Program-made: the position numbers and the translations under genes
In this document: piece after piece, positions 1 through 36,962 of the stretch
Layout of the letters: each line of letters opens with the position of its first letter
Position numbering within the stretch: position 1 is the first letter of the stretch
Notes under the pieces: generated by a model
Told to the model about the DNA's origin: nothing
The model's database searches: none
What the model saw: only the letters and a program-made list of their open reading frames with translations
NCBI GenBank assembly: GCA_964526585.1
Contig: CAZGIN010000001.1
Span: forward strand, 1-36,962
Length of the DNA: 36,962 nucleotides
Direction: 5' to 3'
Origin: an uncultured Methanosarcinales archaeon
GTDB lineage: Archaea > Nanobdellota > Nanobdellia > Woesearchaeales > CAZGIN01

Positions 1-103
1 TAATTGCGCCTTCTCCTAACGCTCAGAAGTATTATCAATAACAGATAGACCCACCATGGTATGTTTGTCACAAGCTTCAGCGCCCATAATACAAACTCCT
101 GCA

Positions 104-319
104 TCATTTGCATTCTCCCTCATAGTATTTTTGCACTGTCTGGCACGCAACACAATTGTTGGAATATGTATTTCCATCTTCTCCGCATACAGGCTCATAT
201 ACAGCAGTGCAATACCTTCCGATCTCAGCTGGGCAGTCTGTATACTTGATCTCATCATGTGCACAGCCTGCTGCGAATGCCAATAATATCATAGCCAAAA
301 GCAGATATCTCATATTCAT
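104..319 (-). CDS. Kazal-type serine protease inhibitor domain lipoprotein
   Basis: 71-aa ORF. N-terminal hydrophobic signal ends in a lipobox-like LAFAAGC. Six Cys have Kazal spacing, including the core ...YEPVCGEDGNTYSNNCVAC...GEC. ATG at 317-319. Confidence 0.7.
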   Translation of the reverse strand: MNMRYLLLAMILLAFAAGCAHDEIKYTDCPAEIGRYCTAVYEPVCGEDGNTYSNNCVACQTVQKYYEGECK

Positions 320-387
320 ATCAATATCTCAGCCCTTTTTATTGTTTTTGGATTAGTTTTAAAAATAAGTCCAGCTTTTGTATTTCC

Positions 388-726
388 ATGGTTATTGATT
401 ATATCGTATTGAGTACAAGGCATGCTCCTCCCTTGCCTGAAGGAACTACTGAAAAAGTCCGTTATGGTACTCCTTTTAATGTGTTCCTTGTGGAGAGCTC
501 TTTAAATGGGGAGTACAAGACTGTTAGGGATGTGTTCCATGTTCCTGATCCTGTTGCTATAGGCCCTTGGCCCAAACCGATCAGGCTTTCAGGAGATAGC
601 ATAGAGTATAAGCGTATAATTAAGCATCTCGGTAGAGGGCTTGTCCAGAGCAATCCTCTCAATTCAGAAGATGATGCCAGAAGCTATATGCTTTCTTTTG
701 TAGAAAAGCCTTCTGAAGAGGATTAA
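388..726 (+). CDS. hypothetical protein
   Basis: 112-aa ORF with ordinary, non-low-complexity composition. Convergent with folA, overlapping it by 4 nt. No motif recognised. Confidence 0.4.
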   Translation: MVIDYIVLSTRHAPPLPEGTTEKVRYGTPFNVFLVESSLNGEYKTVRDVFHVPDPVAIGPWPKPIRLSGDSIEYKRIIKHLGRGLVQSNPLNSEDDARSYMLSFVEKPSEED

Positions 727-1187
727 CCAGTCTTTCTTTTGTATCTCTTGAATATGAAATCAGGATATTCTTTTTCTTCAACTATTTCCCATTCGTTATC
801 ATCCCATCTTGGGAAGAATGCATCTCCTGGGATGGATCTCTTCACCCATGACAGCTGCATCTCATCAGCAAGAGGTAAAAACTGTGCATATATCGAAGCC
901 CCTCCAATAATAAACACATCAACACCATAAGATTTAGCTTTCTCAACAGCCTCAGGTATGCTTAATACTACATCCACTCCTGGAATATCGACAGGATCTT
1001 TTGATAATACTATATTGTTTCGGTTTGGCAAAGGTCTCCCGATAGACCTAAACGTATTAAGCCCCATTATACATGTATTTCCTGAAGTAGTTTCCCTGAA
1101 GTGCTTCATGTCATCTGGGATGTTCCATGGAAGCGTATTTTTCACGCCTATTGCTAAGTCTGGAGCTACTGAGCATATTAGTTTCAT
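723..1187 (-). CDS. folA: dihydrofolate reductase
   Basis: 154 aa. N-terminus ...IGVKNTLPWNIPDDMKHFRETTSGNTCIMGLNTFRSIGRPLPNRNNIVLS matches the DHFR fold signature (LPW, hF, GR.T). Lies directly downstream of thyA. Confidence 0.9.
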   Translation of the reverse strand: MKLICSVAPDLAIGVKNTLPWNIPDDMKHFRETTSGNTCIMGLNTFRSIGRPLPNRNNIVLSKDPVDIPGVDVVLSIPEAVEKAKSYGVDVFIIGGASIYAQFLPLADEMQLSWVKRSIPGDAFFPRWDDNEWEIVEEKEYPDFIFKRYKRKTG

Positions 1188-1251
1188 CCTATTACCTCTT
1201 TATTAGTCTTATTTTTCTTATATAAATATTTTATTACTTGGGCCATTTTTT

Positions 1252-2118
1252 CTATACAGCAACGTTAAATTTTATCCTTGGATGTTTTTGGTATCCTTCT
1301 ACTATCGTATCAGTATACTTCCATTCAAATATTGATTTAAAGTTTTCTGTCCTTATCTTTGGGAGAGGATAAGGCTCTCTTTTGATCTGTTCTTTCAGTC
1401 CTTCTACATGATTTTGGTATATATGTGTGTCTGCTAGGAATCCTACCAGTTTTCCTTCTTGTAATCTTGTTTCCTTTGCAAGTAGGTGCAATAGCAACGC
1501 ATATGATGCGATATTAAACGGCAATCCCAATGCAACATCAACACTGCGCTGGTTCCAGAGCAGATTCAGCTTGCCGTTTATCACAGTTACCTGAAATCCG
1601 TAATGGCATGCTGGCAGTGCCATCTCTTTTAGGTTGACAGGATTCCATGCTGTTACTATCATACGTCTGTCATTTGGGTTTGTCTTCAGCTTCTCAATAA
1701 GATTTCTTAATTGGTCAACACCTTCTCCTATAGGGGGCTTGTCATATGCTGAATATTTTGCCCCGATGTTTCTCCATTGCCATCCGTATACTGGCCCCAG
1801 ATCGCGCTCTTCCATCATCTTTCTTTGAGTTTCCTCATCATGTCCATATGGAACTTTCAAAGGTGTGCACCATTCATCCCAGATGTGGTTTTCCCTGTCT
1901 TGAAGCCATCTTTTGTCTGTTATGCCTTTGATAAAAAATTCCAGTTCTGAAGCTACAAGTCTTAGAGGGACTGATTTTGTCGTCAACAGAGGAAACCCTT
2001 TGCTCATGTCATGCTCAAACATGGCTCCTGCTATGGCTATTGTCCCTGTTCCTGTCCTGTCATCTTTGACAGCTCCTTCCTCAAGAATTCTTTTTACAAT
2101 ATCCAGATATGCTTTCAT
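1252..2118 (-). CDS. thyA: thymidylate synthase (ThyA type)
   Basis: 288 aa with DRTGTGT, the active-site region ALPACHYGFQ, and RSVDVALGLPFNIASYALL. These are classical ThyA motifs. Confidence 0.95.
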   Translation of the reverse strand: MKAYLDIVKRILEEGAVKDDRTGTGTIAIAGAMFEHDMSKGFPLLTTKSVPLRLVASELEFFIKGITDKRWLQDRENHIWDEWCTPLKVPYGHDEETQRKMMEERDLGPVYGWQWRNIGAKYSAYDKPPIGEGVDQLRNLIEKLKTNPNDRRMIVTAWNPVNLKEMALPACHYGFQVTVINGKLNLLWNQRSVDVALGLPFNIASYALLLHLLAKETRLQEGKLVGFLADTHIYQNHVEGLKEQIKREPYPLPKIRTENFKSIFEWKYTDTIVEGYQKHPRIKFNVAV

Positions 2119-2165
2119 CCTTGCCCACCAAATTGTTGAGAATTAGCTTAAATATAAAGTTTTGG

Positions 2166-2594
2166 TTAGCTTATCTCCACCTTATCCCCTGCTTCTAATC
2201 CTATCTTGGAAACAGTCCCTGCATTCACTTCAAGCACATACAGCGCTGCTTTTCCAGGGCGTATGCTGTCACAGGAAGAAGTCTTGCATGGCTGAACATT
2301 CTCTGCTATAAACACTACATCATCGTTTGCATCGATCCATATCATGTCTAAAGGTATCAATGTATCCTTCATCCAGAATGAATATATCCCTGGCTGTTCG
2401 AACACGAACAGCATTCCCGAATCAGGGTCTAAGCTCTCCCGATGCATCAATCCTGTAGCTCTCTCTTGAGGTGTATCTGCTATCTCAACATTAAAACATC
2501 TCTCTTCAAAGCATGCTTTTGGTGTTGCGCATCCTGCTAGTAATATTAAGAAGAAGATGCAGAATCCAGCTCGGTTTTTCTTGCCAGCAGCCAT
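2166..2594 (-). CDS. DUF192 domain lipoprotein
   Basis: 142 aa. Signal peptide plus LLAGC lipobox. ERATGLMHRESLDPDSGMLFVF...IPLDMIWID is typical of DUF192 (COG1430). Overlaps the 3' end of the upstream gene by 49 nt. Confidence 0.7.
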   Translation of the reverse strand: MAAGKKNRAGFCIFFLILLAGCATPKACFEERCFNVEIADTPQERATGLMHRESLDPDSGMLFVFEQPGIYSFWMKDTLIPLDMIWIDANDDVVFIAENVQPCKTSSCDSIRPGKAALYVLEVNAGTVSKIGLEAGDKVEIS

Positions 2595-3085
2595 AGATAG
2601 TCTGACAGCCTGTTCAAGTATTTAAGTATTAGCTTGTTCTCCAATAGCTGGTTCTGGTCCAATACAACAACGCATCTCTCAGCTCTTCTGCACACAGTGC
2701 GCGCCAGCTCCAATAAAGCACTGTTCCAGTTTTCTCCTGGGATCGACCAAGTCCTCATGACATCATATTTTTTCTCTATGTCTTTTCCTTTTTGTTCAAG
2801 AAAATCTATGTGTGATTGCCCTATCTTTTTCTTTGCTATCTTCAGCTTGTAGTCATCATATAAGGTTGTTGCAAGTTCTGCATTGATCATGAATGTCTCT
2901 TTTTGTATCTTCAGTATGTCTTTCTTTATCTCGTTATCCATCAAAGCTGCTCTTATCAGCCCTAGCGCTGCATTCAGCTCATCTACAGTCCCATAGGCAT
3001 CGACGCGCAAGTTATGTTTAGGCGCTACCCTTCCGTACATTATGTTTGTGTTTCCTTTGTCACCGATCTTTGTTGTTATGCCCAT
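2546..3085 (-). CDS. pduO: ATP:cob(I)alamin adenosyltransferase, PduO type
   Basis: 179 aa. N-terminus TKIGDKGNT......RV.K...RVDAYGTVDELNAALG and C-terminus YLNRLSDYLWLLAR are the PduO/MMAB family hallmarks. Start lies 1 nt after the nrdJ stop. Confidence 0.85.
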   Translation of the reverse strand: MGITTKIGDKGNTNIMYGRVAPKHNLRVDAYGTVDELNAALGLIRAALMDNEIKKDILKIQKETFMINAELATTLYDDYKLKIAKKKIGQSHIDFLEQKGKDIEKKYDVMRTWSIPGENWNSALLELARTVCRRAERCVVVLDQNQLLENKLILKYLNRLSDYLWLLARKTELDSASSS

Positions 3086-3086
3086 C

Positions 3087-5144
3087 TTATTCAGCCACTA
3101 GTGCAGCTTCCACCTCTTTTACTTTTTCGTTCACTTCGCTTATATTAAAGACTTGGTTTCCTCTTGATCCGTCTCTGTAGATAGTCACTCCTTTGCAGCC
3201 TAGCTTCCATGCTAAAAGGAACGCCTCTTTTATGTCTTCTAGTGTAGCATGATTAGAAAAATTTATTGTTTTTGATATTGCGCTGTCTACATGCTCCTGC
3301 AGCGCTGCCTGCGTCTTCACATGATATTCAGGAGAGATCTCGTGCGCTACTGCAAATACTTTTTTCAGCTCTTCTGGTATGCCTTCTATGGATGCTAAGC
3401 TTCCTCTTTCTGCTACTTTTTTCATCAGCTCTTCTGAGTATATTCCTTCTTCTTTTGCTGCTTCTCTGAAATATTCATTTACATACACGAATTTCTGCCC
3501 TCCTAATACGTTCTTGATGTATCCTAGCCCGAAGTTTGGCTCGCATCCTGAGCTTGTCCCTGATATCATGCTTATTGTTCCTGTAGGCCCTATCGATGTT
3601 ACTGTTGAGTTTCTCATGAATATGTTTTTCCTTACATAGATGCTCTTTGCATAGTCTTTGAAAGGCCCTTTTGTTTCTCCTAATTCTTGTGATTTTTCAT
3701 GCGCTTCTTTCTGTATGAATGCCATTATCTTTTTTGCTGTCTTTATGCCTTCTTCTGAATTGTAAGGTATCCTTAGTTGGTAGAGCATGTCTGCATATCC
3801 CATCAGCCCTAGCCCTATCTTTCTCGTTCTTTTGCTCATCTCTTCAAATTTTTTGGATGGGAACTCAGTCAAGTCAAGCGCGCAGTCTAGTAGTTCAACT
3901 CCTGTCCTTACTGTTGTCTTTAGCCTGTCCCAGTTTATTGTCTTGTTCTTCACCATGTTTGCCAGGTTTACTGATCCCATCACTGCTGACTCATAAGGAA
4001 GTAAAGGAAGTTCTCCGCAAGGGTCTGTCGCTTCGATATCTCCCAATCCTTTCAGCGGATGCATATCATTTATCCTGTCTATAAATAGTAATCCTGGCTC
4101 TCCTGTTTCCCATGCCTGCCTTACTATTAGGTCAAATACTTTTTTTGCGCTTGCTTTTCCTGTCTCTCTTCCTGTGAAAGGATCGGTTAATGGATAGTTC
4201 TCTTCTTTCTCCAGCGCTTCCATGAACTCGTTTGTTATCGCAACCGATATGTTGAAGTTTTGCAGCTCATCCAGGTCTTTCTTTGAGGTTATGAACGCTA
4301 CTATGTCAGGATGGTCTGCTCTTAGCACTCCCATGTTTGCTCCTCTTCCGCTTCCCTGCTTTATCGTCTCTGTCTCAAAATCGATAAGTTTCATGAAGCT
4401 TACAGGCCCTGTTGCATTTCCGTTTGTCATCGTTACTTTGCTTCCTTTTGGCCTTATCGATGAGAAATCAAATCCTGTTCCTGCTCCTGCTTTGTGTATG
4501 AGTGAAGCGTGCTTCACTGATTCAAATATCCCTTTTATGCTGTCAGGGATAGGCAGTACATAGCATGACTGCAGCTGTCGGCTTCTTAGGTTTGCATTTG
4601 CTAGTATCCTTCCTGATGGGATAAAATCCAAGGTGTGCATTATGTTGTGGAAATTGTTCTCTGCATCTGTTGCGTGTATCTCCTTGCTTGCCAATGCTCT
4701 TGCCACCCTTTTGAACATCTGTGCAGGAGTTTCTATTATCTTGCCTGTATCATCTCTTGCAAGATATTTTGCTGCTACTATCCTCACTTGGTTTAGGTCT
4801 AGTTTAGAATCATCTATCAGCCCGTCTAGTATCTCTTTTTTCTGCTCCCTTAGTTTTGATCTTTCCTGCCTGTATAGTATGAATGCTTTTGCTGTGGCTG
4901 CATGTCCTTCTTCTATTAAGACTTTCTCTATAAGGTCTTGTATCTCCTCAACTGCAGGTATGCTGTTTGCGTGGAACTTCTCGTTAAGGACGTCAACGAC
5001 CCTATCTGCTACTTCTTCTGCTGTTTTCCTGTCTGAGCCGCCTGCTGCCTGTGCTGATTTGAACACTGCTTGGACTAGCCTTTCATAGTTGAACAGCACT
5101 ATGCTGCCGTCCCTTTTCCTTACTTTGGTTATCTTGTTTTGCAT
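3087..5144 (-). CDS. nrdJ: class II (adenosylcobalamin-type) ribonucleotide reductase paralog with N-terminal ATP-cone and divergent active-site motif
   Basis: 685 aa. ATP-cone (VRKRDGSIVLFNYERLVQAV...), RNR barrel motifs (GGGTGFDFS-like AGAGTGFDFSSIRPKG, SIGPTGTIS, TIYRDGSR). The canonical [21 protein letters not shown] reads DPCGELPLLPYESAVMGSVNL here. Confidence 0.9.
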   Translation of the reverse strand: MQNKITKVRKRDGSIVLFNYERLVQAVFKSAQAAGGSDRKTAEEVADRVVDVLNEKFHANSIPAVEEIQDLIEKVLIEEGHAATAKAFILYRQERSKLREQKKEILDGLIDDSKLDLNQVRIVAAKYLARDDTGKIIETPAQMFKRVARALASKEIHATDAENNFHNIMHTLDFIPSGRILANANLRSRQLQSCYVLPIPDSIKGIFESVKHASLIHKAGAGTGFDFSSIRPKGSKVTMTNGNATGPVSFMKLIDFETETIKQGSGRGANMGVLRADHPDIVAFITSKKDLDELQNFNISVAITNEFMEALEKEENYPLTDPFTGRETGKASAKKVFDLIVRQAWETGEPGLLFIDRINDMHPLKGLGDIEATDPCGELPLLPYESAVMGSVNLANMVKNKTINWDRLKTTVRTGVELLDCALDLTEFPSKKFEEMSKRTRKIGLGLMGYADMLYQLRIPYNSEEGIKTAKKIMAFIQKEAHEKSQELGETKGPFKDYAKSIYVRKNIFMRNSTVTSIGPTGTISMISGTSSGCEPNFGLGYIKNVLGGQKFVYVNEYFREAAKEEGIYSEELMKKVAERGSLASIEGIPEELKKVFAVAHEISPEYHVKTQAALQEHVDSAISKTINFSNHATLEDIKEAFLLAWKLGCKGVTIYRDGSRGNQVFNISEVNEKVKEVEAALVAE

Positions 5145-5146
5145 CT

Positions 5147-5803
5147 CTAGTCTCTTCTTATTATTGTTACCTTGTGGTCTCCGCGGAATAGTGCCGGAAT
5201 ATTGGATGGGCTAGCCACATAGATCCTATCAACACATTCACCATATTTCCTAAATTCTTTTTGAAGAGTATCTATCAGCTTTGTTCTTCCTTCTCCAGGC
5301 TCTGCTACATAATGCAGCCTTACCCCTGGAGGTCTTGTCTTTCCCTTTTGATTAAGCAGTCTTCTTCCCAGCCATTCAGCTGTCACTAGTGCTTGCAGCT
5401 CGCTTTGGCCTGGTTCAAGCCTTGTATCTAGAACATATTTTTGTGCTTCTGGGCTTGCTTTTCCTATGACTGTTATCCCTTCGATTTGCTTTACCTCTTC
5501 TGTAGTAGGGTAGTATGATGCTATATTTTCTCCTCTGTACTGGTTGATGCTCGCAGCCAATCCTAGTCCTACTATTCCTAATCCAAGGGATTCAGCTTTC
5601 TCTTGCAGCTGTTCATCTTTCAGGACTTCTGGAACGCTTGTCATGTCTTCAAGTTTCAGAGAAGTGCTTACGACAACAACAAATCTGTCTCCTTGAGTAA
5701 AGCTACCGCTTAAGTAATAAGGAACATAGCTTATATTAATAAGATCTGTTGGTTCACAAATCAGTTCTTCCGGAACATGTATGAAGTGCGCAAGTCTTGC
5801 CAC
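5147..5803 (-). CDS. hypothetical protein encoded between the two RNR paralogs
   Basis: 218 aa. GTG start preceded by GGAGG about 7 nt upstream, inside the end of the upstream nrdJ. Its stop is 2 nt from the next start. No recognisable motif. Confidence 0.6.
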   Translation of the reverse strand: MARLAHFIHVPEELICEPTDLINISYVPYYLSGSFTQGDRFVVVVSTSLKLEDMTSVPEVLKDEQLQEKAESLGLGIVGLGLAASINQYRGENIASYYPTTEEVKQIEGITVIGKASPEAQKYVLDTRLEPGQSELQALVTAEWLGRRLLNQKGKTRPPGVRLHYVAEPGEGRTKLIDTLQKEFRKYGECVDRIYVASPSNIPALFRGDHKVTIIRRD

Positions 5804-5818
5804 TTTCTTCCTCCATTT

Positions 5819-8452
5819 TTAGTCGCCGCAGCTTTTTACCAGTTTGCCGTCTACCAGCTCTACTTTGCAGGCTCCCCCTACGACTTTTACGTCATCTCTC
5901 TTTTTTGGAGCGTCTTCCTCTGCTTCATGTATTATGTAGCTGCTGTCTTTCTGCATCTCGTGGAATGGTGTTGTCAGCCTCCCATCCGGAGTTATCATGA
6001 CTTCATCCCCTTTGATGATCTTCTCTTCTGCTACCTGCATTACGCGGTATTTCTTCTCTTTTGCTGTTGAAAACTTTGTCTGCTGCTGTGCTACGCTCAG
6101 TATAGGAAATCTGCTCCCGTCTCTGTAAATGGTTATCCCTTTAAGTTTTTTTCTCCATGCCTGCAGGTATACGTCGCTTATCACTTCAGGCTCTATGCTT
6201 TCAGGCAGGTTTACTGTGCTTGAGATGCTGTGGTCGATATATCTTTGGCATGTTGATTGAACTTCCACTCTTTTTTCTGGTTTTATGTAGTGTGCTGTCC
6301 TGAAGAAGTGCTCTGGCAGTACTTTCATCAGCTCTTCTGTTGTCTGCGCCTCATTTACTTTTTCCTGAAGTTCATTCTTGTCTATGTATGCCTGTACTGT
6401 CGGATGGAATATCTTGTATACCTTGTTGCCGAAGCTTTCGGATCTTCTTTGGTAATACAGGGAGAATATGGGCTCTATTCCTCCGCTTACTCCTACATAG
6501 TTCTTGTTTCCGTCTTTGTATCCCAGTATGACATTTGATATTGTTCCTGTTGGCGCTATTGACAGTACTGCTACATTCCTCAGTCCGTATTTTTTGATCA
6601 TCTCTTGTGTTTCTTCATCCAATACTTCCTGGAAGAATGGGTTTTGTGCATATACGTCATAGTTCCATATCGGTATCGGCCCTTTTTCTGCTGCCAGCTG
6701 CGCGCTTGCTTGGTATGATACGTTTGCTATGAAGCTCGCTACCTTGTCCATGGTTGCTATTCCTTCTTCTGAGTCATAGCCTATCCCTAGCTGGTTTAGC
6801 ATGTCTGCTATCCCCATATATCCCAGTCCTATCCTTCTTGTCTCTTTTGCTGCTTTTCTTTGTTTTTCTAATGGGTTTAGCGTCTGGTTCCATGATATGA
6901 CATTATCAAGAAATCTTACTATGTCTTGCACAGAGTTTTTTATCATCTTCCAGTCTATCCTTGCGTCTGGTGTATATCCGTTTACTACGCATCTTGACAG
7001 GTTGATGCTTGCCAGGTTGCATGCTCCCCCATCTTCTAATGGAACTTCTCCGCATGGGTTTGTCGATGCTATTGGCTTTCCCAGATAGTTTGATGGAGAG
7101 TATTTTGTCATTGTGCTCCAGAATATCAGTCCTGGCTCTGCTGTCTTATAGTTTCCTTTCACGAATTCGTTCCAGATGTCTTTTGCTTTCACCAGGTTCT
7201 TCACTGCTCCTGCCTGCGCTGAGCTGTAGTACAGCATGAAGTCTCCTGCGTATTTTATCGCAAGGTCATACTTTTCATTCTCCATTGTAAGCACATAGTC
7301 TCCGAACATGTCTCTGTTGTCCTTGTCATCAAGCTGCTCTTTTGCGACTAGCACATTGTGGTTTTCTGTCAGGAACTCGTTCAGCTTCTCTATGTTGTCA
7401 AAGTCAGCATAAAGTTCATATTCTTCAATATCCTTGCTTGGTATGTTGTGAGCATAGTTTGTCTCTTTTGAGTTATGGTACTGGTCCATTATTGCTTTGT
7501 TCTGCTTTTTGTATACAAGTATCCTGTTTGGGCCGTAGCTTTTCTGCTCTTCTACTGCCTGCATGAACTCATCTGATACCTTGACTGATATGTTTGCAAA
7601 CCTGATCTGGGTGTTGTCTCTTACTTGTTTTTCTATCTCTGCAAGGTGCTTGTCATCAAACATTCCTGACATCTTGCATTGGTGTATTATCTGGCTCGTC
7701 ACCCAGTTGTTCTTCTGCTTCACGTTTATGAAATCGAGGATATCAGGGTGCTTTACATCTATCGTCAGCATCAGTGCCCCTCTTCTTCCTGATTGCCCTA
7801 TCAGCCCTGTTGTCAGTGAGTATATCTCCATGAAGCTTACTGCTCCTGTGCTCTTGTCTGCTGCGTTATGCACTACTGAATTTCTTGGCCTTAGGTTTGA
7901 TATGTCTACTCCTATCCCTCCTCCATAAGAATAGGTGCGGGCGCATTCGTACGCTGTCTGGTATATGCTCTCTATGTTGTCTTCCTCTATCAAGGAGACA
8001 AAGCAGTTCGCTAGTGTCTTTAGCCTGTACAGGTCTCCAGCTCCTGCTATCACTCTTCCTCCTGGCAGGAATATTCCTTCATATAATAGCTTGTAGAACT
8101 TTTCTGAGTATATCTTTTGTTTCTCATGGTTTTCTTCGAGTGATGCTATCGCTGCTGCCAGCCTTGTGAACACATCCTCAGGCCTTTTTTCTATGCAGTT
8201 GCCTTCAAAGTTCTTGAGATAGTACTTCCTTTTGTATATGTCATGCACTAGTTCTGATTCTCCGATATAGTTATTCTCAGGGTGCATAGGCAGCTCCCCT
8301 TTTCTCTGAAGCTCTCTAAGGTGCCTATAGAGGGTCTTGTATGCTGCGATCTTTTCAGGGCTTACCAGCTTCAGCAGCTTTGTCTTATGTTCAAACATGC
8401 TTTCAAATTCAGGAGAAATAATCTTCTCTGCCTGCAGTACTTCTTCACTCAT
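5819..8452 (-). CDS. nrdJ: class II ribonucleotide reductase, no ATP-cone, C-terminal Cys pair
   Basis: Motifs LANCFV, NPCGEVPLEDGGACNLASINL, SIAPTGTIS, TIYRDGSR, and C-terminal tail ...GGACKVELVDGKLVKSCGD. The track ORF opens with GTG at 8461. I prefer ATG at 8452 because GAGGTG lies 6 nt upstream of it. Confidence 0.9.
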   Translation of the reverse strand: MSEEVLQAEKIISPEFESMFEHKTKLLKLVSPEKIAAYKTLYRHLRELQRKGELPMHPENNYIGESELVHDIYKRKYYLKNFEGNCIEKRPEDVFTRLAAAIASLEENHEKQKIYSEKFYKLLYEGIFLPGGRVIAGAGDLYRLKTLANCFVSLIEEDNIESIYQTAYECARTYSYGGGIGVDISNLRPRNSVVHNAADKSTGAVSFMEIYSLTTGLIGQSGRRGALMLTIDVKHPDILDFINVKQKNNWVTSQIIHQCKMSGMFDDKHLAEIEKQVRDNTQIRFANISVKVSDEFMQAVEEQKSYGPNRILVYKKQNKAIMDQYHNSKETNYAHNIPSKDIEEYELYADFDNIEKLNEFLTENHNVLVAKEQLDDKDNRDMFGDYVLTMENEKYDLAIKYAGDFMLYYSSAQAGAVKNLVKAKDIWNEFVKGNYKTAEPGLIFWSTMTKYSPSNYLGKPIASTNPCGEVPLEDGGACNLASINLSRCVVNGYTPDARIDWKMIKNSVQDIVRFLDNVISWNQTLNPLEKQRKAAKETRRIGLGYMGIADMLNQLGIGYDSEEGIATMDKVASFIANVSYQASAQLAAEKGPIPIWNYDVYAQNPFFQEVLDEETQEMIKKYGLRNVAVLSIAPTGTISNVILGYKDGNKNYVGVSGGIEPIFSLYYQRRSESFGNKVYKIFHPTVQAYIDKNELQEKVNEAQTTEELMKVLPEHFFRTAHYIKPEKRVEVQSTCQRYIDHSISSTVNLPESIEPEVISDVYLQAWRKKLKGITIYRDGSRFPILSVAQQQTKFSTAKEKKYRVMQVAEEKIIKGDEVMITPDGRLTTPFHEMQKDSSYIIHEAEEDAPKKRDDVKVVGGACKVELVDGKLVKSCGD

Positions 8453-8503
8453 CCACCACACCTCTTGTCCTCTTATTTTGTTTTTGTCTTGTCTATTGAT
8501 TGA

Positions 8504-8598
8504 ATTGGGTTCAATACCCCGTAGCTTGCTACGGCTTCATAACCCAATCCAATGCTTCAAAAACACATATCCCACAGCTTGCTGTGGTTGTGTTTTTG
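8504..8598 (-). promoter_or_regulatory. structured 5' leader of nrdJ: two nested hairpins with the same apical module
   Basis: 8519-8534 ccgtag-cttg-ctacgg sits inside the outer stem 8504-8511/8541-8548. 8572-8587 ccacag-cttg-ctgtgg sits inside the outer stem 8558-8567/8589-8598. The two apical stems differ by compensatory changes. Confidence 0.4.
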
Positions 8599-8676
8599 AT
8601 TTTTCAGTCAGATTATGATCTGTTTTTGACAGCAATACATCTACTTCTTGCTATTATCCAGCTCAAAACATACAAG

Positions 8677-8708
8677 ATATTGTGTATCTCACCACTTACA
8701 CACACAAT
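8677..8708. promoter_or_regulatory. 9-bp perfect inverted repeat ATATTGTGT-N14-ACACAATAT (NrdR-box-like half sites) upstream of nrdJ
   Basis: Read directly. Each arm equals the ACACwATAT half of the bacterial NrdR-box consensus. A TATA-like tttatatattt at about 8745-8757 lies further upstream relative to the minus-strand gene. Confidence 0.3.
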
Positions 8709-8808
8709 ATGTTAATTTTTACTCATCAAAACTCATTTATATATTTAACCTATCCACATACTATATTTTTCATAACATATGTTATGTTTGTAGAGAAAAA
8801 ATTTGTTC

Positions 8809-8994
8809 CTAAAATCCTGATGGTTCTTTGTCTGCAGGAGTGTATCTTTCTGTAGTGGACAGCCCTTCCTTTCTTAAGCGATCCAGGTGGTTTTCTACTT
8901 CTCTTGCTACTATCTCAGCAGGCCTTTCTCCTGAGTACATAGTTTTTAGGATAGCGTTTATTCTTGGTCTTCTGAGCCTGTCATCCTCAGGCAT
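8809..8994 (-). CDS. small hypothetical protein
   Basis: 61-aa ORF starting 16 nt downstream of the pepF stop on the same strand. No motif. Could be spurious. Confidence 0.3.
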   Translation of the reverse strand: MPEDDRLRRPRINAILKTMYSGERPAEIVAREVENHLDRLRKEGLSTTERYTPADKEPSGF

Positions 8995-9010
8995 CTGGGT
9001 GATCTGTTGC

Positions 9011-10729
9011 CTAAGCCAATCCTCTCAACTCTTCTATCTCTCTCTTTATTATCTCAAATCCTTTCTGCCAGAACTTCTCAGAATTGATGTCTATGCCTGC
9101 TTCTGCCAATATGTCTCCGGGCGCCATGTTTCCTCCATAAGAGAGTATCTTCATGTATTTTGGCACAAATGCTTTTCCTTCTTCTTCATACATCTTGTAC
9201 AATGCTAATACAAGCAGATTCCCGAACGCATATGCATAGCAGTAGAATGGGCTGAAATATATGTGAGGGATGTATTTCCACTCATGCCTGAATACTTCTG
9301 GTATTGGAATATTGCCGAACTGCTCTTTGAGGTTGCTCAGATATTCTTTGTTCAGCTCTTCAACTGTCGCTCCTTCTGCTATCATCGCATGGGCTTTCTC
9401 TTCGAACATGACAAAATATGCCTGCCTTGTTATGCTTGCGTACTGCCCTTCAAGCATTCTCATAAGCAGCCCTTTCTTCTCCTCTTTGCCTGCTTCTTTC
9501 AGCAGTTTCTGGGCAAGCAGCATTTCGTTGAATATGGATGCTGTCTCTGCCAAAGGAAGCGCTGCATGGTATGTAAACTCAGACTGCTCTTTTGATGCTA
9601 TGAAATGTACTGCATGTCCCATCTCATGCGCCATAGTGAACAGGTCGTTCATCTTGTTCATGTGGTTCAGCATCACATAAGGCCCTATATCTCTTGTTGT
9701 TGATGTGCAGTATGCTCCGCTTCTTTTTCCCGGCTTAACATCAGAATGCACGTGCTTTTTCTCAAACACTTCTTTTGCCATGTTCTTGGCATCATTTGAG
9801 AATTCTCCGATCACTTCTAATACTATCCTCTTGCTCTCTTCATAGCTGTATTCTTTCTTTGATTCCTTCAATGGCGCCAATATGTCATATCTATCTAATT
9901 TTATCCCTAATATATTTGCTTTGAGCTTGAAATATTCCTGGAAAACCTGTTTATTCCTCCTGACAACCTTAAGCATAGCTTCCACGGTTTCATCTGGGAT
10001 GTCATTTGCTATGTTCTGCACTGATATAGGGGTTTTATATCCCCTTATGCTTATGCTCTCGTTTCTCCAGTCATTAACTATGCTCTTGTATATCTCTCCA
10101 AGTGCTTGCTCTTCCTCTCCGAACTTTGATAGTACTAAGTCGTAGCTTTTCTTTCTTTCTTCTCTTTTGGAGCTTTGCTTGTATACATTGATCTGTTCCT
10201 GGTTCAGCTTCTTCCCTTTCCAGTCAAATAAGAACTTGTTTGTTATGATGTCATATATCCTTACTGATGCTTCTGTCCCTGAAAGGTCTTTCAGGTTGAT
10301 TATCTTCTCTTCCTTCTCGCTTAATGTGTATGGCTTGTAATCCCTTATCCTTTGCAGCATATACTTGTATTTGCCGCTTGCCTCTATGAAATTTTTTGCC
10401 TTTTTCTCATCAAGATCCTTAAACCATATCCCGAAGAACAGCATATCATTTGACAGCCTTGCTAATATCTCAGATATTTTTGCTTGATGTGCATTCCTCT
10501 TTGAGTCTGTTGTGTCTTCTGTCTGCCACAGCATCGCATAGCTTGCTACTTTTGCTGCTGACTCTGCTATCTCTTCCTTTTGCCTTACAAGCTTTAGAAA
10601 TTCTTTCACTCCTATATTGTCAAGCTTATCCCTGCTCTTGCTGAACTCTTGAGCTTTCTCTTTCAGCTCTTCTATCAGTTTCTCAGTCTGCTTAAACTGA
10701 TATATATCCTCTAGGTTCCATACTGCCAT
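9011..10729 (-). CDS. pepF: oligoendopeptidase F (M3B metallopeptidase)
   Basis: 572 aa. Zinc site FTMAHEMGHAVH (HExxH). Overall PepF-like length and layout. Confidence 0.85.
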   Translation of the reverse strand: MAVWNLEDIYQFKQTEKLIEELKEKAQEFSKSRDKLDNIGVKEFLKLVRQKEEIAESAAKVASYAMLWQTEDTTDSKRNAHQAKISEILARLSNDMLFFGIWFKDLDEKKAKNFIEASGKYKYMLQRIRDYKPYTLSEKEEKIINLKDLSGTEASVRIYDIITNKFLFDWKGKKLNQEQINVYKQSSKREERKKSYDLVLSKFGEEEQALGEIYKSIVNDWRNESISIRGYKTPISVQNIANDIPDETVEAMLKVVRRNKQVFQEYFKLKANILGIKLDRYDILAPLKESKKEYSYEESKRIVLEVIGEFSNDAKNMAKEVFEKKHVHSDVKPGKRSGAYCTSTTRDIGPYVMLNHMNKMNDLFTMAHEMGHAVHFIASKEQSEFTYHAALPLAETASIFNEMLLAQKLLKEAGKEEKKGLLMRMLEGQYASITRQAYFVMFEEKAHAMIAEGATVEELNKEYLSNLKEQFGNIPIPEVFRHEWKYIPHIYFSPFYCYAYAFGNLLVLALYKMYEEEGKAFVPKYMKILSYGGNMAPGDILAEAGIDINSEKFWQKGFEIIKREIEELRGLA

Positions 10730-10732
10730 GCC

Positions 10733-11614
10733 TTAACCTTCCACTTCGTTTGTTATCGCCCAGTCGAACAGTACTTCTGCTGCGCTCAACAGATAATTTC
10801 TTACTCTCTCTTTATGATAGTTCTTAAGGTTTGTGCTTGTCTCTTCTTTTATCTTTTTTATCTGGTTTGTAAATTCGAGAACTTCATTGTAGTGTATCTT
10901 TTTCTTCTCTACAGCAGGGTCTATGAGATCTTTTAGCGCATCGACTGCTTTCAGCGTGAGCTCAAGATAGGTTTTGTCCTGCCTGTCTACTTTTATCAGG
11001 TGGTCTGCCAGCCTTTCAAGGTCTTTTGCCAAAAGTGATATGTAGTATAGGTCTATTGTGCTTAATCTTGAGGATCTGTGATGCGTTAGGCTGCTTATCA
11101 CTGCCTTGTTGATAAGCATCCTGTTCTTGTCTATCTCTTCTTCATACCTGTGTATCAGCTCTTCATTGTAGTTTTTTGTCATTATTATCAGGATGTTCTT
11201 TATCTTCCCGATCATTGTCTTCAGCAGTGCTTCGCATCCTGTTATTGTAACAAAGCTTTCGCAGCTGATAGAATTGTTCTCTATGTCCAGCAGCTCTACA
11301 TTGATGAGTTTTTTCTGCTCCAATAGCTTCCTTTGGTCTAATGGCTTTTCAAGCAGGATCTTGAAGCTGTCTACAGGGTTTATGTAGCATGATACCACTA
11401 TCTTGTTTATTATGTCTAAGTTATCCTCATCGATCTTAAGCTGCAGGTTTTTCTTCTTTTTCTCCACTACTTTCGGGCTGATTATCAGCTCTCCTCCGCT
11501 TCCCCTGCTTAGGCTTATAGTTGAATCTGAGCTTATCCTGAATTCTTTGCACCATGCTGTTGGAAGATACACATAATGCATATCTCCTGTCCGTTGTATT
11601 TTTCTTAAATCCAT
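10733..11614 (-). CDS. AbrB/SpoVT-domain plus PhoU-like regulator
   Basis: N-terminus MDLRKIQRTGDMHYVYLPTAWCKEF is a SpoVT/AbrB swapped-hairpin motif, followed by about 200 aa of helical PhoU-like repeats. The track ORF opens with GTG at 11626. ATG at 11614 sits about 29 nt downstream of the TATA at 11640-11647. Confidence 0.7.
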   Translation of the reverse strand: MDLRKIQRTGDMHYVYLPTAWCKEFRISSDSTISLSRGSGGELIISPKVVEKKKKNLQLKIDEDNLDIINKIVVSCYINPVDSFKILLEKPLDQRKLLEQKKLINVELLDIENNSISCESFVTITGCEALLKTMIGKIKNILIIMTKNYNEELIHRYEEEIDKNRMLINKAVISSLTHHRSSRLSTIDLYYISLLAKDLERLADHLIKVDRQDKTYLELTLKAVDALKDLIDPAVEKKKIHYNEVLEFTNQIKKIKEETSTNLKNYHKERVRNYLLSAAEVLFDWAITNEVEG

Positions 11615-11639
11615 ATATTTAGTCACTATTTAGCCCCTA

Positions 11640-11647
11640 TTTATAAA
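11640..11647 (-). promoter_or_regulatory. TATA box (TTTATAAA) for the AbrB-PhoU gene
   Basis: tttataaa is centred about 29 nt upstream of ATG 11614, consistent with a leaderless transcript. Confidence 0.4.
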
Positions 11648-11762
11648 TCTTATCTACACCTAAAATAAATATATTATATATAAATTATTAAATATTTGTT
11701 TTCCATAGAATATATGAAACATTTAGGTCTTGCTTTAATCTCAACTGCCAGTTTTAACCTAT

Positions 11763-11978
11763 ATGGAAGCTAGAAGCATCATTATCGGACTGTGCATGAT
11801 CGTTATAGGAGTCATATTTGGCAGGCTCAGCATGGCTATCCAGGTTGCGATAATGAAGCCCAGCACTCTTCTTGATTCAAAAGAAAAGATAGAAATATCT
11901 CCCGGATCAGAGCACGACATAAGCTTCCACTGCATAGCTGATTTTTCTGAGAAAGGCTTCAAGAGATGGAGGGGTTAA
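11763..11978 (+). CDS. small putative membrane protein
   Basis: 71-aa ORF with one hydrophobic segment (IIIGLCMIVIGVIFG). An antisense ORF of similar size overlaps it. Weak call. Confidence 0.25.
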   Translation: MEARSIIIGLCMIVIGVIFGRLSMAIQVAIMKPSTLLDSKEKIEISPGSEHDISFHCIADFSEKGFKRWRG

Positions 11979-11998
11979 ACTGATTGAAAAACTGAGTA

Positions 11999-12099
11999 TG
12001 AGCCTGCGAGGATTTGAACCCCGGTCAACCGGTTTCTGCTTTTATAACCGAAGCCGGCCGCACTCTCTGGAATGATTATCCAGGCTATGCTACAGGCCC
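11999..12099 (-). tRNA. tRNA-Arg(UCG), inferred to carry two insertions/introns (anticodon loop 37/38 and D-arm)
   Basis: Reverse complement gives acceptor GGGCCUG/CAGGCUC (one G-U), discriminator A, D-loop AGCCUGGAUA, anticodon stem GCCGG/CCGGU, loop CU-UCG-G...A, T-arm CGGGG-UUCAAAU-CCUCG. It is 101 nt in total, or 74 nt after removing a 14-nt and a 13-nt insert. No encoded CCA. Confidence 0.7.
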
Positions 12100-12123
12100 A
12101 TATTGTTATTGGATTTATCCTAG

Positions 12124-12131
12124 TTTATAAA
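12124..12131 (-). promoter_or_regulatory. TATA box (TTTATAAA) for the tRNA gene
   Basis: Centred about 28 nt upstream of the tRNA 5' end at 12099. Confidence 0.5.
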
Positions 12132-12140
12132 ACTTGAGTC

Positions 12141-12230
12141 AGCAACAATGGCGTCAGGCGAGGCGGGTCCCCGTCGGGGTGCCGAGCAGGACATACAAAG
12201 TATGGCCGTCTGACCGCCATCATTGTTGCT
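12141..12230. ncRNA. GC-rich structured element, candidate unclassified ncRNA
   Basis: Closing helix AGCAACAAU(12141-12149)/AUUGUUGCU(12222-12230) is extended by GGCG/CGCC and UCAG/CUGA. Internal hairpins are CCCC-GUC-GGGG (12169-12179) and CAUAC-AAA-GUAUG (12192-12204). Much more GC-rich than its flanks. Strand not determined. Confidence 0.35.
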
Positions 12231-12262
12231 TATTACAAGATTATTGTCATCACTAGTAGTGC

Positions 12263-12308
12263 TATCTGCTTAAATCCGATCTCCAAAAGAATTATCTGCT
12301 TAAATCCG
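12263..12308. repeat. 16-nt exact direct repeat tatctgcttaaatccg (12263-12278 and 12293-12308)
   Basis: Read directly. The second copy contains the last codons and the stop codon of the Alba gene. Confidence 0.8.
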
Positions 12309-12581
12309 CCCTAATGTTATCTCAAGTATCGATACTCTTACTTCTTTCCCTTCTTTGTTCTTGAAAGCTTCTGAGTCTATCCTTATGTTTTTCACTTCTA
12401 CCTGTCCTTCAAGAAACCTTTTTGTAGCGACTTCTGCCACATCAACTGCTCTTGATATGAACTTTCCTCTTGCTTTCACGATCACTTCTTGGGCGTTCTT
12501 TGTCGTGAACTGCATAACTACTCCAGTTACATAGTTCATGAAGGGCTTGTTTCCGACGTACATAGTGTTGTCTTCTGCCAT
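12300..12581 (-). CDS. albA: DNA/RNA-binding protein Alba
   Basis: 93 aa. ...NTMYVGNKPFMNYVTGVVMQF.....EVIVKARGKFISRAVDVAEV... is the Alba signature. Confidence 0.9.
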   Translation of the reverse strand: MAEDNTMYVGNKPFMNYVTGVVMQFTTKNAQEVIVKARGKFISRAVDVAEVATKRFLEGQVEVKNIRIDSEAFKNKEGKEVRVSILEITLGRI

Positions 12582-12585
12582 GCTA

Positions 12586-12771
12586 TCACTTCTGTCTCTT
12601 TAGTCTTGTCACATATCCAGCTACTGTGTTCTTTATCCTTCTGCTTGATACTGTGGTATAATCCTTGACAAGCTTCTTGTTCTCTTCGAAGTCTGTGCTG
12701 AATGCATCTCCGTGTTTCTGCATCAGCTCCTGCGTTACTCGTTTTGATAGTTGTGTCTTTATTCTTCCCAT
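12586..12771 (-). CDS. rps17e: 30S ribosomal protein eS17
   Basis: MGRIKTQLSKRVTQELMQKHGDAFSTDFEENKK... is a typical eS17 N-terminus. I start at the internal ATG 12771, not the track start 12864, because TATA 12794-12801 lies about 26 nt upstream. Confidence 0.8.
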   Translation of the reverse strand: MGRIKTQLSKRVTQELMQKHGDAFSTDFEENKKLVKDYTTVSSRRIKNTVAGYVTRLKRQK

Positions 12772-12793
12772 AGTCGTGAGAACTCTAATTCTG

Positions 12794-12801
12794 TATTTAA
12801 A
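12794..12801 (-). promoter_or_regulatory. TATA box for rps17e
   Basis: tttaaata on the minus strand, about 26 nt upstream of ATG 12771. Confidence 0.4.
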
Positions 12802-12853
12802 GCTTGTGGTTATTCTTTCAGGACGTAATTTCTCCGCCATATCCACACTAAGC

Positions 12854-12861
12854 TTTATAAA
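12854..12861 (+). promoter_or_regulatory. TATA box for the polyprenyl synthase gene
   Basis: tttataaa centred about 25 nt upstream of ATG 12883. Confidence 0.4.
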
Positions 12862-12882
12862 CATCCAGTCGGTTTACTCCTT

Positions 12883-13890
12883 ATGGATTTCAAAAATGAG
12901 CTTGCTAGGTTCAGGAAGGATATCGATTCAAGTCTGGCAGACTTTTTCAGCCATAACAACAGCTATCCAGGTTCTGTAGGCAATGCTCTTAAGATCTTGC
13001 AGGAGTTCACGCTTAGGGGTGGCAAGCGTATCAGGCCTGCTTTGGTGTATTATGGTTACCGCTGCTTCTCAGATGAGGATCTTGGTGAGGTTCTGAAGGC
13101 TTCTATGGTGATGGAGCTTGTCCAGTCTTATCTTTTGATCCATGATGATATCATCGATATGGATTCTACAAGAAGGGGCGGCCCTACTGTTCATGTTCAG
13201 TTTGACGATCCTCATATGGGGGTTAGCATGGCTATTGTCATAGGAGATATAGCTTGTGCACTTGCTGTCAGGATTCTTAACAATGCAAAGCTGGATGAAG
13301 CAAAAAAATCTGTGGCGTTGAAAGTCCTGAACGATTGCGTCTTTAAGGTCATAACAGGCCAGATCATGGATGTTGCGCAGGATCTTAATTCTATTGCTGA
13401 TGTCCTTAAGATGTACGAGCTTAAGACTGCTGCCTATACTTTTGAGGGTCCTCTATTGATAGGGGCTTCTTTGGCAGGAGCTTCAGGCAAGGATAAGGAT
13501 ATCCTTTCAAAGATCGCTGTTCCTTTGGGCAAGGCTTTTCAGCTGCAGGATGATCTCCTTGATCTTTTTGGCGATTCAAAGCTTGGCAAGCCTATCGGTT
13601 CTGATATCAAGGAAGGCAAGAAGACTTTGTTGATATTGAAAGCTTTGGAAGGTGCATCTGATCCTGATAAGGAATTCCTTAATAGTATCCTTGGGAAGGA
13701 CTTCTCTGCTGATGATCTGGAGCGTATCAGATCGATCCTGACTGATACTGGCGCAAAAGCTTTTGTTGAGAAGAAATGTGCAGTATATCTTGATCAGGCT
13801 AAATATATATTAGAGTCTTCAAAGTTCAGATGTGAAGGAAAGGATTTCCTGATTGGCTTATGCGAATATCTTAGAAACCGTTCTTATTAA
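12883..13890 (+). CDS. idsA: trans-polyprenyl (geranylgeranyl) diphosphate synthase
   Basis: 335 aa. First Asp-rich motif LIHDDIIDMD and second motif FQLQDDLLD. Confidence 0.85.
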   Translation: MDFKNELARFRKDIDSSLADFFSHNNSYPGSVGNALKILQEFTLRGGKRIRPALVYYGYRCFSDEDLGEVLKASMVMELVQSYLLIHDDIIDMDSTRRGGPTVHVQFDDPHMGVSMAIVIGDIACALAVRILNNAKLDEAKKSVALKVLNDCVFKVITGQIMDVAQDLNSIADVLKMYELKTAAYTFEGPLLIGASLAGASGKDKDILSKIAVPLGKAFQLQDDLLDLFGDSKLGKPIGSDIKEGKKTLLILKALEGASDPDKEFLNSILGKDFSADDLERIRSILTDTGAKAFVEKKCAVYLDQAKYILESSKFRCEGKDFLIGLCEYLRNRSY

Positions 13891-13892
13891 GC

Positions 13893-14603
13893 CTATAGGC
13901 CGAATCTTCTTTCTCTTTTTTGGTACTTGCTGATGCATTCTATAAGGTCTTCTTTCTCAAATTCAGGCCATAATTTCTCTAAAAAGAACCATTCCGAATA
14001 GTGAGACTGCCATATTAAGAAGTTTGATGTCCTGTTGTCTCCTCCGGTCCTTATGATCATGTCAGGCTCATGGTCTAGGTAAAGGTTCTTCTGGAACACT
14101 TCTGCATTGATGGCATCTATTGAAAGCTCTCCTTTCTTTGCCTGTTCAGCTATCTTTTTTGTTGCATCCACTACTTCTTCTCTTCCTCCGTATGCCATGG
14201 CAAAGTTGACTATATATTGATTATAGTGTTTTGTCTTGTCTATTATCTTGTGCATAATTTCATTGACTTCTTTAGGGAACAGGTGTATCCTTCCTATGAA
14301 GTTTACTTTTATCTGGTTGTCTTCAAGCCTCTTGTCTTCTAAAAGTGAGGTGAACTCTTTCTTGAACAGTTCCATGAGATAATTAAACTCCTCTTTTGGC
14401 CTGTTCATGTTCTGCATTGAGAATGCGTATAGCGTAAGCTCCTTTATCCCGATCTCTTTTGTCCAGTCCAGCAGCTTTTCTACCTTCTTTGCACCCCATT
14501 CATGGCCTTTCCAGGGCTTCATCATTAATCTTTTTGAGAATCTTCTGTTGCCGTCTAGTATGATCCCTACGTGTTTTGGTATGTTATTGCTTGTTTCTTC
14601 CAT
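13893..14603 (-). CDS. uppS: cis-prenyltransferase, undecaprenyl diphosphate synthase family
   Basis: 236 aa. HVGIILDGNRRF, and later RTGGDNRTSNFLIWQSHYSE. Confidence 0.9.
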   Translation of the reverse strand: MEETSNNIPKHVGIILDGNRRFSKRLMMKPWKGHEWGAKKVEKLLDWTKEIGIKELTLYAFSMQNMNRPKEEFNYLMELFKKEFTSLLEDKRLEDNQIKVNFIGRIHLFPKEVNEIMHKIIDKTKHYNQYIVNFAMAYGGREEVVDATKKIAEQAKKGELSIDAINAEVFQKNLYLDHEPDMIIRTGGDNRTSNFLIWQSHYSEWFFLEKLWPEFEKEDLIECISKYQKRERRFGL

Positions 14604-14669
14604 CTTATTTGCTGCAATTGCTGGTTTTGTTTATAAATTTTTTTCGTATCTTGGCTTATATGCCTTGCT

Positions 14670-15203
14670 TCAGCTCGGATTGATCTTTTTGAACAGTTCT
14701 ATGAATTGCTCCTTTTCTGAGTTGAGTCCTGATTCTACTAATAGTTTTGCAAGCATATATGCATCTTCTTCTCCGCTTGACTGGAACCTGTGCAGTTGTT
14801 TTATTGAGTGGCTGCTCAGCAATCCTTGATTTAGGGCTATGCATGCTGTTCCCCTTCCTTTTGTGATGCTCCTTCTTGGGATATCCACTAATAGGCCTTC
14901 TTTTTCCAATACTCCATCCTTTATTTCCTGAAAACCATGCTTGAGCAGTTCTAATGTTACCAAGTCTTGTATGATTATGCTCTTGTCTTTCCCTTTGTAA
15001 TATTGTTCAGGGCTGCTTCCATAGTATTGTTCAAAGCTTATATCCTTTGTTGGCTTCATCTCATGCACTCTTCCAAGGTATGCTTTTACTTTTTGTCTTG
15101 GCCCATACACTTTTCTTTTGAGCCATCTGTTTTCAACTATGTAGCCGTATGATATGTCTTCTCCCTTAGAATTCTTCCTCTTTTTGATCCTTACAAAGCT
15201 CAT
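14670..15203 (-). CDS. hypothetical protein
   Basis: 177-aa ORF with ATG start, basic N-terminus and non-repetitive composition. No motif recognised. Confidence 0.5.
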   Translation of the reverse strand: MSFVRIKKRKNSKGEDISYGYIVENRWLKRKVYGPRQKVKAYLGRVHEMKPTKDISFEQYYGSSPEQYYKGKDKSIIIQDLVTLELLKHGFQEIKDGVLEKEGLLVDIPRRSITKGRGTACIALNQGLLSSHSIKQLHRFQSSGEEDAYMLAKLLVESGLNSEKEQFIELFKKINPS

Positions 15204-15269
15204 TCTGAATATCGGTGGGCACTATGGATATATAAGTTTTTCTGCCTGTTTAGAAGCTCTAATGTCTAT

Positions 15270-15545
15270 TTATTTGAGCTTGTCAGCCTGTTTCAGCAAT
15301 GCAGCGTTTGTCTTCTTTATCCTTTTGATCGCTTCAGTTACTGCCTTCCTTGCTTCATTCCCTTGTGTTGTCTCAACCGTAAATTCAGGAACTCCCATCT
15401 GTGGGTGGCTTATATGGTAGCCTGCGGCCTTAACTGCATTGTCTTTGTTCAGCTCATCTCTTAGCGCATTGCATAAGGTATGCGTTGCCCCTTCAATCTC
15501 AAACACTATCTTGTTTTTCTTTTCTTCGATGATCTTGATCTCCAT
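15270..15545 (-). CDS. rpoL: DNA-directed RNA polymerase subunit L (Rpo11)
   Basis: MEIKIIEEKKNKIVFEIEGATHTLCNALRDEL...GYHISHP matches the Rpo11/RpoL pattern. ATG at 15545 is preceded by GGAGG, so I prefer it to the track start 15569. Confidence 0.85.
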   Translation of the reverse strand: MEIKIIEEKKNKIVFEIEGATHTLCNALRDELNKDNAVKAAGYHISHPQMGVPEFTVETTQGNEARKAVTEAIKRIKKTNAALLKQADKLK

Positions 15546-15619
15546 GGTGAACCTCCTCAGCTTTTGCAAGCAGTAGTATATTTAAAAAGCTTTCCTATCT
15601 GTTTGTGCAGCTATGCTGC

Positions 15620-15976
15620 TTAACCTGTTGGCATAACCTTTGCCAATGTAACTAATATTGCTCCTTTTGCTGGCATCCCTTTGTTGTCCGGATCTTTCTT
15701 TACTTGCTCCAGCCATTTTCCATTTTCAAAATATTCAGCTGTTCCTATCATCTTGTATCCTTTCCAGCATTTGTCCCAGACCACCAAGCTCACATTATTG
15801 TTTCTTTTCAAGTTCTCCTTTGTCTGCTTCATATAATTGTCAGTTATCAGTATCTGGTTTTCTGATACTACTTTTACGCATGCGATCCCTATCACATTAG
15901 GCTTATATTCTCCATCTACTGTTGCGAATGCCATGGCATTTTCTTCGATGATCTTCTTTGCTTTTTCATCGATCAT
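15620..15976 (-). CDS. pyridoxamine 5'-phosphate oxidase-like FMN-binding split-barrel protein
   Basis: About 118 aa. ...AMAFATVDGEYKPNVIGIACVKVVSENQILITDNYMKQTKENLKRNNNVSLVVWD is typical of the PNPOx-like family. ATG 15976 is preceded by GAGGTG 5 nt upstream. The track start is GTG 15982. Confidence 0.7.
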   Translation of the reverse strand: MIDEKAKKIIEENAMAFATVDGEYKPNVIGIACVKVVSENQILITDNYMKQTKENLKRNNNVSLVVWDKCWKGYKMIGTAEYFENGKWLEQVKKDPDNKGMPAKGAILVTLAKVMPTG

Positions 15977-16025
15977 TTTCACACCTCATCTTCTGTTCGG
16001 GGCGGGACACTCACGTTTTGTGTGC

Positions 16026-16039
16026 TAGTGGGGAGGTCT
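16026..16039. repeat. 14-nt exact repeat TAGTGGGGAGGTCT, copy 1 (copy 2 at 22808-22821)
   Basis: Read directly. Both copies are preceded by TGTGC and by a looser acact..g..ttgtg similarity of about 30 nt. Confidence 0.8.
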
Positions 16040-16046
16040 CAATGTT

Positions 16047-16111
16047 CATTCCCAGAATGAACATTCCCAAAAATCTCTCGACGACAAAATCTCATTCCCA
16101 GCATATTCCCA
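16047..16111 (+). repeat. ATTCCCA-type motif cluster A (4 copies)
   Basis: cattccca at 16047, 16062 and 16093; tattccca at 16104. Segment 16074-16110 is homologous to 17207-17240 in cluster B. Confidence 0.8.
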
Positions 16112-16120
16112 AAATATTAA

Positions 16121-16777
16121 CTACCTTTTCAGCTTTTCAAAGAAGCACACAACCACATCTATATATTCTACTTTCTTCTTGTGGTGCTCCATTGTTTTCT
16201 TCAGCGGAAACTTGTACTCATTTTTTCTTCTGATATCATATCCAAAATCTTTTGATATCGCTTCAAGGAATCTCATTGTCTCACTTTTGTGGAAGCTGAT
16301 CACATTATCGCTTATACCAAAGGCTTTCTCCAGAAATACCTTGTCAGCATGCTTCTCTTTTGTTCCGAACGGAGGGTTCTCTATTACCAGATCAACCTTT
16401 CCAGCGCTCACTTCACCCGCTAAGTCCTCTACTTTGCAGTTATGGAACTCTGCTTCTCCCATCTCTTCCTTAAGCTCACTTTTCATGTTTTCATAGTATT
16501 TTTTGGCCTCGTTAAGCGCTTCATCGTCTATATCGACGAAATATACCTTGTCTGCTCCCAGCATCAGTGCTCCTATCCCTAATATGCCTGTTCCGCATCC
16601 TAGGTCTGCTACTGTCTTGCCGCTCACCTTTCCTTCCATGTATGCTGTCCATAATACATCTGCTGCTATGTCAGAATTGGTTTGATACTGCTCAACTCTC
16701 ACTTTTGGGGTCTCAAACCCCTTGATTCGTGATAATTCAACCGCTAGAGCCTTTTTTGATGCTATTAGCCTTTCCAT
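16121..16777 (-). CDS. SAM-dependent methyltransferase, METTL5/COG2263-like (predicted RNA m6A methylase)
   Basis: Motif I VADLGCGTGILG and motif IV VIENPPFG. The track start 16789 is TTG. ATG 16777 lies about 28 nt downstream of TATA cttataaatt (16799-16810). Confidence 0.8.
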   Translation of the reverse strand: MERLIASKKALAVELSRIKGFETPKVRVEQYQTNSDIAADVLWTAYMEGKVSGKTVADLGCGTGILGIGALMLGADKVYFVDIDDEALNEAKKYYENMKSELKEEMGEAEFHNCKVEDLAGEVSAGKVDLVIENPPFGTKEKHADKVFLEKAFGISDNVISFHKSETMRFLEAISKDFGYDIRRKNEYKFPLKKTMEHHKKKVEYIDVVVCFFEKLKR

Positions 16778-16889
16778 TTCTCTTCTCAAACCGTCTCTAT
16801 CTTATAAATTCTGCTATTTTAGGGCTCCTAGTCCCATCCTGAGCCATTTTTAGCCATCCTGACAGGCTTTTTTCTTCTATTCCCCTGAT

Positions 16890-16905
16890 ATTAACTCTCA
16901 CTTTT
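16890..16905 (+). repeat. left arm of the 16-bp perfect inverted repeat attaactctcactttt
   Basis: Exact reverse complement of 20200-20215. Confidence 0.9.
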
Positions 16906-17060
16906 GGCCCTTTTTAGGGCCTTTTTCGGCCTTTTTAGCCTCTATTTGGCCTCTCCAGCCCTTTCTTTCCTATTTCCAGCCTTCTTTCAGACCCTCACTT
17001 TTGGCCTAATTTTGGTCTAAATCCTACTTTTTGGTAATTTTTTATCTCCCTTTTTTATCT
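16897..17060 (+). repeat. phased T-tracts alternating with GGCC/AGCC (about 10-12 bp period), including two copies of ctcacttttggcc
   Basis: T4-5 runs at 16902, 16911, 16922, 16932 and 16945, with more following. ctcacttttggcc at 16897-16909 and 16994-17006. Confidence 0.7.
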
Positions 17061-17169
17061 CCTCTTTTGATCTTAAATGATCCTAACCAGATACTGTTGC
17101 CTAACCTTTCTAATGCTTTTTTCAGGCTCCCAAAACCTCTCACTTTTTCTTTGTTCGAGGCGGAATACT

Positions 17170-17453
17170 CATTCCCAACTCATTCCCACACATTCCCAAA
17201 CCTATTTTCTCGTCGACAAAGCTCATTCCCAGCCTATTCCTTGGGAATGTGCCTCAATAACCTTATTCTCCTCGTTATTCTCCTGGTTTTCCTTAGTTTT
17301 TCATTTATCTTTTCATTCCCAATCATTCCCAAAACGTTCCCAGTAACATCCCAAAACGTTCCCAATTTAAGCACCATATTTTTACAAAAAAAGAGGGAAA
17401 TATACAAAATAACATTCCCAAAACGTTCCCAATACATTCCCAGAATATTCCCA
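17170..17453 (+). repeat. ATTCCCA-type motif cluster B (13 direct copies plus 1 inverted), iteron/centromere-like arrays
   Basis: Direct [CT][AG]TTCCCA-type 8-mers start at 17170, 17181, 17191, 17224, 17314, 17324, 17335, 17346, 17357, 17413, 17424, 17435 and 17446 (the 17346 copy, acatccca, is degenerate). An inverted copy is at 17242-17249. Spacing within sub-arrays is 10-11 bp. Confidence 0.85.
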
Positions 17454-17466
17454 AATTTGCACAAAG

Positions 17467-17474
17467 TTTAAATA
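17467..17474 (+). promoter_or_regulatory. TATA box for the ORF starting at 17499
   Basis: tttaaata centred about 28 nt upstream of ATG 17499, directly after the last motif array. Confidence 0.45.
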
Positions 17475-17498
17475 GTTGCTGTGCTTTGGAATGTTAAA

Positions 17499-18353
17499 AT
17501 GTTAGGATTGTTCAAGGATTCAGCAAAGGAAGTCCATCAGAGCCTGTCAAGGCTCGATGCAAGGCTGCAAAAAGCATTTACAACAGTGCGAAGTGATATG
17601 CAAAATCTTTCAGCCTGGATCAGCTATCTGCATCAAAAGATGCAGGCTCAGGATGCACAGTTGCAGCAGGCTTTGCAGGAATCAAGAAATGCATCCACAA
17701 CAGCAAGAAACAATCCTGGTGGCCAAAAAGTGAGCCCTGAATTCATCCAGGCTCAGGTTAGTGCTTCCCCCCAGATGCATTTTCTGCAGAACTCATTGAG
17801 CCATCTGCAGCTGAGGATGAGCGAATTGGCCGACTCGAAAGGGGTTTCCCCTCAGGATTTTCATGCTTTGAGCTCAAAAGTGAGTGATTTGAGGGAGAAG
17901 TTCCATGATTTGGGCTCCCGGGTGAGCCGTATTGACAGCATTGAACATGAGATTGACCATAAGATTGGCCAAAATATGGCTGTTTTTGAGCAAAAAGTGA
18001 GTTCAAGGCTGGATTCTGTTGAGCAAAAAGTAGGAGATGTGTGGCAAAGGCTTGATGATCTTGCGAAAAAACCTTCTGTGAAGGAGACAAGACAGCAGTT
18101 CAAGGAGAAGATAATGAAGAAGATAACAAGGCACTCTAAGGAGTATATCCGCAACATGATTTTGTCTTTGATTAAAAAATACGAGCGGGTTTCAGCCCTT
18201 AATTTGAGGGAGATTATAGTCGAGGAGCAGGCTTTGTGTTCAAAAAGTTCTTTCTATCGTTTCCTTGAAGAGCTTGAAAAATCTGATGAGATCGAGTCTT
18301 TTTCAGAGGGAAAAGAAAAGTTTTTTGTCTACAAGGTGGTGAGAGAGGTGTAA
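17499..18353 (+). CDS. coiled-coil protein with C-terminal winged-helix-like domain
   Basis: About 284 aa from ATG 17499 (track start is GTG 17481). Q/S-rich heptad-like N-terminal two-thirds with repeated (Q/S)KVS units. The C-terminus ...ILSLIKKYERVSALNLREIIVEEQALCSKSSFYRFLEELEKSDEIESF looks like a wHTH. Confidence 0.6.
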   Translation: MLGLFKDSAKEVHQSLSRLDARLQKAFTTVRSDMQNLSAWISYLHQKMQAQDAQLQQALQESRNASTTARNNPGGQKVSPEFIQAQVSASPQMHFLQNSLSHLQLRMSELADSKGVSPQDFHALSSKVSDLREKFHDLGSRVSRIDSIEHEIDHKIGQNMAVFEQKVSSRLDSVEQKVGDVWQRLDDLAKKPSVKETRQQFKEKIMKKITRHSKEYIRNMILSLIKKYERVSALNLREIIVEEQALCSKSSFYRFLEELEKSDEIESFSEGKEKFFVYKVVREV

Positions 18354-18392
18354 ACGATTATCGACGCTGCATTGTAATGTACTGCCGAAAAC

Positions 18393-18400
18393 TATTTAAA
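18393..18400 (+). promoter_or_regulatory. TATA box for the ORF starting at 18455
   Basis: tatttaaa. The predicted TSS falls inside the palindrome 18416-18434. Confidence 0.4.
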
Positions 18401-18415
18401 GCTCTCAACTATCGA

Positions 18416-18434
18416 TTAATTCCTGGGGAATTAA
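18416..18434. promoter_or_regulatory. operator-like palindrome TTAATTCC-TGG-GGAATTAA
   Basis: Perfect 8-bp arms. Its core ATTCC-N3-GGAAT is the palindromic form of the ATTCCCA motif. A sibling, attcc-ttg-ggaat, lies at 17236-17248. Confidence 0.5.
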
Positions 18435-18454
18435 AGGCAAGGTGGTAATACTTT

Positions 18455-19006
18455 ATGGTGTTTGATAACATTAAGAGAGCTCTATCTCACGACGACGTTA
18501 AGGAGCTCGAGTCAAGATTCAAGAGATCTATCAACCAGTTTAAGGAAGAGTTTGAGGATCATCTTGATGCTATTAACCAGAATACCAATGAGATACAGTC
18601 TAACTATGAATTCCTTTGCAATCTCGATTCCAAGATCAACAAGCTTAACGAGAGGATAGACGAGCTTTTCATGATGTTTAAGCATCAGCATGAGGAGCCT
18701 TCTCCTAGCTTTGAGATCCATGCTCTTACTAAGCGTGAAAAAGAAGTGTTTATGGCATTATACGCTTTAGAAGAAGAGCTTGATAAGGTATCATATCTTG
18801 ATCTTGCCAGGCGTTTAGGTATGACTGTTGAGCTTGTCCAGTCTTACATATCCAATCTCGTCGACAAAGGCATCCCTCTTCTTAAGAGGTACATCAACAA
18901 CAACGCTTATATCAGGATCGATCCTGCTTTCAAGTCTGTCCAGGCTAAGAAGAATTTCTTGGAGATGAACGAGCAGATTTCTGAGAAAGTCATATCCTAC
19001 GAATAG
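18455..19006 (+). CDS. coiled-coil protein with C-terminal HTH (LuxR/sigma-70 region 4-like)
   Basis: 183 aa. AGGTGG lies 9 nt upstream of the ATG. N-terminal helical half. The C-terminal LTKREKEVFMALYALEEELDKVSYLDLARRLGMTVELVQSYISNLVDKG resembles an HTH. Confidence 0.65.
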   Translation: MVFDNIKRALSHDDVKELESRFKRSINQFKEEFEDHLDAINQNTNEIQSNYEFLCNLDSKINKLNERIDELFMMFKHQHEEPSPSFEIHALTKREKEVFMALYALEEELDKVSYLDLARRLGMTVELVQSYISNLVDKGIPLLKRYINNNAYIRIDPAFKSVQAKKNFLEMNEQISEKVISYE

Positions 19007-19075
19007 TGTCCTGATTAAAACATTTAGGCGTTAATTGCATTTTTTAGTCGAGAATCAGCAAATTATTTATACTCA

Positions 19076-19123
19076 TTCCGATAAGGCAGCATATGCATTC
19101 CGGGAAGGGAGTGCTTATCGGAA
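19076..19123 (+). promoter_or_regulatory. 10-bp perfect inverted repeat ttccgataag / cttatcggaa in the recombinase leader
   Basis: Arms at 19076-19085 and 19114-19123, with a 28-nt spacer, ending 10 nt before ATG 19133. Two cattccg motifs (19074, 19096) lie in or near it. Confidence 0.45.
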
Positions 19124-19132
19124 GGGCTAAAG

Positions 19133-19951
19133 ATGCAGGATTTTGAGTTTTCAGGGCCTGAAAGGCGAAAGTCGACCAAAGCAGCGATCTACATTCGAGT
19201 CTCCACCGAAGAACAGGCCAAAGAAGGCATATCCATGAAAGCTCAGGAAGAGCGCTGCAGGGCTTTTTGCATCGCCCGAGGTTGGGATGTCTTCAAGATC
19301 TACAAAGATCCTGGTTTTTCTGCAAAGAATCTTTCAAGGCCTGCTATGAAGCGCGTTCTTCAGGATGCTAAGGACAAGAAATTTAGAGTGCTGGTTGTCT
19401 ACAAGTTTGACAGGTTTTCAAGAAACCTTAAGGACCTTCTTTTCACTTTGGAGGATCTTAGGAAGCTTGCGATCAACTTCACTTCAGTTACTGAGCAGAT
19501 CGATACCACAACTGCTATGGGCAAGGCTTTCTTCAGGATAATAGGCGTTTTTGCTGAGCTTGAGCGTGATGTGCTAAAAGAGCGTGTCGATATGGCTTTT
19601 GCTAAGAAGATCATGTCCGGAGAGGCTCTTAACAGAGCTCCTTTTGGTTATGCTTATGATAAGGGCAGATTAGTTCCAGATGTCGAAAAAGCTCCTCTTG
19701 TGCAGCAGATTTTTGAGATGAAAGCTGACGGCATCCATTACAAAGACATCGCTCAGAATGCAAATTTGGCTGTCTCATCGCTCTTTGATATGCTTCGTAA
19801 TCCGGTCTATCTTGGCAAGATAAAATATCGAGGCAGGCTTTACAATGGTTTGCACAAAGCGATCATCTCTGAGGATCTGTTCAAGAAGGTCAATCCCCAG
19901 TTTGAGATTCCCGACGATATCGGCTCTTTTTCTGCCAAAGGCCAGAAGTAA
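19133..19951 (+). CDS. serine recombinase (resolvase catalytic domain plus recombinase domain; short form)
   Basis: 272 aa. AAIYIRVSTEEQ carries the catalytic Ser. Also VVYKFDRFSRN and GVFAELERD. Then RAPFGYAYDKGRLVPDVEKAPLVQQIFEM...LRNPVYLGKIKY is typical of the 'recombinase' domain of large serine recombinases. No zinc-ribbon or coiled-coil tail. Confidence 0.9.
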   Translation: MQDFEFSGPERRKSTKAAIYIRVSTEEQAKEGISMKAQEERCRAFCIARGWDVFKIYKDPGFSAKNLSRPAMKRVLQDAKDKKFRVLVVYKFDRFSRNLKDLLFTLEDLRKLAINFTSVTEQIDTTTAMGKAFFRIIGVFAELERDVLKERVDMAFAKKIMSGEALNRAPFGYAYDKGRLVPDVEKAPLVQQIFEMKADGIHYKDIAQNANLAVSSLFDMLRNPVYLGKIKYRGRLYNGLHKAIISEDLFKKVNPQFEIPDDIGSFSAKGQK

Positions 19952-20034
19952 TTTAACCTAATTTTAGCGACTAAAACTTTCAATCTCTTCATAAAAAATC
20001 TAATCTCAAAATTATCAAAATTTTTAATCAGTTC

Positions 20035-20046
20035 TAACTCTCACTT
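20035..20046 (+). repeat. third copy of the repeat core taactctcactt (direct relative to 16892-16903)
   Basis: 12-nt exact match. Inverted relative to 20202-20213. Confidence 0.8.
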
Positions 20047-20199
20047 ATCAAAATATTTCAAAATCTTCTATATAGAAAATAATATTATAAAATATACTTA
20101 ATATAATATATAAGACAAAATAACTATTATACTATACAATAAACTAGCTACTTTAAAATATATATTAAACTATCTACAAATACCAAATTTTTTTTACTG
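20047..20199. other. extreme AT tract (candidate DNA unwinding element)
   Basis: About 153 bp with roughly 15% G+C by hand count, flanked by inverted 12-mers. No ORF. Confidence 0.4.
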
Positions 20200-20215
20200 A
20201 AAAGTGAGAGTTAAT
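20200..20215 (-). repeat. right arm of the 16-bp perfect inverted repeat (aaaagtgagagttaat)
   Basis: Exact reverse complement of 16890-16905. Confidence 0.9.
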
Positions 20216-20415
20216 TTTTACAGCCCTCAAAAAGCGCAGAATTGCACAAAAAGTGTACAAAAAGCTTCATTTCAGCAGATCTTGTAGAAATATGTGAACT
20301 CCCAATTGGGCACTATGTAATTCACCCCCCGAAAGTGAGTGTAAATGCTTTTCTCTCGTCGACATCCAAAAAAATTCGAATATTTTATTAATTGTTAAAT
20401 TTAGGATACTGAAAA

Positions 20416-21462
20416 GTGAAGAAAGCGACTCTTTTCAGGAAGCTTGAAGATAAAAAAGTGCAGTGTTTGGCATGCAGCCATTATTGTACTATCCTTCCTG
20501 GATATGCTGGCATATGTGGAGTTCGCCAAAACATAAAAGGAGAATTATACCTTCTTGTTTATGGAAAGCCAACCATAAGTGTTGATCCTGTCGAGAAGAA
20601 ACCTTTATTTCATTTCCTTCCTGGAAAAAGGGTGTTTTCTATTGGAACTGTAGGCTGTAATTTTGGATGCAAGTTCTGCCAGAACTGGGCTTTGTCTCAG
20701 TGCACTCGAAATACTGGCTTGAAAGGAGAAGAGCTTACTAGAAATGTTGAGTCTCTCACAGCTGATATGGACAAGTGGCCTCCTCAGAAGATCGTGAATT
20801 TCTGCATCAAATATCATATTCCTATGATAGCCTATACTTATAACGAGCCTGCTATCTTCCATGAATATGCTTATGATACTGCTGTCCTAGCAAAGAAGAA
20901 AGGGATAAAAAATATCTATGTCAGCAACGGCTTTGAGTCAAAAGAGGCTTTAGACAAGTTAAAGGATGTGATTGATGCTTTCAACATCGATTTAAAATCT
21001 TCCAGCGCCGAATTTTACAAGAAGGTCTGCTTCGGAAGAATTGAGCCTGTCAAGGAGAACATAAAGCGCATATTTGATATGAAAAAATGGATCGAGATAA
21101 CCACTCTAGTGATTCCTGGAAAGAATGATTCTGATAAGGAATTGAAGCAGATCGCTGAGTTTATCAAGAATATCTCTCCTAACATACCTTGGCATGTAAC
21201 TGCATTCCATCCTTGCTATAACATGCTTGATGTTCCTTCTACTCCTCCTGAAACATTGTTCAGGGCTTACAAGATCGGGAAAAAAGCAGGCTTGAATTAT
21301 GTCTATGTAGGGAACATATTGGATAGTGACAAGGAGTATACTTTTTGTCCTAAGTGCAAGAAGGCAGTTATCGAGAGATTTGGCTTGACTCTTAGCAAGA
21401 ACAGTCTAAAGGACGGCAGATGTCCTCATTGTAAAGCTAAGGTCGATGGTGTCTGGAAATGA
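20416..21462 (+). CDS. amrS: AmmeMemoRadiSam system radical SAM enzyme
   Basis: 348 aa, GTG start. N-terminal Cys cluster CLACSHYC...GICGVR, radical-SAM CNFGCKFCQNW, C-terminal CPKC...CPHC. Followed by Memo and AMMECR1 genes. Confidence 0.85.
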   Translation: MKKATLFRKLEDKKVQCLACSHYCTILPGYAGICGVRQNIKGELYLLVYGKPTISVDPVEKKPLFHFLPGKRVFSIGTVGCNFGCKFCQNWALSQCTRNTGLKGEELTRNVESLTADMDKWPPQKIVNFCIKYHIPMIAYTYNEPAIFHEYAYDTAVLAKKKGIKNIYVSNGFESKEALDKLKDVIDAFNIDLKSSSAEFYKKVCFGRIEPVKENIKRIFDMKKWIEITTLVIPGKNDSDKELKQIAEFIKNISPNIPWHVTAFHPCYNMLDVPSTPPETLFRAYKIGKKAGLNYVYVGNILDSDKEYTFCPKCKKAVIERFGLTLSKNSLKDGRCPHCKAKVDGVWK

Positions 21463-22235
21463 AGCCTGATGTTAAGTCTGCTAATGTTGCAGGCATGTTC
21501 TATCCTGGAGATAAAGGTGCTCTCAGTTCTGTAATAGACGAATTTCTTGGCAATGCAAAGAAAGAGAAGATAGTTCCTAAAGCTGTCATCGTCCCTCATG
21601 CTGGATATGATTTTTCAGGCCAGGTTGCTGCTCATGCTTACAAGCTGTTCAAAAATCTTCCTAATAGAAAATACAAGGTTATAATATTGGGGCCTTCGCA
21701 TTATGCTTTCACTTCTGCTGCTTTTCTTGATGTAAGCTCTTGGCAGACTCCTTTGGGAGATGTTAAAGTAGCTGATCAGAGCTTTTTCAGGAAGCATGAT
21801 CTTTTTGTGCAGGATAAAGAAGCTTTTGCCAAAGAGCACTCACTTGAAGTCCAGCTTCCTTTTCTCCAGTGCGTTCTTGATGATTTTGAGATACTTCCTT
21901 TATGTCTTGGAGATGTCGATCCAGAAGCTCTTGCTGACCCTCTTATCGATATCATCGATGATGATACTTTAGTTGTTGTAAGCTCTGACCTTAGCCATTT
22001 TCATGGATACGAGGAGGCAAAATCTCTTGACCTTTCTTGTATCTCTTCTATCGAATCACAGGATGCTGTTGACGCAGCTTCTTCTGAAGCCTGCGGCATC
22101 ATCCCTATCATAACAATGCTTCACATCTCAGACAAGCTTGGGTTGAGGATTAAATTATTGGAATACAAAAACTCCGGCGACATAACCGGAGATAAAACAA
22201 GGGTGGTTGGCTATGCATCGTTTGTCTTTTACTGA
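21459..22235 (+). CDS. amrB: MEMO1-family protein (AmmeMemoRadiSam system protein B)
   Basis: 258 aa. AGMFYPGD, VPHAGYDFSG, HSLEVQLPFLQ, SSDLSHF. ATGA start/stop overlap with the upstream gene. Confidence 0.9.
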   Translation: MKPDVKSANVAGMFYPGDKGALSSVIDEFLGNAKKEKIVPKAVIVPHAGYDFSGQVAAHAYKLFKNLPNRKYKVIILGPSHYAFTSAAFLDVSSWQTPLGDVKVADQSFFRKHDLFVQDKEAFAKEHSLEVQLPFLQCVLDDFEILPLCLGDVDPEALADPLIDIIDDDTLVVVSSDLSHFHGYEEAKSLDLSCISSIESQDAVDAASSEACGIIPIITMLHISDKLGLRIKLLEYKNSGDITGDKTRVVGYASFVFY

Positions 22236-22749
22236 TCTGCCGAAGCTGGCGATGGATACTATCAAGTATTACTTAGAGCATCATGAGATTAGATATCCTG
22301 AAGATATTGATCCTGCCCTGAAAGAAGAGCGCGGTGTTTTTGTTACATTGGAAAAGCACGGCCAGTTACGCGGTTGTATCGGTAATTTTGGTGGAGTCCC
22401 GATATACAAGGGTGTTGTCGACAATGCGATCAATGCAGCATTCCACGATCCGAGGTTCGATCCTGTTTCTGAAGGGGAGCTTGATTCCATTAAGGTTGAG
22501 GTCTCTGTATTGTCAAGCCCAAGACCTCTTTCTTATGAAAACCCTGACGACCTTCTATCAAAATTAAAGCCCTCTTATGGAGTTATCCTGCACAAGGGCA
22601 TGCATTCTGCTACTTTTCTTCCTCAAGTGTGGGAGGATCTTCCTGATAAGATAGATTTCTTAGAGCATCTTGCTATAAAAGCTGGCCTAGACAAAGACGC
22701 ATGGAAGACTGCTAAGTATGAAGTTTATCAGGTTAAGGCTTACAAGTAG
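22207..22749 (+). CDS. amrA: AMMECR1 domain protein (AmmeMemoRadiSam system protein A)
   Basis: 180 aa. RGVFVTLEKHGQLRGCIG, AAFHDPRF, HSATFLPQVW. Overlaps the upstream gene by 29 nt. Confidence 0.9.
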   Translation: MAMHRLSFTDLPKLAMDTIKYYLEHHEIRYPEDIDPALKEERGVFVTLEKHGQLRGCIGNFGGVPIYKGVVDNAINAAFHDPRFDPVSEGELDSIKVEVSVLSSPRPLSYENPDDLLSKLKPSYGVILHKGMHSATFLPQVWEDLPDKIDFLEHLAIKAGLDKDAWKTAKYEVYQVKAYK

Positions 22750-22807
22750 TTGTGATACTAGCACATTCCGTGTCAGGGCATAACGCAGCCAACACTTAGT
22801 TGTGCAT

Positions 22808-22821
22808 TAGTGGGGAGGTCT
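22808..22821. repeat. 14-nt exact repeat TAGTGGGGAGGTCT, copy 2
   Basis: Identical to 16026-16039. Lies in the convergent intergenic region next to the terminator hairpin. Confidence 0.8.
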
Positions 22822-22844
22822 GATAAATGCCAAAGGCATTTATC
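22822..22844. terminator. perfect 10-bp stem / 3-nt loop hairpin between convergent genes
   Basis: gataaatgcc-aaa-ggcatttatc. Overlaps the stop codon of the PAC2 gene. Confidence 0.45.
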
Positions 22845-23601
22845 CAACATAGCTCATCTTCTTCTTTTCGCTCTCCTCTTCTGCTTTTGAGCTCTGCGAT
22901 AATATCTTCTTGAGTTTCTCTTCGAACTTTTCTGCTTTTTCGAGAAGCGGCTTTACGTCTACATCAAATCCTATGTATTTTCCCAGCAGTTCCAGCACTT
23001 TTGCTGCTGCTTTAGAATCCGGAAGCTGTGAATGTGTTTCTGCGAATACGCATGTTAATGGCGTTTTTGCTTTCATCAGCAGTGCTCCTGTAACGCCCAT
23101 GATTATGCCTTCTTTCAAAGGCTCAAGACCTAATGATTTTAGCTTTGCATTCGCTTTTGAGGCATAATAGAAGACATTGCTCTCTTCTGAAGGCATCGGG
23201 CTTCCTACTCCTTCTACTGATATTATCTCTTTGGCTTTGAGCTGGTCTGCTACGTTCATTATTATCTTTGCTGCATCCCATTCTATCCCTGCTGATCCTG
23301 ATATTGAGTGCACTATCGCAAGATTCTTGCTTTTTGCGTAGTATACTCCTATCGGATCCACTACTTTTGATTCGTGTATCGCTATGGTTGCAGGAAGGTC
23401 TTCAAACCAGTATGTCCCTATCTTTTCGCACTGCAGGTGCTCTATCAGAAATTCTGTTACTATCGTCCCGATCAGCCCGAATCCGGGAAATCCTTCGATT
23501 AGCATAACATTCTGCGGTTTTTTAGAGAGCATGATTGTCTTCTTTTCTTCGGTCTTTTCAGGCATTTTGCCACCTCTTTTGGTTTTCTTGATATCCGCCA
23601 T
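22840..23601 (-). CDS. PAC2-family proteasome assembly chaperone
   Basis: 253 aa. MLIEGFPGFGLIGTIVTEFLIEHL is the typical N-terminal motif of the archaeal PAC2/COG1938 family. Acidic/Lys-rich C-terminal tail. Confidence 0.7.
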   Translation of the reverse strand: MADIKKTKRGGKMPEKTEEKKTIMLSKKPQNVMLIEGFPGFGLIGTIVTEFLIEHLQCEKIGTYWFEDLPATIAIHESKVVDPIGVYYAKSKNLAIVHSISGSAGIEWDAAKIIMNVADQLKAKEIISVEGVGSPMPSEESNVFYYASKANAKLKSLGLEPLKEGIIMGVTGALLMKAKTPLTCVFAETHSQLPDSKAAAKVLELLGKYIGFDVDVKPLLEKAEKFEEKLKKILSQSSKAEEESEKKKMSYVG

Positions 23602-23609
23602 TTATATAT

Positions 23610-26246
23610 TTAATCCATCTCGTGCGTCATGAGCTGCACTATCTTTGTCGCTACAAGCCCTATCACAAGCAGTGCTGCAGTAGCTCCCAGTATAAAGCCC
23701 CAGTCTACTAATGTGAGAGGTATTACCTTGAACACCTTGTTCAAAGGAGTGTATACTACCATCAGCTGCAATAGCATTGATGATGCCATCGCAAGCAGCA
23801 GCCATATGTTTGAAAATATTCCAACTTTGTATGTTATCCTTATCATGTATACTCTTACCATCTCGAACACTACTAATGCTGTGAATGCCATCGTCTGGGC
23901 TTTTATCGCGCTTTCTCCCAATCCATGGTTGAACAGCCATAGTGTTCCTCCTGCTATCAGGACTCCTATAACTACTATCATTATTGTCATGTTTTCATCG
24001 ATTATGTTCTCTTTTGGGCTTCTTGGCTTCCTTTCCATTATGCCTTTTCCGTGAGGATCTACTCCCAATGCCAGTGCTGGAAGCCCGTCTGTAACGAGAT
24101 TTATCCATAGCAGATGTATAGCCAATAAAGGAACAACTACTTTTCCTCCAAAATGGAATCCTATCAGCATCGCTACAAATAATACTAGTACTTCTCCTGT
24201 ATTGGATGATAACAGATAGTTCACGAATTTCTTTATGTTGTCGTATATGCCTCTTCCTTCCTCTACTGCATTTACTATCGATGCGAAATTATCGTCTGTC
24301 AGGATCATATCACTAGCTTCTTTTGCGACTTCTGTGCCGTTTATTCCCATCGATATCCCTATGTCAGCCTTTTTCAAAGCAGGAGCATCATTTACGCCGT
24401 CTCCTGTCATAGCTACGATATGGCCTTTCTTCTTCAGCGCATCTATGATCTTGATCTTCTGCTCTGGAGAAGCCCTTGCTATTATCGCTATCTTGTCGAT
24501 CTCTTTGTTTAGGTTTATCTTATCCAAGTCCTTGCCTTCTATGGCTTTTCCTTCAAGACCTATCTCTTTTGCGATCGCTTCTGCTGTTATCTTATGGTCT
24601 CCTGTTATCATCACTACTTTTATGCCTGCCTTCTTGCATTTGATCAAAGCTTCTTTCACTTCCGGCCTTGCAGGATCTATCATGGCTTGCAGTCCTGTGA
24701 ATACCAGGTTGTTCTCCTTATGTTCTTTTCCGTCAACTTCTTTGTATGCAAATCCTAGTACTCTTAATGCTTGTTTTGCGAACTCCTCGTTCTTTTTTAG
24801 TATCTTTTTCTTGTCAGCGCTTGTTATCTTTCGCACTTTTCCGTTTTCGAGGATCTTTGTGCACTTTTCTATTATGCTGTCTGGTGCTCCCTTTGTGTGC
24901 ATTATCTTTTTGCTTGCTTTCTTGTTTATCGTGCTCATCAGCTTTCTTTTGCTGTCAAAAACTATCTCATGCACTCTTTTCCATTCATTCTGGAGCTTTT
25001 TCCTTCCTATGCCTGATTTTTCTCCTGATACCAGCAGTGCTGCTTCTGTAGGATCCCCTATGACTTCTTTTTCGTTTAGTTGGGCATTGTTGCACAGCAT
25101 GCCTATCTGCAGCAGCATACTCAATGACTTTGTCTTTTCAGAAAATCCTCCTTTGGTTGAGTATCCGCTTCCTGATACGCTTATCTCTTTGCCGTCTGCA
25201 TATATCTTTTTGACTGTCATCTGGTTTTTCGTGAAAGTTCCTGTTTTGTCAGAGCATATCACTGTTGTGCTTCCTAATGTCTGTACTGATGGGAGCTTTC
25301 TTACAAGTGCATTTCTTTTGATCATCCTCTGCACTCCTAAGGCTAAGCTTACAGTTACTACTGCCGGCAATCCCTCAGGTATTGCCGCAACTGCTAACGC
25401 AACCGCTACTAAGAACATCTGCACTACTGTTTCTTTTTGTATGCCGTTGAACAATCCTTCTCTGTATATCCCTACTGCAAATACTACTATCGCTATCACT
25501 ATCGTGAATATGCCCAGCCATTTTGCAAGTACTTGAAGTTTTTTCTGTAATGGTGTCATCTCTTCTTTTGTTTCCTGTATGAGGTTTGCTATCTTTCCTA
25601 TCTCTGTCTTCATTCCAGTTCCTGTTACGATGCATTTTCCTCTTCCTTTTGTTACTATAGTTCCTGAGAACACCATATTTTTCCTGTCTGCCAGGACTGT
25701 ATCTTTCTTCAAGAGAGAAATATTTTTTGTTACAGGGGATGATTCTCCTGTCAGTGCTGCTTCCAATGTTTGAAGCTCATTTACTTCCATAAGCCTTGCG
25801 TCTGCGCTTACCTTGTCTCCTTCTTCTAATATTAAGATATCTCCGGGGACGATCTTGCTTGAATCGATCAGCTGCTCTTTTCCGTCTCTTATGACTTTTG
25901 CTTTTACGCTCTCCAGCTTCTTTAGCGCATCTATGCTTTTTTCCGCCCTGTACTCTTGTACGAATCCTAATATTCCGTTTGCTATAAGGATTGCCAATAT
26001 TACGATGCTGTCAAGCCATTCTCCAAGTATTGCTGATATTATCGTTGCAGCTATCAGGATATATACTATGAAGCTGTTGAACTGGTTAAGGAATATCCAT
26101 ATCGGATTTGTGCCCTTCTTCTGCTCTATCTTGTTTTCTCCGTATTTCTTGAGCCTTTTCCTTGCTTCTGATTCGCTTAATCCTTTTGTTGAGCTTTCCA
26201 GCTCTTTTAGAATATCCTCTACTTTCTTGCCGTGCATTCTCACCAC
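23610..26246 (-). CDS. P-type cation-transporting ATPase (type IIA, Ca2+-ATPase-like)
   Basis: 878 aa. LTGESSPV, ICSDKTGTFTKNQM, MITGDHKITA, MTGDGVNDAPALKKADIG, and multiple TM segments. The track start is GTG. An alternative ATG is at 26237. Confidence 0.92.
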   Translation of the reverse strand: MVRMHGKKVEDILKELESSTKGLSESEARKRLKKYGENKIEQKKGTNPIWIFLNQFNSFIVYILIAATIISAILGEWLDSIVILAILIANGILGFVQEYRAEKSIDALKKLESVKAKVIRDGKEQLIDSSKIVPGDILILEEGDKVSADARLMEVNELQTLEAALTGESSPVTKNISLLKKDTVLADRKNMVFSGTIVTKGRGKCIVTGTGMKTEIGKIANLIQETKEEMTPLQKKLQVLAKWLGIFTIVIAIVVFAVGIYREGLFNGIQKETVVQMFLVAVALAVAAIPEGLPAVVTVSLALGVQRMIKRNALVRKLPSVQTLGSTTVICSDKTGTFTKNQMTVKKIYADGKEISVSGSGYSTKGGFSEKTKSLSMLLQIGMLCNNAQLNEKEVIGDPTEAALLVSGEKSGIGRKKLQNEWKRVHEIVFDSKRKLMSTINKKASKKIMHTKGAPDSIIEKCTKILENGKVRKITSADKKKILKKNEEFAKQALRVLGFAYKEVDGKEHKENNLVFTGLQAMIDPARPEVKEALIKCKKAGIKVVMITGDHKITAEAIAKEIGLEGKAIEGKDLDKINLNKEIDKIAIIARASPEQKIKIIDALKKKGHIVAMTGDGVNDAPALKKADIGISMGINGTEVAKEASDMILTDDNFASIVNAVEEGRGIYDNIKKFVNYLLSSNTGEVLVLFVAMLIGFHFGGKVVVPLLAIHLLWINLVTDGLPALALGVDPHGKGIMERKPRSPKENIIDENMTIMIVVIGVLIAGGTLWLFNHGLGESAIKAQTMAFTALVVFEMVRVYMIRITYKVGIFSNIWLLLAMASSMLLQLMVVYTPLNKVFKVIPLTLVDWGFILGATAALLVIGLVATKIVQLMTHEMD

Positions 26247-26249
26247 TTC

Positions 26250-26501
26250 TTAATTCATCATTTCCAGTACTTTTAGGAGGTTGTATTTTTTTGAGGAAAC
26301 TGGTCGCTGCCTCATCTTGTCTATCCCTTCTGTCTTGTATTCTTTTATCCTTCCTGTCATCACAGGCTGTGCTTTCCTTGTTGCAGTCATCACTTGTTTC
26401 AGGAATAGGTTTCTTACTTTTTGCATCTCCTCCTGTTTTCGGATGTACTCCTGCAGTTCCTGGTGCTTTTTCCTCAGTTTTTCCATGCTTTCTGTCATCA
26501 T
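26250..26501 (-). CDS. small hypothetical protein upstream of the ATPase
   Basis: 83 aa from MMTESMEKLRKK.... I trimmed the track ORF (start 26597) because its first 32 codons run through a strong hairpin and overlap the AbrB-like ORF. Confidence 0.35.
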   Translation of the reverse strand: MMTESMEKLRKKHQELQEYIRKQEEMQKVRNLFLKQVMTATRKAQPVMTGRIKEYKTEGIDKMRQRPVSSKKYNLLKVLEMMN

Positions 26502-26509
26502 GATCAAAA

Positions 26510-26542
26510 CTGGCAGCCGGGACCAAAGTCCCGGACTGCCAG
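26510..26542 (-). terminator. GC-rich 14-bp hairpin followed by a U-run (terminator/attenuator candidate)
   Basis: ctggcag-ccgggac-caaa-gtcccgg-a-ctgccag. On the minus strand it is followed by GUUUUG and then the ATG at 26501. Confidence 0.45.
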
Positions 26543-26565
26543 CCTCCAAATCTTCGCCAAAAGCG

Positions 26566-26745
26566 TCATTTACTTGATCTCTTTTTTGCCTCTTCAAATT
26601 CTAAATACCACCTGTTCTTGTCGCGCTCGTATCTGAACACTACATTGTGTTTCTTTGATTTGTCGAGCGCGAAAAGAAGAGGCATCGGGATGGTAGTTTC
26701 GTAGCTTGAACCTCTCTTGTAGAGTTTTCTTCTGAGTTCAGTCAT
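26566..26745 (-). CDS. AbrB/SpoVT-like small DNA-binding protein (not in the ORF track, 59 aa)
   Basis: Hand translation gives MTELRRKLYKRGSSYETTIPMPLLFALDKSKKHNVVFRYERDKNRWYLEFEEAKKRSSK. K.YKRGSSYE.TIP resembles archaeal AbrB-family N-termini. Confidence 0.55.
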   Translation of the reverse strand: MTELRRKLYKRGSSYETTIPMPLLFALDKSKKHNVVFRYERDKNRWYLEFEEAKKRSSK

Positions 26746-26948
26746 CTTTTCACGTTCTCATACTTATTTTTTAGCTTATCTAGTAGCTTACTTATTTATA
26801 TATCTTTCGATTAGATTATTAGCTGATATAAATACTTTACTATTTATTATATTATTTACTTAGAAAAATACTTATCCAATATCGACAAAAATAGCATATG
26901 TCTTTATTAATCCAGATTGAATTCTCTGTCTGTTAGGGGGTATTTACA

Positions 26949-27497
26949 ATGAAAAAACTTAAGCATTCAGCTATAAGGCTGAGATTTGTTCCGCAAAAAT
27001 ATATCGAGAATCCTGCTGCATATGATGGAGATAAAGATGCTTGCAGGACTATCTGTATAGAGACTGCAAGAGCTTGTACCCGAGATATCCTCGGAAAGGA
27101 TTTTAAAGGCGCTCTTTTTGAAGATTTTTCTCGTGATCCAAGTCTTCCTGTACTTCCATCAAGACCATTCTACGCTCCTAGGATTCTCTCTTATGAAGGC
27201 GGCTTAGAAGTTAGGTTTTATGATCTTATGCATCCAGGTGATCAGCCTATCATTCCCAGCATGTCTGTTTTCTATCGGGCTCCTGATGACAGGAAAGTTG
27301 CGCAGACAATTAGGGATATAATGTTAAGGGGAACTCTTTTAGGAAATGATCCTGTCGAGGCTTTTGGTTATTCTGAGGGAAAAATTGTTGATCAAGGCCT
27401 TGAGTTTCTTGCGATGTATCTTAATCCTGGAACTAAGATCCATTCTTACGACGGCCAGCTCAGGGAGCATTTCTTAGTCAAGCCAAAAGAATCTTGA
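26949..27497 (+). CDS. hypothetical protein
   Basis: 182 aa. GGGGGT lies about 8 nt upstream of the ATG. Composition is noticeably GC-richer and less Lys-rich than neighbours. No motif recognised. Confidence 0.55.
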   Translation: MKKLKHSAIRLRFVPQKYIENPAAYDGDKDACRTICIETARACTRDILGKDFKGALFEDFSRDPSLPVLPSRPFYAPRILSYEGGLEVRFYDLMHPGDQPIIPSMSVFYRAPDDRKVAQTIRDIMLRGTLLGNDPVEAFGYSEGKIVDQGLEFLAMYLNPGTKIHSYDGQLREHFLVKPKES

Positions 27498-27533
27498 TTT
27501 TTTGTTATTCTCTTTTGTTATTCTCATTTCTTT

Positions 27534-28616
27534 TTATTCTGTTACTATCCTTATCATGTCTTGTATCGCTGTGTTTGGTATCCCGTATATTGAAGTGTCT
27601 CTTTCCCCTCCGGTTGCTGATATAAGCCCTACTATCCCTTGGCTGTTGTAGATCATGCTTCCGCTGAATCCGCCTCTTACTGGATTTGTTATTCTTCCTG
27701 TCTCATCAGGGTTTTGGCTTAGTATAAGGTGCAGCCTGAATTGGTATCGCCCGTCTCCTACCCTGCTTGCTCCTGCTTGTGCATAATCATCTAGTGTGAA
27801 TTGAGATTGAAATGTTTCATAATCTTCTATCCTTGTTGTTACAAACTGCGTTACTGATCTTAACGGTCCAGTTTCATCTCCTGCTAGAGGGATTTCAGTA
27901 ACATCAACAGGCTCTGTTACTTCAAGCAATGCAAGGTCTGCCTCTGACCATATGACTGCTGGGCTTGCTTGATAAGTTCCTTTTTGCCCATAGACATAGC
28001 ATGTTGTGCTGAAGTATGCTACCCTTTCTCTTGCTAAGATATGGGCGCATGTTAATATGAACTTATCATTGAGGAATATGCCGTTTCCGACTGCAGTTCT
28101 GCCGGCTGTAATTCCGCTCAGTATATAATCTGGTTTTACTACTAGAACACTGTTCTCTCGTACAAGATCTTCTATGTTTTCTATATTTTCATAATTTACT
28201 CTTATCTGCCTTAAGCTGCTCAAGTCGATATCCCTTACTCTGATCATGTCTACGTATAGGAATCTTGGTGTTGTTGAGTTTCTGTAATTGTTAAATTGCT
28301 CTTCAAGTTCAGCATTTCTTCTTAATAGCATGTTAGTATCTTCTATCATCTCATTGGATCTTCTTTGCATTCTCTCTTCGCTTTCTCTTGCTTCTGTTAT
28401 TCTCTCTTCAAGGCATTCATTCTCTCCTCTCAGTTGATCGTTCTCTTCCTGCACTTCTTGTGTCGGGTTCCTTGTTCTCAGATCTTCTATCTCTTCTTTT
28501 GGTACTACTAAGAATTCAGTTTGAGGCCTTGCCGGCTGCTCCTGAGCAGGTATCTTGCAGCCTGAGAAGTATACTGATGCTATTAATGCTAAAGTTGTGA
28601 ATATTCTTCGGATCAT
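27534..28616 (-). CDS. lipoprotein with coiled-coil linker and C-terminal trypsin-like serine protease domain
   Basis: 360 aa. Signal plus lipobox (VYFSGC), an E/R-rich helical region, then a His (ILTCAHIL), Asp (ADLALLEV), Ser (RGGFSGSMIY) triad context. Confidence 0.7.
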   Translation of the reverse strand: MIRRIFTTLALIASVYFSGCKIPAQEQPARPQTEFLVVPKEEIEDLRTRNPTQEVQEENDQLRGENECLEERITEARESEERMQRRSNEMIEDTNMLLRRNAELEEQFNNYRNSTTPRFLYVDMIRVRDIDLSSLRQIRVNYENIENIEDLVRENSVLVVKPDYILSGITAGRTAVGNGIFLNDKFILTCAHILARERVAYFSTTCYVYGQKGTYQASPAVIWSEADLALLEVTEPVDVTEIPLAGDETGPLRSVTQFVTTRIEDYETFQSQFTLDDYAQAGASRVGDGRYQFRLHLILSQNPDETGRITNPVRGGFSGSMIYNSQGIVGLISATGGERDTSIYGIPNTAIQDMIRIVTE

Positions 28617-28674
28617 ATCTTAGAGAATTGTATATCAAAATAAAAAGGTTACGAAAAATTAAAAAAAGAAGAAA

Positions 28675-29427
28675 TTACTTCTTCTTTGCTGGAGCTGCTG
28701 GTTTTGCTGCTCCTCCTGCAGGGGCTTTTGCAGTGTCTGCTGGAAGCAGTGGTTCGTAGATCTCTGCTGGTATCTTTGCTTCTACCATCGCTGCTTTGAT
28801 CTGTGACCTTGTCTTTGCTTTGTTCTGCTCTACTATGTCTTTGGCCATCTTTTCAAACTCTGCTCTTCTTGTTTTCAGCTCTTCTGCAAGCTTCTTCTTC
28901 TCTTCTTCAAGCTCTTTCATCTCTTCAGCTGACAGTTCTGTCTTTCCTGATTTGATCTCTTCGTCGAACTTGCCTTCGTCTACCAGCTTGATTGCGTCTT
29001 TTGCTGCAACTCCTTCTACCATGATTCCCATGCTGTTGCATGTTCCTATAACTTCTTTTACTCTTGCCTGCATGGTCTTTCCTGATAGGTTGTCTTCTTT
29101 CATCTTTGCGATCTTGATCACTTGCTCTATCTTCAGGTCTGCAACCTTGTCTGCTAAAGGATTTCCAGATCCTTTTTCTATCCCTGCTTCTTTCTTGATC
29201 AGGGCAGATGCTGGAGGCGTTCCTACTGTTATCTCAAATTCTTTTGTGTCAGTATCTACTATTACCTTGACCGGAACTTGCATTCCTTTGAAGGATGCTG
29301 TCTTTTCGTTGATTTTCGCTATTACTTGGCCTATGTTAACTCCCATAGGTCCCATCGCTGGTCCTAATGGTGGGCCTGCTGTGGCTTTTCCGCCTTCCAC
29401 TAGTGCGTCTATTTTTTCTTTTGTCAT
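28675..29427 (-). CDS. rpl11: 50S ribosomal protein uL11 with about 88-aa C-terminal extension
   Basis: MTKEKIDALVEGGKATAGPPLGPAMGPMGVNIGQV... is a canonical uL11 N-terminus. The protein runs about 250 aa, against about 160 for typical archaeal uL11. The track start is GTG 29436. Confidence 0.9.
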   Translation of the reverse strand: MTKEKIDALVEGGKATAGPPLGPAMGPMGVNIGQVIAKINEKTASFKGMQVPVKVIVDTDTKEFEITVGTPPASALIKKEAGIEKGSGNPLADKVADLKIEQVIKIAKMKEDNLSGKTMQARVKEVIGTCNSMGIMVEGVAAKDAIKLVDEGKFDEEIKSGKTELSAEEMKELEEEKKKLAEELKTRRAEFEKMAKDIVEQNKAKTRSQIKAAMVEAKIPAEIYEPLLPADTAKAPAGGAAKPAAPAKKK

Positions 29428-29455
29428 GTTGATCACTGATTCCTACTTTTTAGTA

Positions 29456-30268
29456 TTATTCTTCTTCCTGCGGGTTGTCCCTTCTTATGACTTTGACAGA
29501 ATCCATCTTTACAGTGATTGGAATAGGAACTGCTGCCTCTAGAAGCTCAACAACAACTTCCTCTTTCTGCTTATCTATCCTTGTGATCTTTGCCTTCTCT
29601 CTCTTGAACGGCCCTGAGATGATCTCACAGATGTCGTTTTTCTGTATGTTGACCTCTTTCTTGCCTTGTTCAAGCATATGTTCTATCTCTGAGAAGTCGA
29701 TCTCTTTTGGTAGGATCCCCCTTGCGTATGGTACGCCGAATGCTGCCTGTTCCGCATCTGATTTTGTGGCAGCTTCTAGGAATATGTATCCCCTCATGCC
29801 GTGAGGTCTTATGATTGTGTATACTTCCAGCTTTTTCTTTGCTGCATTGCTTCCTACGAAGTCCATTACCTGATCTTCTCTGTTTGCTGTTGTCCTTAAT
29901 GCATATATCTTTGTTCCTTTTGGAGCTTCTTCTGGTTTTTCTTCAGTCGCTTCCTTTTTTTCTGCAGGTTTTTCACTAACCTCTTCCTCAGGTTGCTCCT
30001 GTTCCTTTTCTTCTTCACCAGATTCTTCTGTTGGTTCTTCTTCTGTCTCGTCTTCCGATACCTCTTCAGTATCTTCGCTGGATTCTTCTTCAGAATCATC
30101 TTTGTTTTCAGTTTCTTCCATCTTCTCAATATCCTTTTCAACAGGCTCTTCCATCTCAGTTTGAGACTCATCTTGAGTCTCTAACTTCCCAGGAATCTCT
30201 GATTCCTGTAATTTCTCAGTCTCCTGAACTTCTTGTTCCATCTCTTCTGGTGTTTTGTCTTCTTCCAT
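29456..30268 (-). CDS. spt5: transcription elongation factor Spt5 (NusG) with about 120-aa acidic N-terminal extension
   Basis: NGN (IYALRTTANREDQV...GYIFLEA) plus KOW (NDICEIISGPFKREKAKITRID) occupy the C-terminal 150 aa. The N-terminal 120 aa are E/D/T/S-rich low complexity. Start lies 2 nt after the secE stop. Confidence 0.9.
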   Translation of the reverse strand: MEEDKTPEEMEQEVQETEKLQESEIPGKLETQDESQTEMEEPVEKDIEKMEETENKDDSEEESSEDTEEVSEDETEEEPTEESGEEEKEQEQPEEEVSEKPAEKKEATEEKPEEAPKGTKIYALRTTANREDQVMDFVGSNAAKKKLEVYTIIRPHGMRGYIFLEAATKSDAEQAAFGVPYARGILPKEIDFSEIEHMLEQGKKEVNIQKNDICEIISGPFKREKAKITRIDKQKEEVVVELLEAAVPIPITVKMDSVKVIRRDNPQEEE

Positions 30269-30269
30269 C

Positions 30270-30461
30270 TTACAACAATAGCTGGTTTATCATGAATATT
30301 AAAAAGCCTATGACTCCTATCAAGAGTATCCCTACTCCTGATACTTTAACTATGGTCTTGAATTCCATCATATTGGGCTTTTTGGTCACTCTGAGGACTC
30401 TTCTGCATTCGCGAAAGAAGTCTTTAAGTTTCCCACCTATTCCTCGTTTTTCTTCTTCCAT
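30270..30461 (-). CDS. secE: preprotein translocase subunit SecE / Sec61-gamma
   Basis: 63 aa. ...FFRECRRVLRVTKKPNMMEF plus a single C-terminal TM segment. Conserved position upstream of spt5. Confidence 0.85.
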   Translation of the reverse strand: MEEEKRGIGGKLKDFFRECRRVLRVTKKPNMMEFKTIVKVSGVGILLIGVIGFLIFMINQLLL

Positions 30462-30532
30462 AGATACTCCAGAAGTCCTATTACTCTTTATAAAGGTTTT
30501 GCTTAAAGAGAGGTGTTAATCAAGATTCTCCT

Positions 30533-31687
30533 TCAAACAAACTCTATTCCCAGATCTTCGCCTATCTTTCTTCTCTGGCCGTCTTTCATGCTTGGTTTTG
30601 CTGTTCCGAATATCTGGTGGCTCTTAACTCCTGTAATGATCAGCATTACTCTCATTGTCCTGTCCATGTCTTCGTATATCTGAGCTCCCCATATGATGCG
30701 TGCGTTATCATCAAGCCTATTGCTTACAGCTTCTACTACTCTTCTTGCTTCTTCTAACGTCATGTCAGTTCCGCCTGATATGTTGATAAGTGCTCCATTT
30801 GCTCCTGACACATCTACATCTAGTAATGGGTTTGAGATTGCTTTCTCTATCGCTTCAATAGCTCTATTTTCAGAATCTGACTCTCCTACACCTATCAATG
30901 CGACTCCTCCTTTTCCCATAACAGCTTGTATGTCTGCAAAATCCAGGTTTACCAAGCCTGCTTTTGTCACAAGCTCTGTTATTCCCTTCACTGAATTTGT
31001 CAGGATCTCGTCTGCTACTTTAAATGCTGTCTGCAACGGCAGTTCTGGTGCCAGCTCAAGCAATTTGTCGTTTGGTATGACTATCAGTGTGTCGACAAGC
31101 TGCTCCATCTTTTCAAGTCCTATCAATGCGTTGTCGTATCTTCTTTTTCCTTCCATCGCAAATGGGAGTGTTACTATCCCCACTACTAAAGCGTCTACTT
31201 TTTTTGCTATCTCTGCTACTACTGGAGCTGCTCCGGTTCCTGTTCCTCCTCCTAAGCCGCATGTTACGAATATGATGTCTGCTTTTTCGAGCATCTTCCT
31301 TAGCTCGTGCTCATTCTCGTGCGCTGATTCTTCTCCTATCCTTGGGTCTCCGCCTGCTCCTTTTCCTCTTGTCCTGTCTCTTCCGATAAGAAGTTTCTTG
31401 TCTGCATGCGTAAATAGAAGATCTTGTGCATCTGTGTTGATGCCTATTGTCTCTGCTCCTTCTATGCCTACTTCCTGAATCCTGTTTAGGGTGTTCTTTC
31501 CTGCTCCGCCGCATCCTACTACTTTTATGGTAGATTTTTGCCTGTCCAGGAGCAGTGCTAATTCATGGTCTATGTCTTCTCCTGCTATGGAGTCTGTCTC
31601 TGCATCATATGTTTCCATGTCTACTTTTTGCTCTTTTGACTGGAACGATATCTTGTTTTCAGAAAGGTCTTCGAATGATTCATCCAC
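30533..31687 (-). CDS. ftsZ: cell division protein FtsZ
   Basis: 384 aa. VVGCGGAGKNTLN, GLGGGTGTGAAPVVAEIAK, NLDFADI. GTG start in the track; the N-terminal 50 aa are acidic. Confidence 0.95.
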   Translation of the reverse strand: MDESFEDLSENKISFQSKEQKVDMETYDAETDSIAGEDIDHELALLLDRQKSTIKVVGCGGAGKNTLNRIQEVGIEGAETIGINTDAQDLLFTHADKKLLIGRDRTRGKGAGGDPRIGEESAHENEHELRKMLEKADIIFVTCGLGGGTGTGAAPVVAEIAKKVDALVVGIVTLPFAMEGKRRYDNALIGLEKMEQLVDTLIVIPNDKLLELAPELPLQTAFKVADEILTNSVKGITELVTKAGLVNLDFADIQAVMGKGGVALIGVGESDSENRAIEAIEKAISNPLLDVDVSGANGALINISGGTDMTLEEARRVVEAVSNRLDDNARIIWGAQIYEDMDRTMRVMLIITGVKSHQIFGTAKPSMKDGQRRKIGEDLGIEFV

Positions 31688-31791
31688 TGTTGCCCACCAA
31701 ATTTATGATAATAATAGCCCTATATAAGCATTTTGGTATGTCACTATTACTAAGTCGAATCACTCCTGTTTGGTGTTAATTATCGATATTT

Positions 31792-32499
31792 TCATCTAAA
31801 AAGCAATGATGCTCCTGACAAGAATATCAGTCCTAATATCACATATCTGAATATCTTTTCGTCCATCTTTTTGTATGCATAATGCCCTATTATTACAGCC
31901 AAAGCAAAAAATGGCAGTGCATACAATACTTTTATCATTATGTCGTATGTTATCATCTGGTTGTACATCAGTAATGGGATCCTCAGAAAATTTGTTATTG
32001 CCAATGTTCCGATAATTGTTGATTTTATAACTTTCTTTCTGTTTAGCCTGCTGTTTATGTAGCTTACATATATAGGTGCTCCTGCTGTGTACAGTCCTGA
32101 TACTGTTCCTGCTATAAATCCCCATATCGGGCCTGCTTTCTTGTTGACTTTTATGCTTGGTTTTATCACAGCAAACACAGCATAGCCCATTATCAATACT
32201 CCTAGTATTATCCTTAATATTTCAGGATCTGAATATTTCAGGAGCGTTATCCCTATTGCTAATCCTATTGTTGCAGCAAATATCAGCTCTTTCACGACTT
32301 CTTTGTTGATGTGCTTCCTGTGCTGTGTTATCATCACTAGGCTGAAGATCAAGAAATAGATGCTCATTATCGCTATAGTGTCCTGCATCGGAAATGCATA
32401 CAGCAGTATCGGTATAGAGACTAAACTTGCTGAGAATCCTGCTATGCTCTGCAAGAAGAATCCTAATGCTATTGCAATGATTAAAAGGAGTATTTCCAT
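31792..32499 (-). CDS. TauE/SafE (TSUP, DUF81) family membrane transporter
   Basis: 235 aa and polytopic. N-terminus ...GFFLQSIAGFSASLVSIPILL is typical of the family. Confidence 0.8.
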   Translation of the reverse strand: MEILLLIIAIALGFFLQSIAGFSASLVSIPILLYAFPMQDTIAIMSIYFLIFSLVMITQHRKHINKEVVKELIFAATIGLAIGITLLKYSDPEILRIILGVLIMGYAVFAVIKPSIKVNKKAGPIWGFIAGTVSGLYTAGAPIYVSYINSRLNRKKVIKSTIIGTLAITNFLRIPLLMYNQMITYDIMIKVLYALPFFALAVIIGHYAYKKMDEKIFRYVILGLIFLSGASLLFR

Positions 32500-32644
32500 G
32501 ATCTGATCTCTATGATTTTTGAGCGGTTATAGTCTCTTCTTTTGCTGCAGTATTTTCACCAACAGATGTCATTGGTTGCTTCTGCTCTTTTATCTTCCAC
32601 AAGATTCTTCTGTTGTTTCAGTGTCTGCAACAGTTATATCATAC

Positions 32645-33367
32645 TTAGGAACTTTTCGTAGATTCTTCTGTTGGTTCTTTTTTCGCTTCTTTAGCTGGTT
32701 TAGCTTCAGTCTTTTCTTTCTTATCTTCCTTCACTATTTCTGCTTCAGCATCTACCAGTTCTTTTATCTTGTCTTGCATTATCTTCTTTGCTTCTTCTGG
32801 TAGAGGTACGTTTTCAGGCATTTTTACTGTGAACTTACCTTCTTTTTCAGAAACTTCAGCATCAAGCTGCACCATCATGTTCACCAGTGCTTTTATCTTC
32901 TCTTTTTTGTCCTCAACTTTTTTGATGATCTTGTATTTGTACACTACTTCCTGGCCTGATAATGGGTGGTTGAAATCTACTAGTGTCCTTCCGCCTGATA
33001 CTGTCTTTACTAGTCCCATATATCCGTCTATATTAACTTGTAGTCCTGGCTGTGGCTGTATGCCTTGTTTCTTGAATTTTGCTGTTGATATCAGCTGCAC
33101 TAATTTTGCATCTTTTTTGCCAAATGCATCTTCTGGCTGCAGTACAACTTCAAATTCTCCCATCTCTTTGCCTTCCAGATCATGGTCAAGGCCTTTTATG
33201 ACATGCTGTTCTCCTACGCATACTGTAACAGGGCCGTATTTCCCTTTTTCATTGAATATCTCGTTGTCTTTTGCTGTTTTTTCATCAGTTGTGTCAAATA
33301 TCATTCCTGAGTCTTTTAGTCTTCCTGTGTATTCCAGCTCGATAAAGTCTTTCTTTTGTATTGCCAT
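32645..33367 (-). CDS. FKBP-type peptidyl-prolyl cis-trans isomerase (long archaeal/SlyD-like type)
   Basis: 240 aa. DFIELEYTGRLKDSGMIFDTT, VTVCVGEQHVIKGLDHDLEGKEMGE, insert-in-flap region, Lys/Glu-rich tail. Confidence 0.85.
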   Translation of the reverse strand: MAIQKKDFIELEYTGRLKDSGMIFDTTDEKTAKDNEIFNEKGKYGPVTVCVGEQHVIKGLDHDLEGKEMGEFEVVLQPEDAFGKKDAKLVQLISTAKFKKQGIQPQPGLQVNIDGYMGLVKTVSGGRTLVDFNHPLSGQEVVYKYKIIKKVEDKKEKIKALVNMMVQLDAEVSEKEGKFTVKMPENVPLPEEAKKIMQDKIKELVDAEAEIVKEDKKEKTEAKPAKEAKKEPTEESTKSS

Positions 33368-33430
33368 GATCTTAACCTCATTATCTTGATTAGGAGAAGG
33401 AGTATTATTGCGTTTTTAATGGTTGTGGTT

Positions 33431-33970
33431 TTACTTGTTGATCTTTTCCAGAATTCTCTCCACTATCTTTTCTGGCTTCAAAGAGGTGGTATCAATTACT
33501 AAGTCATAATTAGCCTCGTCATCGATATCTATAGAATAATATTTTTTATACCTTCTACGTTCAGATTCCATCCTTTTCTTGATCTGAGCAATGGTATCGC
33601 CCAAACCAGATGCTTTCTCCACGCTGGCATCCCTTTTATCCCCTATTATCCTTTCCGCTCCAGTCTTTAAGTCAACTGTAAGCCTTATCTTGAAGCTGTC
33701 TGGGATAAAATAGTATGATGCCCTTCCGTCTATGACAAAATTGTCTTCAGTCAATCCAAGAACGACATTTCTTTCATCGATCTCTTTGTCTATCTTGCCG
33801 TTATCGTTTTCAGCGGTCTTCCCAAGCTCTTCTAAGGATATTCCTCTCTCTTTTGCCATCTCTCTCATAAAATCTCCGCTTGAGAAATGCTTATACTTTA
33901 AGGAAGCTGCCAGCATCTTTGCTATTGTGCTCTTCCCGCTTCCTGGAGTGCCGGAGATGGTTATCTTCAT
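33431..33970 (-). CDS. cmk: cytidylate kinase, archaeal type
   Basis: 179 aa. P-loop ITISGTPGSGKSTIAKMLA. ...FSSGDFMREMAKERGISLEEL matches archaeal CMP kinases. Confidence 0.8.
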   Translation of the reverse strand: MKITISGTPGSGKSTIAKMLAASLKYKHFSSGDFMREMAKERGISLEELGKTAENDNGKIDKEIDERNVVLGLTEDNFVIDGRASYYFIPDSFKIRLTVDLKTGAERIIGDKRDASVEKASGLGDTIAQIKKRMESERRRYKKYYSIDIDDEANYDLVIDTTSLKPEKIVERILEKINK

Positions 33971-34230
33971 TTAGCTGCCTTTAGCTGCTTCAGCTCGTCT
34001 TCGTATGCTTTTGCTATGTCTTCTTCGAGCTCTTTCTTTGTTATCAGCTTTTTCTTCAATAGAAGATCTGTTATCACTCCTATCAGTATCCTGGTATCGT
34101 GCAGCTCGAACTTGTTATAGATGACCTGTTCTGGCATATCAGGAAGCTTTGCGGAGTCTATCTGCTTTTTTGCTTCCTTCTCCATCAAAGAGGAATACTT
34201 CTCCTTTTCCTTTGCGTATCTTAGTGCCAT
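33967..34230 (-). CDS. hypothetical helical protein
   Basis: 87 aa from ATG 34230 (track start 34245 is TTG). Start lies just after the upstream stop, and the 3' end overlaps the cmk start by 4 nt. Confidence 0.45.
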   Translation of the reverse strand: MALRYAKEKEKYSSLMEKEAKKQIDSAKLPDMPEQVIYNKFELHDTRILIGVITDLLLKKKLITKKELEEDIAKAYEDELKQLKAAK

Positions 34231-34231
34231 C

Positions 34232-34462
34232 TTAGCTCTTCGCAACTATCATGGTGCTTGTCAGCTTGACATCATCCATCGATCTTATGCTTTCTATCAT
34301 GAATTTTCCCAGCGCTTCTGCGTTCTCGATCTCTACTTTTAGGATCAGGTCCCATTCACCGAATAATACGAATGCCTCTTTCACTTCCGGCAGCGATTTA
34401 AGGTCGTCCATTACTTTTGTCTCGTCGCACTCTTTTAGTTGCATCAACACAAATGCTATCAT
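34232..34462 (-). CDS. stand-alone Lrp/AsnC ligand-binding (RAM) domain protein
   Basis: 76 aa. MIAFVLMQLKECDETKVMDDLKSLPEVKEAFVLFGEWDLILKVE... is typical of the AsnC_trans_reg fold. Confidence 0.7.
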   Translation of the reverse strand: MIAFVLMQLKECDETKVMDDLKSLPEVKEAFVLFGEWDLILKVEIENAEALGKFMIESIRSMDDVKLTSTMIVAKS

Positions 34463-34507
34463 TGTTCATCCCTCCTAAAGCAAATAGAATTCAGTGCTAT
34501 TTAAATC

Positions 34508-35497
34508 TTATCCAAAGAGATATCCTTTTTCGTGTCTTGTCATTTCCAGAAGCCTGATCGCTTTCTCTGCCTGTTTTTCAGTCTTTCCTGCCTCGTCAAA
34601 GGATCTTCTCAGTTCATCGCTTACTGGTTCCATCCCCATCTCATAATGGAATCCTACAAAGCTGACTTGAAAAGTAGGATAATATTCTGCAAGCCCTATT
34701 ATCCCGTTATACGGCCTTATGAAGATCCCTGTGAAGAATTCTGTTTTTTCTGGGGGCATATGCTCTGCTTCTGTTTTTGTGAAAACTACTGCTCCGTATA
34801 TCCCTGCAGGTATGCCTTTTCCAAACATATAGATCATTGCAGCTTCTGTCTCTTCTCCAAACACTCCTTTCTTCCTGTGGATCAATGTCAGGTCTATAGG
34901 CTCGGATACCCGTTCTTTGCAAAGCTCAAGAGTGTTTCTTGGAGATTCAAGATATCTGTTGAACATGAACTTGAAAAAACCGTCTTGTGCTTCAAGATTT
35001 GGAAGAGCCTCTATTGGTTTCATATTTGATAGGTAATGTTTATAGGTCTGGTGGAATAGGCTGTCTATCTTTAGCCTTTCTCTTTGGAATATGAACAGGT
35101 CAGCTGCATGCCTTTGTGTCGCCGGAATTATTATGGGATTTTCTCTGCTTTCATACTTGCCGAAAGCCTCTGTTATGACTCTCATCCAATAATGAGCTTC
35201 AACTCTGTCTTTGGACGCAACTCCTACGAATAGCTGGGACGCTGCATTATCGCATACTCTGCAGTCGTCTATGAATATTGTCGTAAGTTGTGGGCCGTTT
35301 AGGTAGCTTATATAGGCTGTAGTCTCTGTCCCGTCTAGGTTTATAGGCCTTCTGACAGTATTTGCTAATGCTTCGCCTGCTTCTGCTAGTATCCATTCAA
35401 GAGGGGACTCTGATAGGGTTTTCCTTTCTATGCAGAATCCCTTTAGGAATATGCTTATATCGCTTTCAGGCATTTCAACACTGTAGTCTAGAGACAT
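34508..35497 (-). CDS. hypothetical protein
   Basis: 329 aa, ATG start, non-repetitive. First gene of the minus-strand string orf329, RAM, orf87, cmk. No motif recognised. Confidence 0.55.
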   Translation of the reverse strand: MSLDYSVEMPESDISIFLKGFCIERKTLSESPLEWILAEAGEALANTVRRPINLDGTETTAYISYLNGPQLTTIFIDDCRVCDNAASQLFVGVASKDRVEAHYWMRVITEAFGKYESRENPIIIPATQRHAADLFIFQRERLKIDSLFHQTYKHYLSNMKPIEALPNLEAQDGFFKFMFNRYLESPRNTLELCKERVSEPIDLTLIHRKKGVFGEETEAAMIYMFGKGIPAGIYGAVVFTKTEAEHMPPEKTEFFTGIFIRPYNGIIGLAEYYPTFQVSFVGFHYEMGMEPVSDELRRSFDEAGKTEKQAEKAIRLLEMTRHEKGYLFG

Positions 35498-35557
35498 AAT
35501 TGATGAGAATTTCTAAATCTTAATAAAAATCTTACTATTCTATAATAGTATCTTGGC

Positions 35558-36469
35558 TCAGACATCTCTTATTGTTATGGTCCTTCCTCTCCATTGCTCA
35601 TATTGTTCTGGAAGATCTCCAAGCTTGTATCCTGTTGCTGTGCTTTCTATGTAATAGTACTTCTTTCCGTTGTGCTCCCAGTATGCGCCGTCGCAGTTTG
35701 CGCAGTTCACTCCTACTACAAGATGTCCGGGAATGTCCAGCAGTACTATATCAACATTCAAGTCCTTCAATATTGATGCAGCAAGATACGTAAAGTCCTC
35801 GCAGTCTCCTTTGCCATCCCATAATGTCTCTATAGGATATCTTGGGTATGGCTGTCCTTTTGTGGTATTATCGTCTACATACTCCATGTTCTGCACAAAG
35901 CTCATGACGAATTCTGCTTTGCTCTTATAATTATTATTGTCGATAGCTTTCTGTATCTCGTTTGCGATGTCCACTATCAGAGGGTCAGAAGGAGTAAGAT
36001 AGTGCTCTTTTGTCGTTGCCCTTTTCTTGTTCAGATAATATTCATACCAGTCTCTGTTTATGTTTAATTTAAGAGTGTTTGTCTTGCCCGCATACTGCCA
36101 TGTATATTCTCTTGAGTATGCTGCTGCTGCTTCTGGATGTGCATCAACTGAATCCATAAGCCCGTCTCCGTCAGAATCAAGATATCCTTGATCTGCTTCT
36201 CCGCCTTGTTCTGTATGATCTGGTAAGGCCAGCCCTTGCACAGCTCCTTTTGAGTATCCTTCAAGCATCTTATCCAGTGCTTCCACCTTGTCAAGCTGTA
36301 TGCTTAGGTTCAGCTTAAGCTTGAAGTTCTCGTCTGCCAGCTGGCCTGCCCTCTCTTCATATCTTTTTGCTGCTTCATCACTGGAGAAGCTGAAAAGTAT
36401 CAGTGCTGCTATTATGAATACTCCCAGGCCGATCGCGGCCATCCTCCAGAACACCATATCTTTTTTCAT
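35558..36469 (-). CDS. membrane-anchored transglutaminase-like (papain-fold) protein
   Basis: 303 aa. N-terminal TM, coiled coil, Asp-rich DSDGDGLMDSVD (Ca-binding-like), then WDGKGDCEDFTYLAASIL...IPGHLVVGV, which resembles the Cys/His core of the transglutaminase-like superfamily. Confidence 0.65.
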   Translation of the reverse strand: MKKDMVFWRMAAIGLGVFIIAALILFSFSSDEAAKRYEERAGQLADENFKLKLNLSIQLDKVEALDKMLEGYSKGAVQGLALPDHTEQGGEADQGYLDSDGDGLMDSVDAHPEAAAAYSREYTWQYAGKTNTLKLNINRDWYEYYLNKKRATTKEHYLTPSDPLIVDIANEIQKAIDNNNYKSKAEFVMSFVQNMEYVDDNTTKGQPYPRYPIETLWDGKGDCEDFTYLAASILKDLNVDIVLLDIPGHLVVGVNCANCDGAYWEHNGKKYYYIESTATGYKLGDLPEQYEQWRGRTITIRDV

Positions 36470-36482
36470 TTGTCAGGATATC

Positions 36483-36614
36483 TCATTTCTTCCTGTTGAT
36501 GAACTCAACATGGCATGCCTTCTTTATCCAGCATTCTTTGCACTGCTCTATCTGGTCATATTTCTTGCCGAAGCACTTGTCGTTCTCAAATTTAGCCATC
36601 TTTGGGATTCCCAT
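36483..36614 (-). CDS. possible 43-aa Cys-rich micro-protein (not in the ORF track)
   Basis: Hand translation gives MGIPKMAKFENDKCFGKKYDQIEQCKECWIKKACHVEFINRKK, with four Cys. Lies directly upstream of the transglutaminase-like gene. Confidence 0.25.
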   Translation of the reverse strand: MGIPKMAKFENDKCFGKKYDQIEQCKECWIKKACHVEFINRKK

Positions 36615-36650
36615 TTTAGAATAAAAGAATAAAGGCTGTTTTAAATGTTT

Positions 36651-36962
36651 CTATGATCTTATGAGATTCTTGTTTGATTTGTATGCTCTTGTCTTTCCTG
36701 CTTCTGTGTCAAACTTTGCTATCGCTCCTTGTACTTTGATGTTTCCCAGTATGCTTAGCTTTGTCTGCACTGAGTATGTCATGATCCTTTCTTCTCCTGC
36801 ATCAAGCTGCTCTATCTCCCATTTTATGATAGTTCCCTTTGAAGGGTGTTTTAGTATCTTTGATGGGTGCAGCACGCCTACTTCAAAATCTTTGAGGACT
36901 TCTGCTAGGTGGGGGACTTTGTCGCTTATCTTGATGTTTTTCACATCTCTCCTGCTTCTGTT
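36651..36962 (-). CDS. C-terminal part of a larger protein, partial (open to the window edge)
   Basis: The reading frame has no stop between 36944 and the window end. The track start at 36944 is only a GTG. The beta-rich sequence (...WEIEQLDAGEERIMTYSVQTK...) resembles surface-protein repeat domains. Confidence 0.4.
   Translation of the reverse strand, partial: NRSRRDVKNIKISDKVPHLAEVLKDFEVGVLHPSKILKHPSKGTIIKWEIEQLDAGEERIMTYSVQTKLSILGNIKVQGAIAKFDTEAGKTRAYKSNKNLIRS

What the first reader, a model, noticed from the sequence alone, without database searches (positions are those of the whole stretch)
3087..5144. ATP-cone NrdJ paralog has lost key catalytic residues of the canonical class II motif
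Class II RNRs usually carry [21 protein letters not shown]. This paralog reads DPCGELPLLPYESAVMGSVNL. The Asn before the thiyl Cys is Asp. The downstream redox Cys is Ala, and the following Asn-Leu is Val-Met. It also ends ...TIYRDGSRGNQVFNISEVNEKVKEVEAALVAE with no C-terminal Cys pair. The neighbouring 880-aa paralog keeps NPCGE...ACNLASINL and has two Cys in its tail, but lacks an ATP-cone. Two readings fit. The ATP-cone protein may be a regulatory pseudo-enzyme partner of the catalytic paralog. Alternatively it may use a different reductant chemistry, since formate-dependent class III enzymes likewise lack one bottom-face Cys. Both readings are inference.
Basis: partly seen in the sequence, partly recalled or inferred. 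Interest (0 to 1): 0.7.

Follow-up and report, generated by a model that had tools for sequence, protein, structure and literature searches.

The report
Catalytically degenerate B12 ribonucleotide reductase paralog
An archaeal gene cluster for making DNA building blocks holds a normal B12-dependent ribonucleotide reductase and a second, strongly conserved copy that keeps its nucleotide-sensing sites but has lost residues needed to reduce nucleotides, so it probably acts as a regulatory or accessory subunit, a role not described for this enzyme class in the papers I could search.

Summary
ORF 3087-5144 (-) encodes a 685-aa protein with an ATP-cone and a class II RNR body. It reads DPCGE...AVM where its relatives read NPCGE...CNL, and it has no C-terminal Cys tail. 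Aligned to T. maritima NrdJ, N320 becomes D, C333 becomes A, and the substrate-phosphate Arg207 position is G. C134, the thiyl C322 and E324 are kept.

This is not an error or a decaying gene. Four orthologs (66-68% identity) share the substitutions, and they diverge no faster than the adjacent canonical NrdJ in the same genome pairs. All four loci with enough flank share the order canonical nrdJ, variant, cobalamin adenosyltransferase.

The pattern recurs. At least 17 other lineages, mostly DPANN archaea, carry ATP-cone NrdJ-like proteins with differently degraded active sites and no Cys tail. Nearly all sit beside a canonical NrdJ. Across these lineages the ATP-cone and the specificity-site residues stay about 90-100% conserved, while the reductive residues fall to 0-47%.

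Best reading (about 0.5): a non-reducing allosteric or accessory paralog that works with the neighbouring catalytic NrdJ. Altered radical chemistry is not excluded. The thiyl Cys is almost always kept, and the finger loop is invariant in this clade. I found no paper describing this.

The parts
3087..5144 (-). Variant NrdJ paralog (685 aa): ATP-cone plus class II RNR body, with a degenerate active site and no Cys tail
   Evidence: ORF; Pfam; alignment to 1xje; AF2 pLDDT 88 and Foldseek TM 0.82 to 1xje/3o0n
4857..5126 (-). ATP-cone (aa 7-96), with the KRDG and AKAFILYR nucleotide-binding motifs intact
   Evidence: Pfam PF03477 E=9e-22; translation; K10, R11, E66, D70, E73, K86, R92 and R99 invariant in 65 homologs; conserved cone columns retained at 0.90 across degenerate lineages
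4608..4619 (-). Apical phosphate-binding loop P-S-G-R (triphosphate type), where the close canonical relatives have P-N-S-P
   Evidence: Translation; column table; motif meaning from PMC8365446
4563..4565 (-). Cys194, equivalent to T. maritima C134 and E. coli C225 (beta-A redox and proton-donor Cys); retained
   Evidence: role of E. coli Cys225 in PMC4728125
4338..4361 (-). Loop 2 (KQGS-GRGA): one residue shorter than in relatives, and the Arg207/Arg298-equivalent position is Gly (N, N, N, K in the orthologs)
   Evidence: Translation; alignments; Arg207 role and the near-inactive R298A mutant in PMC4728125
4011..4025 (-). Finger loop D374-P-C376-G-E378: N320 becomes D; thiyl Cys and Glu kept
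   Evidence: invariant in 5 orthologs
3978..3986 (-). A387-V388-M389 in place of C333-N334-L335 (second redox Cys lost)
3090..3164 (-). Short C-terminal tail (aa 661-685) with no Cys pair or Zn-finger; low-confidence region of the model
   Evidence: pLDDT below 50 for aa 665-685
5819..8461 (-). Canonical NrdJ (880 aa, no ATP-cone, PGGR loop, NPCGE...CNL, C-x13-C tail); the presumed catalytic enzyme
   Evidence: 60-67% identical to the widespread NrdJ of Caldithrix, Woesearchaeota and others; tail conserved in L088, L089 and L090
5147..5803 (-). 218-aa ORFan packed between the two nrdJ genes; absent from the orthologous loci
   Evidence: no Pfam hit; only a self-hit among 5.8 billion proteins; AF2 pLDDT 34; orthologous loci have 3-165 bp at this position
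2546..3085 (-). PduO-type ATP:cob(I)alamin adenosyltransferase immediately downstream of the variant
   Evidence: Pfam PF01923 E=3.5e-48; an adenosyltransferase follows the degenerate paralog in 20 of 21 loci
723..2594 (-). Rest of the same-strand deoxynucleotide cluster: DUF192 (2166-2594), thymidylate synthase ThyA (1252-2118), dihydrofolate reductase (723-1187)
   Evidence: translations; Pfam DUF192. The ThyA and DHFR identities come from reading the sequences and were not scanned against Pfam.

Best explanation
The 685-aa protein is a conserved NrdJ paralog that has lost the thiol-based machinery for reducing ribonucleotides. The losses are the second redox Cys, the C-terminal Cys tail, the Asn that holds the substrate 3'-OH, and the loop-2 Arg that clamps the substrate phosphates. 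It keeps an intact RNR fold, a functional-looking ATP-cone and the dNTP specificity site.

It most likely no longer makes deoxynucleotides itself. Instead it probably serves as an allosteric or accessory subunit of the canonical NrdJ encoded just upstream. A plausible form is an alpha-alpha' heterodimer across the conserved alphaA/alphaB helix interface. In that arrangement its ATP-cone and effector site would sense ATP and dNTP pools and tune the catalytic partner.

A likely evolutionary path is as follows. The variant is the resident ATP-cone NrdJ of these archaea, since it still sits in the usual slot directly upstream of the adenosyltransferase gene. A second NrdJ of another subfamily was then added upstream and took over catalysis.

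What is shown: the residue losses, the retention of the allosteric residues, purifying selection, conserved synteny, and recurrence in many lineages. What is inferred: loss of reductase activity, physical pairing with the partner, and the regulatory role.
For: (1) Lesions mapped on T. maritima NrdJ: N320 to D, C333 to A, R207 position to G, no Cys tail. The roles of N320, E324 and R207 are given in Table 4 of PMC4728125, where E. coli R298A is nearly or fully inactive.

(2) Effector residues Tm D141, R171 and K158 correspond to D201, R231 and K218. They are invariant in the clade. D201 and R231 are kept in 17 of 17 degenerate lineages.

(3) ATP-cone conserved columns are retained at 0.90 across the degenerate lineages, with K10, R11, G13, E66, Q69, D70, E73, Y91, R92 and R99 at 1.00. 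By contrast C194 is at 0.47, N374 at 0.18, C387 at 0.47 and N388 at 0.00.

(4) Different lineages lose different catalytic residues. L006 has C134D and E324D, L088b has C134S/E324D/C333V, L090b has C134T, and P0080 has C134T/E324S. This is the pattern expected when selection on reduction chemistry is relaxed.

(5) Purifying selection is strong. Variant orthologs are 65.5-71.1% identical, against 64.7-68.2% for the canonical partner in the same genome pairs.

(6) Synteny is conserved. The order canonical nrdJ, variant, adenosyltransferase is seen in WIN, L001, L004, L005 and L006, with other arrangements of the same three genes (or two, in L088) in L012, L020, L024, L027, L039, L088 and L090. 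A second RNR lies beside 9 of 10 degenerate copies against 4 of 16 canonical copies, Fisher p=0.004.

(7) The fold is intact: pLDDT 88 and TM 0.82 to 1xje.

(8) Single proteins that fuse two NrdJ bodies exist (P0242, P0243). This shows that two different NrdJ bodies can be encoded to work side by side.
Against: No physical interaction was tested or could be predicted here.

The thiyl Cys is kept in about 94% of degenerate lineages. In clade W the whole finger loop, the distal phosphate loop and the betaI/betaJ region are the most conserved parts of the protein at 72-79%. A pure scaffold would not obviously need this.

Clade W also carries a set of invariant, clade-specific changes around the active site, including F195Y, A519G and a new Cys534. 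This looks like remodelling rather than decay.

Some partners have their own ATP-cone (L090, L012), so supplying a cone in trans cannot be the general explanation. The partner subfamily also occurs alone elsewhere, as in L089 and probably Caldithrix (pairing there not checked), so it does not strictly need the variant.

One degenerate copy (L023) has no second nrdJ within 6 kb.

The NJ phylogeny cannot say whether the degenerate lineages share one origin.
Confidence: 0.5

Rival explanations
1. The variant is still a ribonucleotide reductase but works without a thiol pair. It would use AdoCbl and the thiyl Cys376 with only the beta-A Cys194, and take electrons from a small-molecule reductant such as formate, as formate-dependent class III enzymes do.
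For: Clade W keeps exactly C134, C322 and E324 and loses only C333 and the tail. Formate-type class III enzymes likewise use only the beta-A Cys (PMC9669993). The substituted Asp sits two residues before the thiyl Cys, at the same finger-loop position as the class III Met. The finger loop and the phosphate loops are invariant in the clade. The PSGR loop predicts NTP binding.
Against: The position holds Asp rather than Met, so there is no thiosulfuranyl partner. The Met of AVM is Leu in the orthologs. N320 and the R207 equivalent, both of which bind substrate, are lost. The variant never appears as the only RNR where flanks are long enough, with the exception of L023. Related degenerate lineages also lose the beta-A Cys or the Glu. 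No class II enzyme is known to use formate.
Confidence: 0.13
2. The variant is a neofunctionalised AdoCbl protein. One option is a radical enzyme doing different chemistry on a nucleotide, needing only the thiyl Cys. Another is a cofactor-handling protein, such as an AdoCbl reservoir or chaperone, that works between the adjacent adenosyltransferase and the catalytic NrdJ.
For: Thiyl Cys retention is 0.94 across the degenerate lineages, while its neighbours N374 and G377 fall to 0.18-0.53. The betaJ CKGxTxYRDGS and betaI ISKTIN motifs are retained at 0.84-0.95. The betaJ to finger-loop space forms the adenosyl pocket (PMC9531940). An adenosyltransferase follows in 20 of 21 loci, of either the PduO or the non-homologous CobA type. 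Clade-specific invariant changes cluster near the active site, including the new Cys534 and Tyr195. The recurring motif TDPCG[ED] appears in WIN, L088b, P0264 and P0267, with the close variant TDTCGE in P0256.
Against: The link between nrdJ and the adenosyltransferase is generic in these genomes, seen in 31 of 68 loci with only canonical NrdJ. The degenerate lineages share no common new motif. AdoCbl-binding residues could not be mapped with the tools available. There is no precedent for such a role.
Confidence: 0.2
3. The variant is an ordinary thiol-dependent NrdJ in which another Cys, for example the clade-specific Cys534, replaces C333. In that case nothing essential has been lost.
For: Position 534 is Ile, Leu or Val in relatives but Cys in all clade W members. 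It lies in the SGxEP segment that follows the distal phosphate loop.
Against: The 3D distance from C534 to C194 could not be measured. N320D, the loss of the R207 equivalent and the missing tail remain unexplained under this reading. Other degenerate lineages have no such Cys.
Confidence: 0.07
4. The variant is a functionless relic of a displaced enzyme that has not yet been lost.
For: Catalytic residues are degraded, and a competent NrdJ is present next door.
Against: ORFs are intact in five independent assemblies at 66-71% identity, and the divergence equals that of the essential partner. The same state recurs in many lineages. The ATP-cone is 90% retained.
Confidence: 0.05

Closest known systems
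Dimeric class II (AdoCbl-dependent) ribonucleotide reductase NrdJ, e.g. T. maritima NrdJ (PDB 1xje, 3o0n)
   Same: Same fold (E=2e-105; TM 0.82). It shares the finger loop with the thiyl Cys and Glu, the beta-A Cys, the loop-1 effector residues D141, K158 and R171, the phosphate loops, and the betaI and betaJ motifs.
   Different: N320 is Asp, C333 is Ala or Ser, the R207 equivalent is lost with a one-residue deletion in loop 2, and there is no C-terminal Cys pair or Zn-finger. It also has an N-terminal ATP-cone that the crystallised T. maritima chain does not show (its alignment begins after the cone).
Yeast Rnr4, the inactive partner in the Rnr2-Rnr4 beta-beta' heterodimer, and the Rnr1/Rnr3 alpha pairing
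   Same: An RNR paralog that has lost catalytic or cofactor residues, is retained under selection, and works only together with an active paralog.
   Different: Those cases involve class I subunits in eukaryotes. Here the catalytic alpha chain of a class II enzyme is degenerate, and heterodimer formation is unproven.
ATP-cone supplied by another RNR subunit (NrdB of Leeuwenhoekiella and Facklamia; PMC5794259 and PMC6187632, seen only as titles and abstracts)
   Same: Overall-activity regulation is delivered to a cone-less catalytic subunit by a different polypeptide.
   Different: [quoted passage not shown] Here it would sit on a catalytically degenerate copy of the catalytic subunit itself.
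Formate-dependent class III RNR (NrdD)
   Same: Only one bottom-face (beta-A) Cys plus the finger-loop thiyl Cys, and no thiol tail (PMC9669993).
   Different: NrdD has the Met-Gly-Cys-Arg finger loop, a glycyl-radical domain and no active-site Glu. The variant has Asp-Pro-Cys-Gly-Glu and no glycyl-radical domain.
Herpesvirus R1 homologs without RNR activity (M45, UL45; from my own knowledge)
   Same: An RNR large-subunit fold retained after loss of catalytic residues, for a non-enzymatic role.
   Different: Those are viral proteins acting on host signalling. They are unrelated to nucleotide allostery and are not paired with an active RNR.

Membership tests
Class II RNR (NrdJ), as a fold and homology family | Ten-stranded alpha/beta barrel with a finger loop, plus the RNR all-alpha N-domain | tested here: met
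   Pfam PF02867 E=4e-124 and PF00317; 1xje E=2e-105; AF2 pLDDT 88; Foldseek TM 0.82
Class II RNR (NrdJ), as an active thiol-dependent reductase | N-P-C-x-E finger-loop motif (N437, C439, E441 in E. coli numbering) | tested here: not met
   The motif reads D-P-C-G-E. Cys and Glu are present and Asn is replaced by Asp in all 5 orthologs. NPCXE occurs in 3175 of 3347 class II sequences (PMC9669993).
Class II RNR (NrdJ), as an active thiol-dependent reductase | Redox-active Cys pair: beta-A Cys (Tm C134) and beta-F Cys (Tm C333) | tested here: not met
   C194 is present, but C333 is Ala (Ala or Ser in the orthologs)
Class II RNR (NrdJ), as an active thiol-dependent reductase | C-terminal Cys pair or Cys-rich Zn-finger that re-reduces the active site | tested here: not met
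   There is no Cys after LGCKG in any of the 5 orthologs, whereas canonical relatives have 2-7 Cys in the last 60 residues. Role of the tail from PMC5704485.
Class II RNR (NrdJ), as an active thiol-dependent reductase | Loop-2 Arg (Tm R207, E. coli R298) contacting the substrate phosphates | tested here: not met
   The equivalent position is G, N, N, N or K, and the loop is one residue shorter. R298A is nearly or fully inactive. Gap placement in this flexible loop is uncertain.
Class II RNR (NrdJ), as an active thiol-dependent reductase | Binds AdoCbl and reduces NTP or NDP | not testable with these tools
   This needs biochemistry. Only the indirect conservation of betaJ and the hairpin was seen.
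ATP-cone-regulated RNR subunit | N-terminal ATP-cone with conserved nucleotide-binding residues | tested here: met
   PF03477 E=9e-22; the KRDG and AKAFILYR motifs; invariant across 65 homologs
RNR specificity (s-) site | Effector-binding residues Tm D141, K158 and R171 on alphaA and loop 1 | tested here: met
   D201, K218 and R231 are invariant in the clade. Roles from PMC4728125 Table 4.
Pseudo-enzyme partner of an active paralog (Rnr4-like logic) | Loss of catalytic residues together with purifying selection | tested here: met
Pseudo-enzyme partner of an active paralog (Rnr4-like logic) | Obligate co-occurrence with an intact paralog | tested here: met
   9 of 10 under a strict flank filter, and 13 of 14 counting L005, L039, L088 and L090. 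The exception is L023. Fisher p=0.004.
Pseudo-enzyme partner of an active paralog (Rnr4-like logic) | Physical complex with the active paralog and an effect on its activity | not testable with these tools
   No multimer prediction or experiment was available.
Formate-type (class III-like) reduction chemistry | Single beta-A Cys, plus a Met two residues before the thiyl Cys, and no active-site Glu | tested here: not met
   The single beta-A Cys is present. However, the position two before the thiyl Cys is Asp, the Glu is kept, and the AVM Met is not conserved. Class III motifs from PMC9669993.

The most novel reading that the evidence does not exclude
The variant and its many degenerate relatives, which almost all keep the radical Cys, may still be AdoCbl radical proteins. 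They would use the class II scaffold without the thiol pair. One option is a thiol-independent reductase with an external reductant, a hybrid of class II and class III chemistry. Another is an enzyme or cofactor-handling protein with a different reaction on a bound NTP.
Probability: 0.2. Interest if true: 0.9.

Novelty: new variant of a known kind. Interest (0 to 1): 0.66.

Why it matters
Why some genomes keep two or more oxygen-independent NrdJ genes has been called a puzzle, and differing phosphate specificity has been offered as the explanation (PMC8365446). In these archaea one copy is simply not a conventional reductase, which gives a different answer for at least part of those cases.

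RNR sequences that lack the four essential residues are routinely discarded as non-functional. One study removed 286 of 29,401 RNRdb sequences for this reason (PASV preprint). That habit would explain why a conserved, recurrent and operon-linked family of such proteins has not been studied.

If the regulatory reading holds, this would be the first alpha-prime subunit of a class II RNR. It would also be a new way to attach ATP-cone and specificity control to a catalytic chain. This matters for how genome-reduced symbionts, which scavenge nucleotides and B12, control their dNTP supply.

If the rival holds instead, it would expand the chemistry of the RNR scaffold. Either outcome can be tested directly with two recombinant proteins.

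Tried and rejected
(1) Sequencing error or pseudogene. Rejected, because five independent assemblies share the substitutions with intact ORFs.

(2) Misalignment that shifts the Cys or Asn. Rejected for C333 and N320, because the alignment to 1xje is ungapped across the motif. The clade-specific Cys534 was noticed but could not be placed in 3D, since model coordinates are not exposed.

(3) Recent tandem duplication. Rejected, because the two genes are only 30-35% identical and belong to different subfamilies.

(4) The 218-aa ORF as a conserved third component such as a reductant protein. Rejected: it has no Pfam hit, no homolog and a pLDDT of 34, and it is absent from the orthologous loci.

(5) A single origin of all degenerate lineages, or a PxGR/Asp superclade. 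Not supported, with NJ bootstrap values of 0-37%. No maximum-likelihood program was among the tools listed for the script machine, so no ML tree was made.

(6) Adjacency to the adenosyltransferase as something specific to the variant. Only partly true, because the link is generic for nrdJ in these genomes.

(7) A B12 riboswitch or other RNA element in the cluster. The only Rfam hit at gathering threshold is a tRNA elsewhere in the window.

(8) Seven literature searches for degenerate, pseudo or inactive NrdJ paralogs and for DPANN RNR found no description.

(9) Mapping AdoCbl-contact residues. Larsson et al. 2010 carries no PMC id in the reference list I saw and I did not try its PubMed id, so this was not done.
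Full report
**Observation.** The minus-strand ORF 3087-5144 encodes 685 aa. It contains an ATP-cone (aa 7-96), the RNR all-alpha domain and the RNR barrel. Its best solved relative is T. maritima NrdJ (1xje, E=2e-105). The alignment runs without gaps through the active-site motif.

In T. maritima numbering, N320 becomes D374 and C322 (the thiyl Cys) is C376. E324 is E378, C333 becomes A387, N334 becomes V388, and C134 (the beta-A Cys) is C194. There is no Cys after the conserved LGCKG, so the protein has no C-terminal redox pair or Zn-finger.

The 880-aa neighbour (5819-8461, -) has every canonical residue, no ATP-cone and a C-x13-C tail. That tail is conserved in its relatives. One caveat applies: the thiyl Cys, the Glu and one redox Cys survive. 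The N334/L335 change is also not diagnostic by itself, because CTL, CDL, CCL and CVL occur in tail-bearing NrdJs.

**Additional lesions and changes.**
- Table 4 of PMC4728125 assigns roles to the T. maritima residues. Asn320 and Glu324 bind the substrate 3'-OH. Ser91 and Arg207 bind the substrate phosphates. Asp141, Arg171 and Lys158 bind the specificity effector.
- In the variant the Arg207-equivalent position is Gly (N, N, N, K in the orthologs), and loop 2 is one residue shorter.
- E. coli R298A, the equivalent mutant, is nearly or fully inactive.
- The apical phosphate loop reads P-S-G-R, the triphosphate type, where the close canonical relatives read P-N-S-P.
- The effector residues are all present: D201, R231 and K218.

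**Not an artefact, and under selection.** Among the 113 nearest database homologs in which the motif could be read, 108 are NPCGE/CNL. The five exceptions are this protein and four orthologs at 66-68% identity. All five have D / A or S / V or I / L or M and no Cys tail.

In pairwise comparisons of the same four genomes, the variant is 65.5-71.1% identical and the canonical partner is 64.7-68.2% identical. The variant is therefore as constrained as the essential enzyme. AlphaFold2 gives pLDDT 88 and pTM 0.86, and Foldseek returns T. maritima NrdJ with TM 0.82.

**Genomic context.** The orthologous loci with enough flank (a 223-kb JGI contig with its Logan twin, a Woesearchaeota MAG and a 13-kb JGI contig) have the same same-strand order. 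A roughly 890-904-aa cone-less canonical NrdJ comes first. The variant follows, and then a PduO-type adenosyltransferase.

In the window the cluster continues with DUF192, ThyA and DHFR. A 218-aa ORF lies between the two nrdJ genes only in this window. It has no homolog and no confident fold.

The rest of the window is ordinary archaeal chromosome, with Spt5, L11, FtsZ and PAC2.

**A recurrent phenomenon.** I mapped the catalytic positions in every RNR-like ORF of 90 fetched loci and in the 150 nearest 50%-cluster representatives. This revealed many further ATP-cone NrdJ-like proteins of 660-770 aa without a Cys tail and with differently degraded active sites. Signatures are written as C134 / N320-P321-C322 / G323-E324 / C333-N334-L335:
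- L006: D / GPC / AD / CIM
- L088b: S / DPC / GD / VPY
- L090b: T / SAC / AE / CPL
- P0080: T / DSC / AS / VCL
- L012b, L020b, L026: C / SPC / AE / C[MV][IL]
- L021, L022, L024, L027: C / NQC / GE / [CI][VG]L
- L023: C / GPC / GE / TPH
- L039: G / TP- / GE / CFT
- P0256, P0263, P0264, P0267, P0273, P0291 and P0324 are further examples.

The organisms are mostly Woesearchaeota, Nanoarchaeota and other DPANN MAGs.

Where flanks allow, a canonical NrdJ lies beside them. This holds for 9 of 10 degenerate copies against 4 of 16 canonical ATP-cone NrdJs, Fisher p=0.004. Adding L005, L039, L088 and L090 gives 13 of 14.

The canonical neighbour belongs to several different subfamilies: about 880 aa, about 1000-1100 aa, a 609-715-aa same-family type, or a split type. 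It may or may not carry its own ATP-cone.

An adenosyltransferase, of either the PduO type or the unrelated CobA type, follows the degenerate copy in 20 of 21 loci. The same gene also follows single canonical ATP-cone NrdJs in 31 of 68 other loci. The variant therefore occupies the ancestral nrdJ-adenosyltransferase slot. The partner looks like an added NrdJ of another subfamily, being only 30-35% identical. The partner is 60-67% identical to the NrdJ of Caldithrix and many others.

NJ trees place the degenerate lineages in several positions, but bootstrap support is poor. The number of independent origins is therefore unresolved.

**What is kept and what is lost.** I took the columns that are at least 90% conserved in 34 canonical relatives. 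I then scored 17 degenerate lineage representatives for retention of the canonical residue.

| Element | Retention |
|---|---|
| ATP-cone conserved columns | 0.90 overall; K10, R11, G13, E66, Q69, D70, E73, Y91, R92, R99 all 1.00 |
| Effector-site D201 and R231 | 1.00 |
| Loop-1 Gly/Ser signature | about 1.00 |
| Barrel core 272-345 | 0.91 |
| betaI | 0.95 |
| betaJ | 0.84 |
| C194 (beta-A Cys) | 0.47 |
| N374 | 0.18 |
| C387 | 0.47 |
| N388 | 0.00 |
| Loop-2 Q263 | 0.47 |
| Loop-2 Arg column | 0.35 |
| Apical loop N/S/P | 0.47-0.59 |

Different lineages lose different members of the redox pair and sometimes the Glu. This is the pattern expected once reduction chemistry is no longer selected while allosteric nucleotide binding still is.

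**Interpretation.** I am fairly confident (about 0.85) that the protein is not a conventional thiol-dependent reductase.

The best-supported function (about 0.5) is a non-reducing allosteric or accessory paralog of the adjacent catalytic NrdJ. A heterodimer is plausible because RNR alpha chains dimerise through alphaA/alphaB and build the specificity site at that interface (PMC9531940). Natural single-chain proteins that fuse two NrdJ bodies also exist (P0242, P0243). No interaction was tested.

**Reasons for caution.**
- The thiyl Cys is retained in 0.94 of the lineages, although its neighbours decay.
- In clade W the finger loop is invariant. The most conserved segments are 346-400 (72%), 511-560 (77%) and 601-665 (79%), all of which line the active or cofactor site.
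- Clade W carries invariant, clade-specific replacements near the active site: A193S, F195Y, G221A, A519G, I534C and A539G.
- Cone-in-trans cannot be general, because some partners have their own cone (L090, L012).

These points keep three alternatives alive. One is a thiol-independent reductase. A second is a new AdoCbl-dependent activity or a cofactor-handling role. The third is a relocated redox Cys (C534).

The position two residues before the thiyl Cys is Asp, not the class III Met. The Glu is kept, and the Met of AVM is not conserved.

**Literature.** PMC9669993 reports NPCXE in 3175 of 3347 class II sequences, and none of the passages I read discusses the rest. The PASV preprint removes 286 of 29,401 RNRdb sequences that lack N437, C439, E441 or C462, treating them as non-functional. 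PMC8365446 calls multiple nrdJ genes per genome a puzzle and explains them by phosphate specificity. Seven searches found no description of conserved degenerate NrdJ paralogs.

The closest precedents come from my own knowledge and were not verified here. They are yeast Rnr4 and Rnr3, herpesvirus R1 homologs, and ATP-cones carried on NrdB.

**Verdict.** This is a new variant of a known kind: a pseudo-enzyme-like paralog of a class II RNR catalytic chain that is recurrent in DPANN archaea. Interest 0.66.

Noticed in passing
window 5147-5803 (-): A 218-aa ORF with a GTG start is packed between the two nrdJ genes, with gaps of 15 and 2 bp. It has no Pfam hit, only a self-hit in the 5.8-billion-protein search, and an AF2 pLDDT of 34. 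It is absent from the orthologous loci. It is either a lineage-specific ORFan or not a gene.
   Followed up: yes
P0242 (1351 aa) and P0243 (1600 aa), from the representative search: These single proteins fuse two complete NrdJ bodies. The first module is tail-less and of the short type. The second carries the long C-terminal extension with a Zn-finger. Both modules have intact, or nearly intact, catalytic motifs. They may be Rosetta-stone evidence that different NrdJ bodies work as pairs.
   Followed up: partly
L042 5986-7761, L055 5860-7716, L064 5998-7764: Cone-less NrdJ-like ORFs of about 590-620 aa read D-S-C-G-E. Both redox Cys are kept and there is no Cys tail. Each lies a few kb downstream of a cone-bearing canonical NrdJ and a CobA adenosyltransferase. 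This is the reverse domain arrangement to the window.
   Followed up: no
L037 4909-6960 and L007 9998-12109: These look like intermediate states. L037 has all catalytic residues but no Cys tail and sits beside an 828-aa NrdJ. L007 (P0114) reads NPCAE/CVL with a short ECEVC tail and sits beside a split NrdJ (530 + 249 aa) and a HAD hydrolase.
   Followed up: no
window aa 534 of the variant (nt 3543-3545, -): An invariant Cys specific to clade W (SSGCEPNF) replaces the Ile, Leu or Val of relatives. Together with F195Y, next to the beta-A Cys, it might be part of a remodelled active site. Its 3D position is unknown.
   Followed up: partly
window 11999-12099 (-): Rfam finds a 101-nt tRNA (40 bits) that ARAGORN misses. 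The length suggests an intron-containing archaeal tRNA.
   Followed up: no
window 19133-19951 (+) and neighbours 17481-19006: A serine recombinase (Resolvase plus Recombinase domains) lies next to small ORFs, one of them with a weak wHTH hit. GC skew changes sign across about 18-22 kb. This may be an integrated mobile element.
   Followed up: no
window 10733-11626 (-): A 297-aa protein with a weak PhoU-domain hit lies upstream of a 572-aa ORF (9011-10729) that I read as an oligoendopeptidase F-like peptidase; that ORF was not scanned. From reading the sequence, the N-terminus of the 297-aa protein looks AbrB/SpoVT-like. Its function was not examined.
   Followed up: no
L031 8437-10710, L032 4528-6093, L033 8956-11046: Downstream of cone-less canonical NrdJs (with a CobA gene in between in L031 and L032) lie ORFs that match only the ATP-cone of the query and not the barrel. 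They may be class III NrdD or another cone-bearing protein.
   Followed up: no

Follow-up and report, generated by a model that had tools for sequence, protein, structure and literature searches.

A serine recombinase and its candidate site in a probable chromosome-resolution locus of Woesearchaeales-type DPANN archaea

We describe a locus in which a resolution-type recombinase-plus-site module, analogous to Xer/dif, may be embedded in DNA organised by two coiled-coil winged-helix proteins, a reading that we hold with about even confidence. It lies in a 36,962-nucleotide stretch of contig CAZGIN010000001.1, hereafter the window. A preliminary description of this DNA had drawn a 3.3-kb cassette between two inverted 16-mers, taken them for the crossover sites of a serine recombinase, and proposed a novel mini-plasmid or provirus. 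The claim of novelty holds in that no description of the locus was found in the searchable literature, whereas the mini-plasmid or provirus reading was not supported.

Results

The order cc290, cc183 and recombinase gene, between MTase-RpoL-UppS and PAC2, recurs in eight related loci (L002, L004, L006, L011, L025, L052, L200 and L201). The three reading frames were as previously described (290, 183 and 272 aa; Pfam). The product of cc290 (17481-18353, forward strand) combines a coiled coil with a C-terminal wHTH-like region, for which Pfam wHTH matches are weak. This gene is the conserved partner in the locus, and equally placed homologues occur in L002, L004, L006, L011, L025, L170, L180, L188, L195 and L200. 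In its AF2 model (mean pLDDT 89), the protein encoded by cc183 (18455-19006, forward strand) forms one long helix (residues 12-78) and then a winged helix (residues 93-155); Foldseek gave only generic MarR/ArsR matches for it. All 78 cc183 homologues are unnamed, the family has so far been found only in these archaea, and two homologues occur in contexts without a recombinase nearby.

The identity of the three proteins to their homologues is comparable to that of the flanking genes. The window showed no compositional anomaly and no tRNA or att duplication, Pfam and Foldseek revealed no match to a Rep family, and 2.9 million viral contigs contained no relative above 42% identity. These negative results, together with synteny and flank-like divergence, argue against an integrated mini-plasmid or provirus, and the locus is best read as vertical chromosomal DNA rather than a recent insertion.

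The recombinase (19133-19951, forward strand) matches the Resolvase (E = 2.5e-40) and Recombinase (E = 2.9e-11) domains of Pfam, and is made up of the catalytic and the 'Recombinase' DNA-binding domain only; it has neither a zinc-ribbon nor a coiled-coil domain. Residues R22, S24, D93, R94 and R97 are invariant across 24 homologues and the enzyme looks catalytically intact; the solved structure nearest to it is the catalytic domain of TP901-1 integrase (E = 5e-31). Woese-, Pace- and Nanoarchaeota contain about 2000 homologues that share roughly 55-65% identity, with a family length of 245-272 aa; outside this clade, the closest relatives are prophage integrases of Bacillota of roughly 250 aa. 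In L002, L004, L006 and L011 the recombinase is 82-87% identical, compared with 57-76% for its neighbours, which could reflect horizontal spread of the module.

In each of 49 recombinase loci, a position-weight scan found the 12-2-12 dyad TTCCNNTAAGGG-(AA/TT)-CCCTTANNGGAA exactly once, invariably 10-110 bp upstream of the gene; it found none in the tyrosine-type loci and none in 30 shuffles. The 26-bp dyad of the window, TTCCGGGAAGGG-AG-TGCTTATCGGAA (19098-19123, forward strand), ends 9 bp before the ATG. It is imperfect, as its right half scores 8 bits versus 17.6 for the left and its centre is AG. The dyad belongs to a putative control and recombination region (19066-19123, forward strand) that also contains a TATA-like TTTATA (19066-19071) and an extra half-site, h1 (TTCCGATAAGGC; 19076-19087, forward strand). 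We consider it a candidate crossover site and auto-operator, and a much better candidate for crossover than the 16-mers. Having a single dyad per locus is consistent with resolution of sister copies and not with intrachromosomal inversion or excision, and with this unique and better candidate site the three products proposed before, two inversions and one excision, are not supported.

In other loci, the slot of the serine recombinase gene is occupied by tyrosine recombinases. A probe that does not select the recombinase type retrieved XerA-like genes in L169, L170, L177, L180 and L188, and a short integrase in L192 and L195. Through cc183 homologues we found an XerA-like gene in L198 and a short integrase in L197, and through Xer homologues, XerA-like genes in L202 and L204. 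Xer genes are preceded, at 5-60 bp, by a dif-like TCGTATAA-N6-TTATACGA in L170, L180, L188, L203 and L204. Tyrosine loci are flanked by the same motifs as serine loci, and their recombinase genes occupy the slot in both orientations. Except for the recombinase gene, the DNA of L180 and L192 is 94-96% identical, suggesting recent replacement of the recombinase. Likewise, L195 and L169, both tyrosine-type, have their closest counterparts in L004 and L011, which are serine-type (cc183 identity 75% and 73%). The tyrosine family, with about 2900 homologues, is conserved across orders, as is the serine family. In L014, a Xer-like gene lies 7 kb from the serine recombinase, the readable flank being ~8-10 kb per locus.

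Downstream of the recombinase gene, the window contains a single copy of 'pal' (20058-20085), an AT-rich palindrome of 11-6-11 layout (TCAAAATCTTC-TATATA-GAAAATAATAT). A rightward copy (E, 20036-20048) of the polar motif described below precedes it by 9 bp, forming a composite (20035-20085, forward strand); motif-pal-motif composites are also found in L170, L171, L186 and L187, and a version with pal followed by a reverse-strand motif in L004 and L011. Between pal and the right-hand motif copy lies an extreme AT tract (20086-20199), with an equivalent in L051. In eight loci (L002, L006, L011, L200, L169, L170, L188 and L195), two copies, pal_a and pal_b, bracket the variable part of the slot, which can carry toxin-antitoxin (ParE, VapC-like), Fic and HNH genes as cargo and looks like an island. 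The slot could thus be an integration hotspot or small genomic island, with the recombinases as integrases of mostly decayed integrative elements, the pals as a duplicated attachment site, and the window's enzyme as a solitary remnant integrase. In agreement with this, recombinase type and orientation differ between close relatives, the closest outside relatives are prophage integrases, and sequence conservation is higher in the recombinase than in its flanks. However, each recombinase has a complete symmetric site directly upstream instead of hybrid att sites at element ends, pal is unlike the site of either the serine or the tyrosine recombinase, and neither the window nor L051 carries any cargo. 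Both recombinase families are, moreover, large and highly conserved across orders, and no such element was present in the viral contigs. We regard an island as unlikely.

Relative to cc183, the recombinase gene is reversed in five loci with flank synteny kept (L002, L009, L025, L027 and L201), and the reversed state is polyphyletic on the recombinase tree. The gene's 3' end borders pal_a in L002, L025 and L201, and pal_b in the window and L051. This arrangement is what a DNA inversion switch might leave, if the segment between the palindromes, or the recombinase gene itself, flipped as in Hin/Gin and altered the expression of neighbours. The 12-2-12 layout with an AA centre is, in addition, that of hix and gix sites. 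Against a switch, there is only one recombinase dyad per locus, the window has a single pal, and the near-identical contigs L004, L005 and L007 share an identical arrangement, with no orientation variants. Tyrosine genes are also found in both orientations, so flips do not depend on the serine enzyme, and what adjoins the slot is not conserved, leaving no obvious regulated target. An inversion switch therefore seems to us quite unlikely.

The locus is further structured by a 13-bp polar motif, (T/A)AAC-N-CTCACTTTT, which is single, asymmetric and without a dyad partner, and is restricted to the locus rather than genome-wide. A profile of 95 copies showed T-tracts with a period of ~11 bp on either side of the motif. 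In 49 related Woese-/Pacearchaeal loci, 150 copies to the left of the recombinase gene are on the forward strand versus 13 on the reverse, while to the right the counts are 10 and 37 (Fisher p = 4e-21). The arrays, of 3-7 copies each, point inward to the slot whether the locus is of the serine, XerA-like or short tyrosine integrase type. In the window, the left array (16694-17147, forward strand) is embedded in phased T-tracts (16905-17070) and its copies (16694-16706, 16893-16905, 16990-17002 and 17135-17147) all point rightward, and the right-hand copies F (20200-20215) and G (20329-20346) point leftward (20200-20346, reverse strand).

Both 16-mers are consensus copies of this motif. The perfect 16-bp inverted repeat is confirmed (ATTAACTCTCACTTTT at 16890-16905 on the forward strand, its exact reverse complement at 20200-20215), as is the 12-nt core copy TAACTCTCACTT at 20035-20046. 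Phased T-tracts, repeat arrays and the AT tract (GC = 0.28 over 20001-20500) are likewise real, and the inverted geometry is conserved as opposed arrays in the 49 loci. Related genomes bear out that such arrays flank the recombinase gene, but the same arrays flank tyrosine recombinases. The motif exceeds chance, with six matches at <=3 mismatches versus 1.06 expected (six were reached in 0/100 shuffles), and 12 occurrences of CTCACTTT versus 2.3 expected. Further motif copies lie at 16694, 16990, 17135, 20036 and 20331 (reverse strand), and others lie within a METTL5-like methyltransferase gene (16121-16789, reverse strand; Pfam MTS, E = 1.1e-13), a host gene. Its 5' two-thirds contain three antisense copies in different reading frames (cores at 16280, 16475 and 16698), including a direct copy of the left arm, AACTCTCACTTTTGG (16694-16708, 15/15 identical); motif copies are similarly located inside this gene in L002, L004, L006, L011, L025, L170, L188, L197, L200, L201 and L204. 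Four ATTCCCA iterons (16047-16111, forward strand) lie past the 3' end of the methyltransferase gene, and 10-12 more (17170-17453, forward strand) directly upstream of cc290, a position kept in all Woese-type loci; this latter array probably serves one of the two wHTH proteins as an operator. The repeat arrays are functional-looking elements. Since motif copies and iterons also lie outside it, the limits of the 3.3-kb cassette are arbitrary within a larger structured locus, and the 16-mers are not its unique boundaries.

Opposed arrays of an asymmetric motif within phased T-tracts, an extreme AT tract beside an inverted motif pair, large non-coding regions and an association with dimer-resolution-type modules would also suit a replication origin or a terminus fork trap, with the polar motifs ORB-like or Ter-like, the wHTH proteins as their readers and the AT tract as unwinding element. 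A parallel is offered by Bacillus subtilis, in which rtp adjoins its own opposed Ter sites. In contrast, no Orc1/Cdc6 gene was present in the window or in the gene-annotated loci, the motif does not extend beyond the locus, and 3-7 kb of DNA with genes separates the opposed arrays. GC skew does not change sign in the window or at the locus (regression over 46 loci), and a terminus position is therefore not supported. We give an origin or terminus little credence.

Least credible, and in our view highly improbable, is that the recombinase acts on the 16-mers, inverting 16890-20215 or a 155-bp AT segment or excising a 3.1-kb mini-plasmid or provirus circle with iterons and an initiator: although the perfect inverted repeat, a third, direct copy, iteron-like arrays and an AT tract exist and many genomes have opposed motif copies on the two sides of the recombinase, the motif lacks dyad symmetry, is multicopy even within housekeeping coding sequence, is equally present around tyrosine recombinases and forms with pal a composite of only ~60 bp in L170 and L171 that resembles a binding composite rather than an invertible segment, and the genes are syntenic chromosomal genes with no Rep family detected and no viral or plasmid relatives found.

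Discussion

The core of the locus would be a self-contained module of one 26-bp dyad, with two 12-bp half-sites and a 2-bp centre, and the recombinase gene directly downstream. Placed between TATA box and start codon, the dyad would allow the enzyme to repress its own promoter. With one site per chromosome, recombination is expected only where the site occurs twice, such as in a chromosome dimer or on sister chromosomes; multimer-resolution systems and Xer/dif work in this way. We infer that cc290 and cc183 bind the polar-motif arrays, the ATTCCCA iterons and pal and organise the locus. They could do so by providing accessory architecture that serves synapsis, or by forming a boundary or barrier comparable to the DNA around dif in Thermococcus.

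Single-recombinase Xer/dif systems with the gene beside the site include XerS/difSL of streptococci, XerH/difH of Helicobacter and the haloarchaeal xerA operon, which is preceded by a dif-like element (PMC11840125, PMC5357621). The locus shares with them one gene directly beside a dyad-symmetric site that occurs once per chromosome, and relatives have a Xer plus dif-like module in the same slot. Unlike them, it has a serine rather than a tyrosine enzyme and a 12-2-12 rather than an 11-6-11 site; its dimer resolution is a prediction from sequence, and a terminus location is not supported by GC skew. In Thermococcus kodakarensis, the intergenic DNA surrounding dif (1.9 kb) and the nucleoid protein TrmBL2 form an SMC boundary (PMC11840125). 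There too a recombination site lies in large, structurally special non-coding DNA, and DNA-binding proteins other than the recombinase may organise the chromosome. The parallel is an analogy only. Our locus differs in having discrete motifs in opposed arrays and in itself encoding two coiled-coil wHTH proteins.

As in serine resolvase systems (Tn3/gamma-delta TnpR-res, RK2 ParA, Sin and beta recombinase), the serine recombinase gene is directly downstream of the site; the site overlaps the promoter as it does there, so auto-repression is expected, and h1 and the nearby protein-binding arrays could be accessory sites. Unlike in those systems, the enzyme ends in the 'Recombinase' domain known from large serine recombinases, not in a small HTH, and its catalytic domain has its closest match in TP901-1 integrase; there is no res-like set of three dimer sites, and the replicon is a cellular chromosome. 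Tn3-family transposons have interchangeable resolution modules (TnpR/res, TnpI/IRS and TnpS-TnpT/rst). Here, similarly, a serine recombinase with its site and a tyrosine recombinase with its site replace one another at the same position in related backbones, but the backbone is a conserved chromosomal neighbourhood with no transposase or transposon ends.

With Hin, Gin, Cin and Pin the locus shares a 26-bp site in which two 12-bp half-sites flank a 2-bp AA centre, and a gene orientation that varies between genomes, the Hin recombinase gene also lying inside the invertible segment. Unlike these systems, it has one site, no second inverted site and no HTH_7 domain, and its tyrosine genes flip too. 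The catalytic domain followed by the PF07508 'Recombinase' domain is shared with large serine recombinases (TP901-1, Bxb1 and phiC31); however, the protein has 245-272 aa versus 450-700 and no zinc-ribbon/coiled-coil, and neither an attL/attR pair nor a surrounding prophage is present.

Since a XerA-like gene with a dif-like site occupies the slot in close relatives, the serine module has most likely taken the place of Xer/dif by non-orthologous replacement. The locus as a whole is probably a chromosome-resolution locus, rather than a mobile cassette, that is conserved in Woesearchaeales-type DPANN archaea.

Genomic context of the locus

The window is an ordinary stretch of archaeal chromosome, with genes for ribonucleotide reductase, ThyA, UppS, RpoL, Memo/AMMECR1, PAC2, L11, Spt5 and FtsZ. 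Between the two 16-mers that a preliminary description took as the arms of a cassette, we found the ORFs as described there: two coiled-coil/wHTH genes, here called cc290 (290 aa, 17481–18353; coiled coil and wHTH-like region) and cc183 (183 aa, 18455–19006; coiled coil and wHTH), and a serine recombinase gene (272 aa, 19133–19951). In independent genomes the gene order is the same, methyltransferase (−), cc290 (+), cc183 (+), recombinase and, further on, PAC2, with RpoL, UppS and a DHH protein past the methyltransferase. Identities to the window proteins are 44–62% for the recombinase, 45–52% for the methyltransferase, 50–68% for UppS, 50–63% for PAC2, 34–49% for cc183 and 28–50% for cc290, a pattern that argues for vertical descent and not recent insertion. 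GC content is even (0.36–0.47 inside versus 0.35–0.46 outside), which rejects a compositional island. We found no tRNA in the window that could provide an att target, and no known RNA families in 15500–21000 at E <= 1.

The element had been proposed to be an integrated plasmid or provirus, possibly an iteron replicon with its own initiator. The first proposal is contradicted by the conserved synteny and by the lack of foreign composition, of a tRNA, of Rep or structural families and of viral-contig relatives exceeding 42% identity. In a search of 2.9 million viral contigs, the closest relatives of the recombinase (42% identity at most) were small integrases located terminally on prophage contigs, with identities (37–40%) level with those of matches in Bacillota genomes. 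As for the initiator, neither cc290 nor cc183 matches a Rep family, cc183 being modelled as a long helix with a generic winged helix. The cc183 model (pLDDT 89) has a helix of 67 residues, and its structural matches were generic winged-helix repressors only, with no specific relative. The ATTCCCA iterons (10–12 copies at 17170–17453 and four more at 16047–16111, beyond the methyltransferase gene) are conserved across loci, always directly 5′ of cc290, and their conservation in chromosomal loci counts against an iteron-controlled replicon. We also considered cc290 and cc183 as paralogues, and dropped this because no relation was detectable by BLASTP.

Elsewhere in the window, two tandem ORFs encode ribonucleotide reductase large subunits of 685 and 880 aa (3087–5144 and 5819–8461), near a thymidylate synthase gene (1252–2118). 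The 880-aa ORF matches the reductase barrel in two stretches, which may reflect an insertion such as an intein.

The 16-mers and the polar motif

The perfect inverted 16-mer pair is real (ATTAACTCTCACTTTT at 16890–16905, with its exact reverse complement at 20200–20215), and so is the third copy (TAACTCTCACTT at 20035–20046). The two arms do not stand as a unique boundary pair: their core, CTCACTTT, has 12 copies in the window where 2.3 would be expected, nearly all of them within 16280–20340, and a 15/15 copy of the left arm lies at 16694–16708, within the methyltransferase ORF (16121–16789). These sequences are instances of a polar motif, (T/A)AAC-N-CTCACTTTT, whose DNA sequence is conserved in nearly all related loci. 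In a profile of 95 copies, the 13-bp core was asymmetric, had no inverted partner and was flanked on both sides by T-tracts phased at ~11 bp. The perfect 16-mer is simply a matter of two polar-motif copies that both match the consensus. An inverted repeat on both sides of a recombinase gene, even a perfect one, does not suffice to call a mobile or invertible cassette.

Motif orientation was counted in 49 loci, each turned so that cc183 lies on the + strand. Left of the recombinase we found 150 copies in the + and 13 in the − orientation, and right of it 10 and 37, respectively (Fisher p = 4e-21, a value that overstates independence since the loci are related by descent). The left array of Woese-type genomes continues within the methyltransferase coding sequence, in its 5′ half. 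Three copies lie antisense within the window's ORF, in differing reading frames (16280–16287, 16475–16482 and 16698–16705), where they encode HKSET, MKSEL and PKVRVE. Antisense copies in differing frames are also present in the methyltransferase gene of every Woese-type relative. Because such copies fall in different frames, selection seems to act on the DNA itself, and the pattern indicates a putative DNA-level signal superimposed on the coding sequence of a housekeeping methyltransferase.

An inward-pointing motif copy adjoins an AT-rich palindrome, TAATTATTTTC-NATATN-GAAAATAATTA, hereafter pal. In the window, pal lies at 20058–20085, 9 bp past motif copy E (20036–20048), and the right arm sits a further 114 bp past it; in two related loci (L170 and L171) motif, pal and motif together take up ~60 bp. 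Many loci have two pal copies, one just past cc183 and the other beside the right-hand motif, and the variable part that they bracket may hold toxin-antitoxin, Fic, HNH or DUF192 genes. The window has the right-hand pal alone, without cargo genes. The TTTCAATATTGAAA palindrome was considered as a crossover site or dif and dropped, as the Xer genes have their own dif-like site and the serine recombinase genes their own dyad.

Two other repeats were seen in related loci. In Pace-type loci, arrays of AAACAGCTGTTT palindromes separate the recombinase from the cc183 homologue and recur past the recombinase (L001, 3149–3163 and 7236–7250; L020, 193–775 and 2920–2939; also L040, L042, L060 and L062); they may be the Pace-type counterpart of pal. 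An element of ~187 bp that has GCAAAAAACAACAACATGGGT...ACCCATGTTGTTTTTTGC as its terminal inverted repeat differs in place and orientation between the nearly identical strains L180 (2938–3120) and L192 (3998–4184, inverted), and resembles a MITE or a small RNA gene.

The serine recombinase and its candidate site

The window enzyme consists of a catalytic domain (PF00239 Resolvase, E = 2.5e-40, residues 17–163) and a second domain (PF07508 Recombinase, E = 2.9e-11, residues 185–255), and no further Pfam domains were found in it. Its residues R22, S24, D93, R94 and R97 do not vary among 24 homologues, which places the protein in the serine recombinase superfamily. With large serine recombinases it shares PF07508 after the catalytic domain, but these enzymes have ~450–700 aa and a zinc ribbon with an embedded coiled coil, whereas the window enzyme has neither and ends at residue 272. 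It also differs from the Hin/Gin invertases (~190 aa, working with a Fis-bound enhancer), whose C-terminal domain is HTH_7 and not PF07508. About 2000 homologues of 243–297 aa (~55–65% identity) were found in Woese-, Pace- and Nanoarchaeota, carrying the sole name "recombinase family protein". Among four related loci (L002, L004, L006 and L011) the recombinase is 82–87% identical, as against 57–76% for flanking housekeeping proteins, suggesting either very strong constraint or a recent horizontal exchange of the module. In ~25 Pace-type loci, one or two ORFs of ~180 aa come after the recombinase gene, each with an N-terminal zinc ribbon and a Recombinase domain and without the catalytic domain (e.g. 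L001, 6740–7291 and 8666–9208; L032, 9348–9893). These could be accessory binders of the recombinase half-sites.

Directly 5′ of the recombinase gene lies a 26-bp dyad of two 12-bp half-sites around a 2-bp centre (consensus TTCCAATAAGGG-AA-CCCTTATTGGAA). A position-weight scan of 49 loci, covering 10–17 kb each, returned exactly one dyad per locus, 10–110 bp before the start codon, and none in tyrosine-type loci or in shuffled sequence. In the window it reads TTCCGGGAAGGG-AG-TGCTTATCGGAA (19098–19123), preceded by an extra half-site, h1 (19076–19087), and a TATA-like hexamer (19066–19071), a layout shared by L004. The hix and gix sites have the same 12-2-12 architecture. By its architecture, the dyad is a candidate serine-recombinase crossover site, and h1 and the flanking arrays are candidate accessory elements for resolution selectivity, in which recombination is confined to directly repeated sites of a single molecule.

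Recombinases of different families in one slot

We scanned metagenomes with the pal-motif composite as query, which is blind to recombinase type, and retrieved 31 loci. Where the interior of the slot, i.e. the recombinase position beside cc183, was covered, the occupant lay between cc183 and pal. It was a XerA-like tyrosine recombinase of 275–292 aa with a Phage_integrase and a SAM-like domain in L169, L170, L177, L180 and L188, and a tyrosine integrase of 217–223 aa in L192 and L195. Among contexts reached through cc183 homologues, L197 was of the integrase type, L198 of the Xer type, and two had no recombinase; the one of these two with readable DNA, L199, had none of the motifs. Xer homologues led to two informative cases, L202 and L204, both in the slot. 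Just upstream of the Xer genes is a dif-like sequence, TCGTATAA-N6-TTATACGA.

An exchange is seen between L180 and L192, whose DNA is 94–96% identical except for the recombinase gene and ~110 bp upstream, where a Xer gene with its dif-like site is swapped for the short integrase. Tyrosine- and serine-type loci interleave, L195 being nearest to L004 (cc183 75% identical) and L169 to L011 (73%), and opposed motif arrays, iterons and pal were found with all three recombinase types. Xer-type tyrosine recombinases act on 11-6-11 dif sites. The window itself holds no tyrosine recombinase; it is positionally equivalent to the Xer/dif loci and is not one of them.

Alternative readings of the slot

Three findings speak against a simple housekeeping story: the part between the pal copies varies as an island would, the recombinase is highly conserved compared with the genes around it, and GC skew does not switch at the locus. 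The slot might be read as the site of an island and its integrase. In the 10–17-kb loci we found no attL/attR hybrid sites, only the single symmetric dyad, and no prophage genes nearby, and we consider this reading unlikely.

A DNA inversion switch would be in keeping with the recombinase gene being inverted relative to cc183, with syntenic flanks, in L002, L009, L025, L027 and L201. This state is polyphyletic in a neighbour-joining tree of the recombinase. Xer and short integrase genes likewise occur in both orientations, and among the 31 pal-motif loci of the metagenome scan no pair of near-identical contigs had opposite orientations. In Hin/Gin-type switches two inverted crossover sites flank the invertible segment, whereas the window and each of the 49 loci have one dyad. 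Overall, a switch seems distinctly improbable.

The central dinucleotide of the dyad, read on the recombinase-sense strand, was AA in seven of eight direct-type loci (AG in the window, 19110–19111) and TT in four of five inverted-type loci (positions include L200, 6595, and L201, 742; also L009, L025, L027 and L002). Relative to the gene the two half-sites remain the same, while the centre switches between AA and TT. It follows from this pattern that dyad polarity tends to be constant with respect to the chromosome. Recombinase-mediated inversion was rejected as the origin of the flipped genes because it does not predict the pattern, and inversion of the whole module fails to predict it as well. 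Separately, seven contigs from different assemblies (L168, L171, L186, L187, L182, L190 and L196) end ~0.3–1.1 kb inside the pal-motif composite. Their end points do not coincide, and they may reflect chance or population heterogeneity in the slot.

That the locus marks a replication origin or terminus is very unlikely, as no Orc1/Cdc6 gene was seen nearby and the skew does not switch. Least credible of all is the model of the preliminary description, inversion or excision by the recombinase acting on the 16-mers, since the 16-mers lack dyad symmetry.

Discussion

We infer that the locus is best read as a resolution-type module, one site with its autoregulated recombinase, standing where relatives have Xer/dif. 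Given this position, the serine module would probably do the same job, resolving chromosome dimers in place of Xer/dif. The 16-mers form a separate layer that is independent of recombinase type; cc290 and cc183 would be its readers, as candidate binders of AACNCTCACTTTT, the ATTCCCA iterons and pal. In Thermococcus kodakarensis, an SMC boundary is formed by the non-coding DNA surrounding dif together with a nucleoid protein, and not by XerA; the xerA operon of haloarchaea has a dif-like element upstream (PMC11840125). By analogy, the motif layer could possibly resemble the dif-surrounding region of T. kodakarensis.

For Woese- and Pacearchaeales as a whole, we tentatively propose a dedicated chromosome-resolution locus with an exchangeable resolvase class, framed by organiser arrays. 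In such a locus, a serine recombinase with a 12-2-12 site would alternate with XerA/dif and a short tyrosine integrase; if so, it would be the first serine-family dimer resolvase of a cellular chromosome. Two clade-specific coiled-coil winged-helix proteins would recognise the inward-pointing arrays of the 13-bp motif, the palindrome and the iterons, and act as a polar organiser that might guide synapsis, set an SMC boundary or form a fork barrier.

According to a 2021 review, transposons were the only known source of archaeal serine recombinases, and these enzymes had yet to be investigated (PMC8371274). We found no mention of the locus in the searched literature on serine recombinases, XerA and replication origins in DPANN. 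Its components, namely a serine recombinase, a dyad site, Xer/dif and wHTH proteins, are of known kinds. Their combination, the serine/tyrosine exchange at a chromosomal slot and the opposed polar arrays appear to be new, while we infer the mechanism. If the serine enzyme does the job of XerA, a mechanistically unrelated recombinase can take over dimer resolution, a compact recombinase of ~250 aa with a simple 26-bp site would be a possible tool, and an uncultured archaeal phylum would gain a testable landmark of chromosome organisation. Whatever the recombinase does, the opposed arrays and the two conserved, putatively DNA-binding coiled-coil proteins would constitute an undescribed DNA-protein system.

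Follow-up and report, generated by a model that had tools for sequence, protein, structure and literature searches.

Arrays of short TCCCA repeats, set in helical phase upstream of a pair of winged-helix genes in Woesearchaeota, are with moderate confidence a binding platform for the proteins of that gene pair, which would control their own promoter and probably also act at the chromosome-dimer-resolution locus. The window (the whole stretch of DNA that was analysed, 36,962 nucleotides) belongs to a Woesearchaeota (DPANN) chromosome, and the operon downstream of its arrays consists of two winged-helix proteins, here called ccwHTH1 and ccwHTH2, and then a recombinase. The [C/T]A[T/G]TCCCA repeats would be binding sites of ccwHTH1, possibly with ccwHTH2. 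Coiled-coil oligomers would bind them cooperatively, coat about 50 bp per sub-array and control the promoter of the ccwHTH1-ccwHTH2 operon, and the same nucleoprotein complex probably marks or organises the dimer-resolution locus.

Repeat arrays and promoter in the window

All 18 motif copies described in the initial annotation are present (Table 1), and two further TCCCA sites that it had missed, TAGTCCCA and GGCTCCCA, add to them. YRTTCCCA occurs 20 times in the window against 3.69 expected (highest shuffle value 9), with 17 of the 20 copies confined to 1.4 kb (16047-17453), and ATTCCCA occurs 19 times against 4.98 expected, a count reached by none of 100 shuffles. The 10-11 bp spacing proposed for the sub-arrays of three, five and four copies agrees with the site coordinates and with Tandem Repeats Finder, which returns period-11 arrays at 17167-17199, 17326-17365 and 17411-17455. 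An 11-bp repeat whose phase is kept across gaps of 33, 44 and 55 bp puts all sites on one face of the helix, as had been proposed, and the repeats are highly non-random. The array region has about 40% G+C and lies 2.6 kb from the nearest strongly AT-rich stretch; the + strand is strongly pyrimidine-rich.

Two sub-arrays stand directly before the ccwHTH1 promoter. The last copy ends at 17453 and the TATA box starts at 17467, which leaves the 13 nt counted in the initial annotation. The ATG follows the TATA box by 24 nt, and the ccwHTH1 mRNA is therefore leaderless. Farther upstream, modules A and B share a site-site-box-site order and 81% mean column identity. Module A occupies the spacer between the 3' end of a methyltransferase gene and a PNPOx-like gene that is specific to the window genome, with no PNPOx homologue in 80 related loci. 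The isolated TAGTCCCA site is among the most enriched upstream 8-mers across loci, and represents the G-type variant, which is common in relatives.

A second conserved motif, a 13-mer, occurs in the intergenic regions on both sides of the cassette. In the right intergenic region, its direct and inverted copies enclose a 147-bp stretch of 13% G+C, and positions 20200-20215 form a perfect 16-nt inverted repeat of 16890-16905. The 13-mer was considered as a KOPS-like polar motif acting genome-wide and was rejected, as its matches outside the two flanking intergenic regions are near shuffle level. Rfam gave no matches in the intergenic regions.

Table 1. Sequence features of the array locus (positions in the window)
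Feature	Position	Strand	Description
Direct copies (first positions)	16047, 16062, 16093, 16104; 17170, 17181, 17191; 17224	+	
Direct copies, continued	17314, 17324, 17335, 17357; 17413, 17424, 17435, 17446	+	
Module A	16047-54, 16062-69, 16093-100, 16104-111	+	four direct sites; flank box TCTCGACGACAAA (16076-16088)
Isolated site TAGTCCCA	16829-16836	+	G-type variant; about 20 nt past TATA-like box of methyltransferase
Distal intergenic part	16890..17147	+	three direct 13-mer copies; phased GGCC/T-tract repeats (16909-16954)
13-mer AAC[T/C]CTCACTTTT, direct copies	16893-16907, 16990-17004, 17137-17147		
Additional site GGCTCCCA	17125-17132		
Module B	17170..17249	+	direct 17170, 17181, 17191; box TCTCGTCGACAAA 17208-17220; direct 17224-17231; inverted 17242-17249
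Inverted copy	17242-17249		
Distal promoter array	17314..17364	+	five sites, 10/11/11/11 bp spacing, fourth degenerate
Degenerate copy ACATCCCA	17346-17353		
Proximal promoter array	17413..17453	+	four sites, exact 11-bp spacing
Core promoter	17461..17474	+	BRE-like purine stretch and TATA box TTTAAATA (17467-17474)
Inverted site TTTGGAATGTTA	17485..17496	-	near-consensus; between TATA box and start codon
ccwHTH1	17499..18353	+	long coiled-coil helices, then C-terminal winged helix; AlphaFold mean pLDDT 82.8
ccwHTH2	18455..19006	+	one long N-terminal helix, then MarR/GerE-like winged helix; AlphaFold mean pLDDT 90.1
Conserved promoter and imperfect inverted repeat	19065..19134	+	ATTCCRATAAGG ... 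TTCCnnnAAGGGA / TAnnGGAA; upstream of serine recombinase gene
Short serine recombinase	19133..19951	+	Resolvase and Recombinase domains; holds position of xerA and dif-like site in most relatives
Right intergenic region	20035..20215	.	13-mer: direct 20035-20050, inverted 20198-20215

Conservation, proteins and gene linkage in Woesearchaeota

The arrays are conserved at one chromosomal locus. With sites located by their TCCCA core, the densest cluster lies directly upstream of the ccwHTH1 orthologue in about 70-72 of 80 species-level loci, and the modal spacing is 11 bp (277 intervals, 758 sites) with harmonics at 22, 33-34, 44-45 and 55 bp. In the usual layout, 4-5 sites form a distal array; after a spacer of about 40 bp, in which a palindromic box is frequent, come a proximal array with 4 sites, a gap of 12-13 nt, BRE/TATA and the ATG of a leaderless mRNA. 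If three or more sites spaced 10-12 bp apart count as an array, the 1.31 Mb scanned contain 102, of which 101 lie within 1 kb upstream of ccwHTH1, and 20 shuffles of the same 1.31 Mb contain none; this uniqueness holds for the span covered, about 10 kb either side of each locus. Even dispersal of the motif, which the initial annotation had named as the outcome that would speak against its reading, is not seen within this span, where the motif is tied to ccwHTH1. At least two arrays are found in 29 of 81 loci by a strict exact-core criterion and are visible in more. The site flanks keep their base preferences across distant species (A 74% at -2, T/G 90% at -1), and the A-rich stretch that often follows each core is the variable part.

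The position of the arrays relative to the BRE/TATA of their own gene is fixed, as in an autoregulatory operator. Among 49 scorable loci, 26 have 12-13 nt between the last site and the TATA box, 44 have the ATG 22-26 nt past the end of the box, and 8 have an exact inverted TGGGA 1-3 nt past it. This register and the inverted site in some relatives point to control of the own promoter. Promoter control cannot be the whole function, given that module A sits in an operon spacer and that in three loci (L053, L074, L079) ccwHTH1 is inverted and the site cluster is kept at its 3' side, off its promoter. The 9-22 sites per locus are also far above the need of simple autoregulation.

The locus keeps its synteny with housekeeping genes (Rpo11, UPPS, ribosomal proteins, PAC2), and the contigs of the loci compared reach 585 kb. 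The methyltransferase, Rpo11, hyp177 and UPPS flank it on one side and PAC2 on the other; in some loci only 250-330 bp separate the flanking genes, barely above array length. A scan of metagenome contigs for four TCCCA cores at exact 11-bp spacing found 4 ccwHTH loci among the at least 120 matches listed. The remaining matches that were inspected are mostly unrelated perfect tandem repeats. One match among the viral contigs listed, a bacteriophage array between ArpU-like and terminase genes, was set aside as unrelated. Both scans are uninformative on a regulon. A search for contigs encoding the window's own proteins gave no record.

AlphaFold models give both downstream genes the coiled coil and C-terminal winged helix that had been guessed from their sequence. 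The recognition-helix region of ccwHTH1, CSKSSFYR, is nearly invariant across the family, and the coiled-coil rod varies from 186 to 338 aa with both ends conserved. ccwHTH2 adjoins ccwHTH1 in 79 of 80 loci. Searches of Pfam, NCBIfam, PHROGs, PADLOC, the PDB (by sequence) and Foldseek returned no informative family for either protein: Foldseek matches ccwHTH1 to generic winged helices only, neither ParR nor TubR is among the matches shown by the PDB sequence and fold searches, and no TrmB homology is detected with Pfam or Foldseek. The literature yielded nothing on the ccwHTH family or the TCCCA motif. Adjacency and parallel conservation make ccwHTH1 the candidate array-binding protein, the invariance of the TCCCA core matching the near-invariance of CSKSSFYR; ccwHTH2 or a protein encoded elsewhere are the alternatives. 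In the ccwHTH1 clade whose wing reads GKHT (not GKEK), G-type sites are enriched, and in L068, L076 and L082, its most extreme members, most sites are inverted or palindromic. This covariation of wing clade and site type is confounded by phylogeny.

Linkage of the cassette to Xer recombination is frequent, not universal. A xerA gene follows the gene pair by about 0.5-1 kb in 45-46 of 80 loci; the NCBIfam equivalog model identifies it, with 246 and 238 bits at a cut-off of 220. A dif-like 28-mer with 11-bp inverted arms and a 6-bp spacer, for example AAGTCGCATAATGTATATTATACGACAT, occurs in 34 of 46 xerA-carrying loci, for the most part between 29 and 600 nt before xerA, with a score that no shuffled locus attains. 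The arrays lie 1.5-2.5 kb away from this site. Gene order can change and the association persist: xerA, ccwHTH2 and ccwHTH1 are still linked in three rearranged loci. In 57 loci the sequence extends 4 kb or more downstream; 36 of these have a recombinase there and 21 have none. The pairing of a XerA-type recombinase with a 28-bp site is found in relatives only; the window itself has no dif-like site and carries a serine recombinase in its place. The serine enzyme and the tyrosine recombinase XerA are mutually exclusive across loci. The inverted repeat before the serine recombinase gene aligns across the four species that carry this gene and is a putative recombination site.

Possible roles of the arrays

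The initial annotation had likened the repeats to plasmid iterons or ParR/parC-type centromeres, and of this idea the array architecture fits and the family membership does not. Two phased sub-arrays (5 + 4 sites, 10-11 bp) before a DNA-binding-protein operon do resemble centromeres of the parC/tubC type. The locus is chromosomal and syntenic in Woesearchaeota, which contradicts a plasmid replicon, and a mobile element or plasmid as the origin of the cassette is ruled out by the conserved synteny. Conservation on chromosomes, beside a recombinase, makes the locus a probable chromosomal protein docking platform and not part of a plasmid. As the initial annotation had noted, no orc1/cdc6 gene is adjacent: none occurs among the Pfam-annotated window ORFs, and neither Orc1/Cdc6 nor a whiP initiator was found among those ORFs or the Walker A-motif ORFs within about 10 kb in 80 loci. 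Over the same 80 loci, the operon and the surrounding 10 kb or so also contain no Rep initiator or partition NTPase gene. The three cassette proteins match no Rep family (RepA/Rep_3-type) in Pfam, NCBIfam and PHROGs scans, the operon has no ParM, TubZ or ParA, and neighbourhood clustering shows no conserved NTPase. Plasmid iterons measure 17-22 bp, recur about every two turns and lie beside both an AT-rich DUE and a rep gene. The array unit here is 11 bp, and neither this repeat length and spacing nor the DUE and rep gene context is matched. The promoter register (12-13 nt to the TATA box) points first to promoter control. With xerA and a dif-like site linked to the cassette, a centromere-like role, if any, would concern the chromosome-dimer-resolution locus and not plasmid partition or replication initiation.

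Such a role leads to a tentative alternative, in which the arrays nucleate a stiff ccwHTH filament beside dif/xerA as a chromosome landmark or roadblock and promoter control is secondary; it overlaps the preferred explanation and differs from it in the primary role. The filament could stall SMC complexes, tether the dif region to the division site or make dimer resolution directional, and such a landmark, specific to Woesearchaeales, might be an SMC roadblock or a tether coupling dimer resolution to FtsZ-based division. The number of sites and the two-array layout are centromere-like, site clusters are kept where ccwHTH1 is inverted away, and linked to the cassette are xerA and a dif-like site or, in the same position in four genomes, a serine recombinase and its distinct site. 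A coiled-coil rod of variable length with conserved ends is also seen in tethering proteins, and the TrmBL2 roadblock near dif in Thermococcus kodakarensis is a precedent (PMC11840125). However, the neighbourhood contains no partition NTPase or SMC gene, the arrays are well separated from the dif-like site, more than a third of the loci scored (21/57) have no nearby recombinase, and the fixed TATA register is most simply explained by transcription control. A replication origin is improbable. Here the TCCCA arrays would be iteron-like sites for a non-Orc1 protein and the 13-mer AACTCTCACTTTT, in the manner of an ORB, would flank an AT-rich element at which the DNA unwinds. In favour of this, the conserved non-coding regions are extensive, the 13-mer switches strand across the cassette (left copies +, right copies nearly all -), the 150-bp segment that is most AT-rich over the entire locus belongs to the right intergenic region in 38 cases out of 52, and the four-fold-site skew, measured over flanks of about 10 kb only, has an origin-like sign (delta GC +0.025, sd 0.014; delta AT -0.026, sd 0.013). 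The inverted 13-mer pair of the window around its AT-rich stretch recalls the minimal archaeal oriC pattern of an inverted ORB pair around a DUE, and some archaeal oriCs lack an adjacent initiator gene (bioRxiv 10.64898/2026.08.15.744077). Against an origin, ORC1/Cdc6 is encoded in 206 of 208 complete Nanobdellota genomes (bioRxiv 10.64898/2026.05.13.725050) and is missing from the called ORFs within about 10 kb of all 80 loci. The full inverted pair around an AT-rich stretch recurs in only 7 of 52 loci, the skew amounts to only about 2 sd, right-flank genes are mostly on the minus strand, and some loci leave too little beyond the arrays between their flanking genes. The TCCCA arrays themselves are promoter-fixed direct repeats that flank no AT-rich region, and the 13-mer and a TAGGCAC motif can alternatively be assigned to small transcription units. 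The presence of dif also raised the possibility of a replication fork trap or terminus, which was rejected on a skew signal that is weak and of opposite sign.

The remaining readings fare worse. Intrinsic DNA shape is very unlikely as the explanation: phased TCCCAAAA units would be curved, stiff or histone-positioning and tune the promoter without a dedicated protein. The 11-bp period, the A-rich stretch after many cores and other phased T/A-tract repeats nearby agree with this, as does the effect of A-tract structure on SMC stalling in Thermococcus (PMC11840125), but shape alone tolerates many sequences, and here the flanks of TCCCA keep their base preferences across distant species and the A-rich part is what varies. 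Inverted copies and palindromic variants behave like protein half-sites. Slightly less credible still is a role as arm-type or accessory sites at which the neighbouring site-specific recombinase would bind. Arrays of the accessory kind are found with lambda Int, cer/psi and res, and the frequency of a downstream recombinase gene (36/57) would suit such a role; yet the array motif is unchanged with XerA, with the serine enzyme or with no recombinase, each recombinase has its own distinct site by its gene, and two genes separate the arrays from that site. A repeat acting at the coding or RNA level can practically be dismissed. A 146-aa ORF (17031-17471) runs across the arrays, and transcript motifs could serve, for example, as a protein sponge, but an 11-nt period changes frame at each repeat, which rules out a coding repeat, and chance alone yields long ORFs on a pyrimidine-rich, stop-poor strand. 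A phase kept in multiples of 11 over the gaps and a fixed TATA distance are properties of DNA, and no Rfam match favours an RNA.

Comparison with known systems and significance

R1 parC/ParR and pSK41 parC are type II partition centromeres and pBtoxis tubC/TubR is type III; R1 parC has 5 + 5 repeats of 11 bp, and TubR is a winged-helix protein. These systems and the arrays have in common that the promoter of the binding-protein operon carries two clusters of direct repeats with roughly one-turn spacing, and cooperative one-face binding to a site that is both operator and assembly site may be a further likeness. Unlike the array locus, which is chromosomal and has no NTPase, parC and tubC are plasmid- or phage-borne and are not known to occur without a cytomotive NTPase (ParM or TubZ) in the operon. 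The R1 repeats flank the promoter, whereas both arrays here lie upstream of it, and the ccwHTH proteins differ from ParR and TubR in their long coiled coils and have no detectable homology to them. Iterons are similar in having in-phase direct repeats beside a winged-helix gene and, by analogy, possibly in autoregulation through the repeats.

Ss-LrpB binds three regularly spaced sites in its own control region. Operators of this type are a parallel to the promoter side of the locus: a regulator gene lies directly 3' of regularly spaced sites that abut BRE/TATA, and binding here would likewise be cooperative. They have 1-3 palindromic sites, whereas the loci described here have 9-22 mostly direct, half-site-like repeats in at least two arrays, and these clusters persist when the gene is inverted. 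MatP/matS and RacA/ram also combine a DNA-binding domain with a coiled coil and have repeated sites in one segregation- or terminus-linked region. matS and ram sites are, however, palindromes spread over hundreds of kilobases and not tandem phased arrays within less than 1 kb, and the ccwHTH proteins are not known to be homologous to MatP or RacA.

Archaeal dif regions offer another comparison. In T. kodakarensis, the non-coding DNA around dif, and not dif/XerA, is necessary and sufficient for an SMC-dependent domain boundary, and filament-forming TrmBL2 is the roadblock there; in haloarchaea, dif lies upstream of the xerA operon (PMC11840125). The likeness would be that of an archaeal protein, said to form stiff nucleoprotein filaments, on non-coding DNA around dif. 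TrmBL2 differs in being an abundant nucleoid protein with many AT-rich sites, whereas at the array locus two dedicated genes go with phased arrays of a specific 8-bp site, set at a fixed register to the promoter.

The locus is a concrete, sequence-conserved system in which phased arrays of an 8-bp site and two small DNA-binding proteins, both uncharacterised, occur together with either a dif-like site and xerA or a serine recombinase that displaces both. All of its parts are amenable to in vitro tests although the organisms are uncultured. The system bears on the spatial and temporal control of Xer recombination in archaea, without FtsK, and on the organisation and segregation of the small chromosomes of DPANN archaea. 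The minimum outcome of the analysis is a new family of archaeal regulators and, with it, their probable operator. If the landmark reading is true, the locus would be an archaeal equivalent of FtsK/KOPS, MatP/matS or TrmBL2-at-dif, with a parC-like array and proteins of an unrelated family.

Phased repeats and their surroundings in the window

The arrays are located in a pyrimidine-rich intergenic region of 690 bp upstream of ccwHTH1 and ccwHTH2, two coiled-coil/winged-helix genes. The 36,962-bp window contains 19 copies of ATTCCCA compared with 4.98 expected, a count reached in 0 of 100 shuffles, and 20 copies of YRTTCCCA compared with 3.69 expected. Seventeen of these 20 copies fall within 16047-17453 and, with one degenerate copy, the total is eighteen. 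All ATTCCCA-type copies listed in the initial annotation were recovered by reading 15900-17800 and by pattern searches. The helical-register spacing that it assigned to sub-arrays of three, five and four copies agrees with the period-11 arrays detected independently by Tandem Repeats Finder, and its 13-nt distance from the last copy to the TATA box is correct (17453 to 17467). Of the two site groups outside the promoter-linked module, module A partly duplicates module B (mean column identity 81%) and accompanies a PNPOx-like gene that is found at this locus in 0 of 80 relatives and in this genome only. Other short tandem repeats of 10-13 bp occur in the same intergenic region (CCTTTTTAGGG, 16909-16954; TTTTTATCTCC, 17038-17073; TTATTCTCCTCG, 17263-17288), and their phased T/A-tracts could bend DNA.

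The remaining window genes are those of a housekeeping chromosome and include ribonucleotide reductases, thymidylate synthase, FtsZ, ribosomal protein L11, Rpo11, UPP and GGPP synthases, and a PAC2-family (proteasome assembly chaperone-like) protein. The large subunit of ribonucleotide reductase is encoded by two tandem genes (3087-5144 and 5819-8461); in the 880-aa copy the match to the barrel domain is split in two, suggesting that this copy carries an insertion, possibly an intein. A 101-nt Rfam tRNA match (40.2 bits; 11999-12099, minus strand) that was not called by ARAGORN may be an intron-containing archaeal tRNA.

Features of the array locus in the window and in homologous loci of related species (L numbers)
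Feature	Position	Strand	Remarks
PNPOx-like gene	15620-16120 (with module A)		Inserted between Rpo11 and methyltransferase genes
Module A	16047-16111		Adjoins PNPOx-like gene
Small-domain methyltransferase gene	16121-16789	minus	Left flank of arrays
13-mer copies	16890-17147, 20035-20050, 20198-20215; also L008-L087
Module B	17170-17249		Site-site-site-box-site-inverted site
Sub-array, 3 copies	17170-17198		10-11 bp spacing
Promoter-linked module	17314-17453
Sub-array, 5 copies	17314-17364		10-11 bp spacing
Degenerate site ACATCCCA	17346		Counted in the eighteen
Sub-array, 4 copies	17413-17453		10-11 bp spacing
TATA box TTTAAATA	starts 17467
Palindromic box, window form TCTCGTCGACA	16076-16088, 17208-17220, 20354-20366		Consensus TTATCGnCGATAA; between TCCCA sub-arrays and in right intergenic region
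Two-gene operon	17499-18353, 18455-19006	plus	Right flank of arrays
Serine recombinase upstream element	19065-19134		Conserved promoter and inverted repeat TTTATATACTC-ATTCCRATAAGG ... TTCCnnnAAGGGA/TAnnGGAA; putative site
Serine recombinase gene, 272 aa	19133-19951		3' of two-gene operon
AT-rich stretch	20051-20197		Right intergenic region
T[AT]GGCAC[CT]A motif	20309-20319 (variant GGGCACTATG); L008-L087, ~-1.5 to -2.9 kb and +2.2 to +6 kb
dif-like sites	L009-L079, +1.3 to +3.5 kb from ccwHTH1		L078 +1714, L071 +2585, L038 +1666

Conservation of the locus, arrays and proteins

A one-genome-per-species scan gave 194 relatives, 80 of which were fetched as loci spanning ~10 kb on each side; these were chosen via a protein pattern and their ORF calls are crude. 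Some records are labelled 'Methanosarcinales' whereas their gene order is of Woesearchaeota type, and the label was treated as unreliable. Homologue contigs share the order UPPS, hyp177, (AMMECR1), Rpo11 and methyltransferase, all on one strand, with ccwHTH1 and ccwHTH2 on the opposite strand after a 0.25-1.4 kb gap. Of the 80 loci, tblastn detects ccwHTH2 in 79, Rpo11 in 75, hyp177 in 70, the methyltransferase in 59, UPPS in 51 and a tyrosine recombinase in 45-46; ORF clustering of the 80 loci places PAC2 in 52. On comparative sequence evidence, the array locus is chromosomal and conserved in Woesearchaeota.

The arrays are conserved with it. When TCCCA cores on the coding strand are counted in 300-bp stretches, the densest cluster falls directly upstream of ccwHTH1 in ~72/80 loci. 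The 758 sites give the consensus [A/T][C/T]A[T/G]TCCCA, and distances between successive sites have a sharp maximum at 11 bp (277 intervals) and harmonics at 22, 33-34, 44-45 and 55 bp. With an array defined as at least 3 sites at 10-12 bp spacing, the window and 80 loci together (1.31 Mb) contain 102 arrays, and twenty shuffles of this sequence contain none. Dispersal of the motif had been set beforehand as a test; 101 of the 102 arrays lie ≤1 kb upstream of ccwHTH1. Loci aligned on the start codon commonly have a distal array of 4-5 sites, a ~40-bp spacer, a proximal array of ~4 sites and BRE/TATA elements. The spacer often holds the palindromic box TTATCGnCGATAA (strict form in 26/81 loci, degenerate forms in more), which resembles a binding site for a dimeric protein, perhaps the second winged-helix protein, and an inverted TGGGA lies just past the TATA box in some loci. 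The last site is 12-13 nt from the TATA box in 26 of 49 scorable loci, and TATA to ATG is 22-26 nt in 44 of 49, which implies that the ccwHTH1 mRNA is leaderless. An unrelated AGTCCCA array with an 11-bp period also occurs between an ArpU-like regulator gene and terminase genes in an IMG/VR bacteriophage contig (L261, 6540-6610), so similar phased arrays arise independently for other DNA-binding proteins.

In the AlphaFold models of both operon proteins (mean pLDDT 82.8 for ccwHTH1 and 90.1 for ccwHTH2), long helices lead into a winged helix, which bears out the coiled-coil/wHTH guess made for the downstream gene. Fold and sequence searches matched only generic winged-helix regulators (Hop2, PadR, ArsR, Fur, MarR, GerE), and Pfam, NCBIfam, PHROGs and PADLOC hold no fitting family. 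All ccwHTH1 homologues are uncharacterised, and the named ones are from Woesearchaeota. The recognition-helix region CSKSSFYR is nearly invariant, which makes ccwHTH1 the prime candidate for array recognition. G-type sites are enriched in a clade with wing GKHT (versus GKEK), and in the most extreme members of this clade (L068, L076, L082) the sites are mostly inverted or palindromic. This covariation fits co-evolution of ccwHTH1 with its sites and is confounded by phylogeny.

Putative recombination sites and the replication-origin alternative

The tyrosine recombinase nearby scores above the NCBIfam equivalog cut-off for XerA. Among loci with xerA, 34/46 carry a dif-like 28-mer in which a 6-bp spacer separates two 11-bp inverted arms (e.g., AAGTCGCATAATGTATATTATACGACAT; consensus about AGTTCGTATAA-N6-TTATACGAACT), and no shuffled locus scored as high. 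Most of these sites are found 29-600 nt upstream of xerA, which places dif and xerA next to each other in these archaea. A 17-nt core of the L078 site, CGCATAATGTATATTAT, is shared with E. coli dif. xerA, ccwHTH2 and ccwHTH1 remain together in rearranged loci. In four species (the window, L020, L052 and L066) xerA is absent and the 272-aa serine recombinase takes its position, with a dif-like remnant still present in L020 and L052; this looks like non-orthologous replacement of the dimer-resolution module. XerA, the dif-like sites, their persistent linkage and the equivalent position of the serine recombinase together indicate that the ccwHTH cassette sits at the chromosome-dimer-resolution locus.

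Another conserved element, the 13-mer AAC[T/C]CTCACTTTT, occurs as 2-11 direct copies in the distal part of the left intergenic region. A matrix scan for it returned 493 matches versus 81 in shuffles. Matches inside genes at 16279 and 16697, which encode KSE and KVR, are probably coincidental. Several features of this element would suit a replication origin: its polarity switches across the cassette, as the copies found 2-6 kb to the right of ccwHTH1 are mostly on the other strand; a perfect 16-nt inverted repeat (16890-16905 and 20200-20215) brackets the cassette in the window; and the right-hand copies there flank 147 bp of 13% G+C. The right intergenic region, often between convergent genes, holds an extremely AT-rich stretch (5-25% G+C) without an Rfam match. 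In 38/52 loci no other 150 bp of the ~20-kb locus is as AT-rich, and an inverted 13-mer follows the stretch within ≤250 bp in 36/52. Four-fold-site skews also change with the origin-expected sign at ~2 sd. However, the full inverted 13-mer pair is present in only 7/52 loci, right-flank gene orientation is not origin-like, and no Orc1/Cdc6 gene was seen among the ORFs called within ~10 kb, as the initial annotation had noted for adjacent genes, although almost every complete genome of the phylum has one. Its view that the TCCCA arrays do not resemble ORB elements also stands. Moreover, the 13-mer and T[AT]GGCAC[CT]A may mark ends of small transcription units, a reading that derives from the position of the latter motif between the TATA box and ATG of the hyp177 promoter. 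In the right intergenic region the motif recurs beside a TATA-like box, at 16-300 nt from the inverted 13-mer, and it may be an operator/promoter element common to several promoters of the locus. The AT-rich region is either origin-like (ORB/DUE/ORB in 7/52 loci) or a small transcription unit, and we consider it very improbable that the locus is a replication origin.

Proposed function and relation to known systems

The 11-bp period, phase across multiples of 11, mostly direct orientation and fixed TATA register indicate that the arrays have properties of double-helical DNA rather than of RNA or protein. That the core recurs and its flanks are constrained in distant species favours base-specific recognition over DNA shape alone. 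In the best-supported model, coiled-coil oligomers of ccwHTH1, possibly with ccwHTH2, would occupy one helix face cooperatively, and the bound complex would abut BRE/TATA and autoregulate the ccwHTH1-ccwHTH2 operon. Promoter control is probably less than the whole function, because 9-22 sites exceed the need of autoregulation and because a site cluster is kept at the ccwHTH1 3' side where the gene has turned. In L053, L074 and L079, ccwHTH1 alone is inverted and divergent from ccwHTH2 with xerA still adjacent, and the interval from the ccwHTH1 3' end to the methyltransferase gene retains a dense cluster of AGTCYYA/TRRGACT sites, arranged in 6-bp tandem GGACT/GAGACT units. In Thermococcus kodakarensis, an SMC-dependent domain boundary mediated by TrmBL2 filaments is set by the non-coding DNA surrounding dif and not by dif or XerA (PMC11840125), so such a landmark role exists in archaea. 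That the primary role of the arrays is as a chromosome landmark or roadblock is a possibility that we rate as rather unlikely.

The iteron or centromere reading of the initial annotation holds in part. In working mode the closest systems are parC/ParR- or tubC/TubR-type centromere-operators and multi-site archaeal autoregulatory operators, and in context the closest is the TrmBL2/dif boundary. Membership of the iteron, partition-centromere or ORB families fails, with no Rep, NTPase or initiator, a chromosomal location and a different repeat geometry. Sequence and context instead suggest that the array is a phased operator/assembly array, a known kind of element, for a new, lineage-specific coiled-coil winged-helix pair linked to Xer/dif.
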